64,000 nt of DNA from positions 30,043-94,042 of the forward strand of contig JACOQA010000004.1 in the NCBI GenBank assembly GCA_014297435.1. Direction: 5' to 3'. Of the stretch, positions 1-64,000 are shown one piece after another. The stretch is from Candidatus Nanohaloarchaea archaeon. Lineage in GTDB: Archaea; Nanohalarchaeota; Nanosalinia; Nanosalinales; Nanosalinaceae. Positions within the stretch are counted from its first letter, which is position 1, and each line of letters opens with the position of its first letter. The translations under genes were made by a program, and so were the position numbers. Under the pieces are notes generated by a model. That model did no database searches, had not been told where the DNA came from, and saw only the letters and a program-made list of their open reading frames with translations.

Positions 1-372
1 GAATACTCCTCTCTCAAGGATTCAGAGATCGTTAAGGTATTTGAGATGGAGAAAGTTATAGTTATAGTTACTGCGGAAGGTGACGGCGCAAAAGTCGTCG
101 GAAGAAGCGGCGAAATTGTGAAAGAAGTTGCTTCTGAAGTAGATAAATCCATTCGAGTTGTCGAAAAGGCTGAAGACGACATGGACACAATCAAAGGACT
201 TCTAAGTCCTGCAGAAGTAGAGTCGATCAACACAGTCTTCATGCCTGAAGGAAAGTCGAAGAAGATCGTTGTCGACGACGAGTACACCGGCAAGATCAAC
301 CTATCGGTCGAGGAGTTCGAGGAGATTATCAAGGAAATCACCGACACGCCTTACAAGCTGTCGTTCGAATAA
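1..372 (+). CDS. KH-domain RNA-binding protein (NusA-like); 5' end probably outside window
   Basis: Frame 1 is open from nt 1, with no stop before the listed ATG at 46. GxxG KH loop in AKVVGRSGEIVKEV. Acidic composition like the rest of the proteome. Confidence 0.4.
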   Translation, partial: EYSSLKDSEIVKVFEMEKVIVIVTAEGDGAKVVGRSGEIVKEVASEVDKSIRVVEKAEDDMDTIKGLLSPAEVESINTVFMPEGKSKKIVVDDEYTGKINLSVEEFEEIIKEITDTPYKLSFE

Positions 373-408
373 CTCCTTACCCAATTTTCCATTCTATTCT
401 GCTTGTTC

Positions 409-415
409 TTAAGAA
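409..415 (+). promoter_or_regulatory. TATA-like box TTAAGAA, 29 nt before the ABCE1 ATG
   Basis: Recurrent motif and spacing. Confidence 0.35.
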
Positions 416-437
416 TCTTCTTCTCATAATCTAGAGT

Positions 438-2234
438 ATGTCGACAGGGAAAAACTCGAAGAAGTTTATCGTAACTATAGATCAGGAGAAGATCGAACCA
501 GACCTAGCCCGAGAGACAGTAATCAAGTACGACCCGTTAAACCGTTCTGGACAGGAAGGCGGCTTCTATATTGATGAGAATGAGGAGCTTCATATCGATA
601 ATGAGAAAGTTATGGAAGCTCATAAGATGGCGATTAACCGGTATCCTTACGAGAACGCGATCCAGATGATCCAGCTTCCTTTTGAGGAAGGAGAGAAAGT
701 CCACCAGTTCCATGACAACAGTTTCCGGCTTTACGGTCTTCCTGTACCTGAGAACGGAAGAGTTACCGGAATAATAGGTAAAAACGGCATAGGAAAGTCA
801 GTCTCATTGAATATTCTTTCCGGCGAACTAAAACCTAACCTCGGTAATTTCGAAAAACCCCCTGAGTGGGACGAGATAGTGAAAGAATATCGTGGAACCG
901 GCCTACAGACTCATTTCGAAGAGCTATCAAGCGAAGGGATAGAATCAGCTTTCAAACCTCAACAGGTTGAAAGACTGCCTCAAGCATATGAGGGAAAGGT
1001 CAGAGAGCTGCTTGAAGGTGTCGACGAAAAAGATAGTTTAGAGGAAATTGCGGAGGAGGTCGATATTGATCATCTTCTTGATCGTGAACTTAAGCAGCTA
1101 TCTGGCGGAGAGCTTCAGAGAGTTGCTATCGCATCCACCTTACTGAAGGATGCTGAACTTTACATGTTCGACGAACCTAGCTCATTCCTCGATGTAAAGC
1201 AGCGTCTAAAGACAGGAAGAAAAATTAGAGAGATTGGCGAAAAACAGGAAAATACAGTTCTGGCTGTTGAACACGATCTTGCAACCTTAGATTTAATCTC
1301 TGATAACATCCATATCTTCTACGGAGAACAAGCAAGCTACGGAATGGTCTCGAAAGCCCTTTCTACAAGAGAAGGTATTAACAACTATCTTGACGGTTAT
1401 CTTCCTGCTTCAAACGTACGTTTCCGTTCGAACTCGATAAAGTTTGACAGAACCAAGCGATCTCAGGTCGAAAAGAAACCTGTAGTCCTGAGCTTCGACG
1501 AAATGGCAAAGGACTTTGGTGAGGGAGAGTTTGAACTTGAAATCGAATCCGGAAAGGTACACGAGGAAGAAGTGCTTGCAATATTTGGCGAAAACGGTTT
1601 AGGTAAGACAGTGTTTGCAAAGATGTTGGCAGGAGCTATCGAAACAGATGAAGGAGAATCACCAGATATCTCGATCTCCTACAAACCACAGTACCTCGAG
1701 GCTGAGAACGAGACAGTCAAGGAAGCTATCTCGAACTATGTCAATCCGGAGAACAAGAAGTTTGAAAACCGTATTGCTGAGCCTCTAAACTTGGAAGATC
1801 TCTACGAAAACAACCTAGAAGAGCTTTCGGGAGGAGAGCTTCAGAAAGTAGGGATCGCTATCTGTCTTTCAAGAGATGCAGAGGTCTATCTACTTGACGA
1901 ACCTTCTGCTTACTTGGATGTTGAATCCAGGGTTGAGCTTGGAAAGATGTTGAAGCGTTTCGCTAGGAAGGAGGGGAAACCTCTGATGATCATCGATCAC
2001 GATCTTATGATGCTTGACTATGTTGCGGATAGAGGCATGGTGTTCAAAGGAGAACCAGGTAAAGGTGGAGAAGGTTCTAAGCCTATGAGTATCGGTAAAG
2101 CGATGGACTCTTTCTTGGAAGAAGTTGATATTACTTTCAGAAAGGATCCGGATTCGGGACGTTTGAGAGCGAATAAACCTGGAAGCCAGAAGGATCAGGA
2201 TCAGAGAAGTTCTGGAGAATACTACGAAAAGTAA
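438..2234 (+). CDS. abce1: ABCE1 (RNase L inhibitor-type ribosome recycling ATPase) with a cysteine-free N-terminal FeS-domain homologue
   Basis: Two Walker A loops (GIIGKNGIGKS, IFGENGLGKT), two LSGGELQ signatures and Walker B motifs (LYMFDEPSS, VYLLDEPSA). The N-terminus ends in the ABCE1-typical NAIQMIQLP. Confidence 0.9.
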   Translation: MSTGKNSKKFIVTIDQEKIEPDLARETVIKYDPLNRSGQEGGFYIDENEELHIDNEKVMEAHKMAINRYPYENAIQMIQLPFEEGEKVHQFHDNSFRLYGLPVPENGRVTGIIGKNGIGKSVSLNILSGELKPNLGNFEKPPEWDEIVKEYRGTGLQTHFEELSSEGIESAFKPQQVERLPQAYEGKVRELLEGVDEKDSLEEIAEEVDIDHLLDRELKQLSGGELQRVAIASTLLKDAELYMFDEPSSFLDVKQRLKTGRKIREIGEKQENTVLAVEHDLATLDLISDNIHIFYGEQASYGMVSKALSTREGINNYLDGYLPASNVRFRSNSIKFDRTKRSQVEKKPVVLSFDEMAKDFGEGEFELEIESGKVHEEEVLAIFGENGLGKTVFAKMLAGAIETDEGESPDISISYKPQYLEAENETVKEAISNYVNPENKKFENRIAEPLNLEDLYENNLEELSGGELQKVGIAICLSRDAEVYLLDEPSAYLDVESRVELGKMLKRFARKEGKPLMIIDHDLMMLDYVADRGMVFKGEPGKGGEGSKPMSIGKAMDSFLEEVDITFRKDPDSGRLRANKPGSQKDQDQRSSGEYYEK

Positions 2235-2267
2235 AGAAGCTTTGAAACCAATATTTTTCTCTGGTGA

Positions 2268-3122
2268 ATGAAAATATTGAAAACTGTAGCAAGGGCTCTC
2301 TTGAGAGATGAAGAAGGAAAATTCCTTGTTGTGCCGGCAGATGAGCCTGAAAACTCATGGAGTCTTCCAGGTATTGAGTTAAATGATGTAGAGAATCGGA
2401 AAAGACGGCTTTCTATATCTCTTAATGACATGGGAATTGAAACTGAGAATCCTAAGGATGTAGTGAGAATAGCTACTGAGACAGATGATAATATAGAGCG
2501 ATATGTCATCTATTTTGATGATTTTTCAGGCGAGATTGAAGAGGGTCGATGGGTGACAGGAAAAGAATTTTTAGAGTTAGAGGAATCGCCTGAAGCAGGT
2601 CTTTATATTGTTCCTATGTGTTTTCTTGACAGCTATCTTGAGACCGAAGCAAATTATGGAGTAAAAGGTCATGAGCTGGATGTTGAGAAGACTTTGGTTT
2701 CAGATGGCAGCAAACTGTTGATGTTGAAGAAGGCGCGTCGTCTCAAGGTCTCAAGTTCAGAGGTTGTTGATAGGTACGGCGAGATGTCTAAGTGTTGGGA
2801 ACAACCTGGAGGAATTATTGAAGATGATGAAAACCGGTTTGAGGCGGCGAAGAGAGAACTAAAGGAGGAAACCAGCCTCGAAGTCAAAGAGCTAAAAGGT
2901 TTCATGAGAATGGAAATAGAACATATCAACACTGTAAAATGTTACATTCTATTTACAGAGAGTTTTTCCGGCGAGGTCGAACTGTCCAAAGAGCATACAG
3001 AATTTCGTTGGATAGAACCTAAAGAGTTTAGAGGGCTTGAATGGCATCGTGACGCCGGATACGGTATAGCAGCGATTGAAAACCTTGACTTACTACTTAG
3101 GAAAAATTATAACCGGAACTAA
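2268..3122 (+). CDS. Nudix hydrolase: degenerate N-terminal Nudix-like half plus canonical C-terminal Nudix domain
   Basis: Nudix box GGIIEDDENRFEAAKRELKEETSLEV in the C-terminal half. The N-terminal half (WSLPGIELNDVENRKRRLSISLNDMGIE) keeps the spacing but not the catalytic residues. Confidence 0.7.
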   Translation: MKILKTVARALLRDEEGKFLVVPADEPENSWSLPGIELNDVENRKRRLSISLNDMGIETENPKDVVRIATETDDNIERYVIYFDDFSGEIEEGRWVTGKEFLELEESPEAGLYIVPMCFLDSYLETEANYGVKGHELDVEKTLVSDGSKLLMLKKARRLKVSSSEVVDRYGEMSKCWEQPGGIIEDDENRFEAAKRELKEETSLEVKELKGFMRMEIEHINTVKCYILFTESFSGEVELSKEHTEFRWIEPKEFRGLEWHRDAGYGIAAIENLDLLLRKNYNRN

Positions 3123-3153
3123 TATTAGGTTTTAACTACTAAAAAATAGTTTA

Positions 3154-3834
3154 ATGGAACTTTCAAACCTACACGAAATACAGGTCTCTATACTCAAGCA
3201 ACTGGGGTACGAGGAGCAAAAAAGTTTCTCTGAGCTTCAGGGAGACTTTCCTAGCAACAAGCTGGCTTTCCACCTAAATCAATTACAGGAGAAGAATATA
3301 ATTGAGAAAAAGGACGACCTGTATGTTACTACCAAAAAAGGCAGAGAGATAATCATTGAATTCTTGGGTGCGGATACCTCTAACCCCGTCACACTCTTGA
3401 GTCTGGTTATCTGCTCAGACGACAATGTTTACCTTGAATACCAGTCCAATCCGTTAACTATTTTCAAGGATATGTACAGGCTTCCGACGGACAAGGTTCG
3501 AACTCGGGAAAGACTTAGTGAGACAGCTGAAAGGATTTACAGGGAAAGAACTGGTGAAGAACCGGAAAACTTTGAGAAAATGGGTGTTTTCGACAAGGTA
3601 GTTGAACTGAAAGACGGTGTTGAACAAAGATACCTTCTTTTCTATCTCAAAACCGAGTATGAAGGAGATCTCGACAATCTTGTGTCTATGTCGGAACTAG
3701 AAAGCCTTGAATTAATTCCAGGAGTTAAGAAGGTGATAAAAGAGGTCCACGGCGAACAAGAATGTGATTTTGTCGGAGACTGGGAAGTTAAGCAGACTCA
3801 GGAAGGGTTCATCAACAAGAAATTCGACCTTTGA
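3154..3834 (+). CDS. Winged-helix DNA-binding protein with a C-terminal Nudix-like (degenerate) region
   Basis: The N-terminus IQVSILKQLGYEEQKSFSELQGDFPSNKLAFHLNQLQEKNIIEKK resembles an ArsR/MarR-type wHTH. The C-terminal SETAERIYRERTGEE resembles a decayed Nudix box. Confidence 0.45.
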   Translation: MELSNLHEIQVSILKQLGYEEQKSFSELQGDFPSNKLAFHLNQLQEKNIIEKKDDLYVTTKKGREIIIEFLGADTSNPVTLLSLVICSDDNVYLEYQSNPLTIFKDMYRLPTDKVRTRERLSETAERIYRERTGEEPENFEKMGVFDKVVELKDGVEQRYLLFYLKTEYEGDLDNLVSMSELESLELIPGVKKVIKEVHGEQECDFVGDWEVKQTQEGFINKKFDL

Positions 3835-3907
3835 TAGAGAAAAGATTTAAAAACGTTAAGCTCAATTGTACTGTTTGTCAAGTCGATTTGAGTCGAGGTG
3901 ATAGTTC

Positions 3908-4381
3908 ATGGAGATGATAACCAAATCCTGTGCTGAAGAGATTATTGAAGTATCAAATATTGAGAGTAGAGTAACAGAGACTCACTTCCTTTTCGGCAGA
4001 AACGATGTTTTCTCATTTGAAGAAGACGGATCTGTTTTCACTCTTATTGAGACCGATGAAACTAACTTCCTTATCCATGACTTTGTCTCACAGGGTAAGG
4101 AAGAGAGAAAGATTTCAGAAGTAGATCGAGAAGATGCTGTTGAGTTCCTAGAAAATACAGGGCATAAACCTTTCATGAGGCTTGACATAGAACGTTTCGA
4201 GATTGATAATGGAGATGAATCGTTTACTGTAGAGAAAGTCGAACAGTTAGGCTACTTTTCTGGTAAAGACTCTGACTCGAAAAGAAACTATGGAGAGCTT
4301 CTGAAGGATAAAATGATCAAGGACAAGGAGAAGAATGAGGAAGTGCATCGAGGCGCGAAAAAGGTACTGAACCTTTCATAA
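3908..4381 (+). CDS. Hypothetical acidic protein
   Basis: 157-aa ORF with proteome-typical acidic composition. GAGGTG Shine-Dalgarno-like motif 8 nt upstream of the ATG. No motif recognised. Confidence 0.4.
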   Translation: MEMITKSCAEEIIEVSNIESRVTETHFLFGRNDVFSFEEDGSVFTLIETDETNFLIHDFVSQGKEERKISEVDREDAVEFLENTGHKPFMRLDIERFEIDNGDESFTVEKVEQLGYFSGKDSDSKRNYGELLKDKMIKDKEKNEEVHRGAKKVLNLS

Positions 4382-4392
4382 CTGGTCTGGTT

Positions 4393-4399
4393 TTAAGAA
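4393..4399 (+). promoter_or_regulatory. TATA-like box TTAAGAA, 29 nt before the rps17e ATG
   Basis: Recurrent motif and spacing. Confidence 0.35.
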
Positions 4400-4421
4400 G
4401 TTTTAGGTCTGTTTTTTCTAT

Positions 4422-4625
4422 ATGGGACGTGTAAGACCTACATACATCAAGAGACTTGCAAAAGACCTGGTAGAAGCCGATCCTGAAAGCTTCTCAGAGG
4501 AGTTCGAAGAGAACAAAGAAGAACTAAATGATAAAGCAGATTTCAAGTCGAAGAAGCTAAGGAACAGAGTAGCTGGGTATATTGTCAGAGTCGTGCAGAA
4601 TAGAGAAGACCCGACACCAGCATAA
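4422..4625 (+). CDS. rps17e: 30S ribosomal protein S17e
   Basis: MGRVRPTYIKRLAKDL...KKLRNRVAGYIVR matches the conserved S17e N-terminus and the RNRIAGY motif. The size (67 aa) is typical. Confidence 0.85.
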   Translation: MGRVRPTYIKRLAKDLVEADPESFSEEFEENKEELNDKADFKSKKLRNRVAGYIVRVVQNREDPTPA

Positions 4626-6954
4626 TGAAGAATAACTGAACCGTACCTATTCCGGGAACTTCTTGAGCTGGAGAAGTAGGATTTGAACTTGTTACAAGGA
4701 CGGGCAGTTTTTTCACTGTCTTAGTATTGAAATTACGGTTTCTTGTAGTTACTGTTAATTCTCTCTCCTCCTGATCATTTGAGGGAGAGTTTGGAGTTAC
4801 TTCTGCTAGAAATCTTTCGGATTCTCCAGGTCCTAGTTCGAACGCGATGTCCTTCTTTCCGTTTGACTGAAATCTGCTATTGACTCCGGAAAGATTTAAG
4901 AACAGTCTACGCGGATCACTGTAATCAACAAGATTAGTTACTTTAATAGGAACAACCTTGGTGTTTTTATGAGACGTTACTAATGAGCCGTATTCGTATT
5001 CTATGGTTGGTTGAACACGAAAGCTCGATCCGATAACTTTTTCGAAAGAGAAGGTTTCTACCGTTCTATCAACTCCATCATATACTTCGATTCTCCAGCG
5101 CATCTGACCCAAATCCCTCACCTTCCAATCTGTGCCTATCCTGTTTTCATCCGCCACAGATAGTTTGTCGCCAATCAGAGTTCCATCGTTAGCATTATAG
5201 AAACTGACATCAACAGAATCATTGTTTCTATCTTCAACTAGAGCACTGATATCTACTGGATAGCGGAAGGCATAACCATCGTCCTCAGGATCAGGATTAC
5301 TTATTACGGGAGGAGGGTTTTCAACGTAGTAATCTTTTTCGTAAACTGATGTAGCTCCGTTTGCATCTCTTAGACGGAACGTAAAGTTGTACCATCTTTC
5401 AGCCTCGTTCGGCACAATTTGACTAGTTAGAAACTTTCTCTGGTTACCCGCAAGATTTTGCTCATTTAACTGCGCCCCATCAATCTCTAAGTTTGATCCC
5501 TCCTTCATGCTGTAAGTTCCATCAACTCCTGAAACTGAGTAATGCTCGACGTTGAAGCTTGTCTGAAACTCTCTGTTCCAGTCTGGATGGTCTAATTGCG
5601 AAGGATCAAAAGAAGAAACTATCTGTGAAGGATAACCAAGCTCGACACGATTGTTTCCCTCATTAGGCTCCAGTGTTTTGCCATCTCCATACGAAGTTGA
5701 ATCCCATAGTCCCTTTGGGTCTATATGAGCGTAGATGGGCTCGTTATCAGAGAAGAGACTATTTGAGGACGAGAAACTGATATCGAACTGCTGTGATTCT
5801 CCAGGATCTAGAACTCCTACTTGTCTTTCTATCTTGGTGCTCCCGGATTGATCTCTTATCCATAACTTTCTGGGCTTTGAAGCTGTGTTACCTGAGTTGG
5901 TTACTTCTACTTTTATACGGACAGTTCCGTCCGATGATTTTCTTACAAGACTGTGGTCTGAAATAGCAAAGTCGACGTATTTCACATCCATTTGGTTTGA
6001 ACTGCTGAAGTCGTATTCTACAGTGTTTCCGTTCGCTTTCTGAATTCTGATATAGGACTGACCTGTTTTCCGTGGATAATTGCCGTAAAATGTAGGTCTC
6101 CAGACGAATTTCTCTGAATGGATGCCGCCAGATAGATCTAGACCTGAAATTGTGTAGTCTCTGACATCTCCATAAGTATTTGAGTCCGTAAATGTGTCAA
6201 ATGAGTGAGTCTGGTCATTGTAAACCGGATGGAGCTGTCCTGACGCTCCTGAACCTGCTTCCTGCGAGATATCATCAAGTATTTTATCCCAGTCGGTTCC
6301 GAAAGAATAGTGAGATCCACCTGTGGTGTCAGGAAGATCGTTCGCTACAGCGTTATAACCTCCACAACTGAGATCATCCGTGACTGTGAATACTTTGTAT
6401 CCCTGACTATCCAGAGTGTCTGCCATGTTCTTTATTGATGAGGGCGAGTGAACTCCCGCCCCCACAACCAGTATCATGATCTTGCGTTGTCCTGACTGCC
6501 AGTTTAAATTGTTTAAAGAGTTTGAAAGTCCCCCCGATGCATCCTCCTCGCAGTCTGCTCCACCTCCCGCCGAAATACTGTTAACTGAGGACTCTAACGT
6601 ATTTTCACTTGTAGTGAATGTCTGATCAACAGAGGCTGAATCCTTAAACGTGACTATTGAACCTCTAGCATCTGAACCTAGACCTTGAAAGAATGACTTG
6701 ATATTGTTCTTAATCCCATCTATCTGACTTCCCATTGAACCCGTATCGTCGATTATGAATGAGACCTGAACAGGTTCTAACTCCTCCACTTCGTATTCAA
6801 ACGTCGAGTTAATCATCCGTCCCATCACAAATTCGCCATCATCATCTCCATCAACAGTTGAATGCGACTGGCTCAGTATTTCCGTGTCAGCAGTCGCTGA
6901 ACTAAGTAAAGTGAAGAGTATAAGAAGTGGCAGAATTTTGCTAAGGGAGATCAT
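4585..6954 (-). CDS. Secreted von Willebrand factor A (vWA) domain surface protein with CARDB-like region and C-terminal PGIG+TM tail
   Basis: Signal peptide (ILPLLILFTLLSSATA). MIDAS-like FIIDDTGSMGS. EGNNR motif of CARDB-type domains. C-terminus is VPGIGTVQLFFIMLVSGLLYSARL. Confidence 0.8.
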   Translation of the reverse strand: MISLSKILPLLILFTLLSSATADTEILSQSHSTVDGDDDGEFVMGRMINSTFEYEVEELEPVQVSFIIDDTGSMGSQIDGIKNNIKSFFQGLGSDARGSIVTFKDSASVDQTFTTSENTLESSVNSISAGGGADCEEDASGGLSNSLNNLNWQSGQRKIMILVVGAGVHSPSSIKNMADTLDSQGYKVFTVTDDLSCGGYNAVANDLPDTTGGSHYSFGTDWDKILDDISQEAGSGASGQLHPVYNDQTHSFDTFTDSNTYGDVRDYTISGLDLSGGIHSEKFVWRPTFYGNYPRKTGQSYIRIQKANGNTVEYDFSSSNQMDVKYVDFAISDHSLVRKSSDGTVRIKVEVTNSGNTASKPRKLWIRDQSGSTKIERQVGVLDPGESQQFDISFSSSNSLFSDNEPIYAHIDPKGLWDSTSYGDGKTLEPNEGNNRVELGYPSQIVSSFDPSQLDHPDWNREFQTSFNVEHYSVSGVDGTYSMKEGSNLEIDGAQLNEQNLAGNQRKFLTSQIVPNEAERWYNFTFRLRDANGATSVYEKDYYVENPPPVISNPDPEDDGYAFRYPVDISALVEDRNNDSVDVSFYNANDGTLIGDKLSVADENRIGTDWKVRDLGQMRWRIEVYDGVDRTVETFSFEKVIGSSFRVQPTIEYEYGSLVTSHKNTKVVPIKVTNLVDYSDPRRLFLNLSGVNSRFQSNGKKDIAFELGPGESERFLAEVTPNSPSNDQEERELTVTTRNRNFNTKTVKKLPVLVTSSNPTSPAQEVPGIGTVQLFFIMLVSGLLYSARL

Positions 6955-6959
6955 ATTGG

Positions 6960-9365
6960 TTAGATAGAACTGGCTCGTTCAAAAGTTCTTCCGTAAGATC
7001 CGTAGAGACCTGCTTGAATCATTAAAGCCATTATAAAGATAAAAATAATCTGTATCGATCCTATTCCTGGCACCTCTTTCGATGGCGAGACTGAACTAGA
7101 CTCTCTAACTAACACAGGAAGCTTTCTCACTGTCTCAGTGTTGAAATTCCGGTTTCTGGTAGTTACTACAAGATTTCGTTTTTCAGTTTTACCTGATGGC
7201 GGATTAGGAACAACCTCTATCAGAAATCTTTCGGATTCTCCAGGTCCTAGCTCGAAGCCTATATCCTCTTTACCATTGGATTGGAATCTGCTATTCACTC
7301 CCGATAAATTGACTGCTAGTTTACGTGGTTCACTGTAGTCGACAAGATTAGTAACAGTCAAAGGAACAACCTTAGTATTTTTATGGGATGTGACAAGTGA
7401 GCCGTATTCGTATTCTATGGTTGGACGGACTCGAAAGCTCGATCCGATAACCTTCTGAAAATTGTAAGTCCGGGTGGTGGTGTCAACGCCGTCGTATACC
7501 TCCATTCTCCAGCGCAACTGCCCTAATTCTCTTACATTCCAATCTGCGCCTATGCGTGTCCCGTCACCCATCGAGAGCTTTTCATCTATCAAATAACCGT
7601 TATTATCATTGTAAAACCTGATATCAACAGAATCGTTATTCCTATCTTCGACCATTGCACTTAGCTCTACAGGATAACGGAAAGCATAACCATCATCTTC
7701 CGGATCAGGATCACTTATAACCGGAGGAGGATTTTCAACATAGTAGTTTTTCTCGTAAACTGATCTAGCGCCATTAGGTCCTGTTAATGTAAATGTGAAG
7801 TTGTACCATCTTTCGGCTTCATCAGGAACCAAATTGCCTGTCAGAAACTTCCTTCTATTCCCTGTCAGACTCTGTTCACTCAAAGGTTGTCCATCAGCTT
7901 CAATCTCTGTTCCTTCTTTAAGTTTGAAGGTTCCATCAACCTCTGAACTTGAGTAGTGTTCTACATTAAAGCTTGTCTCAAACTCGCGGTTCCAGTCAGG
8001 ATGGTTTAGCTCCACAGGGTTAAAGTTCGAAACCAGCCGAGGCGGATAACCAAGCTCGACACGATTGTTTCCCTCATTAGGCTCCAGTGTTTTACCTTCT
8101 CCGTATGATGTAGAGTCCCATTCTCCTCGAGGATCTACATGGGCAAAGACAGCTTCATTATCCGAGAAAACTGCATTACTGGTCGAAAAATCAAAATTAT
8201 ATGTCTTAGTTTCACTTGGATTAAGAGGAGAAAGATCTCGTTCAATCTTGTTGCCTGAACTGTCTACTAATCGGAATATTCTCTGCTTTGATGCTTCATT
8301 CCCACGGTTTTCCACAGTCACAGAAACTCGGATTCTGCCCTGTAAATTCTTATTGTATTCAACTGAGGTATCAACGATATCAAAATCCACATAGTTTATT
8401 TCTCGTCTATCTTCACTCGAGAAATCATAGATCGTTGTATCACCATCCTCGGTCAACCTGAAGTAAGAGTTACCTGTCTTTAACACCCGGTTCTGACCCT
8501 TTGACGTGTAGCTCCAAGGCATCTCAAATGAGTTAGAACCTTCCTTAACGTTCCTGTCGAAGACGTATTCCTTTTGACCGCTCGAAAGTATATTGTCAGG
8601 GGCGTAAGTAAATGATTTAGAGTTTTCAGGCATAATTATATGGAGTTCAGCACTTCTGTCCGTGCTAACCGCTTCTCTAATTGAATTATATACCTTATCT
8701 ACTGTTCCGGACCGAGCATACCAACATCTATCGCTATCATCGTTCTCAGATGAGTATGTAGAACAAGATTCACCGGTAAGCATGCTTTCGAACTCGCCTG
8801 TGCATGCACCACTGCCGTACATGATTGCATGTATCTCTATTCCATCTTCTCTTGCATTGTTCGCTTGTGTGGTAGCGGATCCTCCACAACCATCCCCTAA
8901 AACAATCATAACCTGGTTGGGGTTGGAGCCGCCATTCAATGCACTATGACCCTCTGAGACTGCTGAAGAGTGATCTGTACCTCCTCCGGAAGAAAGACCA
9001 TTTATTGCGCTTTTTGCCTTTGATTTACTTGATGTCAGGCTCTGAACTGTGCTGGCTCCGGATGAAAAGGAAACCACAGCGTTTTGATCGCCCTTTCCGG
9101 TATTTGTATTGTCTACATAATTTTTGGCTCCGCTTTGAGCACTGGAGAGGGCTCCGCCTCCCATACTGCCTGACGTGTCTATCACAAGCGCGGTATCTAT
9201 AGGCTGATACGTGACCGTTATGTCCCAGTTAAAGTCAGTGGTCAACTGTCTGCCCATAACCTCCTCACCTGATATCGAGTAGTCTAGGTTGCTTGCAGGC
9301 GCCGAAACCACCGCTGCTAAAAGAGGCAAGAATAACAGAAATAAAATTCCTCTCGAGAATCTCAT
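6960..9365 (-). CDS. Secreted vWA domain surface protein, tandem paralogue of 4585..6954
   Basis: Signal peptide (ILFLLFLPLLAAVVSA). MIDAS DTSGSMGG. The C-terminal 450 aa are collinear with the neighbour, with identical peptides such as GKTLEPNEGNNRVELGYP. It also has a PGIG+TM tail. Confidence 0.8.
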   Translation of the reverse strand: MRFSRGILFLLFLPLLAAVVSAPASNLDYSISGEEVMGRQLTTDFNWDITVTYQPIDTALVIDTSGSMGGGALSSAQSGAKNYVDNTNTGKGDQNAVVSFSSGASTVQSLTSSKSKAKSAINGLSSGGGTDHSSAVSEGHSALNGGSNPNQVMIVLGDGCGGSATTQANNAREDGIEIHAIMYGSGACTGEFESMLTGESCSTYSSENDDSDRCWYARSGTVDKVYNSIREAVSTDRSAELHIIMPENSKSFTYAPDNILSSGQKEYVFDRNVKEGSNSFEMPWSYTSKGQNRVLKTGNSYFRLTEDGDTTIYDFSSEDRREINYVDFDIVDTSVEYNKNLQGRIRVSVTVENRGNEASKQRIFRLVDSSGNKIERDLSPLNPSETKTYNFDFSTSNAVFSDNEAVFAHVDPRGEWDSTSYGEGKTLEPNEGNNRVELGYPPRLVSNFNPVELNHPDWNREFETSFNVEHYSSSEVDGTFKLKEGTEIEADGQPLSEQSLTGNRRKFLTGNLVPDEAERWYNFTFTLTGPNGARSVYEKNYYVENPPPVISDPDPEDDGYAFRYPVELSAMVEDRNNDSVDIRFYNDNNGYLIDEKLSMGDGTRIGADWNVRELGQLRWRMEVYDGVDTTTRTYNFQKVIGSSFRVRPTIEYEYGSLVTSHKNTKVVPLTVTNLVDYSEPRKLAVNLSGVNSRFQSNGKEDIGFELGPGESERFLIEVVPNPPSGKTEKRNLVVTTRNRNFNTETVRKLPVLVRESSSVSPSKEVPGIGSIQIIFIFIMALMIQAGLYGSYGRTFERASSI

Positions 9366-9411
9366 TAATAACTTCTTACAATTGTTTCAATAAAAATATG
9401 GCATTTTTTAC

Positions 9412-10374
9412 TTACAGAACTCTTCTATCTCTTCTCTTAACTTCCGGCGAAAATCTTTTCTCCAACCTTTTCAGATATTTCTGATCAAGCTTCGCTCTCC
9501 TATCTGCCTCCACAATCGGAGAAGGAACAGTGTAACGGTCAGAGCTTTTCATATATAGTAATTTTGAAGCTATATCATCAGCGTGTTCCGGATCGCCAAA
9601 GTAATCGATTCTAAGAGGTAAATCTTGAGAAGAAAGCTTAACATAGAAGGTGTGGATTCTGTTAACGTCCTGTTCCTCAAGTTTTCCAAGCACAGGATGT
9701 TCTACAGGACCTTTTGCATACCGACGTACAAAGCTTCTCTCTCCCTCCTCAAGTATCATGTCCATCAAAAGTGTGTCTCTCATCTCACTGATCTCGAAAC
9801 CCAGCTTCTCTTCGAGTATTTCACCTAGCTTTAAGCCGTAAGAGTCCTCCACTACTCCTATTAGTTTGCCTGCTCCAGCCATCTTGAAAAGTTCTGTATA
9901 GTTTTCAAGTGCTTTATTGTCTTCCAGATAGCTTGGGACCACCGACCCGTCCATCAGCACCATATCACACTTCTCAGTCGAATCTATGGCAACCGAAGTT
10001 TCTGCTTTCAATCTTTCGGATTCAGCATTCCTATCGATTGAATCTGCCTCCTCCGGTTCAAAAACATGGTAATCAGGCTCCGGGCTTTTCGAGGGTACGT
10101 ATTTTGACTCCACTTTATCTTCGGAGAAATCTAGTATGGCTGCGACCGCTCGAATGGCTACAAGATCCCCTGTAGAGTATCTTTTCTTGATGAGTCCGCC
10201 GTCAACTCCTGCGACCTTACCGGGTCGCGTAATTTCAATTTCTTTTCTAAGTTCAGACTCTTTAACTACCGCATCTTTTTCGATACTCTCTATATCATCA
10301 AATCTTTCCTGAAGATGTGAGCCTTTACTGGTGTTCTCTGAAAGCTTTTCAGCGGCTTCCTCTATCCCGGGCAT
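9412..10374 (-). CDS. nurA: NurA-like 5'-3' nuclease
   Basis: Motifs VAGVDGGLIKK and CDMVLMDGSVVPSYL match the NurA acidic catalytic motifs (VDGS / DGSL). The size is about 320 aa. Confidence 0.55.
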   Translation of the reverse strand: MPGIEEAAEKLSENTSKGSHLQERFDDIESIEKDAVVKESELRKEIEITRPGKVAGVDGGLIKKRYSTGDLVAIRAVAAILDFSEDKVESKYVPSKSPEPDYHVFEPEEADSIDRNAESERLKAETSVAIDSTEKCDMVLMDGSVVPSYLEDNKALENYTELFKMAGAGKLIGVVEDSYGLKLGEILEEKLGFEISEMRDTLLMDMILEEGERSFVRRYAKGPVEHPVLGKLEEQDVNRIHTFYVKLSSQDLPLRIDYFGDPEHADDIASKLLYMKSSDRYTVPSPIVEADRRAKLDQKYLKRLEKRFSPEVKRRDRRVL

Positions 10375-10390
10375 AAACAGGTATAAGAGG

Positions 10391-10405
10391 TTTAAAGCTT
10401 TAAAT
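10391..10405. promoter_or_regulatory. Palindromic double TATA-like element in a 38-bp divergent intergenic region
   Basis: TTTAAAGCTTTAAA (10391..10404) is a perfect 14-bp palindrome. It lies between the divergent starts at 10374 (minus strand) and 10413 (plus strand). Confidence 0.4.
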
Positions 10406-10412
10406 CCCGGTT

Positions 10413-11192
10413 ATGGAACTTCACGAACAACTTGAGGAAATCAAATACTTCTTCCTTGACCTAGATAAAACGCTCTGGAACTGGGATGACACAATAATAG
10501 GAGCCGAAGACTTAGTGCATTCGCTCAGACAGAGGGATAGACAGGTTTATTTCCATACAGACAACACCTTATTGACCCGAGAACAGTACGCGAAGAAGCT
10601 GACCGGAATGAACATTGGGGCAGAGCCTGAACAGGTTCTGACTGCCGGACATTCCACAGGTTTGAAACTCGAAAAAGATAATGTAAACAAAGCCTATGTG
10701 ATCGGAGAATCAGGTCTGATAGAGGAGCTTGAGAGACACGATGTGAAGATGACGGATGAGGCTGAAAACGTAGTAATGGGTTTCGACAGACAGTTCAGCT
10801 ATAGAAAGACAAGAAAGGCTATGAAGATCCTAGAAGATGGAGGAAAACTTTATGTCTGCTCTAACGAACAGGTTTTCAGAACTTCAAAGGTTAAGCAACC
10901 CCATCAGGGATTGTTTAACGCCGGCTTCAGACGTTACGACCCTGTTCTTACCGGTAAACCAGGTGAAGCGTATATTGATGCTTTTCAGGACTATTTCGAT
11001 TTCTTCCCCGATCGTTCCTTGCTCGTGGGAGATAGACTTGCGGACGTAGAGCTGGGAAACAGGCTTGGAATGAAGACTGGCGCAGTTATGTCAGGTGATA
11101 TCACAAGAGAGAAGCTTAAGAGGGCTGATGATGTACAGAAACCGGATTTCGGGATTTCAAGCCTTAACAAGTTGCGAACCAAGTTTGTCTAA
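10413..11192 (+). CDS. HAD-superfamily hydrolase, subfamily IIA (NagD-like phosphatase)
   Basis: Motif I FLDLDKTLW (DxDxT), GKPGEAYI, and motif IV LLVGDRLADVELGNRLGMKTGAVMSG. Confidence 0.75.
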   Translation: MELHEQLEEIKYFFLDLDKTLWNWDDTIIGAEDLVHSLRQRDRQVYFHTDNTLLTREQYAKKLTGMNIGAEPEQVLTAGHSTGLKLEKDNVNKAYVIGESGLIEELERHDVKMTDEAENVVMGFDRQFSYRKTRKAMKILEDGGKLYVCSNEQVFRTSKVKQPHQGLFNAGFRRYDPVLTGKPGEAYIDAFQDYFDFFPDRSLLVGDRLADVELGNRLGMKTGAVMSGDITREKLKRADDVQKPDFGISSLNKLRTKFV

Positions 11193-11228
11193 AAACCTTA
11201 TTTAATTCTTTATGGCTTATCAGTAGTC

Positions 11229-11879
11229 ATGGAACGAGAATTAAATAAAAGCTTTCTGAGCAGATCATTAGAAGAAGTCGATCTGCACAATATTGCGCCT
11301 CCCCAAAGACTGGGAAGAATAATCAATAAAGATACTAGTCCAACTGATTTTGGGGCAGACGAAAGCTTTAGAGGTTATCTAGAGGATTCATCGCGTTATG
11401 AAAATGTTCCAAGAACCGGACTAAGATTAGATTTTTGGGATTTTCCCGATCATGTCGTGGATTTTCTGAAAAGAGAGACTGTGGAAGAACACAGTGATGA
11501 GGCAGCTGCAGGAGCAGACCTTGCTGGAAAAGCTATAGAAGTTATTGAAGATTCAAGGTGGAGGAACTCAGGTTTTTCATGTGCCTTACTAAGCGTGCCT
11601 CTTAACGTGCCCGAAACAAAGAAAGTTAACGTAAATCAGTATGCAGGTCCTTCAAAGATAGATGTTGCAGCCCCTATACCGGAAGAATATCGTCAGGATG
11701 ATCGTCTCTCTCAATTTACTGAAGATAATTCAGTAGGGGTGCTAGTGGACGATAATACCGTTCTAGCCACTCAACTTGAATATATGATGGACGAACTGGA
11801 AGATCAAGGTTACGAATTCGAAGATCTATACCGAATGGGCTTTGAGGAGACAGTAGAGGGCTACAAGCTTAATTGGTAA
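11229..11879 (+). CDS. Hypothetical acidic protein
   Basis: 216-aa ORF with proteome-typical composition. No motif recognised. Confidence 0.45.
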   Translation: MERELNKSFLSRSLEEVDLHNIAPPQRLGRIINKDTSPTDFGADESFRGYLEDSSRYENVPRTGLRLDFWDFPDHVVDFLKRETVEEHSDEAAAGADLAGKAIEVIEDSRWRNSGFSCALLSVPLNVPETKKVNVNQYAGPSKIDVAAPIPEEYRQDDRLSQFTEDNSVGVLVDDNTVLATQLEYMMDELEDQGYEFEDLYRMGFEETVEGYKLNW

Positions 11880-11884
11880 AGGAG

Positions 11885-11891
11885 TTAAAAG
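11885..11891 (+). promoter_or_regulatory. TATA-like box TTAAAAG upstream of MetRS
   Basis: Same heptamer as upstream of aRF1 and glutaredoxin. Its first T is 28 nt before the in-frame ATA at 11913. Confidence 0.4.
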
Positions 11892-11912
11892 ATTCTTCTT
11901 CCTTTTCAACCT

Positions 11913-14000
11913 ATAGGTGAACTGAAAATTAAAGACCGCGTAACCGTTACATCCGCACTTCCATACATTCACGGCGTTCCACACTTAGGAAATATTGTAG
12001 GATCTCTACTGCCTGCGGATATCTTCCACCGATATCTCGACGTAAAAGGCAAGGATAACGTCTACATCTGTGGAAGCGATGTCCATGGAACACCTCTCGA
12101 ACTTGAATCAATCGAAAGAGGTGTTGATGTAGAGGAACTGAAGCAGGAGCAGCACGAAAAGACGAAGGAAGTGCTTGAAAGGTTCGACATGGACTTCTCA
12201 ATTTACTCGGATACTGACTGCGAACACAACAAGAAGCAGACTTACGACATGTTCGAGGAGCTTTACTGCAGCGGTTACATCAAACAGAAAGAACAGAACC
12301 TTCCATACTGTTTAAATGATAGAAGATTTCTGCCTGACAGGTATATTGAAGGAGAATGTCCTCACTGTGGAGGTTTAGCTCGTGGTGACCAGTGCGATGA
12401 CTGTGGTAAACTGGTTGAACCTCAAGAGCTTGATAATAAGGAATGTCAGATCTGCGGCAACTCAAACATCGAGTTCAGAGACACGAAACATCTTTTCCTC
12501 GACCTAGAACCGTTTAAGGAAGATCTAAATGAATGGATAGATTCAGATCCTGTTCCTGTGAACATGGAGAAGCAGGTTGAAAACGATATTGCAGAAGCTG
12601 AGGACCGCTCAATTACTAGAGATCAGAAGTGGGGATTCGACGTCCCAGTTGAAAGAGTGAACAAGAGGATCGAAGAAGAGAATCTTGATGTCCCAAAACT
12701 TGGCGAAGAGTTTGAGGACAAAGTTCTCTATGTGTGGTTTGACGCTCCAATAGGTTATATCGGGTTTACCAGAGAGCTTTTTGATGATAACGATGAGTGG
12801 AAGGATTACTGGATGAATGATAGGAGCGATGTTTTCTACTCGATCGGGAAAGACAATGCTATCTTCCACACAGTTATCTGGCCAAGTATGCTGAAGGGAT
12901 CCTCAACAGAGGAAGAGAGTTATACTCTTCCTACATATGAGTTTATCCAGCAGTACCTTCTGGCTGAGGACACCAAGTTCTCGAAGTCAAGAGGTAAAGG
13001 ACTGAGTACTGAGGAGGCGCTTGACATGTATCCTTCGGATTACTGGCGTTTTTACCTGGCACGAAACATTCCATCACACCACGACACGAGATTTGAATGG
13101 CAGGACTTTGAGAAAGAGATCAACAACGTGTTAAACGATACTGTCGGCAACTTTGTCAACCGTACTCTTTCTCTGGCTGAGAAATGGTTCGACAACCAGG
13201 TTCCTGATCCGGAACTAGAAGAGAGGGATGAGGAGATTGTTGAGGAAGCCGAGGAAATTGTTCAAGAGTACGAGAGGAAGTTTGAGGAGCATGACTTGAA
13301 GGAGGCTCTTGACGAGGCTTTGAAGCTAGCCAGGCTCGGAGACCAGTATCTTTCAGACGAAGAACCTTGGAACAATGAGGAAAGAAGAGAGGAAACAATC
13401 CATGTTTCAATCCAGTTGTGTAGGGCTATCGGAGCCACTTTGTATCCTTACACTCCCGAAGCTTCTGAGAAGATCGGAGACATGCTTAACACAGAGATAG
13501 ATACTTCGGAAAGTGTTGACGAGTTTTCGGATCCTCTACTAGGAGGGGTAAACTCAGGTCATGAACTAGGTGAGAGAGAAATCCTCTTCGAGAAGATCGA
13601 TGTGGAGGAAGACCGAGAAAATGAGGATGAATCAGAGGAAGAGGTAAACGATGAACTGAAACGTTTGAACTCGGAAACAGTCGGCTTTGAAGAGTTCGGA
13701 GAAAACGAAATCAGGATCGGAAAAGTTCTTTCTGTAGACGAACATCCTAATGCCGACAAACTATACAAGATCAGGATTGATGTAGGAGGAGCAGAACTAC
13801 AGACATGTGCAGGTTTGAAGAACTATTACTCGAAGGACGAACTTGAGAACAGGAAAGTTGTTGTCCTTGCTAACCTCGAACCTGCCGAGCTTAGAGGAGA
13901 GAAAAGCGAGTGCATGATCCTAGTTGCGGAAGATGAAGAAGGGAACGTCTCCTTGTTAGAGACGGGAGAGGAAATGAAAGAAGGAAGCGAAATTAAATAG
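11913..14000 (+). CDS. metG: Methionyl-tRNA synthetase with C-terminal EMAP/Trbp111-type tRNA-binding domain; start codon unresolved (no canonical in-frame start before 12171)
   Basis: The frame is open from 11889. It encodes VTSALPYIHGVPHLGN (HIGH region) upstream of the ORF-track start at 12171. Zn knuckles CPHCGG...CDDCG...CQICG are present. KFSKSRG is the KMSKS equivalent. The C-terminus is IRIGKVLSVDEHPNADKLY. Confidence 0.85.
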   Translation: MGELKIKDRVTVTSALPYIHGVPHLGNIVGSLLPADIFHRYLDVKGKDNVYICGSDVHGTPLELESIERGVDVEELKQEQHEKTKEVLERFDMDFSIYSDTDCEHNKKQTYDMFEELYCSGYIKQKEQNLPYCLNDRRFLPDRYIEGECPHCGGLARGDQCDDCGKLVEPQELDNKECQICGNSNIEFRDTKHLFLDLEPFKEDLNEWIDSDPVPVNMEKQVENDIAEAEDRSITRDQKWGFDVPVERVNKRIEEENLDVPKLGEEFEDKVLYVWFDAPIGYIGFTRELFDDNDEWKDYWMNDRSDVFYSIGKDNAIFHTVIWPSMLKGSSTEEESYTLPTYEFIQQYLLAEDTKFSKSRGKGLSTEEALDMYPSDYWRFYLARNIPSHHDTRFEWQDFEKEINNVLNDTVGNFVNRTLSLAEKWFDNQVPDPELEERDEEIVEEAEEIVQEYERKFEEHDLKEALDEALKLARLGDQYLSDEEPWNNEERREETIHVSIQLCRAIGATLYPYTPEASEKIGDMLNTEIDTSESVDEFSDPLLGGVNSGHELGEREILFEKIDVEEDRENEDESEEEVNDELKRLNSETVGFEEFGENEIRIGKVLSVDEHPNADKLYKIRIDVGGAELQTCAGLKNYYSKDELENRKVVVLANLEPAELRGEKSECMILVAEDEEGNVSLLETGEEMKEGSEIK

Positions 14001-14003
14001 AAG

Positions 14004-14291
14004 TTAATTAAGCTCTATCCTGTCTATTCCTTTCTTTTTCGCTTCTCTTACTAGAGGATTATCATCTATCACAAAATCATTCTCTTCATAACCTGTTTCT
14101 TCCTCCACAGTCTCTCCTCTCACACGCGTATCTAGACTTCCGTGTGTTCCTCTTGCTTCAAACTTATAGGATGCCTCTGTCTGTTCAAGCTGGTCCATGA
14201 GTTCTCCGATTGGTTTTTCGTTCAGATGTTCACCGTCATCCAAAGCGGCGGTATGGTCGTATACTTCGTCTGATCCACTTTCATAGTCCAT
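14004..14291 (-). CDS. Hypothetical acidic protein (short form from MDYESG; the ORF track extends to 14363)
   Basis: The ATG at 14291 directly follows the stop of the upstream gene (14293), so it avoids a 71-nt overlap. Acidic composition. Confidence 0.4.
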   Translation of the reverse strand: MDYESGSDEVYDHTAALDDGEHLNEKPIGELMDQLEQTEASYKFEARGTHGSLDTRVRGETVEEETGYEENDFVIDDNPLVREAKKKGIDRIELN

Positions 14292-14292
14292 T

Positions 14293-14766
14293 TTAGTAGC
14301 CTCCATCGGGAATATATCCTTCTCCAAGTTTCTCCTTGATCTCTGGTACACAAGGTTCGTCAAGGGATTCTACAACTGTTTCAAGATCTTCCGTCTTTTC
14401 TGATCTGTAAACTTCGACTGAATCGGGCGATTTACCGTTTACTTCAATTCTTTCGTAAAGCCTTTCTCCTTCATCGTTCTTTATTGCAGTTGTCTTGTGT
14501 TTCTTACCGTCTACATCAAATTCTGCAGTCTCAATAGTATAGGCTGAACTGTCGACCAGAACTTTTGTAGTGTTAAGCCCCCCATCTTCTGAGCTGGCTG
14601 CTTCAGCCACCAAGTGGCGTTCTTCCATAGGGCGATACGCTTCCATCTGACCGTATCCGCCATCAGTTCTAGCCTCCTCGTTTAAGTTTTCTGGATTGTC
14701 GAGTTCCAGTTTTGGAACATCTTCTTCCAAAATGGTTTCTATTTTGCTGTCTGTATTGCTGTTCAT
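14293..14766 (-). CDS. Hypothetical acidic protein
   Basis: 157-aa ORF, D/E-rich. No motif recognised. Confidence 0.45.
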   Translation of the reverse strand: MNSNTDSKIETILEEDVPKLELDNPENLNEEARTDGGYGQMEAYRPMEERHLVAEAASSEDGGLNTTKVLVDSSAYTIETAEFDVDGKKHKTTAIKNDEGERLYERIEVNGKSPDSVEVYRSEKTEDLETVVESLDEPCVPEIKEKLGEGYIPDGGY

Positions 14767-14901
14767 TTTGTGTTCACCTCAATTTTCTGTTTCGTAATTT
14801 GTCTTGTTCCAACCTCTTCGTTGAGTTCTTCGAGGCTTTCGTTGGTCGCGTTGTCGTAAATCACGTCCGGACTCATGTGTTGTTATTACTTAGTGACACA
14901 T

Positions 14902-14928
14902 AAAAAGGTTGTGGTGCACCGCAACCTA
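14902..14928 (-). terminator. GC-rich hairpin followed by T5 on the minus strand
   Basis: On the minus strand AGGTTGCGG-TGCA-CCACAACCT forms a 9-bp stem with one G-U pair, followed immediately by TTTTTAT. It lies 17 nt after the last stop of the decayed reading frames upstream. Confidence 0.35.
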
Positions 14929-14940
14929 ACCGATATTTCA

Positions 14941-15300
14941 AACCTCAAAATATATAACGCGGAACATCAGAGAAAACTAGATCCTGATTCCCGAAAATAT
15001 CAACCTAATAATTCTCAGCAATGCCTTTCCCCATTATCTTTAGAGCAGGTAGATAGCCACCTAAACCAATCCTTCATAAGTATCCAGGGCTTCTTCCACC
15101 AAATCAACCCCATCAACAACTTGATCTAAGAACTCAAAACGGAAAACATCTTCTTGTCTAGATCTGGGTCCATAGACACAAGATAAGAATATCCCCCCAA
15201 GACCTCGAAAAATATTCAAATTCCTCATTTACTTCAGAAGCCATACCCATATCCACGTAGACTCCAAGAAATACCTCTTCTCCTGATTTAGAAACTGAAT
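14941..15300 (-). pseudogene. Possible decayed gene remnant in an otherwise unexplained 590-bp gap
   Basis: Three acidic, protein-like minus-strand segments join only if frameshifts and stops are ignored. The segments are ...EVFLGVYVDMGMASEVNEEFEYFSRSWG / IFLSCVYGPRSRQEDVFRFEFLDQVVDGVDLVEEALDTYEGLV* / GYLPALKIMGKGIAENY*VDIFGNQDLVFSDVPRYIF*. One break coincides with the C6/G6 run at 15194..15199. Confidence 0.3.
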
Positions 15301-15356
15301 CTATGAACGAGATATAGTTTCAAAATATAAAATACTGAATTTCAGGTAGCAAAGAT

Positions 15357-16136
15357 ATGAAACTCAAGTTTCTAGGAACCGGCGGAGGAAGATATGCCAC
15401 AGGAAAACAGCTAAGAAAAACAGGCGGAATAATTGTGAAAACCGATGAAACACAGATCCATATTGATCCGGGTCCTGGCGCACTCGTCGAAACACACTCA
15501 GAACTAGAGAAACCAGAAGATACGGAAGCAATCATAGTTTCCCACGGTCACCCTGACCACTCGAACGATGCAGAACCTATTATTGAGATGATGACTCACT
15601 GCTTTGAACATCCCGGAACCGTTTTTGCTTCCGAAAGCGTTCTCTCAGGTTTCGGCGAGATCGAGAAAGGGATCAGCACTTACCACCAAAACCTCTGTGG
15701 GAAAGTCAAAACACTTGAAGAAGGTACAGAGGTCGAGTTCAAGGACGTGAAAATTGAGTCCCAACAAATGTTCCACTCAGATCCTAGAACACAGGGATTC
15801 ACAATTGAGACCGGTGAGAAGAGGATCGGTTTCTGGACAGACACCGAGTACTCAGAAGAACTACTTGATCTTTACGAAGGCTGTGACACCATGGTCATTT
15901 ACTGTTCCAGACCGAGAAGCAACGAGATTCCGAGCCATACCTCAATAGAAAAGGTGCCGGACATAATCAAGTCAGTTCAACCTCAAACAGCTATACTGAC
16001 ACACTTCGGCTCTAAATTTTTGGAGTCGGACATGGAAGCAGAACGAGAATGGATAGAGGAGAAAGTAGAATCGAAAGTTATATTGGCGGAGGATGGAATG
16101 GAGTTTCCCGGGAATCGTAGTTTAGGCGACTTTTAG
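15357..16136 (+). CDS. Metallo-beta-lactamase fold hydrolase
   Basis: HxHxDH motif in IIVSHGHPDHSND. N-terminal MKLKFLGTGGG is typical of the MBL fold. TATAAAA lies at 15326..15332, upstream of the start. Confidence 0.75.
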   Translation: MKLKFLGTGGGRYATGKQLRKTGGIIVKTDETQIHIDPGPGALVETHSELEKPEDTEAIIVSHGHPDHSNDAEPIIEMMTHCFEHPGTVFASESVLSGFGEIEKGISTYHQNLCGKVKTLEEGTEVEFKDVKIESQQMFHSDPRTQGFTIETGEKRIGFWTDTEYSEELLDLYEGCDTMVIYCSRPRSNEIPSHTSIEKVPDIIKSVQPQTAILTHFGSKFLESDMEAEREWIEEKVESKVILAEDGMEFPGNRSLGDF

Positions 16137-16150
16137 CATTTTAAGAAGTT

Positions 16151-17608
16151 TTAGGCTGCAGCCTCGGACTGAGATTCTGCCTCGGGCTGAGGTTGCTCTT
16201 CCTTATTTGCTGCTTCCTGTTGGCTCATCTGCTGATTTACAAATCCAGGAACTTCGTTAGGCATCAAGCCTCTTTTAGTAAGATCCTTTGCGATCTGTTC
16301 AGATTGGTCTCCAGGAATTTCAGGCAACATCGTTGATATCACGTTAGCTGACTCAGATACTATTTCTTCATCGGTCATTCCTCCCGGACCGTATTGGTTT
16401 ACGTGTACTTCGTCTCCGACACCTAACTTAGAGTATGTCTCCGCAGAGTTCACAGCAACAGATTCTTCGTACTCTTCTACCATGTTTTCATGGTTGTGAC
16501 CACCAACATGAGCCACTACATTATCGTACTCTTCGACAAGAGATCTCTGTGCTATCGAACCATATTCCCCTAGGATGTCTTGGTGTCCCGCAAGCACAAC
16601 AGGACCATCGTGCCCCTCAATCATAGGCTCAATAGGCTCTCTTACCTCTTCAAACGTCTCCATCGCATCTTCCTTCTCATCCAGATAGTTCTCATGCTCA
16701 TCATTTCTGAGGTCTTCAGGTATCTCTTTCAATTCAAGTTCTTCGGCATCTAGTCCAATATCTCCGTGTCCGAATAGGCTGCCTACATATTCTACAACCG
16801 AGCCCACTACAGGTATGCTCCCCAATATACCGTAATCCGGCTCTTGAGATTCTTCCATGGTTTCAACGATATTTTCAAGCTCCTCCCCCTCATAAATTTC
16901 TTCAAGTTCTGGCTCTTCAAGGTATTTTTCTTCGATTTCAGGTTCGACGCCGTGAGATGCGCCTACGATTCTAAGATCTCCTATATCGACATAGTCGTTT
17001 TCCAGGTCTTTGACGTCGTAGTCTTCTATAAGGAATTCTCTGAGATTGTTCTCACCTTCATACTCCTCGAATCTTTCTTCAGCTCTCTCCTCTACAGCTT
17101 TCTTGAACGCATCAGCATCATTTGTAGGATGTGATCCGTAAACGTGATCGTGGTTGCCTGGAAGATCTCCTATTTCAACTTCTAGCTCGTCTTTTATTTT
17201 GCTCATTCCTTCGAAGTGGCTGACCTGTCCATCAATATATTCATCTATAAGGTCTTCCTCGAAGTCTTCAGGTTCATAGTTGTCATCATCGTCAAAGCTA
17301 ACAACCTGAGGCGGAAGTTTGAAGTTGTCTCCCGAGTTAACTACATAGTCTATCTCATCTTCCTCGAATTCTTCGACTATATCATCATAAGGCTCATCAA
17401 GTTCGGAGTCGCTCAGGTGGAGAATGTTTGCATCGTAGTCCTCAGAGCCATCTAAGTTCGGGACATCGTAGCTGTCAATTACTTCCGGTTCGTATGCTTC
17501 TTTAGTTTGACCAGCAGGGTTCTGAGGCTCTGAGTCTGGTACAGATGGTGTTTCGGGAGATACTGTTCCCTCAGGTTGAGAAGAGTCTTGAGTTTCAGCC
17601 TTGCTCAT
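16151..17608 (-). CDS. Calcineurin-like metallophosphoesterase (Mre11/SbcD-like motif order) with long acidic insertions
   Basis: The ordered motifs are ILHLSDSEL (motif I, with Glu in place of His), SGDNF, PGNHDH, LAGHQD and GGHNHEN. The remainder is extremely D/E-rich. Confidence 0.55.
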   Translation of the reverse strand: MSKAETQDSSQPEGTVSPETPSVPDSEPQNPAGQTKEAYEPEVIDSYDVPNLDGSEDYDANILHLSDSELDEPYDDIVEEFEEDEIDYVVNSGDNFKLPPQVVSFDDDDNYEPEDFEEDLIDEYIDGQVSHFEGMSKIKDELEVEIGDLPGNHDHVYGSHPTNDADAFKKAVEERAEERFEEYEGENNLREFLIEDYDVKDLENDYVDIGDLRIVGASHGVEPEIEEKYLEEPELEEIYEGEELENIVETMEESQEPDYGILGSIPVVGSVVEYVGSLFGHGDIGLDAEELELKEIPEDLRNDEHENYLDEKEDAMETFEEVREPIEPMIEGHDGPVVLAGHQDILGEYGSIAQRSLVEEYDNVVAHVGGHNHENMVEEYEESVAVNSAETYSKLGVGDEVHVNQYGPGGMTDEEIVSESANVISTMLPEIPGDQSEQIAKDLTKRGLMPNEVPGFVNQQMSQQEAANKEEQPQPEAESQSEAAA

Positions 17609-17933
17609 ATTGGTTAATGGTGGACGAAGAAATATAAAGCTTTTGTTACCTGATGATCAACACATATTTCTCTGAACTTTCTTTTCAGAAAGCCCTAAAA
17701 AATTCATTTCTAATTACTTATTCATGAGCTTGAAGGCAACTCCGGGTGGACGCTTTGTACTCCGGGAAAACACAGTTCTACAGTAGCTCCAGCCTTCAAA
17801 ATATCCTGATTATCTCAACTAATTTTTCTCGTGATTTATCTATGAAACTGAAACACCTAGACTTAACGCTTTCGCAGCTTCAAAACCCATTTAACGCTTC
17901 TCCGGAAATCCGGGAAACAAGAGGCTACTAAAA

Positions 17934-20540
17934 ATGGTTGAAGGCGACTACAACGCAGGCGAAGTTGAAGAGAAATGGCAACAAAAATGGGAGGAAAACA
18001 AGGTCTACAGATATCAGGGAGGCAGAGACTCGGATAAGAAGGAAGTCTTCTCTATCGACACGCCGCCTCCGACAGTATCCGGAAACCTCCACTTTGGACA
18101 CGTCTATGGAAACACTTTAGCGGATTTCCAGGCACGTTTCCAGAGGATGAGAGGTAAAGAGGTTTACTTCCCTTTCGGTCACGACAACAACGGAATCGCC
18201 TCAGAAAGACTTACAGAAAGAGAACTAGGCATAAAACACCAAGACTTCGAGAGAAAAGAGTTCCAAGAAAAGGTTAGAGAGGTCTGTGAAAAGTATCAGA
18301 ACGAGTTCGAAGAAGGTATGCGTTCGTTCGGTTTCTCGATGGACTGGGACAACACATACACAACAATCGATCCAAAAGTCCAGAAGATCTCCCAGCTCTC
18401 CTTTATTGATCTATACGAAAAAGGTAGGGAGTACAGGAAGAAAGCACCAGCGATTTGGTGCCCTGAATGTGAGACAGCTATCAGCCAGGTCGAGACAGAA
18501 GACGATGAACAGCATTCCCATTTCAACGATATCGAGTTCCCCTTAGCTTCAGGAAACGGATCGGTTATGATCTCTACTACGAGACCTGAACTACTGCCAG
18601 CATGTGTCGCAATCTTCGTCCATCCGAATGATGAGTCAAACGACCATTTGGTTGGAGAGAAAGCTGAAGTCCCGCTGTTTGACAGAGAGGTCCCTATTAT
18701 AGAGGACGAAGGAGTTGATATGGAGACAGGTACAGGAGTTGTAATGTGCTGTACGTTCGGAGACCAGAATGACATCGAATGGTACCAAAAACACGACCTA
18801 GATCTCAAAGTTGCTATTGACGAGACAGGAACCATGACAGAACTCGCAGAGAAATACGAAGGAATGAGTACAGAAGAAGCCCGAGAAGAGATCATCGAAG
18901 ATCTAGAAGCGGAAGATTACCTGATGGATCAGAGAGATATAACCCATACTGTTCAGGTCCACGAGAGATGTGGCAGCAGTCTAGAGTTCATGGTCTCGGA
19001 GCAGTGGTACGTCAAACTGTTGGACAAGAAAGAGGAATACCTTGAAGCAGGTAAAGAGATGGATTGGAATCCGGAGAAGATGTTTACACGTTACAAGAAC
19101 TGGATCGAAGGACTCCAGTGGGACTGGTGCATCTCAAGACAGAGAGACTCAGGCATCCCATTCCCGGTCTGGTACTGCGAAGGGTGTGGCGAAGAGATTA
19201 TTGCCGACAAGTCCGACCTACCGGTCGATCCACTCAGTGATGAACCACCAGTTGCTAAATGCCCGGAATGTGACTCAACCGATTTTGAACCGGAGGACGA
19301 TGTCTTCGATACATGGGCAACAAGTTCGTTAACACCTATGATAAACGCAGACCTCCAGTACAATGAGGAAATCGATGAACTGGATATAAACAAGGAAGAG
19401 CTCTACCCTATGAACCTCCGTTATCAGGGACATGACATAATTTCGTTCTGGCTGTTCCACACAGTCATCAAATGCCTGGAGCATACCGGCGAGGTTCCAT
19501 TCGAGGAGGTTCAGATCAACGGCATGATCCTCGATGAGAACAGGCGTAAAATGTCAAAGTCGAAAGGAAACGTTACAACTCCTGAAGAGGTTACGGACGA
19601 GTTCTCTGTTGATGCAGCACGTTATTGGGGTGCAAACGCTTCGGTCGGTGACGATCTGGCGATGAAGACGGATGAGCTGAAATCCGGAGAGAAGTTGATG
19701 AGAAAGCTATGGAACGCATCTAAGCTTGTCGAGCAAATCGGGAACAAGAACATGCCGGACATCGAGGAAGAGGACTTGGACGAAGTTGACCGCTGGATTA
19801 TAGGTGAAGCGGACGCAGCAGTTGAAGAAGTTACCGAGAGAATGGAGAACTATGACTACTCGAAGGCACGAGACAGTTTAAGGGTTGCTTTCTGGCATAA
19901 ATTCTGCGACGACTACCTAGAGATCGCCAAGCAAAGGCTTGACGAGGAAACCGATCTTTCAACCGTTTACGCATTGAAGGTTGCTCACAAGAAGTTCCTT
20001 AAGATGTTCGCACCATTCATGCCTCACATCACCGAAGAGATCTGGAGAGATATGTACAGCGAGTCTTCGATTCACAGAAGCAAGTGGCCTGAACCAGAGC
20101 ACGTTGATGCAGAACTAGAGAAAGGTGAGAACGCGATGGAAGTTATTTCGGGTTTGAGAAAGTTCAAGACCCAGAACCAGATGTCGCCTACCGCCGAACT
20201 CGAAACAGTCAAGGTCTTCGGAGAGATAAGGGGCTTCACAGACGCTATCAAGGAAGTTATGCACGTGGAAAACCTTGAAATCCTGACCGAGGAACCAGAG
20301 ACAGAGAAACAGATCGTAGAGATCAAGCTTGACTATTCGAAGGCCGGACCTAAGTTCGGAGACGATATTGGCGAGATAGAAGCAGCATTAGAGGATAACG
20401 AATGGCATATCGATGCAGGAATGCTGGAGGCTGCGGACCACCACATCCCCGCAGAGATGTACGAAGTCCACGAACAAAGAGAGTTCAAGGGTGAAGGCGA
20501 GATGATCGAGACAGAGAACTCGGTCGTCATCGTCGAATAA
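17934..20540 (+). CDS. valS: Valyl-tRNA synthetase
   Basis: PPPTVSGNLHFGHV (HIGH region), KMSKSKGN, CP1 editing-domain-sized insertion, and about 870 aa as in archaeal ValRS. A GAGG motif lies 10 nt upstream of the ATG. Confidence 0.9.
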   Translation: MVEGDYNAGEVEEKWQQKWEENKVYRYQGGRDSDKKEVFSIDTPPPTVSGNLHFGHVYGNTLADFQARFQRMRGKEVYFPFGHDNNGIASERLTERELGIKHQDFERKEFQEKVREVCEKYQNEFEEGMRSFGFSMDWDNTYTTIDPKVQKISQLSFIDLYEKGREYRKKAPAIWCPECETAISQVETEDDEQHSHFNDIEFPLASGNGSVMISTTRPELLPACVAIFVHPNDESNDHLVGEKAEVPLFDREVPIIEDEGVDMETGTGVVMCCTFGDQNDIEWYQKHDLDLKVAIDETGTMTELAEKYEGMSTEEAREEIIEDLEAEDYLMDQRDITHTVQVHERCGSSLEFMVSEQWYVKLLDKKEEYLEAGKEMDWNPEKMFTRYKNWIEGLQWDWCISRQRDSGIPFPVWYCEGCGEEIIADKSDLPVDPLSDEPPVAKCPECDSTDFEPEDDVFDTWATSSLTPMINADLQYNEEIDELDINKEELYPMNLRYQGHDIISFWLFHTVIKCLEHTGEVPFEEVQINGMILDENRRKMSKSKGNVTTPEEVTDEFSVDAARYWGANASVGDDLAMKTDELKSGEKLMRKLWNASKLVEQIGNKNMPDIEEEDLDEVDRWIIGEADAAVEEVTERMENYDYSKARDSLRVAFWHKFCDDYLEIAKQRLDEETDLSTVYALKVAHKKFLKMFAPFMPHITEEIWRDMYSESSIHRSKWPEPEHVDAELEKGENAMEVISGLRKFKTQNQMSPTAELETVKVFGEIRGFTDAIKEVMHVENLEILTEEPETEKQIVEIKLDYSKAGPKFGDDIGEIEAALEDNEWHIDAGMLEAADHHIPAEMYEVHEQREFKGEGEMIETENSVVIVE

Positions 20541-20571
20541 ACTCTTTCCTCTTCTATTTTAGAACAACCGG

Positions 20572-20578
20572 TTAAAAC
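20572..20578 (+). promoter_or_regulatory. TATA-like box TTAAAAC, 28 nt before the ATG at 20600
   Basis: The motif and spacing recur at other genes in this window. Confidence 0.4.
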
Positions 20579-20599
20579 TTCCCTTCCCAATTTTCTTTC

Positions 20600-21373
20600 A
20601 TGACATCTGAAAATGGGATGCGTGTAGGGCTTTCACTAGGTCCAGAAGGAGATCTTGTCGAAAATATTGAACTAGCAGAGGACATGGACTTTATCGAGTT
20701 TGGACTAGGTGAAGGAGAACGACTTCAGGAAGATATTGACGCTGAAGAAGTCAACGAGAAACTAGAAGAATTAGATCTTGACTTGGTTGTCCACCTTCCT
20801 TTCCGACAGGTTCTTGCGACAGCGGTACCAGAACTAAACGAATCGATACTTGAGTATCATGACAGACTTCTCGAGTTCTCAACTCAGATGGGTGCAGAGA
20901 AAGCAGTTGTCCACGTAGATACGAGAGGGAAACACGAGGAGATTGAAGAAGAACTGATCCTTGAACAGATAGAGAAACTTGACGAACTTGGAAAGGAGCA
21001 CGGAATTGAGATAGTTTTCGAGAACCTGGGTCACTGGAGAGGTATAGAACTTGAAGAGCTTGGAACTATGCTGGAAGAGCTTGAAGTCTCTATGTGTTTT
21101 GACACAGGTCACGCCTTTTCAGAGGTCGGACAGGAAGAAACAGAAGAATTCTTGGAAGAATATTCTCACCTGATTTCGCACATTCACTTTACCGATACAC
21201 GCGAGGGCAGGGACATGCACCTACCTATCGGATCTTCAGAAGTAGGCTTCGAGGGCATGATGGAAAAATTCGAGGATTTCGATGGAACAGCCTGTATGGA
21301 GATCTTTACAGATGATCCAGACTACATCCAGCTATCAAAGTGGAAGGTGAAGGATCTGTTCGAAGAAGGTTAA
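20600..21373 (+). CDS. Xylose isomerase-like TIM-barrel protein (sugar phosphate isomerase/epimerase or AP endonuclease 2 family)
   Basis: Ordered motifs VVHLPF, VVHVDT, IVFENLG, MCFDTGHA and HIHFTDT. Confidence 0.7.
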   Translation: MTSENGMRVGLSLGPEGDLVENIELAEDMDFIEFGLGEGERLQEDIDAEEVNEKLEELDLDLVVHLPFRQVLATAVPELNESILEYHDRLLEFSTQMGAEKAVVHVDTRGKHEEIEEELILEQIEKLDELGKEHGIEIVFENLGHWRGIELEELGTMLEELEVSMCFDTGHAFSEVGQEETEEFLEEYSHLISHIHFTDTREGRDMHLPIGSSEVGFEGMMEKFEDFDGTACMEIFTDDPDYIQLSKWKVKDLFEEG

Positions 21374-21376
21374 AAG
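21370..21376 (+). promoter_or_regulatory. TATA-like box TTAAAAG, 29 nt before the aRF1 ATG
   Basis: It overlaps the stop codon of the upstream gene. The spacing implies a leaderless mRNA. Confidence 0.4.
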
Positions 21377-21398
21377 AGTTCTAGTACAACTTTTTCGC

Positions 21399-22649
21399 AT
21401 GACCGACCCAAATCAGAACGACGAGGACGTAGGAATGAACAAATACCAGTTGAAGAAACTGGTTAACAAGCTTGACGATATAAGAGGTAGAAATACCGAG
21501 CTTGTTTCTCTATACATACCGGCAGGTTATGACATGTCCAAGATTTCTGAGTTCATTACCTCAGAACAGTCTGAGGCCGAGAATATCAAGTCTAAACATA
21601 CTAGAACTAATGTCCAAGATGCGCTGGGCAAGATAGGAAGAAAGGTTCAGGAAGAACATACTACACCTGAAAACGGTGTTGCTTTCTTTGCTGGAAACGT
21701 TTCGGATACACAGGGAAGACCTGAAATTAATATATGGGAGGTAGTTCCCCCACAGCCTATCGAGTCCCGACACTATCGATGTGACAAAGAGTTTGTTCTT
21801 GAACCTCTAAAGCAGATGATCGTAGACGATTCAGTCTACGGACTTATCGTATGTGACAAGAACGAGGCTGCAATAGGATATCTTCAAGGTAATTCGATCA
21901 AGACAGCGTACACGCTTGATTCTGAAGTTCCTGGCAAAACACGTGCCGGAGGACAGTCAGCACAGAGATTCGCACGATTAAGAAAAGAGATGCTTAAATC
22001 TTTCTTAGGCGAGATCGCGGACAAATCACAGACTGCTTTCCTCGATAAAGCCAGAGAAGACAAACTTCTCGGCATAATCGTTGGAGGACCCGGATTCGTG
22101 AAAGATAAACTTCTAGATGATGACTACCTTCACCAAGAACTACAGGAAAAAGTTATTACAAGAGAGAGTCTTGGACACTCCGGCGAGGGCGCCCTGAAAG
22201 AACTAGTTAACAGGGCTGAAGAATCTATTGAAGATTCACAAGCCGTTCTGGAGAAGCAGGAAGTTCAGCGATTTTTCAAGAACCTGAAAGAGGAGAACGG
22301 AAAAAGCGAGTACGGTCTTGAGCCAGTTATGAAGGCTTTGAAGATGGGTGCTGTTGATACCGTTTTGATCTCGGAAGACTACGATATGTTTGAAGCTAAG
22401 TACGAATGTGATAACGACCATGAGAAGACTGTTTTCGAGAAGGAAGCCGAGATAGATGATTCAGTCGAATGCAGCGAATGCGGTGAAGAAATGGTTTTAG
22501 AGGAGATTTCTGATATAATTGATGTTGTTGCAGAGAAAGCAGAGGAAATGGGTTCAGAGCTTGAGATCATTTCCACCGATCACGAGGAAGGACAGCGATT
22601 AATGAATATGGGCGGAATCGCGGCAGTTCTAAGGTATAGAATCAGGTAA
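21399..22649 (+). CDS. prf1: Peptide chain release factor aRF1
   Basis: NIKS motif (AENIKSKH), GGQ motif (AGGQSAQRFARLR), and a zinc-ribbon-like insertion with CDNDH...CSECGEE. Confidence 0.92.
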   Translation: MTDPNQNDEDVGMNKYQLKKLVNKLDDIRGRNTELVSLYIPAGYDMSKISEFITSEQSEAENIKSKHTRTNVQDALGKIGRKVQEEHTTPENGVAFFAGNVSDTQGRPEINIWEVVPPQPIESRHYRCDKEFVLEPLKQMIVDDSVYGLIVCDKNEAAIGYLQGNSIKTAYTLDSEVPGKTRAGGQSAQRFARLRKEMLKSFLGEIADKSQTAFLDKAREDKLLGIIVGGPGFVKDKLLDDDYLHQELQEKVITRESLGHSGEGALKELVNRAEESIEDSQAVLEKQEVQRFFKNLKEENGKSEYGLEPVMKALKMGAVDTVLISEDYDMFEAKYECDNDHEKTVFEKEAEIDDSVECSECGEEMVLEEISDIIDVVAEKAEEMGSELEIISTDHEEGQRLMNMGGIAAVLRYRIR

Positions 22650-22662
22650 AAAATCCTTAAAG

Positions 22663-23238
22663 ATGGAAATTCTGTTTCTGTATATGAACTTTGATATTAA
22701 GGGAGTTGAACTTGATGACAACCATTACGTCATCAAACAGGCACTATACAGGAATAAATACAGGGTCGAGGATTCTTCGGGTAAAACAGTTCTGAAAACC
22801 AAGCAGAAGCTGTTAAAGATGAAAGAGGAATTTCCTTTCACTAATTCGGATGAAGATACCGTTTTCAGTATCAAAGCCAAGAACCTGATGGATATAGCAG
22901 GCGACTATGCCCTGATAGATGAGGAAACCGGAGAAACGTTCGCAACGCTCGAAAAGAAATTCACGTTCTTCAAGCACGACTGGAAGGTCAAGAATTCAGA
23001 AGGTCAGGAGATAGCAAGGATTGAAAGTGCGAGCTTCGGACTTGAAGTGATGCGTTCTTTGGTTGGATTCTTGAACCTGATACCTCAGAAATATGATATC
23101 TCAAGAGGTGAGGATAAGATAGGAAGCCTAAACGGAAGATTTAAGCTGAGAGATGTCTACGATCTGAAGTTCGATGAGAAAGTGTCTGAGCCGTTGATAG
23201 CTGCGGCAGTTGCCGTCGATGCACTGGAGCACAACTAG
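22663..23238 (+). CDS. LURP-one-related / tubby C-terminal-like (DUF567) protein
   Basis: The repetitive beta-strand pattern HYVIKQALYRNKYRVEDSSGKTVLKTKQKLLKMKEEF...WKVKNSEGQEIARIE resembles the DUF567 family. An alternative start is MNFDIKG at 22681. Confidence 0.4.
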   Translation: MEILFLYMNFDIKGVELDDNHYVIKQALYRNKYRVEDSSGKTVLKTKQKLLKMKEEFPFTNSDEDTVFSIKAKNLMDIAGDYALIDEETGETFATLEKKFTFFKHDWKVKNSEGQEIARIESASFGLEVMRSLVGFLNLIPQKYDISRGEDKIGSLNGRFKLRDVYDLKFDEKVSEPLIAAAVAVDALEHN

Positions 23239-26200
23239 AGCTCTGACTCCAGATCCTCCAGTATTTTTTCCGTCTTCGTATACCTCCCAAGCTCCATAGC
23301 TTTCTGTGCGTGCTCGACCTTCATTATAGAGTCCTTTGGAAGCTCTCCACCTTCCTGGAGATCATTCTTTATCTCTTTTGAGATCTGTTCAAGCTTCAAC
23401 TTGAGCATCTTTCTTCGATGCATCCTGAAACCCAAGTATCCTGCGCATGCGAATAAAACAAGCAAAAGGGACGCCACCACCGGTAGAACTAGTTCTCTAG
23501 GTTGTTGTTCTGGTTCTGAGATTTCTTCCTCGGTATTGTTAAGCGTTGAATCGTCTTCAGCCGGAGTGCTTTCTATCTCTTTAACTCCTATAGCGAATTC
23601 AGTTGGTGCAGACATTACTGCACTGAAGTGCGTCTTGCCTGACCTTTCCGCCATTTTATTTGAACCTATGCTCTGCCAAGGGTCTCTCCGGACGTAAACA
23701 TCGATTTTAGAACCGTTCAGGAGTTCGTTACTGACCGAGAAATTAATAATAAAACGGCTGTTCTGAAGACTAGAGTCAAGACTGTAGCTGTTAAGAATAT
23801 TGAACTCCTCTGCTTCGAACATCTGTCTTGTGATAGTCAAGTTTATCCTTTCCTCTCCCGTCCTATCTACCACCAATGAGTTTATTCCCTCCAAGCCTTC
23901 TAGATCCAATTTCTTGTCTCGTGATATGTTGATGTTCCTGAAAACTGCTTGGTCATTTTCAACCGTTCTCTCTTCCTGGATCTGATTTTCGTCTTCTTGC
24001 TGGAAAGCTGTTAGGCTTCCTGAACCACCTCCAGACGATCCCCCTCCTGAACCACCGGAGTCATCGGAAGAGTCTGTAGAGCTTTCCGTCTCTTCAGCGA
24101 CCGCGTAGGCGGAGAAGCTGGAAACGTTGGTTTTTGCGACTGTTGAGTTCACTTCGCCCGAATCAATCTCTCTCCAGTCACTATCGCATTCATCCCTTTC
24201 AAAAGACCACTCGTCGCATTTCAGGAGTTTAGGAGAGTCGGTCTCAGCGTACTTGATGGTTAGTCCTGCCTCGGAGAAGTTTAGGTCGGTGTCGGCAGCA
24301 ATTACCTCCTTGAACTCAGTGTTTTTCCTCTCTAGATTGTCTGTTGAGACGTCCTCGGACCAGTTAACTGTAGTATTAGTATCTTTAGATATTTTGACTT
24401 CTCTGAGCTCTACATTCGAGTTATTGCCTACTTCTAGATCCCATACTCCCTCAGGGATCGATTCATTAAAGGCGGAGGTATTGGAGCTTTTCAGGGTGAA
24501 GTTCCTGCCCCGGATGCTATGTTGAACCGAGTTCTTTTTCTTCCCGTTCTTGAACCTTAAAGTGAGATTAACGGGTTTTCTTACTTCGAAAGTCTCATTC
24601 AGGGTGTTCCGCTTTGAATAAGTATCGTTGACTATAACTTTAGCCGTATAGTTTCCTCTCTGTGCTGTCTTGTTGAAAAGCTCTGTTTTTCTGAAACCGG
24701 AAGGATAAGGGTTTTCACCAGGAAAACCTAGTTTCCTTGTTTCTGTGGTTGAGTTCGGATACGTGATTTTGAGCTTTACCGTGTCTGGTGTCTCCTCTTT
24801 CATCTTGTAACTAAGATTAACTGTATCATTTATCTTGTAGACATCCCTTTTGTCCAAATTGGTTATTTTAGGGGCTAAGTTCTCGATCGTAAAGAATTCT
24901 GACTTGAAACGTGTGTTGTTAAATTTGTCCGTCCCGTTAACAGTTATGTTGGTTTTCCCGGGTTTTAGATCAAGCCTCGAGTAGTAGAAGCTCGAATTTT
25001 TCGATTTTAACCCTTTGGAAGTCCCGTTTATGTATAGATCTGCCGATTTAAGATCTTCATTTGAGCTGATGTTCGCCCAGATCTTCTCTGTCGTGTACGT
25101 AGTGTTTTCGATCGTTGAAAACTTCAGGGTTGGAGCTATGCTGTCTATCTCCAGGGAGCTGTTTGAAACCGCCAGGTTACCTACATCATCCTCAACAAAG
25201 TAGGTCAGATTGTAACTTGTCTCTTTGAATTTTACGGTGTTATTGAAGTGATAAGTGTTGTTTAATGCTAGTGTGTAGTTCTTCTTACCGTCTTCCTCGG
25301 ACCGTACCTCCGCTACCGCTTCTACATGTGTGCTGTCGTTGACCGAGATGTTTATTGTACCAAACGGTTCCCTGTACTTGCCTGCCGGCTCATTCACAGT
25401 TATGTTGGGCTTTGATGTGTCGACCGTCAGTCCAACAGATTCCTTCGCTGTGTTGCCGTTAGGGTCTGTGGCGTAAACCACAAGGTTGTACCTCCCGTCC
25501 TCAAGGTCCAGTGAGGTGTTTCCGGTAATCGTCTTGTTATCTGAACCATTGTTGTACTCTACTGTTGTTTCTTGATCTACACTATATCTAAGATCGAAGC
25601 TACCTGGATAGGAACGGTTTTGAGGACTGTACAAACTAAGCTTGGGAACTGTATCGACCCTGAAGCTTCGGTTCGTCGAATTTACGTTTCCATGTTCGTC
25701 TTCAACATATAGAATTATGTCGTGGTAGCCTTCCTCGAATTCAAACGTTTTGTTCCCTGAAAGGGTTTTGTTCTCGGATCCGTTGCTGTACAGAACCTGA
25801 TTAGCATCTTTCGAGGTGTAGTTGATGGATAATTCGTCTTTCGAGTACGTACGGTCTTTAGGTTGGTGTATACGAATATCTGGCGGAACGGTATCGACAG
25901 TAAAGTTTATAGAAGACGAGTTCCAGCCTCCTGAACTGTGCTTGGCGTAGAAAGTCGCGTTATGGAACCCCTCGCTTAAGCCATCTCTTTTATCGTAAAA
26001 GTGAGTCTCTGTATCATTCTGCATGGAGATATTTGAACCATAATCAACTGCGTAGAGAGTCTTCTCGATCTTCATATCGGTCGAAATGTTGAAGTAAGCT
26101 GAATTGTCCGTATAAGTTGTGTTGTTCGGAGATTCTATCGTTATATTCGGATATCTGAGCCTCTCTTTTTCGAGTAGCAACGTGTAGTCCTGCTGCCCTA

Positions 26201-28013
26201 TCTCCGGCACACTTGACCCCTTTACTTCTACGGTCAAATCTCCGCTTTCAGGTATATAGACCTTTTCCACGTTGTTCAGATCGTCTGACTTGTTTCTCCA
26301 AGGCTCCTTTGTAGCACGTGAAGAGTTGAGTGTCCAAGGATAGAACCTCTGACCCATCGAGTTCTTTACAATGAGATCAAGATTGTTCACTAAATTAAAA
26401 CCTGAGGAGGATTCGGCTGCGGGGTCGGACCACACAAGTGTTAAGTTAGCCGAGCCCTCTACGTCAAGGCTGTAACTATCTTTTTCGCCTGTTAAGACCG
26501 ATCCCCTCTTTATCAGGTCTCCTTTGTCTGCACGAAGGTAATCTATAGATCTTGAGACATTCAGTAATCCCCAGCCAGTTTTGTAGCTGGGTCCAGCCGA
26601 GTTGAGATCAGTTGCTGTATGTATCATCAATCCTTTTAGCTCCGAAGGTGTAGCGTTCCTGCCTTTCAACTCTCTGAACTCCTGCTGTAGAAGTAGTATA
26701 GCTCCTGATACAGCGGGTGATGACATCGAAGTTCCTTGTTTAGCGGCGTATGAGTTGCCAGGAACAGTGGAAGTAACAACCTCTCCTTTTGCCATGAGAT
26801 CGGGTTTTATCCTTCCGTCATCCGTAGGACCGTAAGATGAAAAGCTTGATCTCTTGCCTGAACCATCAAGCGAACCTACTACGATAGTGTTTTTTGCCGT
26901 AGCTCCAGGTCCCGTCAGTGTACTGCCATCGCCACTACATTCACCTAGATTTCCGGCTGAGAAGACCACTGGTATACGCTCCACGCTTGTTTCTCCGGCA
27001 ACTACATCATCATAACCAGCACTTCTTTGGGTATAAGCTCCAAGGATATCTTTTTCATCTGAACAACCTATATCGAATCCCCATGAGTTTTGTGATACTT
27101 CCGCATCGTAATTACTAACTGCATCCTTGTGCTCATTAACTAGTTCAGAGTAGTCAGCAGGCCATTCATAACTAGCAAGTGTTGCATTAGGCGCGATACC
27201 ACGATAAAGAGGATTCTTTTTTCCTGCGCCAAGCACGGTTCCGGCAACATGCGTGGCGTGATCACTAACCGAACAAGCAGACTCTGTGCAGCCTGAGTCC
27301 CCTCTAACAGTTTTTCCGGAGTAGTTTAGGTCAACGTGTTGTGCTGCCCAGCCACCATCCCATACTGCACCCCTTACACCTGATCCGTTGAGTTCAGTAT
27401 CCCAGCTTTTCAGCCTGTCTACCTCGATCATGTCCCGGGAACCATCATTCATAACTTTAAGAGGTGGTGGAGGCGGGCTTATCCACTTTACTGGTCCCTT
27501 AGCGAATTCTGACGGTTCTTTTTCTGTCCTAACCTTCCAGCTCTTTTTTCCTCTTGAAACAAGTTCGCCGGTTCTTTCAACAAATTCCTCTTTCTCTTCC
27601 TGACCTGTATTGTTGAAGAACTCAATTAGGAAAGTATTTTTCTCAGTATTAGAGCTCAAGTTTCTGTCTTTAATACTGGGAGAAATCCTGTCCTCTGGAT
27701 TAATATCCAGCACATTAACCTTTGGATTGGTCTCAAGCCTTTCCACAGCGGAGGACGTAAGATCAGCGTAGTAAGCGTTTTTTGGTATGTACCCCATCAG
27801 CTCAACGCCTTTAATTTTACCGTTTGAACGATTAGGAATATCATCGAACTCTAGGATGTGATATCCGGGTTCAGTTTGGGTTCCAAAAGCACTGATCGAA
27901 GGTTTTTCAGGTTCAACAGCACCTGATTTCAGGTTTACCTTTCCGGCTGAAGTCGACACCAGCAATAATATCAGAAGTATAAGTCCTAGAAGCCTCCATG
28001 AACCATCAGCCAT
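23235..28013 (-). CDS. Giant membrane-anchored subtilisin-like (S8) serine protease with tandem Ig-like domains
   Basis: Signal peptide. Catalytic triad motifs VWDGGW (Asp), DHATHVAGT (His) and GTSMSSPAVSGA (Ser). About five ~80-aa repeats (VDTVPP.../VDTVPK.../VDTSKP.../IDSIAP...). Ser/Gly linker SSDDSGGSGGGSSGGGSGS. TM segment LVLPVVASLLLVLFACAGYLGF followed by a ~65-aa tail. Confidence 0.85.
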   Translation of the reverse strand: MADGSWRLLGLILLILLLVSTSAGKVNLKSGAVEPEKPSISAFGTQTEPGYHILEFDDIPNRSNGKIKGVELMGYIPKNAYYADLTSSAVERLETNPKVNVLDINPEDRISPSIKDRNLSSNTEKNTFLIEFFNNTGQEEKEEFVERTGELVSRGKKSWKVRTEKEPSEFAKGPVKWISPPPPPLKVMNDGSRDMIEVDRLKSWDTELNGSGVRGAVWDGGWAAQHVDLNYSGKTVRGDSGCTESACSVSDHATHVAGTVLGAGKKNPLYRGIAPNATLASYEWPADYSELVNEHKDAVSNYDAEVSQNSWGFDIGCSDEKDILGAYTQRSAGYDDVVAGETSVERIPVVFSAGNLGECSGDGSTLTGPGATAKNTIVVGSLDGSGKRSSFSSYGPTDDGRIKPDLMAKGEVVTSTVPGNSYAAKQGTSMSSPAVSGAILLLQQEFRELKGRNATPSELKGLMIHTATDLNSAGPSYKTGWGLLNVSRSIDYLRADKGDLIKRGSVLTGEKDSYSLDVEGSANLTLVWSDPAAESSSGFNLVNNLDLIVKNSMGQRFYPWTLNSSRATKEPWRNKSDDLNNVEKVYIPESGDLTVEVKGSSVPEIGQQDYTLLLEKERLRYPNITIESPNNTTYTDNSAYFNISTDMKIEKTLYAVDYGSNISMQNDTETHFYDKRDGLSEGFHNATFYAKHSSGGWNSSSINFTVDTVPPDIRIHQPKDRTYSKDELSINYTSKDANQVLYSNGSENKTLSGNKTFEFEEGYHDIILYVEDEHGNVNSTNRSFRVDTVPKLSLYSPQNRSYPGSFDLRYSVDQETTVEYNNGSDNKTITGNTSLDLEDGRYNLVVYATDPNGNTAKESVGLTVDTSKPNITVNEPAGKYREPFGTINISVNDSTHVEAVAEVRSEEDGKKNYTLALNNTYHFNNTVKFKETSYNLTYFVEDDVGNLAVSNSSLEIDSIAPTLKFSTIENTTYTTEKIWANISSNEDLKSADLYINGTSKGLKSKNSSFYYSRLDLKPGKTNITVNGTDKFNNTRFKSEFFTIENLAPKITNLDKRDVYKINDTVNLSYKMKEETPDTVKLKITYPNSTTETRKLGFPGENPYPSGFRKTELFNKTAQRGNYTAKVIVNDTYSKRNTLNETFEVRKPVNLTLRFKNGKKKNSVQHSIRGRNFTLKSSNTSAFNESIPEGVWDLEVGNNSNVELREVKISKDTNTTVNWSEDVSTDNLERKNTEFKEVIAADTDLNFSEAGLTIKYAETDSPKLLKCDEWSFERDECDSDWREIDSGEVNSTVAKTNVSSFSAYAVAEETESSTDSSDDSGGSGGGSSGGGSGSLTAFQQEDENQIQEERTVENDQAVFRNINISRDKKLDLEGLEGINSLVVDRTGEERINLTITRQMFEAEEFNILNSYSLDSSLQNSRFIINFSVSNELLNGSKIDVYVRRDPWQSIGSNKMAERSGKTHFSAVMSAPTEFAIGVKEIESTPAEDDSTLNNTEEEISEPEQQPRELVLPVVASLLLVLFACAGYLGFRMHRRKMLKLKLEQISKEIKNDLQEGGELPKDSIMKVEHAQKAMELGRYTKTEKILEDLESEL

Positions 28014-28052
28014 AACACATATCTAGAAAAAGCTGTTTTTTATCATATAGGA

Positions 28053-28694
28053 CTATTCTATAAGGAACTTCCTATAGAGATCCTTAGTATTTCTATAAAC
28101 TACAAATCCAACGACTAAGAGAACTATACCCAGAGCTACAGCGGTCGAAGCTTTGTCGATCTGTGAAGCAATATCTCTGAAACCCTTCTGAGCATACCAA
28201 CCAATCATAGCTAACCCAAAGTTACGGGGAAGCATCCCTACGAAGCTCCAGAAGCCGTATTTCCTCCAATCCATTCTAAAAAGACCTGCGCTACCTGAAA
28301 TCAGCGAAAGAGGTACAAGCGGAATAGCCCTGAACAGAGCTACGTAGTATCCTTCACGACCTGAATCGAAGTGATGTTCCAGACCTTCGATCTCCTTCCA
28401 AGAAATATCCAGGTAGCGACCGTACTTCTCGATTATAGGCTTGCCTCCCTTATATGCGATCCCATAGACAAAATAAGAGCTTATCACTGAGGCAATTGAT
28501 GCAGGAAGAGCAATCCAGAAAAATATCTCTAAAGCTGCAGCTCCGATTGTGGTTGCCTCTACTAGAAATGCTCCGGCAGCCATAGGTATAATCGGTGACG
28601 GAATCGGAACTATAACCTCCTCTATCACCATTCCCAGAACCACTGCTAGTAACTTGTATTCTATTACGAGCTGGATTAGTTGGGAAGCTACCAT
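28053..28694 (-). CDS. DedA/SNARE-associated family membrane protein
   Basis: Multi-TM protein with the DedA-like stretch EEVIVPIPSPIIPMAAGAF and the conserved G/R pattern (FRAIPLVPLSLISGSAG). Confidence 0.6.
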   Translation of the reverse strand: MVASQLIQLVIEYKLLAVVLGMVIEEVIVPIPSPIIPMAAGAFLVEATTIGAAALEIFFWIALPASIASVISSYFVYGIAYKGGKPIIEKYGRYLDISWKEIEGLEHHFDSGREGYYVALFRAIPLVPLSLISGSAGLFRMDWRKYGFWSFVGMLPRNFGLAMIGWYAQKGFRDIASQIDKASTAVALGIVLLVVGFVVYRNTKDLYRKFLIE

Positions 28695-28738
28695 GGAAAT
28701 AAAGTTAACACCTAGTTTAATGTAAAGACCTTAGTCGC

Positions 28739-30172
28739 TCATAGATCTGAGAGAAGTCCTTCAAAGAACTGAATAATTTTTTGAAGTAAACCGGTTTTTC
28801 TCTTGACTTCCTGTGTTCTGTTTGGAAGACTTAATTTCTGGATCTCTAAATTGCTGGATGATCCTTCAGGCTTTGCTGTATAAACAGGATAATCAAAGTC
28901 GTTAACTTTTTCAAGACATTTTTCGAATTTCTCCCTCTCATTGTAATTACAGGGCTTCATGTCCATCCTTTTACTGAAAAACTCCCACTTCTCCTCAGGG
29001 CTCTTAACCTTTGAATCGAAATCCATGCCCTCATAAAGTTCGTATATCGAACCGTTATCCCTAACATAATTTCTCATAACGAGTTCTGAGTAAGCGTATC
29101 CGAAATCTCTGTAATCAGCAAAATTATGGGGGTTCCAGTTCTTCATGAAGCTCATATTTTGGTCGTAGTACTGCCAAAGTGTTTCCCTTGAGCCTTTCGA
29201 CTCTAAGGAATAGATAACATTTTTCCCCTCTATCTCGGATCTATACTCCTCCTTCTCCCCGAATAGGGATCTGGGACCGATATCTATCCTTCCCGAATTG
29301 TAGAGTTTTTTCCTCATCAAAAACTCCGCATACTCGGAAGTTCCCTCCTCAAAGTAAGATGACTTTGTTCCATCCCATTTTAGCTTCCTGTCGTTCAAAC
29401 CGTGTACCACTTCATGCGACAGAACCGGTAGAGAACTTTCACCTAGATTTTTCCTAAGCCGGATGCTTCCTGAAACATATTCTCCTGCACTCCACCTGTT
29501 TACTGTTCTGTTGTACTTTTCACTGGGTAGAGTGGCAGCCGGAAATCTTTCGAAGCCTTGAACCTGTCCAATAGTTCCTACTGCTACAGTATAAGCTTCG
29601 TCCGCGTTTTCGGGCAGAGAGCCGAAGAAGTTGAAATAGTCGGTAACGTTCCCCTTCCCGAAGTTAAGCCTGATATTGGTAGGTCCTTCTCCTCTGAACT
29701 GCATTTTCGAGCCTTTGTACGATGATAAAAATCCGTAATCGATCCAACCCGAGATAAAGTCTACAACTTTTACAGTTCCAGTGGTTTTCTCTCCTTTGAA
29801 GCTTGGAAGTGAAAGTTCTCGTCTGTGCCAGTCCTCATGGATTTTTTCTGCCTCCTCATTAATCTTCATCCTAATTTGCAGGGTTTCGGAATTCCTAGGT
29901 CTTCCTTTGTTTGTGGATACAATCACCGAATCGTTGGATAAAGTATAACTATCTATTCTACCCAAAGAGTCGTTAATACCAATTATTTCAGCGTTTTCAG
30001 GTATTTTCCAGTCCAGCCTCCAGTTTGATACAGGACATTCTTCCTGACAGTCAAGTTTGACTGTTGTGTTCATCAAAATCTTCTCTCTGTCCGCTTCAAT
30101 ACTGTACTGGACTTCGGCAGCGGATGAAGCAATGAAAATTATGAGTAGAACAAGAACGATTTTTTTCCTCAT
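28739..30172 (-). CDS. Secreted zinc metalloprotease (gluzincin, HExxH+E)
   Basis: HEVVHGLND followed 18-19 residues later by FEEGTSEY. The start is taken at MRKKIVLVLLIIFIASSAA (signal peptide), not at the upstream ATG 30244. Confidence 0.6.
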   Translation of the reverse strand: MRKKIVLVLLIIFIASSAAEVQYSIEADREKILMNTTVKLDCQEECPVSNWRLDWKIPENAEIIGINDSLGRIDSYTLSNDSVIVSTNKGRPRNSETLQIRMKINEEAEKIHEDWHRRELSLPSFKGEKTTGTVKVVDFISGWIDYGFLSSYKGSKMQFRGEGPTNIRLNFGKGNVTDYFNFFGSLPENADEAYTVAVGTIGQVQGFERFPAATLPSEKYNRTVNRWSAGEYVSGSIRLRKNLGESSLPVLSHEVVHGLNDRKLKWDGTKSSYFEEGTSEYAEFLMRKKLYNSGRIDIGPRSLFGEKEEYRSEIEGKNVIYSLESKGSRETLWQYYDQNMSFMKNWNPHNFADYRDFGYAYSELVMRNYVRDNGSIYELYEGMDFDSKVKSPEEKWEFFSKRMDMKPCNYNEREKFEKCLEKVNDFDYPVYTAKPEGSSSNLEIQKLSLPNRTQEVKRKTGLLQKIIQFFEGLLSDL

Positions 30173-30195
30173 ACCCAAGGATTGGCTTGTAGCAA

Positions 30196-30202
30196 ATAAA
30201 AG
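30196..30202 (+). promoter_or_regulatory. TATA-like box ATAAAAG, 29 nt before the dcd ATG
   Basis: It sits in the 52-bp divergent intergenic region between 30172 (minus strand) and 30225 (plus strand). Confidence 0.35.
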
Positions 30203-30224
30203 AACATATGACCAAGAATGTAGT

Positions 30225-30812
30225 ATGGCTATACTCTCGGACAAGGAGATTAGAAGGATCGTAAGGGAGAAAAACGCGGTAGAAGCGAAGAAAGGTCCTG
30301 AAATAGATCTTGATCTTCAGGTTGGACCGGCCTCGATGGATTTCAGATTGGGATACGAATTCGGCGTGATGAACACACGAAAGTTAGATATTATAGATAC
30401 TAAGAACATGGAGAAGTACCAGAAATACATAGAGAAAGAGAAACATACTGCTGAGGACGGTATTGTTATACATCCTGGCGAGTTCATCCTTGGTTCAACA
30501 ATCGAGAAGATAAACCTGCCTGATAACATGGTTGCTAGAGTTGAAGGTAGATCCAGTTATGGAAGACTGGGAATAATCGTTCACTCGACGGCAGGATTTG
30601 TTGATCCAGGTTTTGAGGGGGATGTAACTCTGGAGATCCAGAACCTTGGAAACGCACCCGTGAGAATGTATCCTGAAGACCGTGTATGCCAGGTAGCGTT
30701 CGAGACCATGGAAGGTGAGGTAGAGAGTCCTTACGGAGAGAAGAAAGACGTTAAATATATGGGACAGACCGGCGCAACCGGATCTAAACTAGACAGGGAG
30801 AAGAGGGAATGA
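30225..30812 (+). CDS. dcd: dCTP deaminase (dUTPase-fold)
   Basis: MAILSDKEIRR..., VEGRSSYGRLGIIVHSTAGFVDPGFEGDVTLEIQN. The start is taken at the internal ATG 30225; the ORF-track extension from 30057 is antisense to the protease gene. Confidence 0.88.
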   Translation: MAILSDKEIRRIVREKNAVEAKKGPEIDLDLQVGPASMDFRLGYEFGVMNTRKLDIIDTKNMEKYQKYIEKEKHTAEDGIVIHPGEFILGSTIEKINLPDNMVARVEGRSSYGRLGIIVHSTAGFVDPGFEGDVTLEIQNLGNAPVRMYPEDRVCQVAFETMEGEVESPYGEKKDVKYMGQTGATGSKLDREKRE

Positions 30813-31558
30813 AACCTGTAGACTGCCACTGCCATTTAGACTTCGAACAGTACAAAGATGATCGAGAGAAAGTAGTTGAGAGAGCCAGAGACAATCTGGA
30901 GTTCGTCATTAACGCAGGAAGCAACTTGAAACATAACGGCAAGGCTCTCGAGCTACAGGCGAAATATGAAGGTTTTGTTTACGCTAATCTCGGACTACAT
31001 CCTACTTATACCGAAGATTTTGACCAACTTGAGGAAATTAAAAAAAAGATACGGGATGAAGACCCTATAGCCATCGGCGAGATTGGTCTAGATCATCACC
31101 ATGTAGAAGATGACGCAATTCGGGAGAGACAGGAAGAGGTTTTCCGCGGAATGCTTCAACTAGCCGAAGAGCTTGAGAAACCAATTGTCGTACATACAAG
31201 AGATGCGGAGAAGAAATCAGTTGAGATTATAGAAGAATATGATATAGAGAACGTTATGCTACACTGTTTTAACGGCAAACCTGATTTAGCGAAGAGAGCA
31301 GCAAAAAATGGCTGGAAAATAGGTGTGACCACCCAGGTTCTCTATTCTGCAAGAGTTCAGAATATTGTTGAGAAGTTAAGCCTAGAATCTATTTTGCTGG
31401 AGACTGATTCGCCCTTCCTTTATCGCGGTGAGAGAAACGAACCTGCAAACGTAAAGGAATCTGTAGAAAAGATTTCTGAGATCAAAGACCTCGAAGAGAC
31501 AGAGGTTCACGAGAGAACTACTTCCAGCGCCAAAAAGTTCTTCGGCTTGGAAGGTTGA
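30809..31558 (+). CDS. TatD-family metal-dependent hydrolase/DNase
   Basis: DCHCHLDF (HxH), GEIGLDHHH, VVHTRDA, MLHCFNG and ETDSPF. ATGA overlap with dcd. Confidence 0.85.
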   Translation: MKPVDCHCHLDFEQYKDDREKVVERARDNLEFVINAGSNLKHNGKALELQAKYEGFVYANLGLHPTYTEDFDQLEEIKKKIRDEDPIAIGEIGLDHHHVEDDAIRERQEEVFRGMLQLAEELEKPIVVHTRDAEKKSVEIIEEYDIENVMLHCFNGKPDLAKRAAKNGWKIGVTTQVLYSARVQNIVEKLSLESILLETDSPFLYRGERNEPANVKESVEKISEIKDLEETEVHERTTSSAKKFFGLEG

Positions 31559-31576
31559 AGGGTTGAAGCGTATTTC

Positions 31577-31583
31577 TTTATAT
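31577..31583 (+). promoter_or_regulatory. TATA-like box TTTATAT, 28 nt before the ATG at 31605
   Basis: Spacing identical to other genes in this window. Confidence 0.35.
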
Positions 31584-31604
31584 GTTGGGCATTAAGTATC
31601 CAAT

Positions 31605-32069
31605 ATGGTACTCGAAAAGTTCAAGGACAAGGTTTCTACGGAGCCTAATGTTGCGGTTTACGTTGACGGACCGAACGTGATCAGGAAACAGTTCGATTTA
31701 GACCTGGATGCTTTGAGAGAGAAGGTTGAAGACTTTGGAAACATAAAAGTTGGAAAAGTCTTCCTCAATCAATACGCCTCCGAAAAACTAATTGAGGCAA
31801 TAGTATCACAGGGCTTTGAACCAGCTCTAGGTCTTGGAGGAGAAAAAGATAAAGAAAGCGATGTCGACGTCTATATGGCGGTAAATGCGATGGAATCCGT
31901 GTTCTCGGATGATATTGACGTAGTTGTTATCGTTACAAGAGACGCTGACTTCCTTCCGGTTGTTCAGAAAGCAAAAGAACATGGTAAAGAAACTGTAGTT
32001 ATAGGAATGGAGCCAGGCTTTTCCACAGCACTTCAGAACGCAGCGGACGAAGTAATCGAACTAGACTAA
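31605..32069 (+). CDS. NYN-domain (LabA-like) predicted RNase
   Basis: VAVYVDGPNV, DVDVYMAV and VVIVTRDADFLPVVQKAKEHGKETVVIG match the NYN/LabA acidic motifs. Confidence 0.7.
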   Translation: MVLEKFKDKVSTEPNVAVYVDGPNVIRKQFDLDLDALREKVEDFGNIKVGKVFLNQYASEKLIEAIVSQGFEPALGLGGEKDKESDVDVYMAVNAMESVFSDDIDVVVIVTRDADFLPVVQKAKEHGKETVVIGMEPGFSTALQNAADEVIELD

Positions 32070-32072
32070 AAA

Positions 32073-32393
32073 ATGGCTCCGATCAACTTCAACCTTACAT
32101 CTACCTTCGATCTTCTTGTAGGCATATTAATGCTGTTTACTGCATCTCCCGTCCCAGTAGTTTTTGCAGAAATACACGCATTCTTTCTGATCTTCAAAGG
32201 ATCTGTAACCCAGATCAAGGGATTTCCTCCCGTGATGCCAATATTTATCTTGGGTACTGTAGCAGACCTAATCTCAGCAGCTATAATATATACTGGTAAA
32301 CCGCCGATATTTGCTGATTACAAAGTATGGATAGCAGGATTCTTGGCTTTCAAAGGTTTTTCAAGCCTTCTCGGTATAATGTCGATGAGTTAG
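32073..32393 (+). CDS. Small integral membrane protein (3 predicted TM segments)
   Basis: Hydrophobic 106-aa ORF beginning 3 nt after the upstream stop. Confidence 0.45.
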   Translation: MAPINFNLTSTFDLLVGILMLFTASPVPVVFAEIHAFFLIFKGSVTQIKGFPPVMPIFILGTVADLISAAIIYTGKPPIFADYKVWIAGFLAFKGFSSLLGIMSMS

Positions 32394-32400
32394 AAAAAAT

Positions 32401-32925
32401 TTATCTTCTGCCCTGAAGGTTCTGATTAATTCTCTTGAGGAGCTCAATAATCTGTTCGTTCTGCGACTTGAGTTCTTCAAAATCCCCTCTCTGATTGGCT
32501 ACCGATTCATTCGAGGGCTGCAGTTCGTTTCTGCCTCTCTGACCCTGTCTTCCAAGATCCTGCTGATTTCCCTGACCTTGGTGTCTTTGCTGTCTCTGGT
32601 TCTGATTCTGGTTGTTTAAACCTGCGTTCTCCATTTTTCTCTTCGTCTGGCTACTAAGCTGAGGTGAGCTAGAGCCTGGATCAGGTCTTCCAGCTTGGGC
32701 GTTCGGATGCTGACTGTTCTGAGATCTCTGGTTCCGGGAAGGGTTCGGATTCTGGTTTCTCTGACTCTTCTGGTTGTTGTTCATATTGTTTCCAGGCGGG
32801 GGATTGTTCTGTCCCTGATTATTATTTCCTAGATCCGGTTCGTCCAGCGAGCTGTCTAGATCTGCCGAGTCAAATCTGGAATCCTCATCGTTAGAGCCCG
32901 GCTTTAAGTCATCGAATACGCCCAT
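32401..32925 (-). CDS. Q/N/R-rich low-complexity (prion-like composition) protein with a C-terminal short helix
   Basis: NNNQGQNNPPPGNNMNNNQKSQRNQNPNPSRNQRSQNSQ...NNQNQNQRQQRHQGQGNQQ. The start is taken at MGVFDD; the ORF-track start at 33048 would overlap the divergent gene. Confidence 0.5.
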   Translation of the reverse strand: MGVFDDLKPGSNDEDSRFDSADLDSSLDEPDLGNNNQGQNNPPPGNNMNNNQKSQRNQNPNPSRNQRSQNSQHPNAQAGRPDPGSSSPQLSSQTKRKMENAGLNNQNQNQRQQRHQGQGNQQDLGRQGQRGRNELQPSNESVANQRGDFEELKSQNEQIIELLKRINQNLQGRR

Positions 32926-32967
32926 AGAGCCTTGTTTAAAAACTTGGTTGATAAGGTTTCCGGCCTC

Positions 32968-32975
32968 TTTAAGTA
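32968..32975 (+). promoter_or_regulatory. TATA-like box TTTAAGTA, 30 nt before the GTG at 32998
   Basis: It supports the GTG at 32998 as a leaderless start for the 545-aa orphan. Confidence 0.3.
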
Positions 32976-32997
32976 CAAGTTTGACTAAAAACCAAGC

Positions 32998-34635
32998 GTG
33001 AGCCACGGTCACGACTACTCTGATACTGAACACTGCGAGTTCGGTCACACCTTCGTAGACGAAGACGGTCCCAAGTACCCCCGAGAGGTAGAAGGTGAAG
33101 AAATCTACAGCTTAAGCGACTTAGAGGAAGCTACTGATGACACATTTCTGAAACCTATAATGGGCGATCAGTGGAAAAAGATGAAAGTCAAAGGCTCACA
33201 GGGAGACGGCTTCGGAGCAATACTAGAATCAATCGACACATTTGACACTGATAAGGACTGGGAGGTTTCAATGGTAGCCGAAGAACTTTTTGTATCGCCT
33301 CAAAGCGAACTGCATGGAAGCTACATGCAGCAGAGACAGCAGGCAGAACAAAGAGTAAAGGAAACGATGAGAAGTCTTTCCGAACAGATAAAACAGAAAC
33401 ATATGCTAGAACACGATATTAGGAAGCTTAGATCAAGAGCTGAAGCGATGGAAGATCAGGATGACGCAGTTCTTAAAGGTGATTTCGTCGAGTTGGTCGA
33501 TTCTGCTGGAGGCGGACAAGGTGCTGCACCTGGCTCACTTGACTTCCTTAGAAACAACAATATCTACCCTACAATCGTCTCAGACTTCAATGAAATGGAT
33601 TCTGTAGAGGATCTGGAAGACGATGGAGTTTTAGGAGACCTTCCAGAGAATGAGAAAGCCATACTAAAGAAAAAATTCAAAATGTACGAGAAGTGGAAAG
33701 ATCTTTACGGCTCCGAGGTACAGAGAAAACTGAGAGAGCTTAAGGGCGAACTAAGAAGCACTGAAAGATCGATCAGTGAGACAAAAAACTGGTTAGAACC
33801 TTACATCAAGGACATGGTCACGATCAACGACATGACAGCCGGCGATACAGACCAAACGAAGGGAATGAACCCTCAGTACATTTCGAGAGGCTACTCGTCC
33901 ATGGAGCGCCACATGACCTATATTGCTTATCAGCCTGTGAAGCCTGAGAACGGCAACTTGGTAGAGGCAGAGGATGAGGATCATGCCACGCATTTCAAGG
34001 TAATCTACCTCCATGGCGTACTGGTAAATATAGGTAATCCTTCAGAGCCGAGACAGGTCGGGAGTGAGACCGGTGTAATGATGTGGCATCCGGCAATCGT
34101 CTGCAGACACGTCTTCGAGAGAATATTCGAGCCCAAGATTGAGGAGGCTGACAAAAAGGTCGAAACCTTAATGGAAGAGTACACCGGAGAGTTTTCACCT
34201 ACGGATACCGATCTTAAAGCTGCTAGAAACGCTGAAGACTTAGCTATAAGAGATCTCAGAAAGAAAGTAGGCGAAAAACTCAGAGAAAAGGGAGAACTCG
34301 ATGAAAACCAGCAAGTTCCTTTAGAGTTCTCAGCGACAATCAGGAGGATAGAAGACGGCTTCGAAAGCGTCGAAAGTATTGCTGAAGATGACAGCTACGG
34401 AGAACCTTATCTTGAAGCTTTAGAGGAAGTTCTCGGGACTACCTTCACAGGTAATGGTGATGGGGATGACTGGGAAGAACCAACTAAATTTCAGAAAAAG
34501 ATTAAGAGGTTTATTGGAAGTACAGATGATTTCGATATAAATTCTGACGCACAGTATGGAGAATATTCTTTCGAACTAATCACAGACTACTATATCGATT
34601 TGAAAAAAGGTCTAGGACTTTACACGATGAAATGA
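32998..34635 (+). CDS. Large orphan protein (545 aa) with His/Cys-containing N-terminus and central coiled-coil-like region
   Basis: Long acidic ORF. N-terminus is HGHDYSDTEHCEFGH. Heptad-like stretch QQRQQAEQRVKETMRSLSEQIKQKHMLEHDIRKLRSRAEAME. Its stop overlaps the next start (ATGA at 34632..34635). Confidence 0.6.
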   Translation: MSHGHDYSDTEHCEFGHTFVDEDGPKYPREVEGEEIYSLSDLEEATDDTFLKPIMGDQWKKMKVKGSQGDGFGAILESIDTFDTDKDWEVSMVAEELFVSPQSELHGSYMQQRQQAEQRVKETMRSLSEQIKQKHMLEHDIRKLRSRAEAMEDQDDAVLKGDFVELVDSAGGGQGAAPGSLDFLRNNNIYPTIVSDFNEMDSVEDLEDDGVLGDLPENEKAILKKKFKMYEKWKDLYGSEVQRKLRELKGELRSTERSISETKNWLEPYIKDMVTINDMTAGDTDQTKGMNPQYISRGYSSMERHMTYIAYQPVKPENGNLVEAEDEDHATHFKVIYLHGVLVNIGNPSEPRQVGSETGVMMWHPAIVCRHVFERIFEPKIEEADKKVETLMEEYTGEFSPTDTDLKAARNAEDLAIRDLRKKVGEKLREKGELDENQQVPLEFSATIRRIEDGFESVESIAEDDSYGEPYLEALEEVLGTTFTGNGDGDDWEEPTKFQKKIKRFIGSTDDFDINSDAQYGEYSFELITDYYIDLKKGLGLYTMK

Positions 34636-37334
34636 GCGAGAACTTTATACTTCAACGGTTGAGAGAGAAGTTCAGCCCTGATGAAGAAGCTGGCACAGAG
34701 GACTTAACTGCTCTGAATTACAAGGTAGGCAATACTTCCGGAATGGACGTTACACCTGAAATACCTTCAGAATTGGCTGAAAGAGTCGGTCAAATGGCGC
34801 AGAGAGCCGGAGGAGAGATGGAGATACAGATAGGCAACCCTTCAACTTTCTATATAGACAGGGAAGATCTCTACCACACAGTCGAAGGTCTCGGTATAGA
34901 TTTCTCAATCCACAGCGATCCAAACGTTGGCTATGCTTCGCCTTACCAAGTTGGCGAGGGAGGAGGTTTTGACGGAACCTTCAACTACTTCACGCAGTAC
35001 CTGCAAGCATTTGCTTCGTTCAAACTGGAGGCAGAAAGCAGATCAGATCTTAAAATAGGCAAAGAGGACGGTATAAAAATTGGAAGAATAAATCCTCACG
35101 TCTCAGTAAGCCCTCTACCTCAAACAGAACAGGAAAGAGCCCAAGGAGTAGCTCTTGACCCCTTAGGATATAGCCTATCAAAGCTTCAGGAGAATGAAAT
35201 GGAGAATAGAAGGGACGCAGGGAAGAATATTTGGGATAACGAGAATTTCCTTCGCAAATTCTACAGACTTTTCATAGTTGATGAGCTGGAAGACAACGAA
35301 TACCAACTCTTCGACAGATTCTACATTCCCTATTCAAACAAGATTGACAAAGTCTGGAGAGAAAAACAGAATGAAACACTAAATAGAATCTACGAGAATA
35401 GATCCGGAGAGTTTTCGGGAGATAAGCTGGGGGACAAGATTAAGATTATACGTGTCGCTGGTCAAGCTGACCCTGCGATCGCCAACACCTGGCTTGATAT
35501 ATTGGAAGAGGCAGAGGATTTTGGAGATTCTGTGGAATTCGAAATTCCAACACGTCGAGACAGACCAAATAAAGAAATCGAAGTAAACAGTTTAGTGAAA
35601 CTTGATGAATTGATTAAAAATCTCAACCCTAATTATGGCATCTCTGAACTCAGAAGACTTCCAGAAGTTTACTACTATCTTAAAAAAGAGAAGCTGGAAG
35701 GAATTTCGCGCGGTACAACCGAAAACGAATTTGATGAGGACAAAAAGGAAAGACTTTGGGAACTTCTTCAAGAGCCTTTAGAAAACGCAATTGATGACCT
35801 TTGGAATCTCAAACCCGATGATGTCCAAGAAGAGGTTAAAGAGGGAGATCCAAGGGTTTCACTTGTACCTATTAACGCAAAAATTCAAGCCGTTTCAAAC
35901 CATCTTGAGATACCTAATAGAAAGATACTGGAGAAGACTTTCTCTAACCACGCCCGCTATAAGGATAATAGTAAGACTGGTATACGGCAACATATTGAAA
36001 ACATGTATGCCGGCGAGAAAGGGTATTTTGAGAATGGAGATGATAGAACTCCTTCCAAGCGACACGAAAACTTTCTCCGAGCGGTAGCAGACCAGTTTGA
36101 ACAGCAGATGTGGCAGGAATCAAACGTTTTTTACAGGGTAGGACCGGCATGGGTTTCTTCATCGGAGGAAACAGTCGAAGGAGAAGAAGGCATATATCAT
36201 CAAGGTTGGAGGGCTCCTAAGTTTCTATGGAAATACTTGGTTGAGAGAAAACATGACAAAGCGCATGGAGGAGACTACGATCTTGATTTAACCGATCCAA
36301 GAAAAGATAATGGATACTTTGAAGCCCTAAACGACAGAGAGTTTCAGATGGATGTTGCTGCGGCTGTAGCAGGAACCTATATGTGGTCTATGTTTACGCA
36401 GGTTGAAGCTGACTTCGACATGGAGGGTACTTCTCACTTCAAAGGCAAGAGTAAGAAGGAGTCTTGGATTGACTGGATGAACAGGTTTGGTATTGGGATA
36501 AACATGGAGACTATGGCAGGTCAGCCTAGACAGTACTTCAAGCTCTGGCGTCCTGTACACGTGGTAGCCGCCTGTAGAGCAATCAACATAACTGCGAGAA
36601 GCAGATTGGAAGAGGGAGATGACTTGGGCGGTAAAAATCATATGGCTTCTGAACTAGACGACTGTCCTGTAAAGTTCACTATCGACATGGAGCACGTCTC
36701 AAGCTTCGGTGTAGATCCAATAAAGGAGATGGAGATCTGGAAAGACAGAGAGAAAGAACTACTAGAAAATCCTGTCGAAGTTGATGGCGAAGCAATTGAA
36801 GTTCCTGGAGATTCGAATCGACCTTTAGCCAAGATGTTGAGGATGTACCACTTGACAAAACCCGGTCACGAAACCAGTGGCGGTGTAGGACACACTCACG
36901 GTCCTTTCAGAAAAGGCGACAAGGAATTGTACACATGGCTTCATAAGATGGTTAAATGGGGTTTCACAAGAACGGGAGAGTCGGGCGAGAGAGCTTCAGT
37001 TATGTATGAGGTAGGAGGGGAGCAGGTCGGAACGGTATACCAGGCTAAGCTAGCTATGGATCTTATCGAACTAGGTGTTTCACCTGATGAGCTTGATCCT
37101 TCAGTGGTTGATCCAGGAAGCGAATATAAGAGCGAAAAAGAAGCTCTTATTGCCCGTTTCTTCGATATGGATCGTACAACTTATTCGAAGGAGTGGGCGA
37201 AGATTGAGCAACATGCATTCGATCCTCTAGATGGTCTGCTAGAAGCTGAAACGTTTGACGTTACTTTCTCGGGAAGCGCCGCTCTTGAAAATAACAATAG
37301 AATTAACGAGTTTCTCCCAGAAGAATATCAGTAA
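34632..37334 (+). CDS. Large orphan protein (900 aa) with an Endo IV / xylose isomerase-like TIM-barrel ligand series interrupted by a ~450-aa insertion
   Basis: The ordered motifs are IHSDP (His94), NPHVSV (His156), INMETMAGQ (Glu626), IDMEHV (Asp685/His688), MYHLTKPGHETSGGVGHTHGP and MYEVGG. Confidence 0.6.
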   Translation: MSENFILQRLREKFSPDEEAGTEDLTALNYKVGNTSGMDVTPEIPSELAERVGQMAQRAGGEMEIQIGNPSTFYIDREDLYHTVEGLGIDFSIHSDPNVGYASPYQVGEGGGFDGTFNYFTQYLQAFASFKLEAESRSDLKIGKEDGIKIGRINPHVSVSPLPQTEQERAQGVALDPLGYSLSKLQENEMENRRDAGKNIWDNENFLRKFYRLFIVDELEDNEYQLFDRFYIPYSNKIDKVWREKQNETLNRIYENRSGEFSGDKLGDKIKIIRVAGQADPAIANTWLDILEEAEDFGDSVEFEIPTRRDRPNKEIEVNSLVKLDELIKNLNPNYGISELRRLPEVYYYLKKEKLEGISRGTTENEFDEDKKERLWELLQEPLENAIDDLWNLKPDDVQEEVKEGDPRVSLVPINAKIQAVSNHLEIPNRKILEKTFSNHARYKDNSKTGIRQHIENMYAGEKGYFENGDDRTPSKRHENFLRAVADQFEQQMWQESNVFYRVGPAWVSSSEETVEGEEGIYHQGWRAPKFLWKYLVERKHDKAHGGDYDLDLTDPRKDNGYFEALNDREFQMDVAAAVAGTYMWSMFTQVEADFDMEGTSHFKGKSKKESWIDWMNRFGIGINMETMAGQPRQYFKLWRPVHVVAACRAINITARSRLEEGDDLGGKNHMASELDDCPVKFTIDMEHVSSFGVDPIKEMEIWKDREKELLENPVEVDGEAIEVPGDSNRPLAKMLRMYHLTKPGHETSGGVGHTHGPFRKGDKELYTWLHKMVKWGFTRTGESGERASVMYEVGGEQVGTVYQAKLAMDLIELGVSPDELDPSVVDPGSEYKSEKEALIARFFDMDRTTYSKEWAKIEQHAFDPLDGLLEAETFDVTFSGSAALENNNRINEFLPEEYQ

Positions 37335-37343
37335 CGTATTAAT

Positions 37344-37976
37344 TTAGAATATACTCTTAATCTTTTCTAGACCGTATCTCAAAGGCTCTAATCTCCTTTT
37401 AATCATCTCTTTATATCTCATTTTGCTCGAATCTCTTCCAATCTCATCAGTTTCGGGTCCGAGTGTTTCGTGTTTCTCGACATCAAGTGCTTTGCTTCCT
37501 ATCCAGTCGCTTCTCTTCTTGCAGTAGTCGCTTGCAACAGTTTGAACAGTACTATCTTTATGCGTATTTTCAGCTATTCTCTCGTAGTCGTCCCAGAAGG
37601 AATCTAACTCAATATTGTAGTTTTCAACTTCAAATCCGAGGTCTTCTAACCCATAACCTTTCTCTTCCTCCATTCTTTTAGAGATGTCTTCTTCTACCAC
37701 CAATGTTGGATCCCATTCTTCGTAGACCTCATCTATCGCACTTATGTGATCTTCGAAGAAGTTGTACCTGATTTGATCCTCTTCTTCGCTTGGGGAAGGA
37801 TGTAGTGCAACTACGTCAGGGGCTTCTTTGTCTTCGAGAAATTCCTCGTAAAGTTCCTCGTATTCTTCTTTATCAGTATCAGTTACATCTTTCTTAGGGT
37901 GTGGTGTTCCCAGTGCTTGACCTAGGTCGCTCCACGAAAACTCGAACTCTTTTTCTACCACAAAGTAACAATTCAA
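37344..37976 (-). CDS. Hypothetical acidic protein
   Basis: 210-aa D/E-rich ORF. The listed start is TTG at 37976; the GTG at 37961 is an alternative. Confidence 0.45.
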   Translation of the reverse strand: MNCYFVVEKEFEFSWSDLGQALGTPHPKKDVTDTDKEEYEELYEEFLEDKEAPDVVALHPSPSEEEDQIRYNFFEDHISAIDEVYEEWDPTLVVEEDISKRMEEEKGYGLEDLGFEVENYNIELDSFWDDYERIAENTHKDSTVQTVASDYCKKRSDWIGSKALDVEKHETLGPETDEIGRDSSKMRYKEMIKRRLEPLRYGLEKIKSIF

Positions 37977-38025
37977 TATATAAGGTTTTTAAGTTTCCGG
38001 CTGAACAATCCTTACGTGGATTCTC

Positions 38026-39276
38026 ATGAGTTCCAAGGATAAAATGAAGAAGATGAGGGAGAAATCCCAGGAAAGAAGAATGCAAGCCGCAGAAGAGTTC
38101 TCCGAAAAACTGAAGGACAAACTCGGCGACAAAGTAAAAGTAGTAGCTGTTTGGGGCTCTGTAGCTAAAGGAGAGCACGGTCATGAATCTGATATTGACA
38201 CTCTCGTAATACTAGACGATACTAAACTAAAGAAAGATGTTCCTGACGACGCAAAAAAGAAAATCAGGAGAAAAGTAACACAAGCAGCCAAAGACACGGA
38301 CGATAGAATCACTATCCAGTATTTCCCTTTCCTCACCGAATTCTGGGACTCACTGAGAAAAGGAGAACCACTAGCAATCGAAGCAGTAAGAAACGGTCAA
38401 CCTGTCTACGACACAGGGATCTTCATGCCTGCCAAAAGACTTCTGCAGAGAGGTAAGATTAAAGCTACCAGAGAATCAGTCAAGAAAAGACTGAAGATGG
38501 CTGCAGCAGGATACAAGAAAGCAGAAAAGAACCTGAGAAGCTCCATCCCGCACAAGCTAGAACAGGTTATGGCAAACGCAGGACAGGCACCAATCATGCT
38601 TGTAGGAAAGAACCCGCCACCTAAAGAAAAAGTACCTGAAACACTTGGTGAAATGTTCGTAGAGAAAGACATGCTCGAAGAAGAGTATGTTGATATCGCC
38701 CAAGAACTCTACGACTTCGGCGACAAAGGGGAGAAGAACGCTAAGGAAGTGACCGGCGAAGAAGTCGAAGAACATCTAAACAAAGCTGATGACTTTGTAA
38801 GACGGATGCACAAGCTTGTCTCACAGCTAGGAGCACAGAAAAAGGTTAAAGGAATTGTAGACGACTACAAGAAGTTTCTGAAAGCTAACGTGGCAGCACT
38901 CAAAGCCAAAGACATAGAACCTCCAGAAGACCGAGATGATCTTCCAGAAGTAGTAGAAAATAACCTTGACGTCGATGAGGATCACATCGAGATGTTCGAC
39001 AAATGGGAGGACGTCGTCGAAAAGGTCAAGAACAAAGAAATGGATGAAGTTAACGAGAAAGAACTTTACGAACTCAAACAGACAACGAAAGAGTTTGTCT
39101 CCCAAGTAGGTAAGGACATCCAGAAGATGAAAGAGGAAAAGGCTGAAGAGATGACGCCAGAGATGGATACTTCGGATGTTGCGAAAGCAGCCGACACTGA
39201 TGAAATGATTCCTAACTTGGAGAAGAAGGCGGAGAAAGAGGTTGACGAGGATGAAGAGAACGAGGAGAAAAAATAA
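38026..39276 (+). CDS. Pol-beta superfamily nucleotidyltransferase domain protein with helical middle domain and K/E-rich tail
   Basis: The minimal NTase motif is VAVWGSVAKGEHGHESDIDTLVILDD (GS-x9-12-DxD). The C-terminal 120 aa are a charged, low-complexity tail. Confidence 0.65.
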   Translation: MSSKDKMKKMREKSQERRMQAAEEFSEKLKDKLGDKVKVVAVWGSVAKGEHGHESDIDTLVILDDTKLKKDVPDDAKKKIRRKVTQAAKDTDDRITIQYFPFLTEFWDSLRKGEPLAIEAVRNGQPVYDTGIFMPAKRLLQRGKIKATRESVKKRLKMAAAGYKKAEKNLRSSIPHKLEQVMANAGQAPIMLVGKNPPPKEKVPETLGEMFVEKDMLEEEYVDIAQELYDFGDKGEKNAKEVTGEEVEEHLNKADDFVRRMHKLVSQLGAQKKVKGIVDDYKKFLKANVAALKAKDIEPPEDRDDLPEVVENNLDVDEDHIEMFDKWEDVVEKVKNKEMDEVNEKELYELKQTTKEFVSQVGKDIQKMKEEKAEEMTPEMDTSDVAKAADTDEMIPNLEKKAEKEVDEDEENEEKK

Positions 39277-39322
39277 ATCCTCAACCACAATCTTTTCTAT
39301 CTAAATTTTCAATTTTTCTGTT

Positions 39323-39940
39323 ATGCAGGTCTTCTGTTTCGGCGATTCAATAACTTATGGAGGATCCCGTTCCTGGGTCTGGAAACTGAGAAAGCATATG
39401 GAGGAGAAAGATAACAGGCGTGAAAGAGATCCGTTAGTCTACAATCTCGGTGTTCCCGTCAACACCTCCAGAGATGTTCTTGAAAGGTTTGAACAGGAGT
39501 TCGAGGCCAGACCTGACTCTGGAAAAAAAGTTGTGATCTTCCAGTTCGGCATAAATGACGTAACCCGGTTAAGGGAGAGCAACCAGAACAGGGTAAGGAT
39601 AGAGGAGTTTAGACAGAACATAGAGAACCTTTACACAAAGGCAAGAATTAAGGCCGACGAAGTTATCTTTCTAGGATTCACTCCCGTAATAGAATCAAAG
39701 ACTACCCCTCTACAAGACGACAATTCACAGAGAATAATTTTCAAGGACGTAAGAGACTATGAGGATGAGCTACACGAGTTCTGCCGTCAGAAAAACGTAG
39801 AATTTGTTGAACTGTTCGACCTTTTCATGGAGAATGGTTACTCCGAACTTCTGGAGGACGGATACCATCCTAACGCAGCAGGTCAGAAACTGATCTTTGA
39901 AGCAGTAAAAAACAAAATTCACAGATTGGAGACAAAATAA
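39323..39940 (+). CDS. SGNH/GDSL-family hydrolase
   Basis: Block I FCFGDSITYGG, block III FGINDV and block V DGYHPN. Confidence 0.75.
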   Translation: MQVFCFGDSITYGGSRSWVWKLRKHMEEKDNRRERDPLVYNLGVPVNTSRDVLERFEQEFEARPDSGKKVVIFQFGINDVTRLRESNQNRVRIEEFRQNIENLYTKARIKADEVIFLGFTPVIESKTTPLQDDNSQRIIFKDVRDYEDELHEFCRQKNVEFVELFDLFMENGYSELLEDGYHPNAAGQKLIFEAVKNKIHRLETK

Positions 39941-39946
39941 ATTGGT

Positions 39947-39953
39947 TTAAGAT
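39947..39953 (+). promoter_or_regulatory. TATA-like box TTAAGAT, 28 nt before the ATG at 39975
   Basis: Recurrent motif and spacing. Confidence 0.35.
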
Positions 39954-39974
39954 TAATTCTTTTTCTCTAAGTGC

Positions 39975-40925
39975 ATGGAAAACAGCAAATCCGATGCAGA
40001 AAAGGCACTTGAAAGCCTAGGAATTGACTACAAAGACTTGGAAAGCTTGGATAGTGGAAGCGATAGCCTGTTCTCCTTCAAATCCGGAGACAAATCTCTT
40101 ATTCTAAAGATGAGAGGTTTCGAACATCTTCCTGAATCCTGGTTCAGAAAAGAACCTCTCTTCCTCGAGAAAGCATCGGAGGAGTTAGATATGCCGGTTC
40201 CAGAAACTGTGGACATGAACCTAAGGGCTGAAAACCCTTACTTTGTCATGGAAATGTTAGATGGAGATTCTCTCTCAAACAGAAAACATGATCTTGGAGA
40301 GGAGGACCTCTTAGAACTGTGTTTTCAGGCAGGGAAGATACTGGGAGAGCTTCATTCCTCCACTGAGTACGACAGATATGGCTGGATCAGAGAAAGCGAG
40401 GGCGACATCGACAGGGTTAGAATGTCATGGCAGCAAGTATTCCAGGCTATGTATGATGACCGTATCGAAGGGCTTGAAGGAACAGAGTTCGCTGAATACA
40501 GAAAAGAGGTTAAGGCGTTTGTCGAGGATCGTATTGATTTGATGAATCCGGAAGGACCAGTCCTAGGACATGATGATTATCGCCCCGGTAATATCATGGT
40601 TCAAGAAAGCGAGATAGTCGGAATAATAGACTGGGCTAGAGCATACGCCACAGATCCATTATATGATATGGTGAAAGCGGAGATGAACTTCATGAACGAG
40701 CTCGAAACTATTGTCGATGAGGAAGAAGTTTCGAACAGATTCAGAAAAGGATACAGAACTAGCCGTGAGCCTAATTTAGGTAAAAGAGAAGAAGTTTACC
40801 GTGCAAACACAGTTCTGGGCATGATGAATGGTTTCTCCAATCACTGGGGAAACCTTATGGAAGAGGAAAAGAGACGAGAGAAAGCAGATTATCTTTCAGA
40901 AAAACTAGAAAACCTTATCAGATAA
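39975..40925 (+). CDS. Aminoglycoside/choline-kinase-type phosphotransferase (APH fold)
   Basis: Catalytic loop LGHDDYRPGNIMV (HxDxxxxN) and metal-binding IIDWARAY. Confidence 0.7.
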   Translation: MENSKSDAEKALESLGIDYKDLESLDSGSDSLFSFKSGDKSLILKMRGFEHLPESWFRKEPLFLEKASEELDMPVPETVDMNLRAENPYFVMEMLDGDSLSNRKHDLGEEDLLELCFQAGKILGELHSSTEYDRYGWIRESEGDIDRVRMSWQQVFQAMYDDRIEGLEGTEFAEYRKEVKAFVEDRIDLMNPEGPVLGHDDYRPGNIMVQESEIVGIIDWARAYATDPLYDMVKAEMNFMNELETIVDEEEVSNRFRKGYRTSREPNLGKREEVYRANTVLGMMNGFSNHWGNLMEEEKRREKADYLSEKLENLIR

Positions 40926-40957
40926 TTATCTTCCGGACCAAAAAAATCCCTAACGTC

Positions 40958-41356
40958 TCAAGAGCCATCTCTAATAATGATAACTGCCAAGAAAATTGTT
41001 GATATCAGACCCAGGAAAGGTCTGAGTGGCTCTATATAAGCCAGTATAGTTGAACTGGAGAGAAGAGCTAGTAAAACTATATTACATACCGGGCATCCGA
41101 ATGCAAGAAAACCTGTAACTCCTCCTAATGCAGCAAATCTTTTATCCAGTGTACTACATTTTTCCTGCCCGAAGTATACTGCTGCAAGCACAGAAGTTGT
41201 CAAAAGAAAGAAATAATCAAGAAGAGTAATAGGAACCATTCTAACGTAGAGCGGATTTGGGATTAATCCAGTAGTTAGACCTGTAGATAGGAAAAAGACA
41301 ATACCGGCAATTAAACCCGTCAAAAGATTGAATTCATCGATGATTTCTAGATCCAT
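40958..41356 (-). CDS. Integral membrane protein with intramembrane CPVC motif (paralogous module to the C-terminus of 41367..41897)
   Basis: Four hydrophobic segments. GFLAFGCPVCNIVLLALL lies within a TM segment. An extra Cys occurs in EKCST. Confidence 0.5.
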   Translation of the reverse strand: MDLEIIDEFNLLTGLIAGIVFFLSTGLTTGLIPNPLYVRMVPITLLDYFFLLTTSVLAAVYFGQEKCSTLDKRFAALGGVTGFLAFGCPVCNIVLLALLSSSTILAYIEPLRPFLGLISTIFLAVIIIRDGS

Positions 41357-41366
41357 AATCTCTAAC

Positions 41367-41897
41367 CTAGATGCTACAGGTTTCAGGGTTTCCAGTCCTA
41401 GTTATAAGAACTACCAGCAGCAACACGCCACCCAACCTTAGCAGGTTACCTCCGAACGGCATCGAGGCAAGAACACCGCCGAAACCGAGGAGCGACATCA
41501 CCCCTACCCCGCATGAGGCGCATCCGCCCGCAATAAAACCGGGTATAGCACCCAGGCTGCTGAGATCTACTCGGTTCATTTTCAATTGAATTACTGTGTT
41601 TGTCATCGTTACACCGACAAGTACTGAGAAACTCGCGGTCAGCATTAATCCTGCATATCCTGTGTTCATTATCAAGCCGGTTAGACGGGTTGTGAAGGCG
41701 ATACCCCAGTACTGAATCCCGGAAGAAAGCATCTGAACCGAGTAAGCCGGATTAGCGGAAAAAATACTGAATAGAAAGGTGGCTAGAGCCACTGTTAAAG
41801 TGGCAAATGCCCTCTTTTTATCAGCCACCGCTCCTTTCAAACCCTGGAAAAGTTGCCTCCTCCAGTCAGCCGGATTTATCTTTATCGCGAAACCCAT
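41367..41897 (-). CDS. Integral membrane protein with intramembrane CASC motif
   Basis: Five to six hydrophobic segments. GFIAGGCASCGVGVMSLLGFGG. A terminal Cys occurs in PETCSI. It is separated by 4 and 10 nt from the flanking genes on the same strand. Confidence 0.5.
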   Translation of the reverse strand: MGFAIKINPADWRRQLFQGLKGAVADKKRAFATLTVALATFLFSIFSANPAYSVQMLSSGIQYWGIAFTTRLTGLIMNTGYAGLMLTASFSVLVGVTMTNTVIQLKMNRVDLSSLGAIPGFIAGGCASCGVGVMSLLGFGGVLASMPFGGNLLRLGGVLLLVVLITRTGNPETCSI

Positions 41898-41901
41898 GTT
41901 A

Positions 41902-42723
41902 TCACTTCATCCACTGGTCTCTTCTCTCAAACAGCTCGTCGTGGTAATCCCAGTAACTGTCCTGCTCATGTTCGTAGACACAGTTGGCTGCCTGATGTGC
42001 CATCGGTCCGTTCGGATGTAGCTGTGGAACCGGATAGTCCTTCGAGATAAGCTTGACCTTGCCTGTATCTACATACTTGCTTTCTAGGTTGCTTGCGATA
42101 TTCATCTGGTCGATAGGGGTTCTTGATGAAGCATCAATCCCCTGCCATTCCGCGCAGAACGGACATCCGAACTCGTTGTATTCTACGACTTTTATTGAAG
42201 CATTCTCACTTCCTTTGCTTGGTTCTCCCTCTAACTCGATGCCCTCAAGACTGGTCAGATTTCCAGGTTTGTCGCTTTCTACTTTGTTTATGGCTTGATC
42301 GAATCTTGAAAGTGGCTGTGCGCCAGTAATTTTCACGAATCCTTTTTCCCTGTTTCCTACGAAGAATGTTGGTGTTCCGAAGCTCCCGATGTTTTGAACC
42401 GCTTTATTTCTGTCCTCTATAGCTTCCTGGTTGTCTGAGTTTTTGTAGCACTGCATAACTTGATCTGTATCAAGCTCAAGATCGTTGGAGATTTGCGTGA
42501 AAACCTCTTCAGGGCTCTGACTATCAGCGTTGCCGCTTGAACCATCTGATTTATCTGAACCTATGTCCGTGTTTCCCTGTGGAGAGTTAGTTCCCTGTTG
42601 GGATGAAACACTCATGGTTCCTGCTGCGAATCCCCCTAAACCGCCAAGAACTAATCCCAGTACTAGAGAGGTTATGACTGCTTGGCGCGTGGTAAATTCC
42701 AGAGTTATATCATCTTCACTCAT
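41902..42723 (-). CDS. Membrane-anchored DsbA/BdbD-like thiol:disulfide oxidoreductase with apparently circularly permuted domain order
   Basis: N-terminal TM segment and S/G/Q-rich linker. The cis-Pro loop FGTPTFFVGN (nt ~42358..42378) precedes the active site FGCPFCAEW (CPFC at 42154..42165). The helical insert ...SYWDYHDELFERRDQW ends the protein. Confidence 0.7.
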   Translation of the reverse strand: MSEDDITLEFTTRQAVITSLVLGLVLGGLGGFAAGTMSVSSQQGTNSPQGNTDIGSDKSDGSSGNADSQSPEEVFTQISNDLELDTDQVMQCYKNSDNQEAIEDRNKAVQNIGSFGTPTFFVGNREKGFVKITGAQPLSRFDQAINKVESDKPGNLTSLEGIELEGEPSKGSENASIKVVEYNEFGCPFCAEWQGIDASSRTPIDQMNIASNLESKYVDTGKVKLISKDYPVPQLHPNGPMAHQAANCVYEHEQDSYWDYHDELFERRDQWMK

Positions 42724-42872
42724 TTTGAACCACCGGTATTCACTACATATGGTTTTGAAATAGCTTCTCTGAACTCGATCAGAAGATCTGGTATCATATC
42801 GATACTAGATATCCGAACGATATTAAAGGCCAAAGTGTAGTTGGTGATACATGGTTTCGAGGTCGATACACT

Positions 42873-43247
42873 ATGTCTAAAAACCAGGGTAGAATCCCGG
42901 TCTGGTGCAAGACAGAGGAATGGTGCGCACTCAAATCCACATCCAAGATCCTGGGTCACAAATGGGTTCCGGCCATAATATACCACCTTCACGACAATGA
43001 AGGTCTAAGGTTCTCACAGATACAGGAAGAGGTTGGGGGAATCACCAACAAAACCTTGAGCGACAACCTCGACAGGATGCAGGACCAAGGAATAGTAAAC
43101 AGAGAAGTGGAAAACGAGAAGCCGGTTAAGATAACTTATGAGTTGACTGAGTTTGGTGAAAAACTAGTACCTCTCATCGAGGAAATGATCTCATGGGGTC
43201 AGGACAACCTCAGAGAGGGCGAGAAAGAAGAAGCCTGGGTAAAATGA
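42873..43247 (+). CDS. HxlR (DUF24/MarR-like) family winged-helix transcriptional regulator
   Basis: CALKSTSKILGHKWVPAIIYHL...LRFSQIQEEVGGITNKTLSDNLDRMQDQGIVNREV...ITYELTEFG is the HxlR signature, including the N-terminal Cys. Confidence 0.8.
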   Translation: MSKNQGRIPVWCKTEEWCALKSTSKILGHKWVPAIIYHLHDNEGLRFSQIQEEVGGITNKTLSDNLDRMQDQGIVNREVENEKPVKITYELTEFGEKLVPLIEEMISWGQDNLREGEKEEAWVK

Positions 43248-43296
43248 AGTAACAAAATGATCCTCCGGTTGACCATGAAGTATAAACGACAGTAAA

Positions 43297-43539
43297 TTGT
43301 ATTTTGTCTTTATGGAAGAAAACGTAGGAGATACCGACAGCTTGGTCAGAATTGTAGTTGGAGCGGTTGCAGGTCTACTATCATTAGGAATACTGGCGGA
43401 CGTACTGCCAGCAAGTATGAACCTACCGGAGATCGCATCACCGATACTAGGAATCATAGCAATCGCACTACTTGCCACAGGATTCACCAGCAAATGTGGG
43501 CTTTACTCCGCTCTCGGTATCAACACCAGCGAAAAATAA
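43297..43539 (+). CDS. DUF2892 (YgaP-like) small membrane protein
   Basis: LVRIVVGAVAGLLSLGIL...TGFTSKCGLYSALGINT matches the DUF2892 pattern ending in C-x-x-Y-x-x-x-G-I. An alternative start is MEENVGD. Confidence 0.55.
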   Translation: MYFVFMEENVGDTDSLVRIVVGAVAGLLSLGILADVLPASMNLPEIASPILGIIAIALLATGFTSKCGLYSALGINTSEK

Positions 43540-43602
43540 TTTTCATCTATCTTTTTTCTATTTCTTTCATAATACATTCTACAGAATTTTTTCTCCAAAG
43601 GA

Positions 43603-43609
43603 TTATACC
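43603..43609 (+). promoter_or_regulatory. TATA-like box TTATACC, 29 nt before the ATG at 43632
   Basis: Recurrent spacing. Confidence 0.3.
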
Positions 43610-43631
43610 TCTCCCGACCTAATAATGGTCT

Positions 43632-43889
43632 ATGTCTAAGAAACTTCTGAAAATGGAGAAACGGATGTCCAGAGAGGAGATCTCTGAAAAGCTTTCAAGA
43701 ATTGCCGAGGGAGTTGAAAATGGAGAAGTGAAACTTTCCTCAGGAAACGATTCAGTGAATCTGCATCCTGGAGAGAATCCTGAGTTCGAACTCGAAGTTG
43801 AGGAGGAGAATGACGGTGATATCTCACTTGAGATAGAGATAGAATGGAATCCGGAAAAAGAAAAAAGGGAAGATATTGAGATAGGCTAG
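43632..43889 (+). CDS. Amphi-Trp domain protein
   Basis: SREEISEKLSRIAEGVENGEVKLSSGNDSVNLHPGENPEFELEVEEEN...LEIEIEW fits the amphi-Trp family pattern and size. Confidence 0.55.
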   Translation: MSKKLLKMEKRMSREEISEKLSRIAEGVENGEVKLSSGNDSVNLHPGENPEFELEVEEENDGDISLEIEIEWNPEKEKREDIEIG

Positions 43890-43898
43890 TGGAGAGCT

Positions 43899-44084
43899 CT
43901 AATCCAATAATCTATCATATATTTTCTCAGGCGGGCAGAAACCTGTAAATGAACTCTGCAACAGGTTGAAACCTGCGAACGCATCAATAAGGTAAAAGTA
44001 ATCGTTCACGAACCATCCAAGCAGGAAACCTGCCAGGATTACTGTTCCTGCCAGTCTTCTGACGAACTGTTTTTTCTGCATCAT
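43899..44084 (-). CDS. DUF2892 (YgaP-like) small membrane protein
   Basis: RRLAGTVILAGFLLGW...FAGFNLLQSSFTGFCPPEKIY. A 4-nt overlap with the upstream gene suggests co-translation with the exporter operon. Confidence 0.6.
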   Translation of the reverse strand: MMQKKQFVRRLAGTVILAGFLLGWFVNDYFYLIDAFAGFNLLQSSFTGFCPPEKIYDRLLD

Positions 44085-45376
44085 TCTTCACCTCCAGAAT
44101 TCTCTTCTACAGGTTTTCGAAATCTATACTGGTAAACCGAGCCCAGAACGAGCAAAAGCGTTGCCAGCACGCCTACATAGATAAGTGGAGACTGTGTCCT
44201 TCCTGTGAGTTCTAGATCTGTTTCTTCGGTAAATGTATAAACCGAGTTATCTCCTTCCTCACTATCACCGTTAGCTCTGAGCTGTATCTTGATCTGGTGA
44301 GTTTTCAGGTTGGCTGATCTATCAGCAGAGATCTTCAACACAGCTTCTCCTGTATCTCCAGTCTCTATCCCACCTATGTAGTTTGAGCGGTCTTCCAGAC
44401 TGAAGGGCTGGGTTCTTTCCGCGATCATTCTTACAGTTACCGACTCTGCATCCTGTCCTCCTACGTTCTCCACCTGAAGATGAAGTTGTTCTGTTCCCCC
44501 GGCTTTCATTCCTTTCTCTGCATTAACCAGCTCGAGATCAGGTCTGCCTTCAACCCTCAAAGGCACCTCAAGTTTCTTCGAGTACCTGTTGCCAGAAGTG
44601 TCCTCGTAAGTTGTCTTCAACCCAATCTGATGTAGTCCAGCCGAAAGATCCTCATCAAGATCCATTACTAGTGTTCTCTCCGTTGACTCTCCTTCACCCA
44701 ATCTGTTGATGTAGAACTTCTCATCCTTCGAATAGGCTGGTGCGATTCCCTCCGGCGTCTCCGGTCTAATCTCTACCTTTTCGATAGGTTTGTTCCCTGT
44801 GTTTGTGTATCTGATATGTGTTTCAACGTAGTCATCTCCTGGTCTTGGAGTTTTGGGGTCGGTCTTGACGACATTGCTTGAAATGTCGACTCCTTCATTA
44901 TCGACAGGCATGGAGAACTCTCTAATCACTCTAACGTTTGATTTTCCGTTCTGTGTGTTGATCTCTATGGGTTCACCGTTCTCCAAGTACTGGATATGTA
45001 GTTCGAAATCGTACATACCTGTTGGAGCACCAGAATCTATTTTTACCTGGTAGCGTTGATTCCAGACGGCTTCAGGATAGAGGAATCCGATAGAATCGTC
45101 TCTGTCATCCTCTATCGTGACGTGCTCTCTTGCCAGACGGTTATCCGGTTTGAGAACCACTTTCAGCTTTCTATCCTCATCCCAGTTTTTACCAGGATAG
45201 TTGTTTTCATGCATGTTGGCAGAGATGTTTACTCTGTCTCCTGCAGAAATGAATCCGGGATCGAAGCTTACTCCATCGAGTTTTGGAGCTCCTGAAGCAG
45301 CGCCTATAGAGATTGCGGCTATTGAAATTGTGATTGCAAGTTTGAAAGTTGTCGTGTGTGTAGTTGTGTTTGTCAT
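44081..45376 (-). CDS. Secreted COG1361-type (S-layer-domain/CARDB-like) protein with C-terminal TM anchor
   Basis: Signal-like N-terminus, beta-rich repeats and a C-terminal IYVGVLATLLLVLGSVYQY TM segment. It sits immediately downstream of the MMPL genes, a known pairing in archaea. Confidence 0.6.
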   Translation of the reverse strand: MTNTTTHTTTFKLAITISIAAISIGAASGAPKLDGVSFDPGFISAGDRVNISANMHENNYPGKNWDEDRKLKVVLKPDNRLAREHVTIEDDRDDSIGFLYPEAVWNQRYQVKIDSGAPTGMYDFELHIQYLENGEPIEINTQNGKSNVRVIREFSMPVDNEGVDISSNVVKTDPKTPRPGDDYVETHIRYTNTGNKPIEKVEIRPETPEGIAPAYSKDEKFYINRLGEGESTERTLVMDLDEDLSAGLHQIGLKTTYEDTSGNRYSKKLEVPLRVEGRPDLELVNAEKGMKAGGTEQLHLQVENVGGQDAESVTVRMIAERTQPFSLEDRSNYIGGIETGDTGEAVLKISADRSANLKTHQIKIQLRANGDSEEGDNSVYTFTEETDLELTGRTQSPLIYVGVLATLLLVLGSVYQYRFRKPVEENSGGEE

Positions 45377-45391
45377 AGTATTTTTTTCACC

Positions 45392-46450
45392 TTATACGAT
45401 TGATTCTTTTCCATCTGCGAGTATTATCATAGTAGGTAACAGAAATACAGCTCCTATGTATGCAGATATGATTCCTGTGAAGAGGAAGATTCCCAAGGCG
45501 TGCATGCCTGTCAGGTTTGCGGCGAGCAATGCCAAGAATCCGACACCGGTTGTCATAGATCCTCCGAGCAATCCTCGGGAAAGTTCTGTCATGGTCTCTG
45601 AAAGTCCTTCGGCTCCTCTCTTCGTGTTGAAGTATTTCTTGGTTACGTGTATACCGAAGTCTATTCCTAGCCCCATTATCATCGCGGCTGAGACCATGGA
45701 TATTATTGTAAGGTTTGCACCGAGGTAGCCGCCGAGACCGAGCATCCATACCAATCCGAACATGACAGGTACTATCGGAAACATCATCCTCTTCAAGTCA
45801 CGGAACACCCCGAAAAGAACGAGTAAGACCGCCCCAAACGATACTGCAGTTATAGTCATGAAATCGGATATGATGACCTGGAATGTCGCAAGATCTATCA
45901 TGTTGTAGCCAGTGAGATAGTAGTCCTCCGTAGTCTCAGCCTGTACGGCTGTATGTATTTCATCATAAAGTTTCTGTATCTCACCAGAATTGGCTTGTGT
46001 GTCAGCTCTTACTGCAACTAGACCTGTTCTGTGGTTTTCTGATACCATGCTCCTGAAATTGAAACTTTGAAGCCTTTCACTGTCCTCGGGAATCTTTCCG
46101 TACTTTCTTTCGAGAATGGATGCTGGAGATTCAACCGAATGAACGTTCTCGACTTTTTCTACTCTGTTACTAATTCTCTGTATCTCTACTAATAGTTCGG
46201 AGTTAAGTACATCCTTATCGGATTCAAACACGATGTATGTCGTGTCTCCTGAAAACTTCGCTCTCAAGGTATCGAGTGATTCGACGGTTGAGTCATCTTC
46301 TGGCAGGATTGCTTCGGTGCTTGGTTTAACCTCTAAGTTTAACGCTCCTGGAACTACAAGAAGTGTCAAAAGACCTATTATGAGTAAGACTTTCTTGGGT
46401 TTCTCTACCTGGTATTCTACCAGTTTTTCAGCGAGTCTCTCTATAATCAT
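45392..46450 (-). CDS. MMPL/RND-superfamily exporter, second half (1 TM + extracytoplasmic domain + 5 TM)
   Basis: The topology and motifs GLGIDFGIHV are typical of COG1033 exporters. It is in the same frame as the upstream half. Confidence 0.75.
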   Translation of the reverse strand: MIIERLAEKLVEYQVEKPKKVLLIIGLLTLLVVPGALNLEVKPSTEAILPEDDSTVESLDTLRAKFSGDTTYIVFESDKDVLNSELLVEIQRISNRVEKVENVHSVESPASILERKYGKIPEDSERLQSFNFRSMVSENHRTGLVAVRADTQANSGEIQKLYDEIHTAVQAETTEDYYLTGYNMIDLATFQVIISDFMTITAVSFGAVLLVLFGVFRDLKRMMFPIVPVMFGLVWMLGLGGYLGANLTIISMVSAAMIMGLGIDFGIHVTKKYFNTKRGAEGLSETMTELSRGLLGGSMTTGVGFLALLAANLTGMHALGIFLFTGIISAYIGAVFLLPTMIILADGKESIV

Positions 46451-46453
46451 TTT

Positions 46454-47518
46454 TCAGAAGTCGTGCCTCCAGTCGATCGATTCATGGATTTTCTTCATAA
46501 CCTTCTCCTCGAGTACGAAAACTGAGGGAAGCAGGAGAAAGCTGAAAAGCAGTGCGTAGCCTATACCTATCGACATTATTAGACCGAACCTGTGCATCTC
46601 AGGCATCATACCTGTAAGAAACGCCATGAACGCGCTAATGGTCGTAATCGATGTTGCTAAAATAGCGACCCCTGTCTCTCCAACAGCTTCTGAAAGCGCC
46701 TCACCTATCGTGTTATCTTTCCTGTGAAACCTGTATGTATTGAGTATGTGAACCGAGTAGTCGATCCCTATACCTATAACCAGTGCTGCGACAGATCCCG
46801 CCAGGGTTGAAAGCGGTATTCCTAGGTAGCCCATGGTTCCGTATAGCCAGATAACTGAGAGCGCTACGACTATCAGAGGCATGAGTGCGGATGAAAAGCT
46901 TCCCTGAAAAAGACCTAGAGTTATCAAAAAAACGAGACCTAGGGATATCATAGTTGTAACATTTTTATCACGAGAGACCATTGATGAGAGACGTTGCTGT
47001 ACTGCTGGAACACCTGATATCTCGGTTTCGACTCCTTCAGGTTTTTCGTACTTGGTCTGTTCTTCTATTTCGTTGAATATCCTGTCCATTTCAGATCCAG
47101 AGTCCCCTAGATAAGTGTAGGCAGTAATTACTGCGTTTTGGTCTCTTTCGTCCACCAATCCTTCTCTTTGGAGAGGTGACATAACTTGAGTTACGCCATT
47201 TATCTTCCTGATGTCGTTCGAAAGATCCTGTATATATTCTTCTGTCCGGTTGTCATGTATGCTTTGAACTCCGTCCTCCATTTTTCCTGTTGAGATTTTT
47301 ACTGCGATAGAGTCTTTGCCTATTCCTTCAGCTCTCAAGTTGTTCACGCCTTCTACAGGGGTTGAGCTCGAAGGCATCATGTTTTCCAGTGCTACTATGG
47401 TTTCGACTCTTGCCATTCCAGGAATCATGGCTAGCGAGAGAAATACGAACAGGAGTACTATCTTGGTCGGATGTTTTTCCTGGATTGTTGTTATTTTCTC
47501 AAGGATTTTCTGTGACAT
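46454..47518 (-). CDS. MMPL/RND-superfamily exporter, first half
   Basis: Same architecture (GIGIDYSVHI). It ends in a TGA that is in frame with, and 3 nt from, the ATG of the second half. Confidence 0.75.
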   Translation of the reverse strand: MSQKILEKITTIQEKHPTKIVLLFVFLSLAMIPGMARVETIVALENMMPSSSTPVEGVNNLRAEGIGKDSIAVKISTGKMEDGVQSIHDNRTEEYIQDLSNDIRKINGVTQVMSPLQREGLVDERDQNAVITAYTYLGDSGSEMDRIFNEIEEQTKYEKPEGVETEISGVPAVQQRLSSMVSRDKNVTTMISLGLVFLITLGLFQGSFSSALMPLIVVALSVIWLYGTMGYLGIPLSTLAGSVAALVIGIGIDYSVHILNTYRFHRKDNTIGEALSEAVGETGVAILATSITTISAFMAFLTGMMPEMHRFGLIMSIGIGYALLFSFLLLPSVFVLEEKVMKKIHESIDWRHDF

Positions 47519-47595
47519 TTAGTTGAACTATGTTGCACAATCTTTTTTATGTTTACCAGGACAGGAAATTTACATCTTGCCGTGAAACCTAGTCT

Positions 47596-47925
47596 ATGGA
47601 CTGCCCAACAGAAATCAAACAGCTGCTAAAAGTACTTTACAACCTATCAAGCTCCGAGACAGAGGTCATGTACTTCCTGTGCAACAACGAGGCTCGAGCC
47701 TCGGATATAGCCGAGGAACTTGGCAAGGACAGATCAACAATCCAGAGATACCTTTCCAAACTGAGAACGACAGGGCTGGTAGAAAGAGAGAGTGTCGTTA
47801 AAGAGGGTAAGAGAGGTCGTTTCTACATCTACTCTGTGCCCGATAAGGCTGAGATGAAGCGGAAAGTCAAGGAACGGATGGAGGAATGGAAAGACGAAAA
47901 ACTTGAGGTTCTGGAAGACCTCTAA
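47596..47925 (+). CDS. TrmB/ArsR-type winged-helix transcriptional regulator
   Basis: SETEVMYFLCNNEARASDIAEELGKDRSTIQRYLSKLRTTGLVERE. It is divergent from the exporter operon. Confidence 0.6.
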   Translation: MDCPTEIKQLLKVLYNLSSSETEVMYFLCNNEARASDIAEELGKDRSTIQRYLSKLRTTGLVERESVVKEGKRGRFYIYSVPDKAEMKRKVKERMEEWKDEKLEVLEDL

Positions 47926-47935
47926 CAACAAATTA

Positions 47936-47942
47936 TTAAAAG
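47936..47942 (+). promoter_or_regulatory. TATA-like box TTAAAAG, 28 nt before the glutaredoxin ATG
   Basis: Identical heptamer to those upstream of aRF1 and MetRS. Confidence 0.4.
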
Positions 47943-47963
47943 TTCAACATTCTTACACAAACT

Positions 47964-48212
47964 ATGTCTAAAGAAATAGAAGTTTTCACGACACCGGCTT
48001 GCCCCTACTGCACCAAGATAAAGAAGTGGCTCGATGAAAACGGTTACGACTACACAGAACACAACGTAGCCGAAAACAAAGAAAAAGCCCAGGAAATGAT
48101 CCAAGAAACAGGCGAAAGGGGAGTCCCACAGACCTTCATAGGCAAAGAAACAGTAGTAGGTTTTCAACCCGGAAAGATTCAGGAAGCTATCGAAGAAGAG
48201 ATAGAAACCTGA
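47964..48212 (+). CDS. Glutaredoxin / NrdH-like redoxin
   Basis: Active site TTPACPYCTKIKKWL and cis-Pro region RGVPQTFIG. The protein is 82 aa. Confidence 0.85.
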   Translation: MSKEIEVFTTPACPYCTKIKKWLDENGYDYTEHNVAENKEKAQEMIQETGERGVPQTFIGKETVVGFQPGKIQEAIEEEIET

Positions 48213-48350
48213 AAACCAAGGACAAGAATAAATGTACAGGGAGGGGGACTACATCCTCGTCCTTCAAAAGTACTGTTCAGCCTTTAAATCCTCTAATAAA
48301 AGCTTTCCTATCCGCGAACCAATTTAAGGCGGCAACCAAAGCTCGTTAAT

Positions 48351-48539
48351 ATGTTTAATTTAGACCTTGAGAACCCCCTAATTTTCACGACGTTTACAGT
48401 AGCCTTATGGATTTCAATGGCGATATTAGTAGAAGTAATTTTTGCCAACGGAAGTTTAGAGAGCGGTGTTATCAAGGGCTTTGCTGGAGGTATCGCATAC
48501 TCGATTACGTACAGATATATACAAAACTTCTCTGACTGA
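48351..48539 (+). CDS. Small membrane protein (2 TM), hypothetical
   Basis: 62-aa hydrophobic ORF with no overlapping alternative. Confidence 0.3.
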   Translation: MFNLDLENPLIFTTFTVALWISMAILVEVIFANGSLESGVIKGFAGGIAYSITYRYIQNFSD

Positions 48540-48602
48540 AAGGCGCCGGTCGCAGAATTTTTGTTTGATTTCAGCCGAACAGCCTGTCAACTTATTAAAT
48601 AA

Positions 48603-49739
48603 ATGCCGTCAGCAGGAAATTGTATGAAAAGACAGTTTTTCTGTATTACTATGCTACTGGTTTGTTCTACTGCTTCTTCTGCTGCGCTGGAAAATGTAGA
48701 ACAGGTTAATAACTCAAACCTGGCGAAACATGAGGTCGTGATCGGAGAGAATCAAGAAATCCGCTGGGCCGGATACGAAGCCGTATACAAAGACAGCAGA
48801 GATTACAGCGCCGAGAGAATTACATTCACAGACCCAGACGGGGTGCTGATGAAACAGTTCTCTGGAGAGGAGTTCTATGACGCCTTTAGCGAGATAAAAC
48901 GGATCAGCGAGAATCTCTACCTAAGACTCGACAGCTTAAATCATGATAAAAAAGAGATCAAGGCAACCGTCTGGGCTCCTGGGGACGAGTTTGGATCCTC
49001 AGATCTTAATATTACTGCCCCAGAGTACATAGTTAAGCAGAATGACGAAGATTTTACAGTCCCTATAAGAATTGAAAACAGTGGAGGCATTGAGGAAGCT
49101 TACGAGCTCTCAGCCGAATCATCAAGTCCTATTTCTACTTACTTTACTTACCAAGGCTACAATATAACCAAGCTAGTCGTGGAGCCTGGAGAAGAGAAGG
49201 AAATAACCGCGGATATTGAGCTAGACGAAGATATAGGCAAAGGAGTGAAGAAAATCAACTTCAGTGTTTTCAACAGAAGCTTCTCTTCTAAAGAGTTCCG
49301 CTTTCAGGTAACCAACAGCAGCGAAGATGAAAGAGAGTTAAGAATGAATCTTGATGAGAACTACCTCGAGAAATCATCAGGAACTACAGTTGAAACCACA
49401 GTAAGAGTTGAGAACATAGGTGATTCCCTGGTGAAGAACGTCGAGCCTTCGATATCCACGCCGGAAAACTGGAACTACACCGTGAAACCTGAGGAAACCA
49501 AGAACATCAGTAGCGAGGAGTTCCAGGACTTTGAACTAGCTGTTTCCGTTCCTTCAACTGCAACTAGCGGCGACTACTTCGTTGATATAGAGTTGGAAAA
49601 CACTGAGAATTTTGATAAAAGAAATGTTAGAGTGAACGTTTCAGATAGCAGCGGTGGCTTCGGTCTGATCGGTGCTATACTCGCTTTAATGTCTATCATG
49701 CTTGTAGCAGGAGTTTACAAGGTATTTGGTAGAAGGTGA
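48603..49739 (+). CDS. Secreted NEW3/CARDB-like (COG1470-type) protein with PGF-CTERM-like tail, first gene of an ABC-2 transporter operon
   Basis: Signal peptide (probable start MKRQFFCITMLLV at 48624). STPENWNYTVKPEE...SVPSTATSGDYFVDIEL. The C-terminus is SSGGFGLIGAILALMSIMLVAGVYKVFGRR. Confidence 0.55.
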   Translation: MPSAGNCMKRQFFCITMLLVCSTASSAALENVEQVNNSNLAKHEVVIGENQEIRWAGYEAVYKDSRDYSAERITFTDPDGVLMKQFSGEEFYDAFSEIKRISENLYLRLDSLNHDKKEIKATVWAPGDEFGSSDLNITAPEYIVKQNDEDFTVPIRIENSGGIEEAYELSAESSSPISTYFTYQGYNITKLVVEPGEEKEITADIELDEDIGKGVKKINFSVFNRSFSSKEFRFQVTNSSEDERELRMNLDENYLEKSSGTTVETTVRVENIGDSLVKNVEPSISTPENWNYTVKPEETKNISSEEFQDFELAVSVPSTATSGDYFVDIELENTENFDKRNVRVNVSDSSGGFGLIGAILALMSIMLVAGVYKVFGRR

Positions 49740-49748
49740 TAAACTTAA

Positions 49749-50468
49749 ATGGCAGTTGTAGAAATAAACAATTTAAGCAAAAGTTTTGACGGCTTTAAAG
49801 CCCTGGAAAATCTGGAAATGGAGATACAGCGAGGTGAAGTTTACGGTCTTCTCGGACCGAACGGCGCAGGAAAAACCACGTTGTTCCAGACAATGATGGG
49901 ACAGCTGACGCCTACTTCGGGAGAAGTGGAGATACTCGGGGAAGACGCATACCGCGACACTTTTGAAGTGGCAAAAGAGGTAAGCTTTCTCCCTGCGGAT
50001 ATCCGTTTCTACGACAACCTGACAGCGAGGAAGAATCTGAAATACCTTGCTGATCTCGTAGAAGAGGACCCCGACATCGATGAACTACTGGAACTAGTCA
50101 ACCTTAAGGAGGAAGCAGATAAGAAGGTCTCGGGATTCTCTCACGGAATGCAGAAAAGACTGGGAATCGCCCAGACACTGATCAAGGATCCGGAAATAAT
50201 CCTTTTCGACGAGCCGACCACAGGTCTCGATCCGGAAAGAAAGGAAGACTTCAAGGACCTCATCAAGGAGATCAACGAGGAAAAAGGAATCACTGTAATT
50301 GTTTCCTCGCATATCCTCCACGAGTTAGAGGACATATGCGATCGAATTGGGGTTCTGAAGGACGGCAACATCAAGGTATCCGGCACTCCTCAAGGAATTA
50401 TCGAAGAAGAGGGTGTTGATACTTTAGAAGAGGCTTACCTTGAGATAACTCGAGGTGACTACCGATGA
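49749..50468 (+). CDS. ABC transporter ATP-binding protein (ABC-2/CcmA-like)
   Basis: Walker A GPNGAGKTT, signature FSHGMQKR and Walker B IILFDEPTTGLD. Confidence 0.88.
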   Translation: MAVVEINNLSKSFDGFKALENLEMEIQRGEVYGLLGPNGAGKTTLFQTMMGQLTPTSGEVEILGEDAYRDTFEVAKEVSFLPADIRFYDNLTARKNLKYLADLVEEDPDIDELLELVNLKEEADKKVSGFSHGMQKRLGIAQTLIKDPEIILFDEPTTGLDPERKEDFKDLIKEINEEKGITVIVSSHILHELEDICDRIGVLKDGNIKVSGTPQGIIEEEGVDTLEEAYLEITRGDYR

Positions 50469-51442
50469 AAGCTTTTACAGTTGCCAGGAAAGAGATTGCC
50501 GACCAGATGAACAGCAACAAGTTCCTGATCGTATTCGGACTGCTTCTACTTCTTACGGCAGCCACGGCATTCCAGGGCGCGCAGAACTATCAGGACAGTA
50601 TGGACCGATTCCAGGAGGCACAGAATTCTGACTCTCAGATGGGATTCGCTCCGGACAAGCCTTCAGTCCTTGACGCATTCACTATGCTGACACAAGGGGT
50701 TAATTTCCCACTTATCGGAGGATTACTGGCATTACTGCTCAGCTTCAATACTGTATCCGGTGAACGGGATAAAAACACCTTGAAGCTATTAACCTCTTAC
50801 CCTCTTCACAGAGATAGCATCATCACAGGAAAGTTCATGGCAGGAATCTTCACATTGACGATAGCTTCCGCAGCATCATTCATGGTAGCCTCAGCAGTCA
50901 TTATAGGCATGACCGGGGCAGCAGTAACCGGTGCCGCGGCAACACGCATCCTGCTGATGCTTGGAGGAACAGTCCTCTACATGTCATGCATCTACGGGCT
51001 AGGAACACTCCTCTCAACAGTATTCAACGACAGTTCAACAGCTCTCACAGGAGGAATGCTCGTCCTGGTCCTTTCAACACTTGTAATCCCTCAGATGGCA
51101 TTCATGCTTTCCGATGTCCTCGTAGAAGACTCTGAAGAGACGAGCATCACAATTGGCCAAGGAAGCTCTGGACTCAGCGATTCATATGAGAAGCGCATGG
51201 AAATACGGAACACGATCACGAAGCTGGCGCCATCAGGAAGTTACGGCAACTTCATGCAGTACATGCTGGGACAAGACCCAAGTAGCATAGGGGTAAGTAC
51301 TGGAGGCGGCGATGCAGAAAGCGAACCATCAGTTATGGAAAGCCTCAATTCATCGCTAGGTAACCTGGGGCTTCTCGTGGGACAAGCAGCTCTGTTCTTC
51401 GGAGCAAGTTTCGTCATCTTTACAAGGAGGGAAATCTCCTGA
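50465..51442 (+). CDS. ABC-2 type transporter permease
   Basis: ATGA overlap with the ATPase gene. Six hydrophobic segments with a large first extracytoplasmic loop. Confidence 0.7.
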   Translation: MKAFTVARKEIADQMNSNKFLIVFGLLLLLTAATAFQGAQNYQDSMDRFQEAQNSDSQMGFAPDKPSVLDAFTMLTQGVNFPLIGGLLALLLSFNTVSGERDKNTLKLLTSYPLHRDSIITGKFMAGIFTLTIASAASFMVASAVIIGMTGAAVTGAAATRILLMLGGTVLYMSCIYGLGTLLSTVFNDSSTALTGGMLVLVLSTLVIPQMAFMLSDVLVEDSEETSITIGQGSSGLSDSYEKRMEIRNTITKLAPSGSYGNFMQYMLGQDPSSIGVSTGGGDAESEPSVMESLNSSLGNLGLLVGQAALFFGASFVIFTRREIS

Positions 51443-51457
51443 TCTTTTTTCTTTTAT
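51371..51457 (+). repeat. Direct repeat copy 1: 3' end of the permease gene plus T-rich terminator
   Basis: 51371..51425 matches 54231..54285 at 48 of 55 positions. The 13-nt TTTTTTCTTTTAT at 51445..51457 is identical to 54286..54298. Confidence 0.8.
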
Positions 51458-51470
51458 AGGAGAAGATAGA

Positions 51471-51638
51471 ATGCTGATGGACCTGATAAGAAGAAAGATC
51501 GTGATGTTTCTAGGTCCTGATAACCTGAATGTCCCGGATTATTTCTGGATTGTAGCTCTGACAACAATAGTGGTTTTATCGCTCATTTTGAAATGGCGAG
51601 GACCTGAAGTAGAAGGAGGGATCATGGATCAAGTATGA
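51471..51638 (+). CDS. Possible 55-aa single-TM protein (below the ORF-track cutoff)
   Basis: MLMDLIRRKIVMFLGPDNLNVPDYFWIVALTTIVVLSLILKWRGPEVEGGIMDQV. An AGGAG motif lies 10 nt upstream. Confidence 0.25.
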   Translation: MLMDLIRRKIVMFLGPDNLNVPDYFWIVALTTIVVLSLILKWRGPEVEGGIMDQV

Positions 51639-51678
51639 AGAACAACAGGAGTGAGTACATCCTTCTCCAACTTTTTCT

Positions 51679-52533
51679 TTATTGGTTTGGTATTTCTTTA
51701 TAGTAGTTGAACATATCTGTGTAGGAGGGTTCGACAGTTTCCATATTCTCAGCGTCCTTCAGATTGTTTTCTGCAGCAATGAATCCTCTTACCTTGTCGT
51801 CAACTGTAAAAGTGAAGTTGTGTATTGCGAGATGGTTTAATCTTTCTGCATTCTCCAGGTCCGTTTCTATTACTTCTGGAATATTCTGCATGAGTTCTTC
51901 AGGTGTTCCTTCTGCTACAATTTCGCCGTTTGACAGGAATGCTATTCGATCTGCTATTTGGGCGTCCAGCGACAAGTGAGTTGAGATGACGAATGTAGCA
52001 TCGGAGTTTGAATGTTCTCTGATAAGGGAATGTGTTTCTCTCACTGTTGTAAGATCAAGTGCCGCAGTAGGCTCGTCAAGAAGATAGGCTGATGCATCAT
52101 TACTTAATGCGATAGAAAGCTCCAGTTTTCTTCTCATTCCGCCCGAATAGTTCTCAACTTTCTTCTCAAGTTCATCTTTAATACCAAATTTCTGTGTATA
52201 ATCTTTCCATCGTTCAGTAAACCGGGGATCTGCTTTCTTATAGAACTCTATATTTTCTTTACCGCTTAAACGATCAAGACATAAAGACTCCTGAACTAGA
52301 AGACTGACAAAACCCTCTTTCTCCGATATAGGAGTTCCAAGTGATTTGACTTCTCCTCCATCAATAGTTCTACTTCCTGAAAGACAGGATAGAAGTGTTG
52401 ATTTACCGGAACCGTTCGCACCCATTATTACAAGAGTTTCACCTGCTCTGACTTCTAAATCAAGGTTTTTGAGTATTTTATCGCCGCCTAAAGATTTTTC
52501 CAGGTTATTTGCAAGTAATACAGGTTCGCTCAT
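51679..52533 (-). CDS. ABC transporter ATP-binding protein with C-terminal extension
   Basis: Walker A GANGSGKST, signature YSGGMRRK and Walker B AYLLDEPTAALD. Confidence 0.85.
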   Translation of the reverse strand: MSEPVLLANNLEKSLGGDKILKNLDLEVRAGETLVIMGANGSGKSTLLSCLSGSRTIDGGEVKSLGTPISEKEGFVSLLVQESLCLDRLSGKENIEFYKKADPRFTERWKDYTQKFGIKDELEKKVENYSGGMRRKLELSIALSNDASAYLLDEPTAALDLTTVRETHSLIREHSNSDATFVISTHLSLDAQIADRIAFLSNGEIVAEGTPEELMQNIPEVIETDLENAERLNHLAIHNFTFTVDDKVRGFIAAENNLKDAENMETVEPSYTDMFNYYKEIPNQ

Positions 52534-53408
52534 CTAGGCAACACCTTTTTGTTGTAAAGTTTCCGCATAAGCATGATTCCTGCTACAGCGGATATAAGAC
52601 CATAAAACGCGAGTAGACCTAGAGATTCCATGCTTGAAGGCATTGCAGGAGGTATGAGGCCTGCTTCCGCATATCCGCCTTCGCCGATTAAATGGTAACT
52701 GAGAACCCGTGTTGAAAGAGAGTTTGGGATAAAGTTTAGCAGATCCTGACTTATCATCGCCATTCCAGGCATTACTCCGTTGTTGCCTGTTATCAGTGTA
52801 GCAATAACTGCCGTTATAGTAGTTAAAAGCTCAGCGTATCTTTCATTGCTGGAAGCCATTACCATAGGGATTGAGACAATCATCCAGAGTACGCAGGAAA
52901 AAACAAAGGCTGCAACTATGATAGGTATAGAGCTAAATCCTCTTATAGAGTATGAGGCTCCAGTAACTGCGCCAACAAGTATTGTTACAAGAAAAGCAAC
53001 TGAAGATATCATTACACCTGCTGACAACCGCCCTATAAGATCTGCAGAGGGCATCATCGGCATCGAACGATAGGTCTCATACCGTTGATCCTCAAAATCC
53101 GTGATCAACTGATTGCCGAATACATAGAGACATACGATCATGGAACCAAATACGCCAAGACCTATGGACAGACCTGCCTTCATTGATGCAGGAGCCGAAT
53201 CAAAAGACGCCATGTAGACAAGATAGAGAAAAGGAGCAAAACCAAGAGCAATAAACATCAGAGACCAGCTACTCAATACATCGCGTATACTTCGAATAGA
53301 AAACGCCTGAACCTGATCTAACCAGTTCCGAACACCATTGAGATCTTGAACCCTATCTTTAGTCTGTGACATATGAATAACCTCAATAATAACAGGTTTA
53401 CACAGCAT
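52530..53408 (-). CDS. ABC-2 type transporter permease
   Basis: Six hydrophobic segments and a 4-nt overlap with the ATPase gene. A likely alternative start is MSQTKDR at 53372. Confidence 0.65.
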   Translation of the reverse strand: MLCKPVIIEVIHMSQTKDRVQDLNGVRNWLDQVQAFSIRSIRDVLSSWSLMFIALGFAPFLYLVYMASFDSAPASMKAGLSIGLGVFGSMIVCLYVFGNQLITDFEDQRYETYRSMPMMPSADLIGRLSAGVMISSVAFLVTILVGAVTGASYSIRGFSSIPIIVAAFVFSCVLWMIVSIPMVMASSNERYAELLTTITAVIATLITGNNGVMPGMAMISQDLLNFIPNSLSTRVLSYHLIGEGGYAEAGLIPPAMPSSMESLGLLAFYGLISAVAGIMLMRKLYNKKVLPR

Positions 53409-53497
53409 CTTTTAATAAATAAGAGCAGACCTGGCAATCACCGAAATTTTCTCCTCTTCATCCTTATTTTTATCAAGGAAGAAACTCAAATACCAGT

Positions 53498-53785
53498 ATG
53501 ACGCAGATTACTGAAAAACTCCGAGAAAACATTTTCAGATCATCGAGACGCAACAAGGTCAGCCTAGTGTACTTCGGATGTGCGGCAGGATTCTTTGGCC
53601 TATACTTCTTCCTGGATAAAAACCTGTTCACGTTAACCATGTTCACAGGCATGTTCCTGACAGGTATCTCGGAAGCTCTTCCTGAAGGCAGAAATGTTCT
53701 GGCAGGTGTTCTACGGATTACAGCAGTAATTATCTATCTGTCAATTCTTGCATTCTCGTTTTTGAGGCCCGAAGCCGTAATCTGA
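53498..53785 (+). CDS. Small membrane protein (3 TM), hypothetical
   Basis: 95-aa hydrophobic ORF. Confidence 0.4.
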   Translation: MTQITEKLRENIFRSSRRNKVSLVYFGCAAGFFGLYFFLDKNLFTLTMFTGMFLTGISEALPEGRNVLAGVLRITAVIIYLSILAFSFLRPEAVI

Positions 53786-53848
53786 GAGACAGTTTGCAAT
53801 TAACAAAAAACCCCTTCACTAAGAACGCCTTTTTTCATTTAGAAAAGG

Positions 53849-53877
53849 ATTTTTCCCTTTACTAAAAAAAGGAAAAA
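53849..53877. terminator. AT-rich hairpin between convergent genes
   Basis: ATTTTTCC(C)TTT-ACTAAAA-AAAGGAAAAAT, flanked by T-runs on both strands. Confidence 0.3.
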
Positions 53878-53889
53878 TGAATAAATAGA

Positions 53890-54093
53890 CTACTTCATCT
53901 GTGTTATAGCGTAAGCCGTCATTAATCCTCCTGCTATAAGCAGTACAAAACCCTGTAAATCTGCCGAGACCAGGTAAGGCATGCTGAAACCTATATCGAC
54001 AGGTCCGACCATGGATTCATTGGTCAGGAGCGTCATCACTCCTAGAAGCCCCAATACAGAGCTTATAGGAAGGATTAGCTGTTCGTTGTTCAT
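53890..54093 (-). CDS. Small membrane protein (2 TM), hypothetical; short form
   Basis: MNNEQLILPISSVLGLLGVMTLL... is preceded by GGAGGTG 7 nt upstream. The ORF-track extension to 54267 is R/W/C-rich and overlaps the repeat remnant. Confidence 0.4.
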   Translation of the reverse strand: MNNEQLILPISSVLGLLGVMTLLTNESMVGPVDIGFSMPYLVSADLQGFVLLIAGGLMTAYAITQMK

Positions 54094-54230
54094 ACTGTAA
54101 CACCTCCAATATAATTTATAGCGCTCTCTGTACTGATTTGTAGCTGCCCGCCAGCACCCATGATCACGCCAACAAGCATGAAGAACACCGGTTGATCCGA
54201 TCTCTCTGCCATAAGGAATGCTTCTCCTGG

Positions 54231-54298
54231 CTTCTCGTGGGACAAGAAGCTCTGTTCTTTGAAGCAAGCTTCATCGTCTTCACAATTTTTTCTTTTAT
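54231..54298 (+). repeat. Direct repeat copy 2: orphan remnant of an ABC-2 permease 3' end plus terminator
   Basis: It translates to LLVGQEALFFEASFIVFT, compared with LLVGQAALFFGASFVIFT at the end of the intact permease. No permease-like sequence lies upstream of it. Confidence 0.8.
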
Positions 54299-54467
54299 TT
54301 TATGAGAAAGCAACTCGACTATTAAAGTGGCTTTAAAGCTTAATTTAGAACCTGTTGGGGCGGGAGATCAGGGAAGAGATCCTTTCTGAAGTTGATTCAA
54401 TTTTTGAACTGATCTTGAAGCTTAATTAACGTATGACTCGGCTGAATTAATTCTTTGAGATGTTTAT

Positions 54468-54496
54468 AAAAAAACTTGAGAATTATAGGTGAAAAA
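54468..54496 (-). terminator. Oligo-T tracts downstream of atpD
   Basis: On the minus strand there are T5 (54492..54496) and T7 (54468..54474) runs within 60 nt of the atpD stop. Oligo-T is the usual archaeal termination signal. Confidence 0.35.
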
Positions 54497-54524
54497 GAAG
54501 AACGCAGGTAAGAACAGCGGAAAG

Positions 54525-55154
54525 TTACTCCTCTTCCGCCATCTCCTTGACCTTCTTCATCCGGAAAGTCTCCTCACGCTCCGACTCCTCGAGCGCCTGG
54601 GAGATCTTGTCAAGAGCAGAGTTGAACTCGGGAATAACCTTGTGCTCTAGAGCGTTGACCCTTCTCTTCGTCTTCTCGATCTCGTTCAGGAGCTTGATCA
54701 GCTTCGTCTGGGTCTCCGCCGCGTCAACAACTTTTTCGAGAAGGTCCTCGTACTTGTCTGCGGTGGAGTCGATTCTTGAGGTGGCTGAAGTTACTCCGTA
54801 TTCTCTGTTGAGTACGTTCCTTGAGATCTTTTCTGACTCGATCTCAGGCACAACCACTCCCATGATGTTCGATGTTGAGGATGAAAGCCTTGGCTCCTCT
54901 GTGACAGGGAACGAGTTGGCTCTTATGGCATCCTCACCATCGTAGACTTTAGCTAAGAGTAGCTTGAGCTTTGCCTGAGAGTAGACATCAGCAAGCTCCT
55001 GATTCACTTCTCTTGCGTCTCCCGCAATCTCCATAAACTCGTGGATCAAACCATCACGTTTTTTCTCAAGGATATCGTGTCCGTTTTCCGCAAGTTCAAT
55101 TCTCTCCTTCAACCTGAGTTCTTCAGAACGGGTTGGTTTTACATCTTGACTCAT
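54525..55154 (-). CDS. atpD: A-type ATP synthase subunit D
   Basis: VKPTRSEELRLKERIELAENGHDILEKKRDGL and the C-terminal KRRVNALEHKVIP are typical of A/V-ATPase subunit D. It is the last gene of the operon. Confidence 0.88.
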   Translation of the reverse strand: MSQDVKPTRSEELRLKERIELAENGHDILEKKRDGLIHEFMEIAGDAREVNQELADVYSQAKLKLLLAKVYDGEDAIRANSFPVTEEPRLSSSTSNIMGVVVPEIESEKISRNVLNREYGVTSATSRIDSTADKYEDLLEKVVDAAETQTKLIKLLNEIEKTKRRVNALEHKVIPEFNSALDKISQALEESEREETFRMKKVKEMAEEE

Positions 55155-55507
55155 TTAGCTGTCACCTCCTTGTCGCTGATAACGCCGTAGTCCTCTGCAA
55201 GCTCATCCAAGACGCTGCTTTCCTCTTCAAGAGTTCCCGAAACCTTTCCCGGTTTCCTGAGCACATAATGGGCGAACTTGTCTCCAATCGACTCACCTGA
55301 GTAGTTCTCGATATTCATCTCAAAACCGTAGCCCTCATCATAGTGCTCGATCTCAAGATCGATTCTGCCAGGATCTTTTTGCCTTATGAAGATAGCCGGT
55401 TCTGTTTCACCGGCAGCTTCAAGGACTTTGGCAGCATGGAAGCTCTCCAGACCATGTAAGGCGTATGATTCTTCATTCCGGTTTTTCTGCATCATTCTAT
55501 TGATCAC
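55151..55507 (-). CDS. Uncharacterised 118-aa acidic protein encoded inside the atp operon between atpB and atpD
   Basis: A GTG follows the atpB TAG stop directly (ATG alternatives lie 12-15 nt in). Its TGA overlaps the atpD ATG (ATGA). Composition is proteome-typical. No subunit homology recognised. Confidence 0.6.
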   Translation of the reverse strand: MINRMMQKNRNEESYALHGLESFHAAKVLEAAGETEPAIFIRQKDPGRIDLEIEHYDEGYGFEMNIENYSGESIGDKFAHYVLRKPGKVSGTLEEESSVLDELAEDYGVISDKEVTAK

Positions 55508-56896
55508 CTAGTCGAACCTTGTCTCTCGTCCTTCAAGATGTTCTTCTCTCGTCTCAGGATCGATCTTCGTTAGCTCGCCTTCAGGGACGATCGAAAGCAG
55601 ATCCCATGCAAGCTCGAGAGAGTCTTCGATACTTCTGTCTTCTCTGAAGCCTTGTCCGATGAAATGTTCTTCGAACTTCTTCGTGAACTCTAGAATCTTT
55701 TCGTCCTTGTCGGATAGAGCGTCTTCACCGACAATAGCGACTAAGTCTCTGAGAGACTGTCCTTCTGCATAGAGCGCGTAAAGCTGATCAGAGACATCTG
55801 GATGATCCTCTCTGGTGTAGCCTTCGCCGACACCGTTATCCATCAGACGGGATAGGCTTGGTAAGACATCGATCGGCGGGTTCTGTCCTTTCGAGTCGAG
55901 ATCCCTGTCGACAACAATCTGTCCCTCCGTAATATAACCTGTAAGGTCTGGGATCGGGTGGGTGATGTCGTCGTTAGGCATTGTAAGGATCGGGATCTGT
56001 GTGACTGATCCTTCACGTCCCTGGATGATTCCAGCTCTCTCATATAACTCAGCGAGGTCCGTATACATGTATCCCGGATATCCTCTTCTTCCCGGAACCT
56101 CTTCTCTTGCCGCAGATACTTCTCTGAGTGCGTTTGCGTAGTTAAGCATGTCTGTCATAATAACCAGAACTTCCATGCCTTTCTCGAACGCTAGGTACTC
56201 TGCTGTTGTTAGTGCCATTCTTGGCGTGATGATTCTTTCCGGTGCAGGGTCCGAAGCTTTGTTGAGGAATACTACAGATCTCTCAAGTGCTCCCGTCTCT
56301 CTGAACTCTTCGATGAACTCCTGGGATTCCTCTTCTGTAATTCCCATTCCTGCGAATACTACTGCGAACTCTTCGTCTTCACCTGAAACGTCTGCCTGTC
56401 TTGCGACCTGCATAGCTAGTTCGCTGTGTGGTAGTCCGGATCCTGAGAAGATTGGAAGCTTCTGTCCTCGAACCAGTGTGTTCATAGTGTCGATCGAGGA
56501 GATACCTGTCTGGATGAAGTCTTCCGGAAGCTCTCTCGAACTAGGATTGATTGCCTGTCCGATGATATCCTCTTCTTCCTCAGGAATAATTTCCGGTCCA
56601 TCATCGATAGGGTTGCCTGTTCCGTCGAGAACCCTTCCTAGAAGGTCCTCGGTGACTGGCATCTTGACGTTTTCGTCCATGAACCGGACGGATGCGTCCT
56701 GTCCGATTCCCTGTGTTTCCTCGTAGCACTGTACGACTACGACATCTTTCGAGGTTTCAAGGACTTCTCCCTTTCTCATCTCTCCGTCCGGCGTCTCGAT
56801 CTCGACGATGTCTCCATAGGAGATATTGTCGGTTTTCTCTACAAATACTAGTGGTCCTTTAACCTGGTTGATTGTCTTGTACTCTTGTTTGGTCAT
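55508..56896 (-). CDS. atpB: A-type ATP synthase subunit B
   Basis: Highly conserved stretches such as [39 protein letters not shown] and [25 protein letters not shown]. Confidence 0.95.
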
Positions 56897-56909
56897 TTTT
56901 GATTCACCT

Positions 56910-58649
<1,740 letters not shown>

Positions 58650-58676
58650 TTTTAGTTTAAACCTCGTAGCATTAAT

Positions 58677-58985
58677 TTACGAAATATCTACTCCGATAAC
58701 TCTCTGGATTTTATCTTGAAGACCTGAAGACTCTGCTGTTTCTGAAAGTGTTACGACAACAGGATCTACTGATTCTTCTACTTCACGTCTTACCCTGCCA
58801 GGCAGTTTTTCTAAGTCAGTCTGCTCTGCAACTAAAATCCCAATTTCTTCATGTTTCAATAGTTCCTGGATCTTTTCCTCGTAGTTTTCAGGGTTGAAAC
58901 TCTTCTGTACGCCGGCGAGTTCGAAGCCTAGAGTGAACTCGTCGTCACCGATTACTCCGATCGTTTTCTTCTTTTCTTCTTCCAT
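58677..58985 (-). CDS. atpF: A-type ATP synthase subunit F
   Basis: IGVIGDDEFTLGFELAGV is the subunit F signature. The size is 102 aa and the position is upstream of atpA. Confidence 0.85.
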   Translation of the reverse strand: MEEEKKKTIGVIGDDEFTLGFELAGVQKSFNPENYEEKIQELLKHEEIGILVAEQTDLEKLPGRVRREVEESVDPVVVTLSETAESSGLQDKIQRVIGVDIS

Positions 58986-58986
58986 T

Positions 58987-59985
58987 TTATGACACCACCA
59001 AGTTGTTTCTGATTGTTTCTAGGTTCTGGATACCTGTCTCCTTCGCTCTCAGAAGCATTCTAAGGTTCTGAACCTCAATCATCTTCGCCATAATGTAACC
59101 GAGGATGCTTGTTGCACCGAGAGGCTCTGTGTGCTGTGAGACGAGCGCCCTGTCCAATCTTGCAACCTCAAGCCTGTGCTCGATGTCCTCAATATTCGCT
59201 CCGTTCTTCTTTTCGAGCACTTCCTCATTAACCAGGTAGTCGATAGCTTCTTCGAACGATTTTGAGCCAAGAACTTTCTCGAGATGTTTCGACTTCTTGT
59301 CTGAGACAAGCCATTCCTCAATTTCCTCTCTCTCGATCTCCTGTTTCTTCAGTCTTAGAGCGATCTTCAGGTTCTCGTACTCTATCTCTTCGTTTACGAA
59401 CTTCTCGAACCACATTCCTCCGATCTTGCCTGAAATCCTGTCAAGATCTTGATAATATGCACGGTCAAGATTTCTTTCAATCTTTCTGAGATCCTTTTCC
59501 TCTCCGATAAATGATTTGTAGTCGATAGGCGAGTTCTTGAATTCGATCGATCCAACTATCTCCTCAAACGTTTTTTCTGAAAGATCCTCCAATTCCTCGA
59601 CCGAGTAGTCACCCACAGGCACCAGAAGGTTCTCTATTTTTTGGTTCCCTCCTCCCTGTTTCCACCTTAGAAGTCTTTTCAGGCTTAGAATATCATAACG
59701 CCTCAGGTAAGTTTTGATTACAGGTTCAAGGCTTTCCGGTGCGATCTCGACAAGTTTTGACATCGTTCGTGAAAGATTTCTCATCAGCGCGAGCTCAACA
59801 AGTTCGATTCCCTCGTATTCAGAGCCTAGCTCGTTGATATCTTTTTTGTAAGCGCCTTCCTCAAGGTTTCTTGCTATTTCATTAGGCTTCATCTTGAGAA
59901 GATTCTCGTAGTCGCTTTCATCGAGAAGCTTCTTTCTCTTCGCGCTCACTCGAGCGTACATGTAAGGATAGTCGCGCTGAACCAT
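58987..59985 (-). CDS. atpC: A-type ATP synthase subunit C
   Basis: YPYMYARVSAKRKKLL... is the typical subunit C (V-type d) N-terminus. The start is taken at MVQRDYPY (59985), just after the atpE stop (59993), rather than at 60015. Confidence 0.85.
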   Translation of the reverse strand: MVQRDYPYMYARVSAKRKKLLDESDYENLLKMKPNEIARNLEEGAYKKDINELGSEYEGIELVELALMRNLSRTMSKLVEIAPESLEPVIKTYLRRYDILSLKRLLRWKQGGGNQKIENLLVPVGDYSVEELEDLSEKTFEEIVGSIEFKNSPIDYKSFIGEEKDLRKIERNLDRAYYQDLDRISGKIGGMWFEKFVNEEIEYENLKIALRLKKQEIEREEIEEWLVSDKKSKHLEKVLGSKSFEEAIDYLVNEEVLEKKNGANIEDIEHRLEVARLDRALVSQHTEPLGATSILGYIMAKMIEVQNLRMLLRAKETGIQNLETIRNNLVVS

Positions 59986-59992
59986 TTTTAGA

Positions 59993-60526
59993 TCACTCAA
60001 AAAGCTTTTCCGCAACTTCTTTCCTGTGCTTGGATTTCATTTCTTCAACGATTTTATCGAACGTAAAGCTCTGCCTCCTAGAACCATCCTTGGATACAAC
60101 CACTATTCCTTCAATGTCTTCTTCTTCGAAATCGATGCTTACGGCATCCTCAAACTCTTCTCCCCCGATAACTTTCTCGGGTTCGAACTCGACCTTGTCG
60201 AGGCATTTCTCAACGAAGTCCTCTCTTTCCTTCTTGGTCAGGTCTTCGAGGCTTTCACGGAAATTTTCGAATACCTCGTCTATCTTCGCTTGCTTCGCCT
60301 TCAACCTTTTTTCCTTGGCTTTCATACGAGCGTTGGAGATAGTCTTTGTTTCGTATGAATCCTTCTCCCCTTCAAGTTCTTCTTCATACTCTTCCTTGAC
60401 TGCCTCTGCCTCCTGTCTTGCTTCTTCCAGGATTTCTTCTCTCTGTTGTTCAGCTTCGTCTATTATTTCGTCTGCTTTTTGCTGTGCTTCTTCCAAAATC
60501 TCGGATTTGACTTCTTTTAGGCTCAT
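59993..60526 (-). CDS. atpE: A-type ATP synthase subunit E
   Basis: Long charged N-terminal helix (ILEEAQQKADEIIDEAEQQREEILEEARQEAE) plus a globular C-terminus. Operon position supports the call. Confidence 0.8.
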   Translation of the reverse strand: MSLKEVKSEILEEAQQKADEIIDEAEQQREEILEEARQEAEAVKEEYEEELEGEKDSYETKTISNARMKAKEKRLKAKQAKIDEVFENFRESLEDLTKKEREDFVEKCLDKVEFEPEKVIGGEEFEDAVSIDFEEEDIEGIVVVSKDGSRRQSFTFDKIVEEMKSKHRKEVAEKLFE

Positions 60527-60595
60527 TTGAGTATCACGTTTGTGTTTGAAATAAATTGAGAGTTGAAAACGGGTTGCCCCGTTTTCCGCGGGCTT

Positions 60596-60826
60596 CTAAA
60601 TGAAGCCGGTTGATACCAGCGCGACGACCAGTCCGAAGATAACCATGGTCTCCGGGATAACTGTTAGGATAAGTACCTGGCCGAACAGGCTGTCGTCTTC
60701 TGCTAGAGCGCCAACTCCTGCAGATCCGATCTTTGCCTGTGCCCAGCCGGTTGCAAGTGCTGCAACTCCTAAAGCTATGGCTGCGCCGAGTGCTGGAAAT
60801 GCTCCTATTCCTGCTGCTGTTGCCAT
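60596..60826 (-). CDS. atpK: A-type ATP synthase proteolipid subunit K (c subunit), single hairpin
   Basis: Two TM helices with G/A-rich helix 1 and the carboxylate in LILTVIPETMVIFGLVVAL. Confidence 0.88.
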   Translation of the reverse strand: MATAAGIGAFPALGAAIALGVAALATGWAQAKIGSAGVGALAEDDSLFGQVLILTVIPETMVIFGLVVALVSTGFI

Positions 60827-60852
60827 TGTGTGGTTTTCACCTCAAAATAATG

Positions 60853-62661
60853 TTAGTTAGAGTTTGCTCCGAATGGAGCGTATTTTTTACCGCCTCCTTC
60901 ATAGAACTTTCCGAACATCTCCACGTAGTGGAGTCGGATTCCTTGAAGGAAGCCTTCCAAGATTTTAATGAATGTGTTGAACGTGTGACCGACCACCAAC
61001 ATGAATATTCCGAGTCCGACGCCCAGTAGGGATCCTGACTGGAACAGTGGGTCTGCTAGACCGTTCACTACTTTTGCGAGTGAAACCGCCGCGACCGACA
61101 CGCCGAATATTCTTAGGTATGATAGTACGTTTGAGAGGAGCGATGGGATTTCTACGACCCCTTCTATGCCCTCTCCCATGTAAAGCATGATTACTGCTAG
61201 GACGCCGACTACAGCGGCTGCACCTGTCATACCTAATATGGCTAGTGCGGCTGCCAGTTCGAGTACGATCCATGACCCTTTTTCTAGGAAGGCTTCTCTG
61301 AATCCGTGATTGGAATATTCGTTGTAGAATCCAAGCAGGAACCCTAAGTTGACGTGGACGACTCCTATAACTGCTGCTATGCTGAATACTGTTCCTAGTT
61401 CGTGTGCTCTGTGGAAGAGTATTGGGATCTGGCTGAACACTTCCAGACCGAACTGACTGGCTAGTACGGAGTCATGACCGAATATTATGAAGCCAAACGC
61501 GTCACCGAACGCCAATCCAAATATTATGGTGGAGATTGATGCATACATCAGCGACTTGAAGATGTCGCGGGCTGCAGGAACCATTCTGTAACCTAGGTAG
61601 AATACTGCCAAGGTTGTCAGTCCGTATCCTGCGTCGCCGATCATGAATCCGAAGAAAAGTGGGAACGTCAAAAGTAGCATGAAAGATGGATCCAGCTCGT
61701 TGTATCGAGGCACTGAGACAAGATCGGTCAGTGACTCGAACGGCTGGACGAATCTGTTGTTATCATGTTTTACTGGCGGTTCCTCCTCCGCCTCTTCTTT
61801 CTGTACGTGGATTCTTCCTTCTGTCTTGTCAGCTAGTTCTTCCTCGACCTCAGCAAAACGTTCTGAAGGGATCCAACCGTACGCGATAAACGTGTTTTCT
61901 GTTGTTGCAAAGTTTAGAGGTGCTTCAGCTTTCTCTACTCTTTCTGTCAGGAAGCTTTCGATGTTCTCAAGTCCTTCACGCCACTCTTCTGCTAAGCTTT
62001 CGAGCTCGTTTTCTTTCTGTTTCTTTGCTTCACGAAGCTCCTCTTTTCTATCCTCCAGGTTGTATGAAACCGTTTCGATTGAACCTGTAAGCTCTGTTTC
62101 CGGGACTGTCAATTCTATGGATGATGCTTTGTTGATAGCATCTCTGAACGCTTTGTCTTCGGTCTCGTGGTAGAAAATAACGGATGCTTTCTCTCCTTCG
62201 AACACGTCATATTGTGTGTTCGGTGCTTCCGAAGTCAGAATGTCCCGATCAATCCTTCCTACGAAGACATCCAAATTTTCTGTGCCTTCGAGATCTTCAT
62301 AATTGACTCCGCTACCTCTAAGTTTCTTGAAGAATTTTTTCTTATCATTTACGTTGGAGATTCTTCTTTCCAGGGAAGCGATTTCTTCCTCTATATCGGA
62401 AATCTTTTCGTCCAATTGAGGAAGTTCGTTTTCGAGCTCTTCGATAGTCAGGTTCTTCCTGTGTCCCTCAACTTTAGGTAGTTTGGAGATTGTGGATCTC
62501 AAATCTACCAGTAGTTGTGAGATGTCTTCTGCTTCGTCTGAAGGCTTACCTGTGTTCAGTTCGCCGTCATAATCGTCTATATCTAGAACTTCAAGTCTGT
62601 AAAGTGTGTTAATTACGTTTTCCAGGTCTTTTTTGGCGCCTGTTACCGATATTTTGGTCAT
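60853..62661 (-). CDS. atpI: A-type ATP synthase subunit I (a subunit)
   Basis: Soluble coiled-coil N-terminal half plus a multi-TM C-terminal half, with YLRIFGVSVAAVSLA containing the conserved Arg. Confidence 0.88.
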   Translation of the reverse strand: MTKISVTGAKKDLENVINTLYRLEVLDIDDYDGELNTGKPSDEAEDISQLLVDLRSTISKLPKVEGHRKNLTIEELENELPQLDEKISDIEEEIASLERRISNVNDKKKFFKKLRGSGVNYEDLEGTENLDVFVGRIDRDILTSEAPNTQYDVFEGEKASVIFYHETEDKAFRDAINKASSIELTVPETELTGSIETVSYNLEDRKEELREAKKQKENELESLAEEWREGLENIESFLTERVEKAEAPLNFATTENTFIAYGWIPSERFAEVEEELADKTEGRIHVQKEEAEEEPPVKHDNNRFVQPFESLTDLVSVPRYNELDPSFMLLLTFPLFFGFMIGDAGYGLTTLAVFYLGYRMVPAARDIFKSLMYASISTIIFGLAFGDAFGFIIFGHDSVLASQFGLEVFSQIPILFHRAHELGTVFSIAAVIGVVHVNLGFLLGFYNEYSNHGFREAFLEKGSWIVLELAAALAILGMTGAAAVVGVLAVIMLYMGEGIEGVVEIPSLLSNVLSYLRIFGVSVAAVSLAKVVNGLADPLFQSGSLLGVGLGIFMLVVGHTFNTFIKILEGFLQGIRLHYVEMFGKFYEGGGKKYAPFGANSN

Positions 62662-62686
62662 TTCTTTCGGCTTGATTTCTTCCCAC

Positions 62687-63067
62687 CTACTGGAACTGTT
62701 CTTCGAAGCTTTCTTTCAGGAGCTTTTCTGCTTCTTCCATTCTGTCCGAGGCTTTTTCTCTTAGTTCTTCTGCCTCTTCTTCTGCTTCATCGATTATTTC
62801 TTCTCTTTCTTCATCGACTTTCTCTTTGAACCGGTTCATTTCCTCGTATTTTTCGTCTTTGGCTTCCTGTTCCGCGTCTTCTATAAGTTCTTCTGCCTCT
62901 TCTTCTGCTTCTTCTATCTTTTGCTGTTTCTTCTGTTTGGCATCCTCTAGAATGAGGTCTGCCTCTTCTTCCGCATTCTTGACTTCCTGTACTACGTCAG
63001 CCACGTTATAATCACCGGCATGAAACCCTGAATACAGGAAGCTTATAAACCCTGTGAGCTTCCGCAA
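62687..63067 (-). CDS. atpH: A-type ATP synthase subunit H
   Basis: E/K-rich single long helix (VQEVKNAEEEADLILEDAKQKKQQKIEEAEEEAEE) at the operon head. The true start may be the GTG at 63004. Confidence 0.65.
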   Translation of the reverse strand: MRKLTGFISFLYSGFHAGDYNVADVVQEVKNAEEEADLILEDAKQKKQQKIEEAEEEAEELIEDAEQEAKDEKYEEMNRFKEKVDEEREEIIDEAEEEAEELREKASDRMEEAEKLLKESFEEQFQ

Positions 63068-63139
63068 CCATCTCCTGTTTAAAAGATTTTCTATAGGCTG
63101 GCGTTTGTTGAAAAGTCTTCTCTACCAAAAATCAAAATT

Positions 63140-64000
63140 ATGGAAGAAAGAGGCTTGAAAATATTCGCACCCGAAGAGGAAGAACCCGGTAAGGACTCAG
63201 ACGTCTTCTTCAACGACGAGATGCGTACAAACAGGGATCTTTCCAGAATTGCTCTCAAAGTATTCCGCGACAAGATAGATGTTGATGAGTTTCGTATATG
63301 CGATCCTTTGTCCGCTTCAGGAGTGAGAGGTTTTCGGTATTCTGACCTAGGCAAACTTTACCTCAACGATACCAATCCAGAAGCAGTTGATTCAATAGAA
63401 AAAGGTTTAGAGGAGAACCAGATCGAGGCACAAGTATATAATAAGGATGCGAACGTTTTGCTCTCCGAGAACAGAAACCTCTTCCACTTCATCGATATTG
63501 ATCCTTTCGGACCGTTTAACCGGTTTCTTGATTCTACAGCCCGGGCTTCAAATCACCAGAGTTTTGTGGGTCTGACCGCTACTGATTTGGCTGCGCCGGC
63601 AGGAAGCTATAAGAAAACATGTATGAGGCGTTATTCCTCGAAGCCGTTGAAGAACTCTTTCATGCACGAGACGGGTCTCCGCATATATATTAAAGAGGTT
63701 TTCCAGAACTACGCACGTTTCGATAAGTGTTTCGACCCCAAGATATGCTGGCACGAACAGCACTACTCCAGAGTCATGGGGAGGGTAACTGAGTCAAAGA
63801 AGAGAACCAACCGCACGCTAGATAACATAGGATATCTTTCATACTGCCCCGAATGTAGATGGAGGAAACTTGAAAGAGAAGAGGAATGCGGCAACTGCGG
63901 TGAAGACACACAGATTGCGGGACCGCTCTGGACAGGCAAACTTGTTGACAGAAGATTTACCAAGGAAATGAAAGAAGAAATCCCTGAAGAATGGGTGGAC
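63140..64000 (+). CDS. trm1: tRNA (guanine26-N2)-dimethyltransferase Trm1; 3' end outside window
   Basis: It is absent from the ORF track because no stop is reached. My own translation from ATG 63140 gives FFNDEMRTNRDLS, CDPLSASGVRGFRY, FIDIDPFGPF, GLTATDLA, HETGLRIYIKE, and the Zn finger CPECRW...CGNCG...GPLWTGKL. Confidence 0.88.
   Translation, partial: MEERGLKIFAPEEEEPGKDSDVFFNDEMRTNRDLSRIALKVFRDKIDVDEFRICDPLSASGVRGFRYSDLGKLYLNDTNPEAVDSIEKGLEENQIEAQVYNKDANVLLSENRNLFHFIDIDPFGPFNRFLDSTARASNHQSFVGLTATDLAAPAGSYKKTCMRRYSSKPLKNSFMHETGLRIYIKEVFQNYARFDKCFDPKICWHEQHYSRVMGRVTESKKRTNRTLDNIGYLSYCPECRWRKLEREEECGNCGEDTQIAGPLWTGKLVDRRFTKEMKEEIPEEWVD

Follow-up and report, generated by a model that had tools for sequence, protein, structure and literature searches.

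Endonuclease IV (Endo IV) of Escherichia coli, Nfo, holds three metals through the ligands H69, H109, E145, D179, H182, H216, D229, H231 and E261. The N-terminal His pair and the HxH motif are features of such an Endo IV-type three-metal site and are not part of the E-D-H-E site of epimerases; epimerases use one metal and isomerases two, and neither is known to have a conserved N-terminal His pair and HxH. Members of the superfamily bind between one and three metals, and Endo IV and CbiR are phosphodiesterases within it (PMC7733943). We analysed a stretch of 64,000 nucleotides from a Candidatus Nanohaloarchaea archaeon (the window), in which a 900-aa protein had been proposed to carry an Endo IV / xylose isomerase-like metal-ligand series split by about 450 residues.

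The 900-aa ORF was borne out by ORF reading, and the blocks FSIHSDP (H94), INPHVSV (H156), GINMETMAGQ (E626) and FTIDMEHV (D685, H688) were found in it where the original prediction had placed them (Table 1), together with the two further blocks MYHLTKPGHETSGGVGHTHGP and VMYEVGG. A family alignment of 132 sequences from both phyla in which the protein occurs had a mean identity of ~0.19, and only 17 of the 900 positions were conserved at 95% or more. Eight of the 17 are predicted ligands: the five residues named at the outset (H94, H156, E626, D685 and H688) and also H740, H756 and E793 from the two further blocks. Because the named residues fall among so few conserved positions at such low identity, the motif series, judged from the alignment, is not due to chance. 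H94, H156, E626, D685, E687, H688, H740, H756 and E793 were each kept in 128 to 132 of the 132 sequences (H94 in 131, H156 in all) and H754 in 113, so that the predicted ligands hardly vary, if at all, across two phyla. H861 of the C-terminal extension was kept in 126. GINMETMAGQ had also been equated with the ENTAGQG block of Nfo. The Glu itself does correspond; the remote-tier consensus at this place is IENPDA / FExP, and the rest of the resemblance is probably coincidental.

Table 1. Positions of the three genes and of the predicted parts of the split-barrel protein in the window.
Feature	Position (nt)	Strand	Remark
Partner gene, 545 aa	32998..34635	+	GTG start at 32998; stop overlaps barrel gene start (ATGA)
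Split-barrel gene, 900 aa	34632..37334	+	Predicted AP-endonuclease-2 / xylose-isomerase-like TIM barrel with giant insertion
N-terminal half-barrel, residues ~25-160	34704..35111	+	AF2 strands 30-39, 62-67, 90-98, 150-157
N-half predicted ligands	H94 34911-34913; H156 35097-35099	+	
Insertion between strands 4 and 5, residues ~161-600	35112..36431	+	Mostly helical
Hypervariable insertion core, residues ~240-480	35349-36071	+	Variable alignment columns
C-terminal half-barrel, residues ~601-800	36432..37031	+	Strands 623-627, 680-685, 736-741, 788-793
C-half predicted ligands	E626 36507-36509; D685 36684-36686; E687 36690-36692; H688 36693-36695	+	
C-half predicted ligands, continued	H740 36849-36851; H754 36891-36893; H756 36897-36899; E793 37008-37010	+	
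Family-specific C-terminal extension	37032..37334	+	HAFDPL motif (H861, 37212-37214); acidic tail ...EEY[RKQ]
Linked nucleotidyltransferase, 416 aa	38026..39276	+	Pol-beta / KNTase-MNT N-terminal domain; PF01909 match

The protein had been called an orphan, which is right in that the window protein itself had no direct match in Pfam, NCBIfam or PDB, and wrong in the taxonomic sense, since homologues occur in two phyla. Full-length homologues formed at least 29 clusters in Nanohaloarchaea, and many distant relatives were found in Aenigmatarchaeota: HMMER with the profile of the 900-aa family (A1) against 1.84 billion proteins gave relatives of 500-740 aa at E = 1e-12 to 1e-4, and hhalign joined A1 to the profile of the distant relatives (A2) with probability 100% and E = 7.7e-74. 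PF01261 was matched by 15 of the 35 relatives scanned (27 distant and 8 intermediate; best E 8.9e-17), and relatives exceeded the gathering score (P0074, 41.3 bits against a cutoff of 31.1 bits). The match comes in two pieces flanking the insertion, profile positions 21-89 in the N-terminal half (relative P0068) and 111-248 in the C-terminal half.

The remote-tier profile reached MJ1311 (3wqo, E 4.3e-5) and Thermotoga maritima Endo IV (2x7v, E 0.0075), both with the ligands in register, followed by D-tagatose 3-epimerase (0.028) and the ASFV AP endonuclease (0.054). In these alignments the N-terminal half-barrel falls on Endo IV residues 49-110 and the C-terminal one on MJ1311 residues 143-253. 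The AF2 model of the 900-aa protein (pTM 0.79) has eight strand-helix units and is of low confidence from residue 864 on. Its Foldseek search, which gave no match under E 0.05, was led among compact proteins by AP endonucleases and ketose epimerases: the ASFV AP endonuclease 6khy (probability 0.97), an L-ribulose 3-epimerase (0.93) and a Tunisvirus endonuclease family 2 protein (0.90). The two-piece PF01261 matches, the MJ1311 and Endo IV profile matches and the Foldseek leaders together support the barrel assignment of the original prediction, and on these alignments and models the protein is best described as an uncharacterised Endo IV / xylose-isomerase-type barrel protein split by a large insertion. 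Ketose epimerases are also among the matches, so that homology by itself does not reveal the chemistry.

One alternative, which we regard as unlikely, is a sugar or sugar-phosphate isomerase, epimerase or dehydratase in which the insertion and the partner would only tune oligomerisation or regulation. This is the commonest chemistry of PF01261, and some Aenigmatarchaeota members are automatically named 'sugar phosphate isomerase/epimerase'; D-tagatose, psicose and L-ribulose 3-epimerases and L-rhamnose isomerase occur among the profile and fold matches, and E626, D685, H740 and E793 contain the epimerase E-D-H-E set. However, H94, H156, H688, H754 and H756 are conserved beyond that set, no sugar-enzyme NCBIfam model was matched, and the genes conserved next to it encode an orphan coiled-coil protein and a Pol-beta-type nucleotidyltransferase; sugar kinase, transporter or pathway genes are not among these conserved neighbours. 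The gene also belongs to the conserved core in DPANN lineages of minimal metabolism.

The ligand series agrees one-to-one with the Endo IV sites, and Endo IV-family AP endonucleases lead the compact fold matches, so the protein could be an ordinary Endo IV orthologue, a base-excision-repair AP endonuclease merely bearing an insertion. The role might be vacant: the conventional 257-aa protein of the window (20600..21373), a PF01261 member (E = 4e-25) whose motif series is visible in the alignment as had been described, is MJ1311/CbiR-like rather than a clear nfo in model comparison. PROSITE Nfo signatures are H-x2-Y-[LIVMF]-[IM]-N and C-[LIVM]-D-T-C-H, and HSDPNVGY and TIDMEH of the split-barrel protein do not satisfy them. 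Family models of nfo, UvdE and CbiR matched no member tested; for nfo (TIGR00587, NF002196/8) these were the window protein, P0074, P0067, P0097 and P0048, whereas even the 257-aa paralogue scored 6.7e-8. A dedicated partner and nucleotidyltransferase are, moreover, foreign to known Endo IV biology, and we consider plain orthology rather improbable.

The spacing between H156 and E626 is 470 residues in the window protein, close to the ~450 first estimated, with a median of 457 in Nanohaloarchaea against 280 aa in Aenigmatarchaeota-type relatives. By sequence comparison, the insertion was ancestral (~280 aa) to the Nanohaloarchaeota and Aenigmatarchaeota versions and was enlarged to ~460 aa in Nanohaloarchaea. 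Conserved sequence lies in its two flanks, residues 161-240 and 481-600 (VDPxG with G179; ESNxFY..PAW; W533; W585/FTQ). Mean identity across residues 161-480 is 0.10, and in the middle A1 and A2 do not align. The AF2 model gives the insertion helices high pLDDT, and similarity to the 545-aa partner and to the nucleotidyltransferase was sought and none was found. The C-terminal tail is kept even in the remote tier (PEEWKKEELR). Such a very large protein, with a helix-rich and coiled-coil-like insertion, a coiled-coil partner and no known activity, might be a non-catalytic structural or scaffold protein with a relic barrel. But relic active sites decay, and here, in two phyla, conservation within the protein is highest at the predicted ligands; we find this reading barely credible.

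The 900-aa protein marks a conserved three-gene unit in two DPANN phyla. The overlap with the upstream gene was read directly (...ACG ATG AAA TGA), and the GTG start of that gene is judged right because the N-terminus of its product (MSHG..DTCxFGHxF) is conserved among homologues. These form 177 clusters and include the products of the upstream genes at loci L007 and L008; no match to the partner was found in Pfam, NCBIfam, PHROG, PADLOC or PDB. Its low-confidence AF2 model (pTM 0.50) is built of long helical hairpins plus a sheet of four strands, and the fold search gave no significant match. The partner lies directly upstream on the same strand at 69 of 80 Aenigmatarchaeota loci, the median gap between the ORFs being 4 nt, and the two genes are not adjacent at some loci, e.g. 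L006. The pair had been taken for one functional unit; its conservation agrees, but the downstream nucleotidyltransferase belongs to the unit as well and makes it a trio. Of the 80 Aenigmatarchaeota-type loci, 43 have this third gene downstream of the barrel gene (40 of them in canonical orientation), as do seven of the eight Nanohaloarchaeal, intermediate and other loci (L001-L008). Gene adjacency is no proof of a physical complex of the barrel protein and the partner.

The nucleotidyltransferase keeps an intact GS...DID..DD motif and has a helical C-terminal region; among solved proteins its closest relative is kanamycin nucleotidyltransferase, with the match confined to ~50 residues at the N-terminus. 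It is 69-80% identical within Nanohaloarchaea, where the motif is invariant, and 33% identical to the L007 orthologue (E = 3e-57). Enzymes of this KNTase/MNT type usually act on small molecules or proteins and not on nucleic-acid ends. In non-halophiles the barrel protein is near-neutral (pI 6.4), which lends no support to DNA binding by it. The partner (pI 8.8) and the nucleotidyltransferase (pI 9.2) are basic there, and genes of DNA/RNA metabolism are repeatedly found close by: DCD-TatD-NYN in the window, and near other family loci topoisomerase, PCNA, ligase and NurA. We count both observations in favour of the phosphodiesterase reading given below. The family genes sit among core housekeeping genes, and no link to phage or defence models was found.

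We tentatively favour, on sequence and model grounds, a metallo-phosphodiesterase with an Endo IV-type multinuclear site that acts together with the nucleotidyltransferase and with the partner as its scaffold, although we hold even this with some reserve. The analysis shows the chain of homology, the class of fold, the conservation of the predicted ligands, the place and age of the insertion and the conserved gene trio; the metals in their number and kind, the chemistry, the complex and the substrate belong to the proposal. The barrel protein falls in the AP-endonuclease-2 / xylose-isomerase-like (beta/alpha)8 superfamily and would be catalytically competent, with the full Endo IV-type metal site probably retained: in model numbering, strands 3 to 8 carry the series His, His, Glu, Asp-x-x-His, His, His-x-His, Glu. 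A mostly helical module breaks the barrel at the strand-4/strand-5 junction, between the half-barrels. Like enzymes of the Endo IV and CbiR branches, the protein would cleave a phosphodiester bond by hydrolysis, the substrate being a nucleic acid or a compound linked to a nucleotide. The 545-aa partner, translationally coupled to it, may form a complex with it as a scaffold or substrate adaptor by docking on the insertion, on the conserved C-terminal tail or on both, and coupling to the KNTase/MNT-type nucleotidyltransferase could give a nucleotide add-and-remove or end-processing cycle.

No description of the split-barrel family was found in the searchable literature, and the earlier remark that the pair could not be assigned to any described system holds. 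MbnB-MbnC has a barrel of the same superfamily and a multi-metal site with Endo IV-like ligands, and works only with its co-encoded partner, as an obligate heterodimer; MbnBC (7tcw) was among the fold matches with probability 0.33. The 900-aa protein could thus be a partner-dependent multinuclear non-haem iron oxidase of the MbnB/DUF692 kind that modifies a peptide or protein, which we think very doubtful. PF05114/DUF692 was unmatched in the window protein and the 35 relatives, no precursor-peptide (substrate) gene is evident, and the partner is unlike anything solved, MbnC included. The distribution is core and housekeeping-like with many anaerobic Aenigmatarchaeota, which argues against O2-dependent chemistry.

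Ketose 3-epimerases and sugar isomerases share with the family the superfamily, the barrel and the E-D-H-E ligand subset, and the C-terminal half aligns weakly with D-tagatose 3-epimerase (E = 0.028); they sit in sugar-utilisation operons and the split-barrel family does not. MJ1311, the best solved match of the remote tier, is without established function and has the same ligand set, with E, DxxH, H and xH aligned. With CbiR, a phosphodiesterase that does not act on DNA is present in the MJ1311/CbiR part of the superfamily (PMC7733943). Both are compact (~250-290 aa), without insertion or partner, unlike the 900-aa protein, and the split family matched no CbiR model (NF041277) and has no cobamide gene context. 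Like Endo IV (Nfo, AP endonuclease family 2; e.g. 2x7v, ASFV pE296R 6khy), the 900-aa protein has a (beta/alpha)8 barrel, and its predicted ligands are of the same types and come in the same order (H, H, E, DxxH, H, [D/H]xH, E); HSGYLINL and NIHP of Endo IV align with its N-terminal His strands. It differs in failing the nfo models, in being three times larger, with 280-470 aa inserted between strands 4 and 5 in the family, in having HxH where Endo IV has DxH on the strand-7 loop, and in adding an invariant Glu (DxEH), a C-terminal HAFDPL...EEYR extension and a neighbouring partner and nucleotidyltransferase.

The 900-aa reading frame of the original prediction (here called the split barrel) is real, and each sequence block quoted from it sits at the residue and nucleotide given for it. 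Its ATG, at 34632, overlaps the TGA stop of the 545-aa protein upstream (the partner) as claimed, and the ATGA was read directly. A later ATG as the partner start was ruled out by the N-terminus MSHG..DTCxFGHxF, which is common to the homologues, so the 545-aa reading from GTG is correct. The window has a G+C content of 41-49% and its encoded proteins are very acidic. Together with a nucleotidyltransferase (NTase) gene downstream, the two genes are surrounded by housekeeping genes (aminoacyl-tRNA synthetases, eRF1, V-type ATPase), and this trio is therefore located on the core chromosome and not on an island. TTTAAG lies ~27 nt 5' of the partner GTG, as would be expected of an archaeal TATA box before a leaderless mRNA; this putative element was read from the sequence only. 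Immediately upstream of the trio, genes for dCTP deaminase, a TatD-family DNase and an NYN-domain RNase follow one another, and an NYN gene is also close to it in locus L008. The window further encodes a 1592-aa protein with subtilase S8 and Big_13 Ig-like domains and a tandem pair of ~800-aa proteins that have VWA and CARDB domains; all of these are likely to be large secreted or surface proteins of a type common in Nanohaloarchaea.

Positions of the features in the window, in compared loci (L numbers) and, for the split barrel, in residues
Feature	Position	Strand	Description
Partner gene	32998 (GTG)..34635	+	545 codons; TGA stop at 34633-34635
Split-barrel gene	34632..37334	+	900 codons
NTase gene	38026..39276	+	intact GS...DID..DD motif
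TTTAAG (putative TATA box)	32968..32973		
dCTP deaminase, TatD, NYN genes	30057..32069	+	
Low-complexity protein	32401..32925	-	174 aa
Acidic ORF	37344..37976	-	210 aa; TTG start uncertain
PF01261 comparator protein	20600..21373	+	257 aa
S8/Big_13 protein	23235..28013	-	1592 aa
Tandem VWA/CARDB proteins	4585..9365	-	~800 aa each
Tandem NTases, L011	5801..6685 and 6634..7812	+	~290 aa and ~400 aa
~170-aa gene, L009-L088	~1.4-2.2 kb into the locus	-	
~170-aa gene, two tandem copies, L007	4913..5931	-	
Low-complexity protein, L008	5686..6339	-	QJJ-7 lineage
Predicted barrel strands	~30-39, 62-67, 90-98, 150-157, 623-627, 680-685, 736-741, 788-793		residues, AlphaFold2 model
Positions at least 95% conserved	G37, H94, H156, G179, W533, E626, D685, E687, H688, H740, P744, H756, Y767, G777, E793, G795, H861		residues, 132 sequences

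The split barrel itself gave no direct match in Pfam (even at E <= 1), NCBIfam, PHROGs, PADLOC or PDB sequences. The empty searches of phage and defence libraries with the 900-aa and 545-aa proteins rule out an annotation of that kind, and are silent on the fold. Its full-length homologues form 29 clusters (823-916 aa, 41-63% identity), and the few named by source are labelled Nanohaloarchaea; the database entry identical to the split barrel bears the name Nanohaloarchaea archaeon. The Nanohaloarchaeal profile (A1), searched against 1.84 billion representative proteins, recovered two further groups: proteins of 650-850 aa (the intermediate tier), such as those of Nanohaloarchaeota archaeon QJJ-7, and proteins of 500-740 aa from Aenigmatarchaeota (the remote tier; E = 1e-12 to 1e-4). 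When A1 was compared by hhalign with an alignment of more distant relatives (A2), the probability was 100% (E = 7.7e-74); both termini aligned and the middle did not. PF01261 was matched by 15 of the 35 distant relatives scanned (best E = 8.9e-17), several of them above the curated 31.1-bit cutoff. The profile aligns in two segments, with positions ~21-89 covering the first ~140 residues and ~111-248 the final ~150 before the tail. This is the split of the barrel by an insertion that had been proposed.

Solved structures were reached with the profile of one remote subgroup (A5), which matched Endonuclease IV (2x7v, 4hno) over the N-half of the barrel (E = 0.0075) and, over the C-half, MJ1311 (3wqo; E = 4.3e-5), D-tagatose 3-epimerase (E = 0.028) and the ASFV AP endonuclease (E = 0.054). 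In these alignments HSGYLINL and NIHP of T. maritima Endo IV lie opposite the two N-terminal His strands, and the corresponding residues of MJ1311 lie opposite the Glu, DxxH, His and xH motifs. Comparison of A1 with the PDB returned only noise (LINE-1 ORF1 coiled coil, PEPCK). The 257-aa protein used for comparison in the original prediction is a genuine PF01261 protein (E = 4e-25); hhalign against it was not significant (E = 0.13 with A1, 0.25 with A5). Within the aligned stretches the first His strand is in register, as are E, DxxH, H and xH.

The AlphaFold2 model of the split barrel, built on A1 (pTM 0.79, mean pLDDT 77.7), has eight strand-helix units in order. Foldseek E-values for this model were weak (0.09-1), as expected because only a third of the 900-residue query is barrel. 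The compact high-probability matches all belong to the PF01261 superfamily: ASFV AP endonuclease (0.97), L-ribulose and psicose 3-epimerases, L-rhamnose isomerase and MbnB. A search of the viral library gave Tunisvirus 'endonuclease family 2' (probability 0.90) as well as AP endonucleases of pithovirus and ASFV. The fold assignment thus rests mainly on the chain of sequence profiles, with the structure searches as consistent support, and by transitive homology and ligand conservation the split barrel is assigned to the PF01261 superfamily. The fold and metal site, taken by themselves, we regard as very probable. One Aenigmatarchaeota relative of 617 aa (P0096) carries an N-terminal glutaredoxin-fold domain without cysteines, and Asp replaces its ligand equivalent to H740; the NCBI name 'glutaredoxin' for the whole protein is misleading, owing to the fused domain. 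The fusion was dismissed as a functional clue, the domain being Cys-less and the protein an outlier.

Conservation was evaluated in a family alignment of 132 sequences (29 from Nanohaloarchaea, 8 of the intermediate tier and 95 of Aenigmatarchaeota type; these 95 include translated ORFs of 80 GTDB genomes). Mean identity to the split barrel of the window is ~0.19, and a conservation of 95% or more is reached at only 17 of the 900 positions. Eight of these 17 are the predicted ligands H94, H156, E626, D685, H688, H740, H756 and E793, each kept in 128-132 of the sequences. All five residues that had been named explicitly fall within that 2% of positions, so that chance is excluded. E687 shares a DxEH motif with D685 and H688, and H754 is kept in 113/132. 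The equation of ETMAGQ with the ENTAGQ of Nfo fails: the remote tier has IENPDA or FExP in this block, so only its Glu is meaningful. Relic active sites decay, whereas these ligands are the best-conserved positions of the protein, and a non-catalytic scaffold is hardly credible.

The ~450-residue insertion was correctly sized, with 470 residues between H156 and E626, but it is not an addition to this protein alone. Between the second His and the Glu there is a median of 457 residues in Nanohaloarchaea (422-503) and of 280 in Aenigmatarchaeota (222-365), compared with about 36 in E. coli Nfo. The insertion is therefore ancestral to the whole family, and Nanohaloarchaea added ~180 residues to it. 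Its place is between predicted strands 4 and 5, where the two half-barrels join, and it is mostly helical in the AlphaFold2 model, with high confidence in parts. Its core (~residues 240-480) is hypervariable in sequence and length (mean identity 0.10 over 161-480), and its flanks are kept family-wide (VDPxG; ESNxFY..PAW..W533; AAxxxW..FTQ). No Pfam family or solved structure matched the insertion, and duplication from the partner or from the NTase C-terminal region was rejected, there being no relationship to either. Half-barrels as separate proteins in some lineages were also rejected, as the candidates (P0063, P0066, P0041, P0044) are contig-end fragments or truncated calls. Also specific to the family is a C-terminal extension that contains an HAFDPL motif, in which H861 is kept in 126/132, and a conserved acidic tail (...PEEWKKEELR, ...LPEEYQ).

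The partner has 177 homologue clusters, and every source-named one is Nanohaloarchaeal. It matched nothing in Pfam, NCBIfam, PHROG, PADLOC or among solved structures. Its model (pTM 0.50, low to moderate confidence) predicts two very long helical hairpins (~104-152, 217-275) and a four-stranded sheet (300-369); the fold-search matches to TolC-type channels and SMC arms were dismissed as meaningless, being low-probability coiled-coil look-alikes. The gene upstream of the split barrel is a partner homologue in the intermediate lineage (hhalign 100%) and also in the deep-branching lineage (97.7%, E = 2e-12). In 69 of the 80 Aenigmatarchaeota-type loci (L009-L088) the partner HMM found an ORF immediately upstream in the same orientation, with a median gap of 4 nt between the stop-to-stop ORFs. 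The suggestion that the two genes look like one unit is borne out by this gene order, and the split barrel is translationally coupled to its conserved orphan partner.

A Pol-beta-superfamily NTase follows downstream in seven of the eight other loci (L001-L008: Nanohaloarchaeal, intermediate and others), the exception being an Aenigmatarchaeota locus (L006), and in 43 of the 80 Aenigmatarchaeota-type loci (40 in canonical orientation), where many of the others are incomplete. It appears as two tandem paralogues in 13 of these 80, which suggests a heteromeric NTase in Aenigmatarchaeota. The NTases share 69-80% identity among Nanohaloarchaea and 33% with the deep-branching orthologue (E = 3e-57). 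Among solved structures this active-looking enzyme is closest to kanamycin nucleotidyltransferase and minimal NTases, and the matches are confined to the ~50 catalytic residues. A CCA-adding enzyme was rejected: no tRNA_NucTransf2 or cca model and none of the many solved archaeal CCA enzymes matched. A fourth conserved component was sought among the neighbours and none was found; TrmB regulators and cytidylate kinases vary. Since the other neighbours vary across the family, the conserved core is partner, split barrel and NTase, in this order.

Several small genes were observed near the trio. In 58 Aenigmatarchaeota-type loci a ~170-aa gene lies divergently upstream of the partner; its consensus includes MPVFARTKL...YVGPNP...RTEYPQDTxWQRSLFYEM...FWHR, it has no Pfam match, and it is absent from the Nanohaloarchaeal loci and from the window. 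Divergent to the partner in the window is a protein made nearly entirely of Q/N/S/P/G low-complexity sequence; its N-terminus, MGV[FL]D, is conserved, and its C-terminal part has a short coiled coil (..EQIIELLKRINQNL). A protein of this design is also encoded in the QJJ-7 lineage, and other Nanohaloarchaea have a transmembrane and coiled-coil protein at this position. The acidic ORF between the split-barrel gene and the NTase is convergent; in other Nanohaloarchaea its place is taken by a gene of 178-268 aa, but with marginal sequence similarity (22% identity and E = 0.002 in one pair, nothing in another).

Known members of the superfamily hold one to three metals and span Endo IV, sugar isomerases/epimerases and the CbiR phosphodiesterase (PMC7733943). 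We propose, tentatively, that the split barrel is an Endo IV-type metal phosphodiesterase working with partner and NTase. It would hold two or three metal ions and would hydrolyse a phosphodiester, by analogy with Endo IV and CbiR; the insertion, the C-terminal tail and the partner together may form a substrate-binding or gating apparatus; and the NTase may supply or consume the nucleotide-linked species on which the split barrel acts, in end-healing or reversible nucleotidylylation. There are weak hints in favour: in non-halophiles the partner (pI 8.8) and the NTase (pI 9.2) are basic, and DNA/RNA-metabolism genes recur nearby, namely DCD-TatD-NYN in the window, and elsewhere topoisomerase and PCNA, DNA ligase, NYN and NurA. 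Against it, the split barrel is near-neutral, no nuclease family model matched and the nearest solved relative is uncharacterised. A further objection is that NTases of the KNTase-like kind as a rule have small molecules or proteins as substrates. A bolder version, which we think rather unlikely, makes the trio a lineage-specific three-protein machine, essential in Nanohaloarchaeota and Aenigmatarchaeota, in which a three-metal phosphodiesterase gated by insertion and scaffold would work with the NTase in a reversible nucleotide-transfer or nucleic-acid end-healing cycle without described counterpart, possibly in place of a repair or RNA-processing function that these reduced genomes have lost.

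The genomes of DPANN archaea are tiny, and much of their conserved gene set is still 'hypothetical'. The trio has a housekeeping-like distribution in two DPANN phyla, and ~1,860 codons in three adjacent genes kept together across them among housekeeping genes imply an important function, which current annotation misses completely. A predicted (beta/alpha)8 enzyme that keeps all active-site ligands with its half-barrels 280-470 residues apart is also relevant to ideas on half-barrel modularity. Nanohaloarchaea are amenable to co-culture, and with the ligands pinpointed the prediction of a metal-dependent, partner-requiring phosphodiesterase is directly testable. The split barrel gives a concrete handle on conserved DPANN 'dark matter', with a familiar class of chemistry and a function that we infer.

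Some Aenigmatarchaeota members are automatically labelled 'sugar phosphate isomerase/epimerase family protein', so for those the superfamily link is already implicit in databases; the named Nanohaloarchaeal ones are 'hypothetical protein'. A sugar isomerase or epimerase, as this label and the epimerase structures matched would have it, is nevertheless unlikely: the family matched no sugar-enzyme NCBIfam model, and its neighbours (orphan partner, NTase, TrmB regulators, nucleotide kinases, housekeeping genes) offer no sugar-utilisation context. Ketose epimerases have only an E-D-H-E subset of the ligands. An iron oxidase of the MbnB type acting with its partner is very improbable; MbnB was among the Foldseek matches, PF05114 (MNIO / DUF692) matched neither the split barrel nor the 35 relatives, the partner has no relative among solved structures and no precursor peptide gene was seen. 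The CbiR model (NF041277) was likewise unmatched by the family, and no cobamide genes lie nearby. The 257-aa comparator has CbiR as its best NCBIfam match (E = 1.7e-24; 86.7 bits, below the 105-bit cutoff), MJ1311 as sole solved relative (E = 1.6e-9) and only 32 bits against nfo (cutoff 129.65), and it is no canonical Endo IV. An enzyme resembling CbiR is a curiosity here, as the organism is unlikely to make cobamides.

A plain Endo IV orthologue would account for the ligand set, and is still less likely than a sugar enzyme. The nfo models TIGR00587, NF002196 and NF002198 matched neither the split barrel of the window nor four relatives (P0074, P0067, P0097, P0048). The PROSITE AP_NUCLEASE_F2 patterns are H-x2-Y-[LIVMF]-[IM]-N, [GR]-x-C-x-D-T-C-H and H-x-N-[DE]-...-D-x-H, and HSDPNVGY, KFTIDMEH and YHLTKPG...GHTHGP, read directly from the split barrel, do not fit them. 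By these models the split barrel falls outside every characterised family tested (nfo, CbiR, sugar-enzyme, DUF692). Literature searches on the family, locus tag, lineage combination, insertion and trio yielded no description, in agreement with the earlier view that the pair could not be assigned to a described system. Within a known superfamily the split barrel represents a family that is new and unusual in its architecture, and the conserved three-gene unit to which it belongs is undescribed. The three-metal site of E. coli Endo IV consists of H69, H109, E145, D179, H182, H216, D229, H231 and E261: mapped by this numbering and the T. maritima alignment, the series H, H, E, DxxH, H, HxH, E fills all nine positions in order and type, with His (H754) in place of D229.

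Follow-up and report, generated by a model that had tools for sequence, protein, structure and literature searches.

The locus raises the question of what a 545-residue archaeal protein does whose stop codon overlaps the start codon of a gene for a 900-residue protein. It lies in a stretch of 64,000 nucleotides from a Candidatus Nanohaloarchaea archaeon (the window), and an earlier note, made from the sequence alone, had described it as an orphan coupled to a TIM-barrel-like giant, with which it would form a stoichiometric complex. DPANN archaea have tiny genomes and few lineage-specific conserved genes. The explanation that we favour, tentatively, is that the protein is the scaffold subunit of a lineage-specific module and acts together with an endonuclease-IV-like enzyme and a nucleotidyltransferase in nucleic-acid processing or repair.

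Gene, start codon and promoter

32998..34635, plus strand: 545-aa gene with GTG start and TGA stop, encoding a coiled-coil protein
32968..32975, plus strand: TATA-box-like TTTAAGTA, beginning 30 nt 5' of the GTG
34618..34632, plus strand: conserved C-terminal tail G-L-Y-T-M-K, directly before the stop/start overlap
34632..37334, plus strand: 900-aa partner gene, a xylose-isomerase-fold TIM barrel
32947..32961, plus strand: conserved element GTTGATAAGGTTTCC within the 72-nt divergent intergenic region
32401..32925, minus strand: divergent low-complexity protein, Q/N-rich, which begins with MGVFDDLK and has a coiled coil at its C-terminus; corrected start ATG 32925

The open reading frame was found where the earlier note had placed it (GTG 32998, stop 34635, 545 aa, plus strand), and the overlap with the 900-aa frame at 34632..37334 is present as an ATGA within AAATGAGCGA, in which the TGA lies over the ATG. 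The label "orphan" proved to be wrong, as the protein has homologues in Nanohaloarchaeota and distant relatives in Aenigmatarchaeota. The 183 homologues found at E<=1e-3, which go far beyond what is expected for a chance open reading frame, all belong to Nanohaloarchaeota and most are full length; the matches listed, nearly all of them full length, have identities of 42-90%. The approximately 100 Aenigmatarchaeota relatives have only residues 58-323 in common with the protein (hhalign E 4.7e-41), and profile matches cover positions 88-330. From these searches, the family appears to be restricted to the two phyla.

The box TTTAAGTA, also pointed out earlier, is present 30 nt before the GTG and its octamer occurs as a single copy in the 64-kb window. 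Its reading as the sign of a leaderless transcript gains support from comparison: among 44 orthologous loci, 39 have a TTTAAGT-type box that precedes the start codon by 29-36 nt (mode 30), and these 39 start with GTG in 21 cases, ATG in 17 and TTG in one. This spacing fits a leaderless mRNA, which would begin at or beside the GTG codon, and TTTAAGTA is likely to be the promoter of a leaderless 545-900 transcript. A scan of the window for bacterial promoters and terminators, which is unsuited to archaea, yielded background counts.

The GTG start and the N-terminal extension that it adds are genuine, M1-S2 and F15-G16-H17 being kept in 30 aligned homologues. An internal ATG at 33160 (MGDQWKK, residue 55), which had been named as a possible alternative start, is ruled out because conservation extends over the 54 preceding residues and the promoter box keeps its distance to the GTG. 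The reality of the gene, its start codon, the conserved promoter box, the operon coupling and the phyletic range can be regarded as established.

The gene had also been characterized by its acidity. The protein is indeed acidic (pI 4.6, D+E 21.5%), but this is not special to it: its neighbours have pI values of 4.4-5.3, and the acidity is therefore a signature of a halophile proteome and not a trait of the 545-aa gene.

The element GTTGATAAGGTTTCC recurs upstream wherever loci carry the minus-strand gene for the Q/N-rich protein, and is probably the TATA/BRE region of that gene, in which case it would serve as its promoter. The element is non-coding, because stop codons are located just 5' of the M(G/S)V(F/L/I)DD start in other loci. 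A longer minus-strand frame at 32401..33048, which would overlap the 5' end of the 545-aa gene, was rejected; as the conserved MGVFDD is directly preceded by stop codons in other loci, the true start is ATG 32925.

Coupling and the three-gene module

38026..39276, plus strand: 416-aa MNT/KNTase-type nucleotidyltransferase (Pfam NTP_transf_2), the third conserved gene of the module
37344..37976, minus strand: variable acidic ORF of 210 aa, between the TIM-barrel and nucleotidyltransferase genes
32073..32393, plus strand: 106-aa small membrane protein upstream of the module, kept in about half of the Nanohaloarchaeota loci

The tight linkage of the 545-aa and 900-aa genes that had been claimed for the window holds for the orthologues. 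A homologue of the 900-aa gene is located immediately downstream in all 41 Nanohaloarchaeota loci with room for it, with a gap of -4 to +14 nt in 38 of them, and the order 545-like gene, TIM barrel, nucleotidyltransferase recurs in five loci of the second phylum, Aenigmatarchaeota. All three genes are homologous across the phyla (hhalign E 4.7e-41, BLASTP E 2e-6 and E 2e-59, respectively). The two proteins would be translated jointly, and it is reasonable to infer from the conserved coupling that they form a stoichiometric complex, in which the 545-aa protein would be the scaffold or substrate-recruiting subunit and the 900-aa protein the enzyme. The C-terminal tail G-L-Y-T-M-K is conserved as a peptide, with variation at its synonymous codon positions, and might act as a docking tail. 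A mirror-tree comparison of the two families gave a distance-matrix correlation of r = 0.46-0.52, which is no better than that of unrelated neighbours and is therefore uninformative on their co-evolution.

The nucleotidyltransferase matches the N-terminal region of KNTase in the PDB, and its motif G-S-x(9-12)-S-D-I-D is conserved in both phyla. Its identity is 71-96% across Nanohaloarchaeota and 34% (E 2e-59) to the Aenigmatarchaeota gene at the same position. About 20 of 36 loci have no gene between the TIM barrel and the nucleotidyltransferase, with gaps of 71-109 nt; the acidic 210-aa ORF of the window is recognizable in L001 and L042 only, and SG9 has a different acidic ORF of 244 aa at this place. 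In this genome a TATA-like box of its own belongs to the nucleotidyltransferase gene, and, given this promoter-like box and the opposite-strand ORF in about half of the loci, its membership in the module is weaker than that of the 545-900 pair.

The nucleotidyltransferase probably belongs to the DPANN cluster cls.004259 (NEQ050), a dark-matter family described as a DPANN-specific fusion of MNT to HEPN (Makarova, Wolf and Koonin 2019, PMC6393860). This raises the possibility that the module is a toxin-antitoxin or antiviral defence system built around the nucleotidyltransferase, which we consider very improbable. The DPANN fusion has been described as TA-like (Makarova et al., PMC6393860), and the window protein matches the PADLOC candidate PDC-S09 (E 4e-11) and the MntA antitoxin model. 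However, the 545-aa and 900-aa proteins have no significant PADLOC or PHROG match (best E 0.03 and 0.0085), relatives of the 545 family were absent from the IMG/VR viral contigs scanned, and the HEPN motif R-x4-6-H of the nucleotidyltransferase is not kept in the second phylum, where the RSSIPH of the window protein aligns with KLYLIA of the Aenigmatarchaeota orthologue. Furthermore, the module is present once per contig in a syntenic core-genome setting in all loci examined (43 from Nanohaloarchaeota and five from Aenigmatarchaeota), contrary to the patchy distribution of defence systems.

The surroundings are in accord with a genuine chromosomal housekeeping gene, as which the 545-aa gene would best be understood. 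The window carries genes for aminoacyl-tRNA synthetases and an A-type ATPase, about half of the Nanohaloarchaeota loci keep the nearby genes for dCTP deaminase, TatD and NYN in synteny, and the neighbours of the module in Aenigmatarchaeota include ABCE1, ribosomal proteins, TFIIB, NUDIX and DNA ligase. Searches of the window for Rfam families and tRNA genes found none. Directly upstream of the 545-aa gene, about half of the Nanohaloarchaeota loci have the gene for the Q/N-rich protein; Aenigmatarchaeota carry a P/Q-rich protein of the same architecture, and a BLAST comparison of the two was not significant. In L044, L046 and L048, three of the five loci from Aenigmatarchaeota, a hydrophobic, membrane-like protein of 114-120 aa is encoded directly 5' of the 545-like gene, its match to the small membrane protein of the window being weak (E 0.01), whereas L047 and L049 have only ORFs of 44-57 aa there.

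Predicted fold of the 545-residue protein

33307..33846, plus strand: antiparallel helical hairpin of residues 104-283 (AlphaFold2 model), its helical apex formed by residues 156-206
33034..33048, plus strand: codons of C13-E-F-G-H17, the N-terminal half of the proposed zinc site
34102..34110, plus strand: codons of C369-R-H371, the other half of the proposed zinc site
34204..34365, plus strand: XRE/MBF1-like helix-turn-helix segment, residues ~403-456, with the family consensus LKEAR..K.LSVRELREKI...VPLEFSSKIRRIEDG

Remote homology searches and structure prediction revealed no known family that would explain the protein. Searches of Pfam, NCBIfam, PADLOC and PHROGs with the 545-aa protein yielded nothing above noise, no sequence match emerged from the PDB by phmmer or by profile search with the family, and a Pfam scan of 20 longer or more distant family members detected no informative domain fusion. 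The AlphaFold2 model, which is of moderate confidence (pLDDT 70, pTM 0.49) with a poorly predicted N-terminus, is dominated by the hairpin; Foldseek comparisons of this model with the PDB and BFVD returned coiled-coil noise (best E 0.12 and 0.006, respectively, with TM-scores <0.2). Both heptad-like stretches described earlier are present, at residues 111-152 and 244-271, and fall within the two longest helices of the model (H104-152 and H217-283). The hairpin is also the most conserved part of the protein by invariant alignment columns, with the motifs KHMLEHDIRKLRSR, DFVELVD, NIYPxIVxDF and NEKAILKKKYxMYEKWKDLYGSE. The lack of a catalytic family, the missing fold match in both PDB and BFVD and a model dominated by the hairpin point to a non-enzymatic protein. 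At its N-terminus it would have a small beta-alpha-beta unit. It would also have a beta-sheet with an antiparallel helical hairpin of about 180 residues projecting from it, and a helical C-terminal part, in which an XRE/MBF1-like helix-turn-helix may be present.

A zinc site probably holds the N-terminus to the sheet. The His/Cys-rich peptide HGHDYSDTEHCEFGH, which had been proposed as a metal site, is present at residues 3-17; of its histidines and cysteines, C13 and H17 are conserved, whereas conservation does not extend to H3, H5 or H12. Besides C13 and C369 the protein has no cysteine, and the two positions co-vary perfectly across homologues (C/C in 107, P/D in 23, mixed in none), a pattern that may be traceable to as few as one evolutionary event (1-4 on a crude UPGMA tree); C13 is replaced by proline only where C369 is replaced by aspartate. 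H17 and H371 are invariant in the C/C group, while in the P/D group H371 is replaced by phenylalanine in 19 of 23 sequences and H17 by tyrosine, arginine or proline in five of 23. The motif C-x2-G-H is conserved, and a basal lineage reads C-x2-G-C, with a cysteine in place of H17. A metal site thus remains likely, but it would pair C13 and H17 with C369 and H371, 350 residues away, instead of using the N-terminal run of histidines. The conservation pattern makes a zinc site formed by these four residues likely.

The same features could be read as those of a DNA-binding transcription regulator or aMBF1 derivative, in which the zinc knuckle and the helix-turn-helix would act and the hairpin would dimerize. 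Two public records of family members, P0021 (JGI) and P0071 (NCBI), are indeed named aMBF1 or MBF1-family, residues 403-456 are XRE-like, and the N-terminus has a Cys/His knuckle. Weak helix-turn-helix matches are recurrent: HTH_31, HTH_19, HTH_3 and HTH_25 were detected below threshold (E 0.037-2.4) in five of 10 excised segments, the best PDB profile match of the segment is an XRE-type regulator (E 0.17), TIGR00270 (aMBF1) matches two of 30 members (E 0.1), and the AlphaFold2 helices in this region fit the five-helix pattern. However, all these matches are far below threshold (best E 0.037-0.17), the segment is confined to the Nanohaloarchaeota branch and missing in the Aenigmatarchaeota homologues, so that the conserved core is the hairpin, and translational coupling to one enzyme across two phyla is not normal for regulators. 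A regulator thus appears quite improbable, and the name aMBF1 in the two records is probably an over-annotation.

An alternative that gives the hairpin a central role is a cytoskeletal or membrane-remodelling scaffold. A PspA/ESCRT-III-like hairpin would polymerize at the membrane in company with two neighbours, the small membrane protein and the divergent protein with its N-terminal amphipathic helix, disordered region and coiled coil; the TIM-barrel enzyme would then be a cargo or modifier. The long helical hairpin forms the core of the protein, PspA_IM30 was detected below threshold in nine of 30 members (best E 0.005) and DLP_helical in five of 30, and a small membrane protein as well as an MG-x-x-D-x-x-K low-complexity/coiled-coil protein adjoin the gene in both phyla. 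Nevertheless, such Pfam matches are usual for coiled coils, the protein has no membrane segment, and PspA, Vipp1, ESCRT-III and dynamin are missing from the best 50 Foldseek matches listed for the PDB (best E 0.12). Such a scaffold would also leave the obligatory coupling to a metalloenzyme and the conserved nucleotidyltransferase unexplained, and we regard it as unlikely.

Nanohaloarchaeota and Aenigmarchaeota are among the cluster-2 DPANN for which conserved coiled-coil proteins (CCPs) have been reported (Hamm et al., bioRxiv 10.1101/2023.02.24.529834). CCPs have been proposed to mediate attachment to the host cell, and the 545-aa protein might be one of them. CCPs are, however, defined by their adjacency to genes of the type IV pilus, CpaF and TadC (bioRxiv 10.1101/2023.02.24.529834), none of which was encountered at the five loci from Aenigmatarchaeota with 7-8 kb of flank, near SG9 or in the scanned ORFs of the window. 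In addition, inspection of the 545-aa sequence by eye revealed no signal peptide or membrane anchor, and the range of the family, two phyla, is narrower than that reported for CCPs, from which it is set apart by description. A role in host attachment is therefore highly unlikely.

The TIM-barrel partner and known systems

The TIM barrel proposed for the 900-aa protein in the earlier note is borne out by Foldseek matches, by BLASTP to the Aenigmatarchaeota proteins (E 2e-6, with the motifs aligned) and by the PF01261 matches of two of these orthologues (42.6 and 37.9 bits at a gathering cut-off of 31.1, E 7.8e-11 and 2e-9); its fold class, a xylose-isomerase-type TIM barrel, is established. The AlphaFold2 model (pLDDT 77.5, pTM 0.79) shows an eight-stranded barrel; when its predicted strands are numbered one to eight, a helical insertion of about 400 residues separates strand four from strand five. 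The best meaningful Foldseek matches are sugar-phosphate isomerases/epimerases and the ASFV AP endonuclease (probabilities 0.75-0.96, E 0.2-0.8), with 3p6l, 3vnl and 8yeb at probabilities of 0.91-0.96 and E 0.2-0.4.

Nine residues are invariant in 26 sequences of the 900-aa family: H94, H156, E626, D685, H688, H740, H754, H756 and E793. They sit at the ends of AlphaFold2 beta-strands or, in the case of H688, H754 and H756, in the stretches that come next; the strands that carry E626, D685, H740 and E793 end in these very residues. The series H-H-E-D-H-H-H-H-E would mirror the trinuclear metal site of endonuclease IV. The ligands of this site in E. coli Nfo, which we take to be H69, H109, E145, D179, H182, H216, D229, H231 and E261 and whose positions were checked against the E. 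coli Nfo sequence, occur in the same order and in similar local motifs in a manual alignment; eight are identical in the 900-aa family, while D229 corresponds to a histidine. However, sugar isomerases and epimerases, too, typically have the core of four ligands, E-D-H-E. A comparison of the 900-aa family profile with E. coli Nfo by hhalign gave no match, nor did Pfam searches with the window protein and four other Nanohaloarchaeota members, even after deletion of the insert, and the endonuclease-IV reading therefore rests on the manual motif comparison and on weak Foldseek E-values. Nuclease chemistry and a nucleic-acid substrate would follow from this likeness.

Taken together, the 545-900 pair and the MNT-type nucleotidyltransferase would serve nucleic-acid end-processing or repair in Nanohaloarchaeota and Aenigmatarchaeota, with a physical 545-900 complex and zinc binding by its scaffold both suggested by the conservation patterns. 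A bolder version, which we hold to be doubtful, is that the three proteins form an undescribed repair or end-processing complex that replaces or supplements a canonical pathway, the zinc-stapled coiled-coil subunit with its new fold being the substrate-recruiting arm. Should the module turn out to be a machine for repair or processing, a gap in the nucleic-acid upkeep of these reduced genomes would be filled; should its role be structural, it would represent a new archaeal scaffold. Under either reading, the 545-aa family is without sequence or fold relatives among characterized proteins.

Only 47 DPANN-specific clusters have been counted, and the MNT-HEPN fusion has been listed among them as a top-priority unknown (Makarova et al., PMC6393860). 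The probable MNT-HEPN gene is now linked to two further uncharacterized genes, which are at least as tightly linked to each other. The analysis thereby defines a three-gene core, with further conserved neighbours, that is common to two phyla. It has also yielded features open to testing: the Cys/His site of four residues, the nine candidates for catalytic residues, the leaderless promoter and the C-terminal tail, the last two of them conserved.

Each of the three proteins can be compared with a known system. The window nucleotidyltransferase has the MNT/KNTase domain, the helical C-terminal part, the housekeeping context and the unusual DPANN conservation in common with cls.004259, to which it is likened by description; it differs in that the R-x4-H of HEPN is not kept in its Aenigmatarchaeota orthologue, and PMC6393860 reports no link to a coiled-coil or TIM-barrel gene. 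The 900-aa protein resembles endonuclease IV in the order and local motifs of its nine invariant His/Asp/Glu residues, but Nfo has 285 aa, whereas the barrel of the archaeal protein is interrupted midway by the helical insert of about 400 residues and its gene has an obligatory upstream partner. To aMBF1 and other XRE-type proteins the 545-aa protein bears a likeness in residues ~403-456, which follow the XRE consensus and helix pattern, with all scores below threshold and with the segment missing in the Aenigmatarchaeota relatives. aMBF1 is a protein of about 160 aa with an N-terminal C-x2-C...C-x2-C zinc ribbon; the 545-aa protein lacks this ribbon and has only a C-x3-H (C13, H17). The long antiparallel helical hairpin is shared with PspA, Vipp1, ESCRT-III and SMC-type coiled coils, and the family has matches below threshold to PspA_IM30 and to an archaeal SMC-related protein model, but it has no fold match to these proteins and no ATPase head. 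Unlike in PspA and SMC-type proteins, the hairpin springs from a beta-sheet domain that bears the Cys/His site.

Start, promoter and stop/start overlap of the 545-aa gene

The open reading frame of the 545-aa protein, its GTG start and the overlap of its stop codon with the start of the 900-aa gene were recovered exactly as the earlier note had described them, in the following gene neighborhood.

Genes of the module and its immediate surroundings (window positions)
32073-32393, small membrane protein of 106 aa, upstream of the module
32401-32925, minus strand, QN-rich gene, starting at the ATG at 32925 (N-terminus MGVFDDLK)
32998..34635, plus strand, 545-aa gene, GTG start, TGA stop
34632..37334, plus strand, 900-aa gene, whose ATG overlaps the TGA of the 545-aa gene within ATGA
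37344-37976, minus strand, acidic ORF of 210 aa between the TIM-barrel and nucleotidyltransferase genes
38026-39276, plus strand, nucleotidyltransferase of 416 aa, the third gene, downstream in nearly all loci

The octamer TTTAAGTA, which had been noticed upstream of the GTG, lies at 32968-32975, begins 30 nt before the start codon and occurs as a single copy in the whole 64-kb window. Of 44 loci, 39 have a comparable TTTAAGT-type box that starts 29-36 nt ahead of the start codon (mode 30, in 21 loci); the start codons of these loci are GTG (21), ATG (17) and TTG (1). For a leaderless or nearly leaderless mRNA, the known promoter geometry of archaea predicts a TATA box whose center lies about 26-27 nt ahead of the start codon; the box position would fit the leaderless transcript that the gene had appeared to have. 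The internal ATG at nt 33160 (residue 55, MGDQWKK) was ruled out as the true start, because an alignment of 30 sequences shows little or no variation at M1, S2, F15, G16 and H17, so that the 54 residues ahead of this ATG must be translated. The protein is acidic, as had been stated (pI 4.6), though its neighbors are alike (pI 4.4-5.3), so that the acidity is a signature of a halophile proteome. A real, conserved and GTG-initiated gene, predicted to be leaderless, is firmly supported, and the gene-level facts, taken alone, leave very little room for doubt.

The product of the divergent QN-rich gene is rich in Q and N and of low complexity, with a coiled coil at its C-terminus. A mechanical GTG call at 33048 extends it to a minus-strand ORF (32401..33048) that seemingly overlaps the 5' end of the 545-aa gene. 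This start is too far upstream: stop codons directly precede the conserved MGVFDDLK start in other loci, so the ATG at 32925 is the true one. A 72-nt region therefore parts the two genes, and it holds two conserved boxes, at 32947-32961 and 32968-32975.

Phyletic range and gene order

The protein is not the orphan it had been taken for. A word-indexed search returned 183 homologues; nearly all of the 120 listed span the full length (524-570 aa), at 42-90% identity, and all those with a name are from Nanohaloarchaeota. When each GTDB species was represented by one genome, 43 loci with a homologue were found, all nanohaloarchaeal. One of the 43 (locus L030, JBLGBK010000006.1) lies in a public species-representative genome, a MAG labeled Colwellia polaris, and carries nanohaloarchaeal 545-aa, 900-aa and nucleotidyltransferase genes, which looks like bin contamination or mislabeling. 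The family profile matched 140 clusters among 1.84 billion representative proteins: the full-length matches are nanohaloarchaeal, and about 100 weaker ones (500-660 aa) align solely at profile positions ~88-330, those with a name being from Aenigmatarchaeota with the sole exception of one record labeled Woesearchaeota. Comparison of the two groups' profiles gave a probability of 100 (E 4.7e-41) over window residues 58-323 and no sequence kinship between the C-terminal halves.

The protein had no significant match in Pfam, NCBIfam, PADLOC or PHROGs, in PDB by sequence or profile search, or in a scan of viral contigs; nor did its AlphaFold2 model in PDB or BFVD with Foldseek, and a search of longer family members for domain fusions gave nothing significant. 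Public records list the members as hypothetical proteins (two are named aMBF1), and a literature search found no publication on the family or the three-gene linkage. No characterized protein is related to it in sequence or predicted fold.

When the window genes were compared with the 43 loci by tblastn, the 900-aa homologue was found directly downstream wherever the locus extends far enough, at -4 to +14 nt from the stop of the 545-aa homologue in 38 of 41 loci and at 66-128 nt in the other three. The tight coupling claimed for the pair thus extends to the orthologues; co-transcription with the gene of the TIM-barrel enzyme, predicted to be metal-dependent, is firmly supported, and the two genes are almost certainly translationally coupled. 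The GLYTMK tail at the C-terminus is conserved while its synonymous codon positions vary, indicating selection on the protein.

The nucleotidyltransferase gene follows 71-109 nt past the TIM-barrel gene in some loci, and a variable opposite-strand ORF intervenes in others; the slot of the 37344-37976 ORF holds unrelated, fast-evolving acidic ORFs (e.g., 244 aa in the genome SG9) or is empty. Across Nanohaloarchaeota, the nucleotidyltransferase (71-96% identity) is far better conserved than its neighbors, the 900-aa protein (31-63%) and the 545-aa protein (40-90%, or 40-51% without the closest relative).

Gene order and strand recur in five Aenigmatarchaeota loci, which have a 545-like gene, a 518-658-aa gene homologous to the 900-aa gene (BLASTP E 2e-6 and aligned motifs), and a 383-430-aa NTP_transf_2/Polbeta gene homologous to the nucleotidyltransferase (E 2e-59), with two extra genes between the latter two in one locus. 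Four further genes lie upstream. Three are read divergently, two encoding paralogous proteins of ~160-180 aa and one a P/Q-rich protein that has an MG-hydrophobic motif at the N-terminus and a coiled coil at the C-terminus:

L044, 1823-3474, minus strand
L046, 6130-7549, minus strand
L048, 4898-6505, minus strand

The paralogues had no Pfam match and no counterpart in the Nanohaloarchaeota loci. The 545-like gene is directly preceded, in three of the five loci and on the same strand, by a gene for a small, membrane-like hydrophobic protein (114-120 aa). The window counterparts are the 106-aa membrane protein and the QN-rich gene, whose product is built like the P/Q-rich protein; similarity across the phyla is weak (E 0.01 and 0.56, respectively). 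A module common to two DPANN phyla, in core-genome contexts, is firmly supported.

The window itself is ordinary chromosome, with genes for MetRS, a second class I aminoacyl-tRNA synthetase, A-type ATPase subunits A, B and I, VWA proteins, an S8 subtilase, dCTP deaminase, TatD and an NYN protein; no tRNA gene or Rfam family reached threshold across 1-64000. As a rival reading, a toxin-antitoxin or defense module is highly improbable. A 1592-aa protein (23235-28013, minus strand) with Peptidase_S8 and Big_13 Ig-like domains, numerous N-x-S/T sequons and a hydrophobic anchor at the C-terminus is a large surface protease of a type that could bear on host contact. The listed TTG start of the dCTP deaminase (30057-30812, plus strand) overlaps a 501-aa minus-strand ORF, and the Pfam DCD domain begins just past a more probable start, the internal ATG near nt 30220-30230 (MAILSDKEIRR).

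Predicted architecture of the 545-aa protein

An AlphaFold2 model computed from the 30-sequence alignment (pLDDT 70, pTM 0.49) contains the following elements.

Elements of the 545-aa model (residues)
60-99, small beta-alpha-beta unit
104-152, long helix
156-206, helical apex
217-283, return helix
301-369, four-stranded sheet
370-396, helix
C-terminal third, helical

The His/Cys and heptad-like peptides quoted earlier correspond to residues 3-17, 111-152 and 244-271. Conservation is strongest in the hairpin and apex, to which all similarity with Aenigmatarchaeota is confined; the motifs in this part are KHMLEHDIRKLRSR, DFVELVD, NIYPxIVxDF, NEKAILKKKYxMYEKWKDLYGSE and WLEPY. Coiled-coil architecture of this kind would also suit a membrane or cytoskeletal scaffold, which we regard as unlikely, or one of the host-attachment coiled-coil proteins (CCPs) of Hamm et al., for which the chance appears very small.

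The proposed N-terminal metal site was borne out in part: C13 and H17 are kept, and H3, H5 and H12 are not conserved. The only two cysteines, C13 and C369, vary together across 133 homologues (Cys/Cys in 107, Pro/Asp in 23, mixed in none); estimates of the number of independent losses on a crude tree range from 1 to 4. Every member of the Cys/Cys group retains H17 and H371; among the 23 Pro/Asp sequences, 19 have Phe for H371 and 5 have Y, R or P for H17. In a basal nanohaloarchaeal lineage, C-x2-G-H reads C-x2-G-C. This Cys/His interchange and the four-way co-variation point to a shared site, C13/H17/C369/H371, predicted to bind most likely zinc and to tie the N-terminus to the sheet.

Residues ~403-456 resemble the XRE/MBF1 helix-turn-helix consensus, with all scores sub-threshold and in Nanohaloarchaeota only. 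This accounts for the two aMBF1 records, which are probably misnamed, and an MBF1-like regulator is quite improbable.

The putative enzymatic partners and comparison with endonuclease IV

The 900-aa partner had been described as TIM-barrel-like, and its AlphaFold2 model (pLDDT 77.5, pTM 0.79) agrees: it has eight strands (30-35, 62-67, 90-95, 150-156, 623-626, 680-685, 736-741 and 788-793; our numbering), with a largely helical insert between the fourth and fifth. The meaningful Foldseek matches are all of the xylose-isomerase fold (3p6l, 3vnl, 8yeb and the ASFV AP endonuclease 6ki3; probabilities 0.75-0.96, E-values only 0.2-0.8). The window protein had no Pfam match, also with the insert deleted; Aenigmatarchaeota orthologues exceed the PF01261 gathering score (E 7.8e-11 and 2e-9).

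The product of the third gene is a nucleotidyltransferase of the MNT/KNTase type, whose RSSIPH (R-x4-H) is not kept in the Aenigmatarchaeota orthologue. By its description, it probably corresponds to the DPANN-specific 'MNT fused to HEPN' family cls.004259 (representative NEQ050) of Makarova, Wolf and Koonin, which has a housekeeping context, is unusually conserved and was ranked a top-priority unknown (PMC6393860).

Most economically, the 545-aa protein would be a non-catalytic, metal-stapled scaffold subunit of the TIM-barrel enzyme, and the pair might act in nucleic-acid end processing or repair. Such a role is suggested by an endonuclease-IV-like ligand set, the adjacent nucleotidyltransferase and syntenic nucleic-acid enzymes (dCTP deaminase, TatD and NYN in the window; NUDIX and DNA ligase in some Aenigmatarchaeota loci). 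As a whole, this reading is put forward tentatively, and the weight left after the alternatives considered goes to explanations outside all of them.

The metal ligands of E. coli endonuclease IV (Nfo) we take to be H69, H109, E145, D179, H182, H216, D229, H231 and E261, positions at which the nfo sequence does carry these residues. In the 900-aa family, H94, H156, E626, D685, H688, H740, H754, H756 and E793 are invariant and lie at predicted strand ends, with H688, H754 and H756 just past them. Alignment of the family with the single Nfo sequence by hhalign was negative, and the comparison was made manually; thus, the xylose-isomerase-fold TIM barrel is established as the fold class, and endonuclease-IV-like chemistry is hypothesized. 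In that manual comparison, the nine invariant residues follow the same order as the Nfo ligands, and local motifs are similar, e.g., IDMEH, MYHLT and METMAG in the family versus IDTCH, GMHLN and ENTAG in Nfo.

What the first reader, a model, noticed from the sequence alone, without database searches (positions are those of the whole stretch)
40958..41897. Two adjacent membrane proteins with intramembrane CxxC motifs: candidate redox partners of the DsbA-like protein
Two polytopic membrane proteins lie immediately downstream of the DsbA-like gene, with 4-nt and 10-nt gaps on the same strand. Their last helices are clearly related. One reads GFIAGGCASCGVGVMSLLGFGGVLASMPFGGNLLRLGGVLLLVVLI...PETCSI. 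The other reads GFLAFGCPVCNIVLLALLSSSTILAYIEPLRPFLGLISTIFLAVII, with an upstream loop Cys in EKCST. Each therefore has a CxxC embedded in a G-rich TM segment plus one further Cys. I do not recognise them as DsbB, VKOR or CcdA/DsbD. In an organism with many secreted proteins and no obvious DsbB/VKOR in this window, they could form a two-subunit module that re-oxidises or reduces the extracytoplasmic DsbA-like protein. The alternative is a soft-metal (Hg/Cu/Cd) transporter.
Basis: partly seen in the sequence, partly recalled or inferred. Interest (0 to 1): 0.7.

Follow-up and report, generated by a model that had tools for sequence, protein, structure and literature searches.

The report
MerT-like cysteine-relay partners of DsbA
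Two small membrane proteins encoded after a DsbA-like gene belong to a widespread, unannotated family distantly related to the mercury transporter MerT; the family is genetically tied to DsbA and CcdA and probably passes electrons (or a thiol-loving metal) across the membrane through cysteines.

Summary
Three minus-strand genes form an operon: a DsbA-like gene (41902-42723), memA (41367-41897, 176 aa) and memB (40958-41356, 132 aa). The names memA and memB are mine. The gaps are 4 and 10 nt, and a T-run follows memB.

- **Relationship:** memA and memB are paralogues over their whole length (hhalign 95%).
- **Annotation:** neither matches Pfam, NCBIfam, PDB sequences or PDB folds. All relatives checked are named 'hypothetical'.
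- **Size:** the memB family has about 1,100 clusters at 50% identity and occurs in at least 595 species genomes.
- **Cysteines and topology:** the in-membrane CxxC is invariant. The positive-inside rule gives four helices with both ends inside. The third Cys lies on the cytoplasmic side in 98% of memB relatives, and none lies in an outer loop. This argues against a DsbB/VKOR-type oxidase.
- **MerT link:** memB's last two helices are a remote MerT homologue. No MerA, MerP or MerR gene is nearby.
- **DsbA link:** a CPFC-type DsbA lies within 4 kb in 45 of 82 loci. Its coupled downstream slot holds memA in archaea and CcdA in Actinobacteria. One CcdA::memB fusion exists.

Best reading, at about 0.4: a MerT-derived cysteine relay that supplies reducing equivalents to the DsbA-like protein. 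Soft-metal hand-off remains a live rival.

The DsbA-like protein here is a natural circular permutant.

The parts
41902..42723 (-). Membrane-anchored DsbA-like thioredoxin-fold protein (273 aa). The active site CPFC is encoded at 42154-42165. It is circularly permuted: residues 68-150 are the usual C-terminal part with the cis-Pro GTPTF, and residues 156-273 are the usual N-terminal part with CPFC.
   Evidence: Pfam Thioredoxin_4 matches residues 166-272 to profile positions 4-94, and DSBA matches residues 72-145 to profile positions 122-190. BLASTP against the normal-order orthologue L008 gives two swapped segments of 73% and 61% identity. The protein is collinear with L007 and with the Ca. 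Nanohalobium constans protein.
41367..41897 (-). memA (176 aa), a four-helix membrane protein predicted with both ends inside. The in-membrane GCASCG motif has its CASC encoded at 41511-41522. The invariant cytoplasmic tail Cys C174 (PETCSI) is encoded at 41376-41378.
   Evidence: invariant C126, C129, P171, C174. (K+R about 10.5 per sequence on the inside against 1.2 on the outside). (directly downstream of DsbA in 21 archaeal loci, 14 of them with a 4-nt overlap).
40958..41356 (-). memB (132 aa), a paralogue of memA with the same predicted topology. The GCPVCN motif has its CPVC encoded at 41084-41095. The loop Cys C67 (EKCST), predicted cytoplasmic, is encoded at 41156-41158. The TM3-loop-TM4 hairpin is remotely related to MerT TM1-loop-TM2.
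   Evidence: (family size and spread). (MerT homology). (cysteine positions and topology).
40940..40946 (-). T7 run 11 nt after the memB stop codon, a likely archaeal terminator that closes the three-gene operon.
   Evidence: Read directly from the sequence. The terminator function is inferred.
42724..42872 (.). 149-bp divergent intergenic region between the DsbA-like gene and the HxlR gene. It presumably holds both promoters and an operator.
   Evidence: One weak 9-nt inverted repeat lies at 42831-42839 / 42867-42875. Any regulatory function is inferred only.
42873..43247 (+). HxlR-family transcription regulator, transcribed divergently from the operon.
   Evidence: Pfam HxlR E 9e-25. Its closest NCBIfam models are the redox regulators RrpA/RrpB, below their cut-offs. 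The same divergent arrangement is conserved in L007, L008 and Ca. Nanohalobium constans.
43297..43539 (+). Small YgaP-like_TM (DUF2892) membrane protein with one Cys (KCGLY).
   Evidence: Pfam PF11127 E 7e-17. An orthologue sits in the same place in L008 at 82% identity, and a YgaP-like_TM gene also sits there in Ca. Nanohalobium constans.
43899..44084 (-). Second small YgaP-like_TM (DUF2892) protein (FCPPE).
   Evidence: Pfam PF11127 E 5e-7. Conserved in L008 at 72% identity.

Best explanation
memA and memB are small four-helix membrane proteins of one unannotated family. Their CxxC-bearing C-terminal hairpin derives from the same ancestor as the MerT mercury-transporter hairpin.

Each carries three cysteines. 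A CxxC sits at a break in helix 3, about mid-membrane. One further Cys sits on the cytoplasmic face, either in the tail after helix 4 or in the loop before helix 3.

I propose they act as a transmembrane cysteine relay serving the membrane-anchored CPFC DsbA-like protein encoded just upstream. The proposed steps are:
1. Reducing equivalents from cytoplasmic thioredoxin are taken up by the cytoplasmic Cys.
2. They pass to the in-membrane CxxC.
3. They pass on to the DsbA-like CPFC outside the cell.

This would keep the DsbA-like protein reduced, so it could work as a disulfide reductase, isomerase or thiol-repair enzyme at the cell surface. The job is the one CcdA/DsbD does, done by an unrelated protein, in a quinone-independent system that is probably stress-induced (HxlR).

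memA is the dedicated partner, being translationally coupled to DsbA. memB is an accessory paralogue that may pair with memA.

Shown here: gene order, paralogy, Cys conservation, remote MerT homology and synteny. Inferred: the topology (positive-inside rule), all the redox chemistry and its direction, any heteromer, and the regulation.
For: 1. Linkage to DsbA. A DsbA-like gene lies within 4 kb of memB in 45 of 82 loci. That is 3/3 Nanohaloarchaea, 27/39 Halobacteria, 6/14 other archaea and 8/17 Actinomycetota. 56 of 82 loci have DsbA, CcdA, TlpA or Trx. Almost all of these DsbA-likes share the CPFC active site.
2. Displacement in place. The gene directly downstream of DsbA is memA in 21 archaeal loci (14 with a 4-nt overlap). 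It is CcdA in 8 actinobacterial loci (4 with a 4-nt and 2 with an 8-nt overlap). CcdA is an established conduit for reductant.
3. Fusion. Micromonospora WP_216933193 carries CcdA (residues 1-286) fused to memB (residues 297-439).
4. Cysteine geometry. The CxxC is invariant. Counts per sequence are 2.0 Cys in helix 3, 0.44 plus 0.88 Cys in the two predicted cytoplasmic segments of memB, and 1.0 Cys in the memA tail. Outer loops hold about 0.00-0.01. 185 of 189 memB relatives have a cytoplasmic-side Cys even though its position moves.
5. Topology. K+R per sequence is about 10 on the inside against about 1.2-1.9 on the outside in both families.
6. The AF2 model breaks memB helix 3 just before C88, so the CPVC caps a helix N-terminus as in thioredoxin-fold active sites (moderate confidence).
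7. No quinone sink. The cultured relative lacks all respiratory complexes but has Trx and TrxR (PMC7443923). Relatives also occur in DPANN and CPR genomes.
8. Stress context. A divergent HxlR regulator is conserved, with OsmC next to it in Ca. Nanohalobium constans. Halobacterial loci add TlpA-CcdA, Trx and ArsR-type regulators.
Against: - No biochemistry exists for any member of the family.
- The only detectable homologue, MerT, moves Hg(II), not electrons.
- In Actinobacteria memB coexists with CcdA. If both reduce the same DsbA, that looks redundant and fits a complementary role better.
- memB stands alone, with no thiol-redox neighbour, in most Chloroflexota loci and in about half of the actinobacterial loci.
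- Heavy-metal P-type ATPases (8 to 10 of 82 loci, depending on the length filter), a cupredoxin gene and ArsR regulators appear near some members.
- The AF2 models are only moderate (pLDDT about 70), and the memA CxxC region is below 50.
- The topology is inferred from charge bias alone.
- The 82 loci are the best-scoring of at least 595 and are biased towards haloarchaea.
Confidence: 0.4

Rival explanations
1. Soft-metal hand-off, like MerP to MerT. The reduced CPFC DsbA-like protein captures a thiophilic metal (Hg(II), Cu(I), Ag(I) or Cd(II)) outside the cell. It passes the metal to the in-membrane CxxC of memB/memA, which passes it to the cytoplasmic Cys and then to a cytoplasmic acceptor. 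In bacteria CcdA (and perhaps memA in archaea) only keeps the DsbA-like thiols reduced.
For: - memB's hairpin is a remote MerT homologue. Pfam MerT gives E 1.2e-4 and 2.4e-4 on exactly the TM1-TM2-Cys region, and 8 of 21 members give weak hits.
- hhalign gives 84% probability, E 7.6e-6.
- A memB HMM scores real MerTs at 15-27 bits, against at most 8 bits in 2,000 shuffles.
- The layout is the same: a Cys pair in the first helix, an EPxRP outer loop, then a basic stretch and a cytoplasmic Cys.
- This reading explains why memB and CcdA coexist and fuse, since their roles would be complementary.
- Metal genes lie near some members: a Cu P-type ATPase with YHS/HMA domains, a cupredoxin, NicO and ArsR.
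Against: - No MerA, MerP, MerR or MerB is in the window or next to relatives.
- Neighbouring flavoprotein disulfide reductases look like CoA-disulfide reductase or dihydrolipoyl dehydrogenase and fall below the MerA cut-off.
- Importing a toxic metal without a cytoplasmic sink would be harmful, especially in genomes of about 1 Mb.
- mer transporters have been reported absent from Archaea (PMC3466566).
- memA, the gene actually coupled to DsbA, shows no direct MerT signal.
- P-type ATPases occur in only about 10% of loci.
Confidence: 0.25
2. Relay of another thiophilic cargo, such as sulfane sulfur (persulfide or polysulfide), between the cell surface and cytoplasmic sulfur-detoxifying enzymes. 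The same Cys chain would be used.
For: - Halobacterial and actinobacterial loci often carry rhodanese-MBL (persulfide-dioxygenase-like) genes. The count is 12 to 14 of 82 loci, depending on the length filter.
- They also carry CoA-disulfide reductase, TauE, DUF302 and ArsR-type regulators.
- The window and its nanohaloarchaeal relatives keep two YgaP-like_TM (DUF2892) genes beside the operon.
Against: - These genes are absent from the window itself.
- There is no precedent for a DsbA-like protein or a MerT-like protein carrying sulfane sulfur.
- These neighbours are less frequent than DsbA or CcdA.
Confidence: 0.1
3. A DsbB/VKOR-like oxidase. memA/memB would re-oxidise the DsbA-like protein and pass the electrons to a membrane acceptor.
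For: - Tight operon coupling to a DsbA-like gene.
- A four-helix protein with a CxxC in a helix, superficially like VKOR.
- No DsbB or VKOR was seen in the window, although I ran no dedicated search for them.
Against: - There is no sequence or fold similarity to DsbB or VKOR.
- There is no Cys in any outer loop, and the extra Cys is cytoplasmic.
- The closest cultured relative has no respiratory complexes to act as an electron sink.
- The gene slot is shared with CcdA, which is a reductant carrier.
Confidence: 0.07
4. There is no direct functional partnership. The proteins are membrane proteins of unrelated function that merely travel with stress-island genes.
For: - memB occurs alone in many Chloroflexota and some actinobacterial loci.
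- Many halobacterial copies lie on plasmids.
Against: - 4-nt overlaps with DsbA recur in 14 loci.
- The linkage spans two domains of life.
- A CcdA fusion exists.
- The partner consistently carries the CPFC active site.
Confidence: 0.05

Closest known systems
MerT (and the MerT/MerF-type mercury transporter hairpin), Pfam PF02411
   Same: It is the only detectable homologue. memB TM3-loop-TM4-tail aligns with MerT TM1-loop-TM2-Cys76. Shared features are the G-G start, a Cys pair about mid-helix, an EP(Y/L)RP outer loop, and a basic stretch followed by a cytoplasmic Cys. Both have the logic of a cysteine relay running from an outside CxxC protein, through in-membrane cysteines, to cytoplasmic cysteines.
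   Different: - The motif is CxxC (CPxC or CASC) rather than vicinal CC.
- The hairpin is the C-terminal half of a four-helix protein, whose N-terminal hairpin has its own conserved outer motif (TxLIPNPxYxRM).
- Scores are below the Pfam cut-off (22.6 against 32.9 bits).
- memA shows no direct MerT signal.
- The partner genes are DsbA, CcdA and TlpA, not MerP, MerA and MerR.
CcdA / DsbD membrane domain (PF02683)
   Same: It occupies the same translationally coupled slot downstream of the CPFC DsbA gene. It has cysteines buried in the membrane at helix breaks. memA/memB are proposed to carry reductant from the cytoplasm to an outside thioredoxin-fold protein in the same way. One natural CcdA::memB fusion exists.
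   Different: There is no sequence or fold similarity. CcdA/DsbD has 6-8 helices against four here. It has one Cys in each of two helices, whereas memA/memB have a CxxC in one helix plus a cytoplasmic Cys.
DsbB and VKOR (quinone-linked DsbA oxidases)
   Same: Small four-helix membrane proteins encoded next to DsbA-like genes. VKOR also has a CxxC at a helix end.
   Different: Both Cys pairs of DsbB and VKOR face outside and work with a quinone. Here there is no outer-loop Cys, the third Cys is cytoplasmic, no homology is detectable, and the hosts include organisms without respiratory chains.
Salmonella ScsABCD (suppressor of copper sensitivity)
   Same: The gene set is analogous: a DsbA-like protein (ScsC), a DsbD-like membrane reductase (ScsB), a TlpA-like protein (ScsD), and a small membrane protein whose CxxC is predicted to lie inside the membrane and whose function is unknown (ScsA) (PMC10907172). 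Halobacterial loci combine DsbA-memA, TlpA-CcdA and memB in the same way.
   Different: No homology between ScsA and memA/memB was shown, and NCBIfam and Pfam gave no hit. ScsA is predicted to have two helices or to be a lipoprotein. The regulation and the organisms differ.

Membership tests
MerT family (PF02411 / NCBIfam MerT, MerTP) | Sequence match above the curated family threshold | tested here: not met
   Neither window protein hits Pfam MerT at E<=1. The only NCBIfam hit is MerTP at E 0.67, 9.5 bits against a cut-off of 180. The best relatives reach 21.5-22.6 bits against a cut-off of 32.9.
MerT family (PF02411 / NCBIfam MerT, MerTP) | Remote homology of the Cys-pair hairpin (TM with Cys pair, EPxRP outer loop, TM, cytoplasmic Cys) | tested here: met
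   For memB: hhalign gives 84% probability, E 7.6e-6 over 61 columns. An HMM of 197 memB sequences scores real MerTs at 26.7, 20.4, 19.4 and 15.5 bits, against a maximum of 8.0 bits in 2,000 shuffles and below 0 for reversed sequences. For memA the link is only transitive, through memB.
MerT family (PF02411 / NCBIfam MerT, MerTP) | Vicinal Cys-Cys pair in the first helix and three transmembrane helices | tested here: not met
   The motif is CxxC (CPVC 99, CPIC 46, CPTC 20 and others among 189 memB relatives; CASC in memA). Four helices are predicted.
MerT family (PF02411 / NCBIfam MerT, MerTP) | Genomic company of merR, merP and merA | tested here: not met
   tblastn with MerA, MerP, MerR and MerB found nothing in the window. 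In the loci it found only generic flavoprotein disulfide reductases and the HMA domains of ATPases. The flavoproteins fall below the MerA cut-off.
MerT family (PF02411 / NCBIfam MerT, MerTP) | Hg(II) uptake activity | not testable with these tools
   This needs uptake or hypersensitivity assays.
CcdA / DsbD_TM (PF02683) | Sequence match; 6-8 helices with one conserved Cys in each of two helices | tested here: not met
   No Pfam hit for the window proteins or for 46 family members. An HMM built from neighbouring CcdA genes hits only the one fusion protein. There is no fold match.
CcdA / DsbD_TM (PF02683) | Transfers reductant to an extracytoplasmic thioredoxin-fold partner | not testable with these tools
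   Only indirect support: the same coupled slot downstream of the CPFC DsbA gene and one fusion.
DsbB (PF02600) | Sequence or fold match; two Cys pairs in outer loops; quinone as electron acceptor | tested here: not met
   No Pfam, NCBIfam, PDB-sequence or Foldseek match. Outer loops hold 0.00-0.01 Cys per sequence. Quinone use cannot be tested here.
VKOR (PF07884) | Sequence or fold match; outer-loop Cys pair plus a CxxC at the outer end of a helix | tested here: not met
   The same searches were negative. There is no outer-loop Cys pair, and the CxxC lies about mid-helix with a cytoplasmic third Cys.
DsbA-like thioredoxin fold (PF13462 / PF01323), for the upstream gene | Thioredoxin fold with a CxxC, a helical insertion and a cis-Pro loop | tested here: met
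   Thioredoxin_4 E 3.4e-19 and DSBA E 9.5e-10. CPFC and GTPTF are both present, but in circularly permuted order.
ScsA (Scs system) | Homology to Salmonella ScsA | not tested
   No ScsA sequence was at hand. There is only a system-level analogy taken from PMC10907172. NCBIfam gave no hit for memA or memB.

The most novel reading that the evidence does not exclude
memA/memB would be a third, previously unrecognised kind of membrane partner for DsbA-type proteins, after DsbB/VKOR and DsbD/CcdA. It would be a quinone-independent transmembrane thiol-disulfide relay that evolved from the MerT-type cysteine hairpin. It would explain how surface DsbA-like proteins are recycled in organisms without respiratory quinones, such as Nanohaloarchaea, other DPANN archaea and CPR bacteria. 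It would also show that a metal-transport scaffold was re-used for electron transfer, or the reverse.
Probability: 0.3. Interest if true: 0.8.

Novelty: new variant of a known kind. Interest (0 to 1): 0.6.

Why it matters
Membrane partners of DsbA-type proteins are textbook knowledge: DsbB and VKOR for oxidation, DsbD and CcdA for reduction. Many genomes nevertheless encode DsbA-like proteins with no recognised partner.

This work defines a sizeable family with these properties:
- It comprises about 1,100 clusters at 50% identity and occurs in at least 595 species genomes.
- It has no Pfam or NCBIfam model, and every member checked is named 'hypothetical'.
- It is coupled to one DsbA subtype (CPFC) across Archaea and Actinobacteria.
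- It swaps places with CcdA and is once fused to it.
- It descends from the MerT mercury-transporter hairpin.

If it is a redox relay, it adds a new class of transmembrane electron conduit. It would also make the question of how quinone-free DPANN and CPR cells manage surface thiols directly testable. If it is a metal relay, it extends Mer-type transporters into Archaea, where they were reported absent, with a DsbA-like protein standing in for MerP.

Either way, clear experiments follow. A cultured host (Ca. Nanohalobium constans), genetically tractable haloarchaea and Streptomyces all carry the genes.

The naturally circularly permuted DsbA is a separate small point of interest for protein evolution.

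Tried and rejected
- **Family scans:** Pfam and NCBIfam scans of memA and memB gave nothing usable. Per-member Pfam scans of both families gave only weak MerT hits for memB relatives.
- **PDB sequence search:** profile searches with both families found nothing.
- **Structure:** AF2 models have pLDDT of about 70. Foldseek against the PDB gave a best E of 1.6 for memA and 5.4 for memB, with no DsbB, VKOR, CcdA or MerF match. The models are only moderate, so the absence of a fold match is weak evidence.
- **Other CcdA fusions:** the long 'memB' ORFs in high-GC loci are over-extended starts, not fusions. Only P0271 is a true fusion.
- **CC86:** the small haloarchaeal two-helix 'CC' protein encoded next to memB is not detectably related to MerT, memA or memB by hhalign.
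- **Mercury context:** there is no MerA, MerP, MerR or MerB. Neighbouring flavoproteins are not MerA.
- **Recurrent methyltransferase neighbour:** it is a generic class I SAM enzyme with no specific assignment.
- **Streptomyces locus L070:** a Pfam scan of its flanking genes added only a rhodanese-MBL gene and COX1.
- **Literature:** I found no paper on this family, on DsbA in Nanohaloarchaea, or on MerT-like proteins linked to DsbA. A search of the held library for a circularly permuted DsbA also found nothing.
- **Supplements:** the supplement of the Ca. Nanohalobium paper is not held as text, so proteome detection could not be checked.
- **Not possible here:** AlphaFold-Multimer, and genome-wide presence/absence of DsbB, VKOR, CcdA and MerA.
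Full report
**What is there.** The window carries three co-oriented minus-strand genes:
- a DsbA-like gene at 41902-42723 (273 aa);
- an ORF of 176 aa at 41367-41897, which I call memA;
- an ORF of 132 aa at 40958-41356, which I call memB.

The junctions are TGA-taac-ATG and TAG-gttagagatt-ATG, and a T7 run follows the memB stop. This looks like one operon. The source is a Nanohaloarchaea MAG: the identical proteins are H8Z69_04870 and H8Z69_04865. The closest named relative of memA is Ca. Nanohalobium constans LC1Nh_0813 at 74% identity.

**The genes are real, and they are paralogues.** memA has 119 relatives and memB has 50 in the word-indexed search. An exhaustive HMMER search with the memB alignment finds 1,110 representatives of 50%-identity clusters at E<=1e-3, and 691 at E<=1e-10. 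These span Nanohaloarchaea, many Halobacteria (often on plasmids), Woesearchaeota, Iainarchaeum, Methanosarcinales, Streptomyces, Rhodococcus, Micromonospora, Bifidobacterium, Acidimicrobiales, Chloroflexota, Bipolaricaulota and a CPR bacterium.

The two window proteins match by BLASTP on the CxxC helix (E 9e-6). They match by profile-profile comparison over 127 columns (95% probability, E 3e-8). This includes a shared outer-loop motif after helix 1: NPxYSxQM in memA and LIPNPxYxRM in memB. Each family's HMM also finds the other gene in the window, and no further copy exists there.

**No known family claims them.**
- Pfam and NCBIfam give no usable hit for either protein.
- Profile searches of PDB sequences give nothing.
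- AF2 models have pLDDT 70.6 and 70.8, and the memA CxxC region is below 50. They find no fold match in the PDB (best E 1.6 and 5.4).
- Every public copy I looked up is named 'hypothetical protein'.

**Cysteines and topology.** In memA, G-C126-A-S-C129-G, P171 and C174 are invariant across 25 diverse sequences. In memB, C88 and C91 (GCPVCN) are invariant, as are T29, L31, P33 and R39. The memB loop Cys C67 is conserved only among close relatives. Across 189 relatives, however, 185 carry at least one Cys in the loop before helix 3 (83 relatives) or in the tail after helix 4 (109 relatives). Only 3 have a Cys between the CxxC and the end of helix 4.

I aligned 197 memB-type and 119 memA-type sequences to their HMMs and counted charges by segment.

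| Family | K+R per sequence: N-terminus + loop 2-3 + C-tail | K+R per sequence: loops 1-2 and 3-4 |
|---|---|---|
| memB | about 10.3 | 1.9 |
| memA | about 10.5 | 1.2 |

By the positive-inside rule, which is established knowledge, both families have four helices with both ends in the cytoplasm. Cysteines per sequence are 2.00 in helix 3. In the predicted cytoplasmic segments they are 0.44 plus 0.88 for memB and 1.00 for the memA tail. In the outer loops they are 0.00-0.01.

So each protein has a CxxC about mid-membrane plus a cytoplasm-facing Cys whose position is free to move. In the memB model the CxxC sits at a helix break just before C88. This is not the DsbB/VKOR design, in which both Cys pairs face outside.

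**A remote relative: MerT.** Eight of 21 memB relatives give weak Pfam MerT hits. Two longer relatives reach E 1.2e-4 and 2.4e-4, covering MerT profile positions 7-83. These positions are helix 1 with the Cys pair, the outer loop, helix 2 and the cytoplasmic Cys.

I confirmed that my recalled Tn501-type MerT sequence is real (100% identical to an annotated merT). I fetched four divergent MerT-family genes and aligned them. Results:
- hhalign of memB against MerT gives 84% probability, E 7.6e-6 over 61 columns. It aligns memB helix 3, the EPLRP loop, helix 4 and the tail with MerT helix 1, EPYRP, helix 2 and Cys76.
- An HMM of 197 memB sequences scores four real MerTs at 26.7, 20.4, 19.4 and 15.5 bits. 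The maximum among 2,000 composition-preserving shuffles is 8.0 bits, and reversed sequences score below 0.
- memA shows no direct MerT signal. It is linked only through memB.

I therefore regard the C-terminal hairpin of this family as a diverged MerT-type hairpin. It is not a MerT family member. The scores are below the curated cut-off. The motif is CxxC rather than CC. There are four helices rather than three. No MerA, MerP, MerR or MerB gene lies in the window or beside relatives, and the neighbouring flavoproteins fall below the MerA cut-off.

**Genomic company.** I extracted all ORFs within 4 kb of memB in 82 non-redundant loci and clustered them without prior labels. I then named the cluster representatives with Pfam and NCBIfam. 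After applying length filters, the counts are as follows.

| Neighbour within 4 kb | Loci (of 82) |
|---|---|
| DsbA-like | 45 |
| memA | 33 |
| CcdA | 25 |
| TlpA-like | 9 |
| Thioredoxin | 11 |
| Any of DsbA, CcdA, TlpA, Trx | 56 |

By group, DsbA is present in 3/3 Nanohaloarchaea, 27/39 Halobacteria, 6/14 other archaea, 8/17 Actinomycetota and 1/9 other bacteria. A genome has only a handful of DsbA-like genes, so a chance neighbour rate would be around 1%. That figure is my rough estimate, not a computed value.

Nearly all linked DsbA-likes, archaeal and actinobacterial, carry the active site CPFC.

The gene directly downstream of DsbA on the same strand is memA in 21 archaeal loci, 14 of them with a 4-nt overlap. 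It is CcdA in 8 actinobacterial loci, 4 with a 4-nt and 2 with an 8-nt overlap. Examples:
- Arthrobacter: DsbA-CcdA-memB.
- Halorarius: DsbA overlapping memA.
- A deep-sea archaeal MAG: cupredoxin, DsbA, a third CxxC paralogue, a 194-aa protein, then memB.
- A CPR bacterium: regulator, DsbA, memB.
- Micromonospora WP_216933193: a CcdA::memB fusion.

Less frequent neighbours are ArsR-type regulators with DUF7521, rhodanese-MBL proteins, CoA-disulfide-reductase-like flavoproteins, DUF302, TauE, a SAM methyltransferase and heavy-metal P-type ATPases.

**Local regulation.** A divergent HxlR-family regulator (42873-43247) and two YgaP-like_TM (DUF2892) genes flank the operon. The same arrangement is kept in Ca. 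Nanosalina sp. VS9-1 and another nanohaloarchaeon. It is also kept in Ca. Nanohalobium constans, where an OsmC gene sits beside HxlR. HxlR-family regulators commonly sense oxidants or electrophiles. That is established knowledge; regulation of this operon is my inference.

**How it most likely works.** Shown here:
- an operon of a membrane-anchored CPFC thioredoxin-fold protein and one or two MerT-derived four-helix proteins;
- an invariant in-membrane CxxC and a near-universal Cys on the predicted cytoplasmic side;
- gene-slot equivalence with CcdA, and one fusion to it.

From this I infer a transmembrane cysteine relay between the cytoplasm and the DsbA-like protein. I favour electrons as the cargo, running from thioredoxin to the cytoplasmic Cys, to the CxxC and then to CPFC. 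My reasons:
- CcdA is an established reductant conduit and takes memA's place in Actinobacteria.
- The cytoplasmic Cys makes sense for a relay that starts inside the cell.
- The closest cultured relative has no respiratory complexes to accept electrons but does have Trx and TrxR (PMC7443923).
- Importing a toxic metal without a sink would be harmful in a genome of about 1 Mb.

The outcome would be a surface disulfide reductase, isomerase or thiol-repair system like ScsB/ScsC or DsbD/DsbC. The Salmonella Scs operon even includes ScsA, a small protein of unknown role whose CxxC is predicted to be membrane-embedded (PMC10907172). I give this reading about 0.4.

**The main rival.** The main rival, at about 0.25, keeps the MerT function. 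The DsbA-like protein would replace MerP and hand a soft metal to memB, with CcdA only keeping the DsbA-like protein reduced. This explains better why memB and CcdA coexist and fuse. It also fits the copper genes near some DPANN and Methanosarcinales members. It lacks any cytoplasmic sink in the loci I examined. It would also put Mer-type transporters in Archaea, where a survey found none (PMC3466566). A sulfane-sulfur cargo, a DsbB-like oxidase and 'no partnership at all' are less likely, for the reasons given under the rival explanations.

**On the 'two-subunit module'.** Pairs of paralogues recur: memA plus memB in Halobacteria and Nanohaloarchaea, and a third paralogue plus memB in DPANN. 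But Ca. Nanohalobium constans has DsbA-memA and no memB within 4 kb. Halorarius keeps DsbA-memA and memB far apart. An obligate heterodimer is therefore unlikely. memA looks like the dedicated DsbA partner in these archaea, and memB like an accessory or parallel unit.

**Side finding.** The DsbA-like protein is a natural circular permutant. Window residues 156-273 (with CPFC) match residues 69-186 of the normal-order Ca. Nanosalina orthologue at 73% identity. Window residues 68-150 (with the cis-Pro GTPTF) match its residues 189-271 at 61%. The permuted order is shared, collinearly, by an independent MAG (68% identity) and by cultured Ca. Nanohalobium constans. It is therefore not an assembly artefact and appears to be under selection.

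**Caveats.**
- The topology rests on charge bias only.
- The AF2 models are of moderate confidence.
- ORF calling in the loci was naive (first start codon), and single-linkage clusters picked up antisense ORFs in high-GC genomes. I filtered these by length.
- The 82 loci are the best-scoring of at least 595 and over-represent haloarchaea.
- I could not run multimer prediction or whole-genome presence/absence profiles.

**Verdict.** This is a new, unannotated branch of the MerT-type cysteine-hairpin proteins with a new architecture and new partners (CPFC-DsbA and CcdA). It is most likely a transmembrane cysteine relay. I score interest at 0.6 and rate novelty as a new variant of a known kind.

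Noticed in passing
window 41902-42723 (-); also L007:4562-5422 and L090:3262-4071: The DsbA-like protein is a natural circular permutant. The usual C-terminal part (cis-Pro GTPTF) comes first and the usual N-terminal part (CPFC) comes last, compared with the normal-order orthologue in Ca. Nanosalina sp. VS9-1 (L008:4629-5447). The permuted order is shared by an independent MAG and by cultured Ca. Nanohalobium constans. A search of the held paper library found no report of a natural permuted DsbA.
   Followed up: partly
window 42873-44084; L008:3231-4476; L090:1992-3109: A conserved divergent cluster lies next to the operon: an HxlR regulator plus two small YgaP-like_TM (DUF2892) membrane proteins, each with one Cys. 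In Ca. Nanohalobium constans an OsmC gene sits between the HxlR gene and a DUF2892 gene. This suggests a small thiol- or oxidant-stress regulon.
   Followed up: partly
e.g. L021:6388-6648, L011:6388-6648, L016:6437-6697 (18 halobacterial loci): A small protein of about 86 aa with two helices is encoded directly downstream of memB. It has an invariant SLCC in helix 1 and a C-terminal Cys, so its architecture resembles MerF or MerE. It has no Pfam or NCBIfam hit and no hhalign signal to MerT, memA or memB.
   Followed up: partly
L003:3930-4379 and L039:4188-4658: DPANN and other archaeal loci carry a third paralogue type of about 150 aa. It has AQCPAC or VCC in helix 3 and a (K/R)(T/S)CSI motif in the preceding loop. 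The same 'CSI' motif ends memA (PETCSI), so the cytoplasmic Cys motif seems to have moved between the loop and the tail.
   Followed up: no
L003:4391-4975, L060:6-587, L049:4173-4754 (6 loci): A protein of about 194 aa with an N-terminal anchor and conserved HWH...HxHED motifs lies between the DsbA and memB genes in DPANN-type loci. It has no Pfam or NCBIfam hit. It may bind a metal.
   Followed up: no
L064:2319-2975, L048:6571-7170, L012:2129-2689, L007:3547-4098 (13 loci): A class I SAM methyltransferase recurs near memB in CPR, Methanosarcinales, Halobacteria and Nanohaloarchaea. NCBIfam gives only generic matches (UbiE-, BioC- or ArsM-like, all below their cut-offs).
   Followed up: partly
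Halobacterial loci, e.g. L053:5224-5499 with the adjacent HTH gene: An ArsR-type HTH gene paired with a DUF7521 membrane protein is transcribed divergently from memB in about 22-24 loci. This may be a membrane-linked sensor and regulator pair.
   Followed up: no
L086:3066-3278 and L088:3071-3289: In true mer loci fetched as controls, a small 'GDCCVxC domain-containing (seleno)protein' follows merT/merP. It is unrelated to the finding but is another uncharacterised Cys-rich companion of Mer transporters.
   Followed up: no
window 44081-45376 (-): A 431-aa predicted secreted protein with a C-terminal membrane anchor lies just beyond the DUF2892 gene and is co-oriented with it. It was not analysed.
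   Followed up: no
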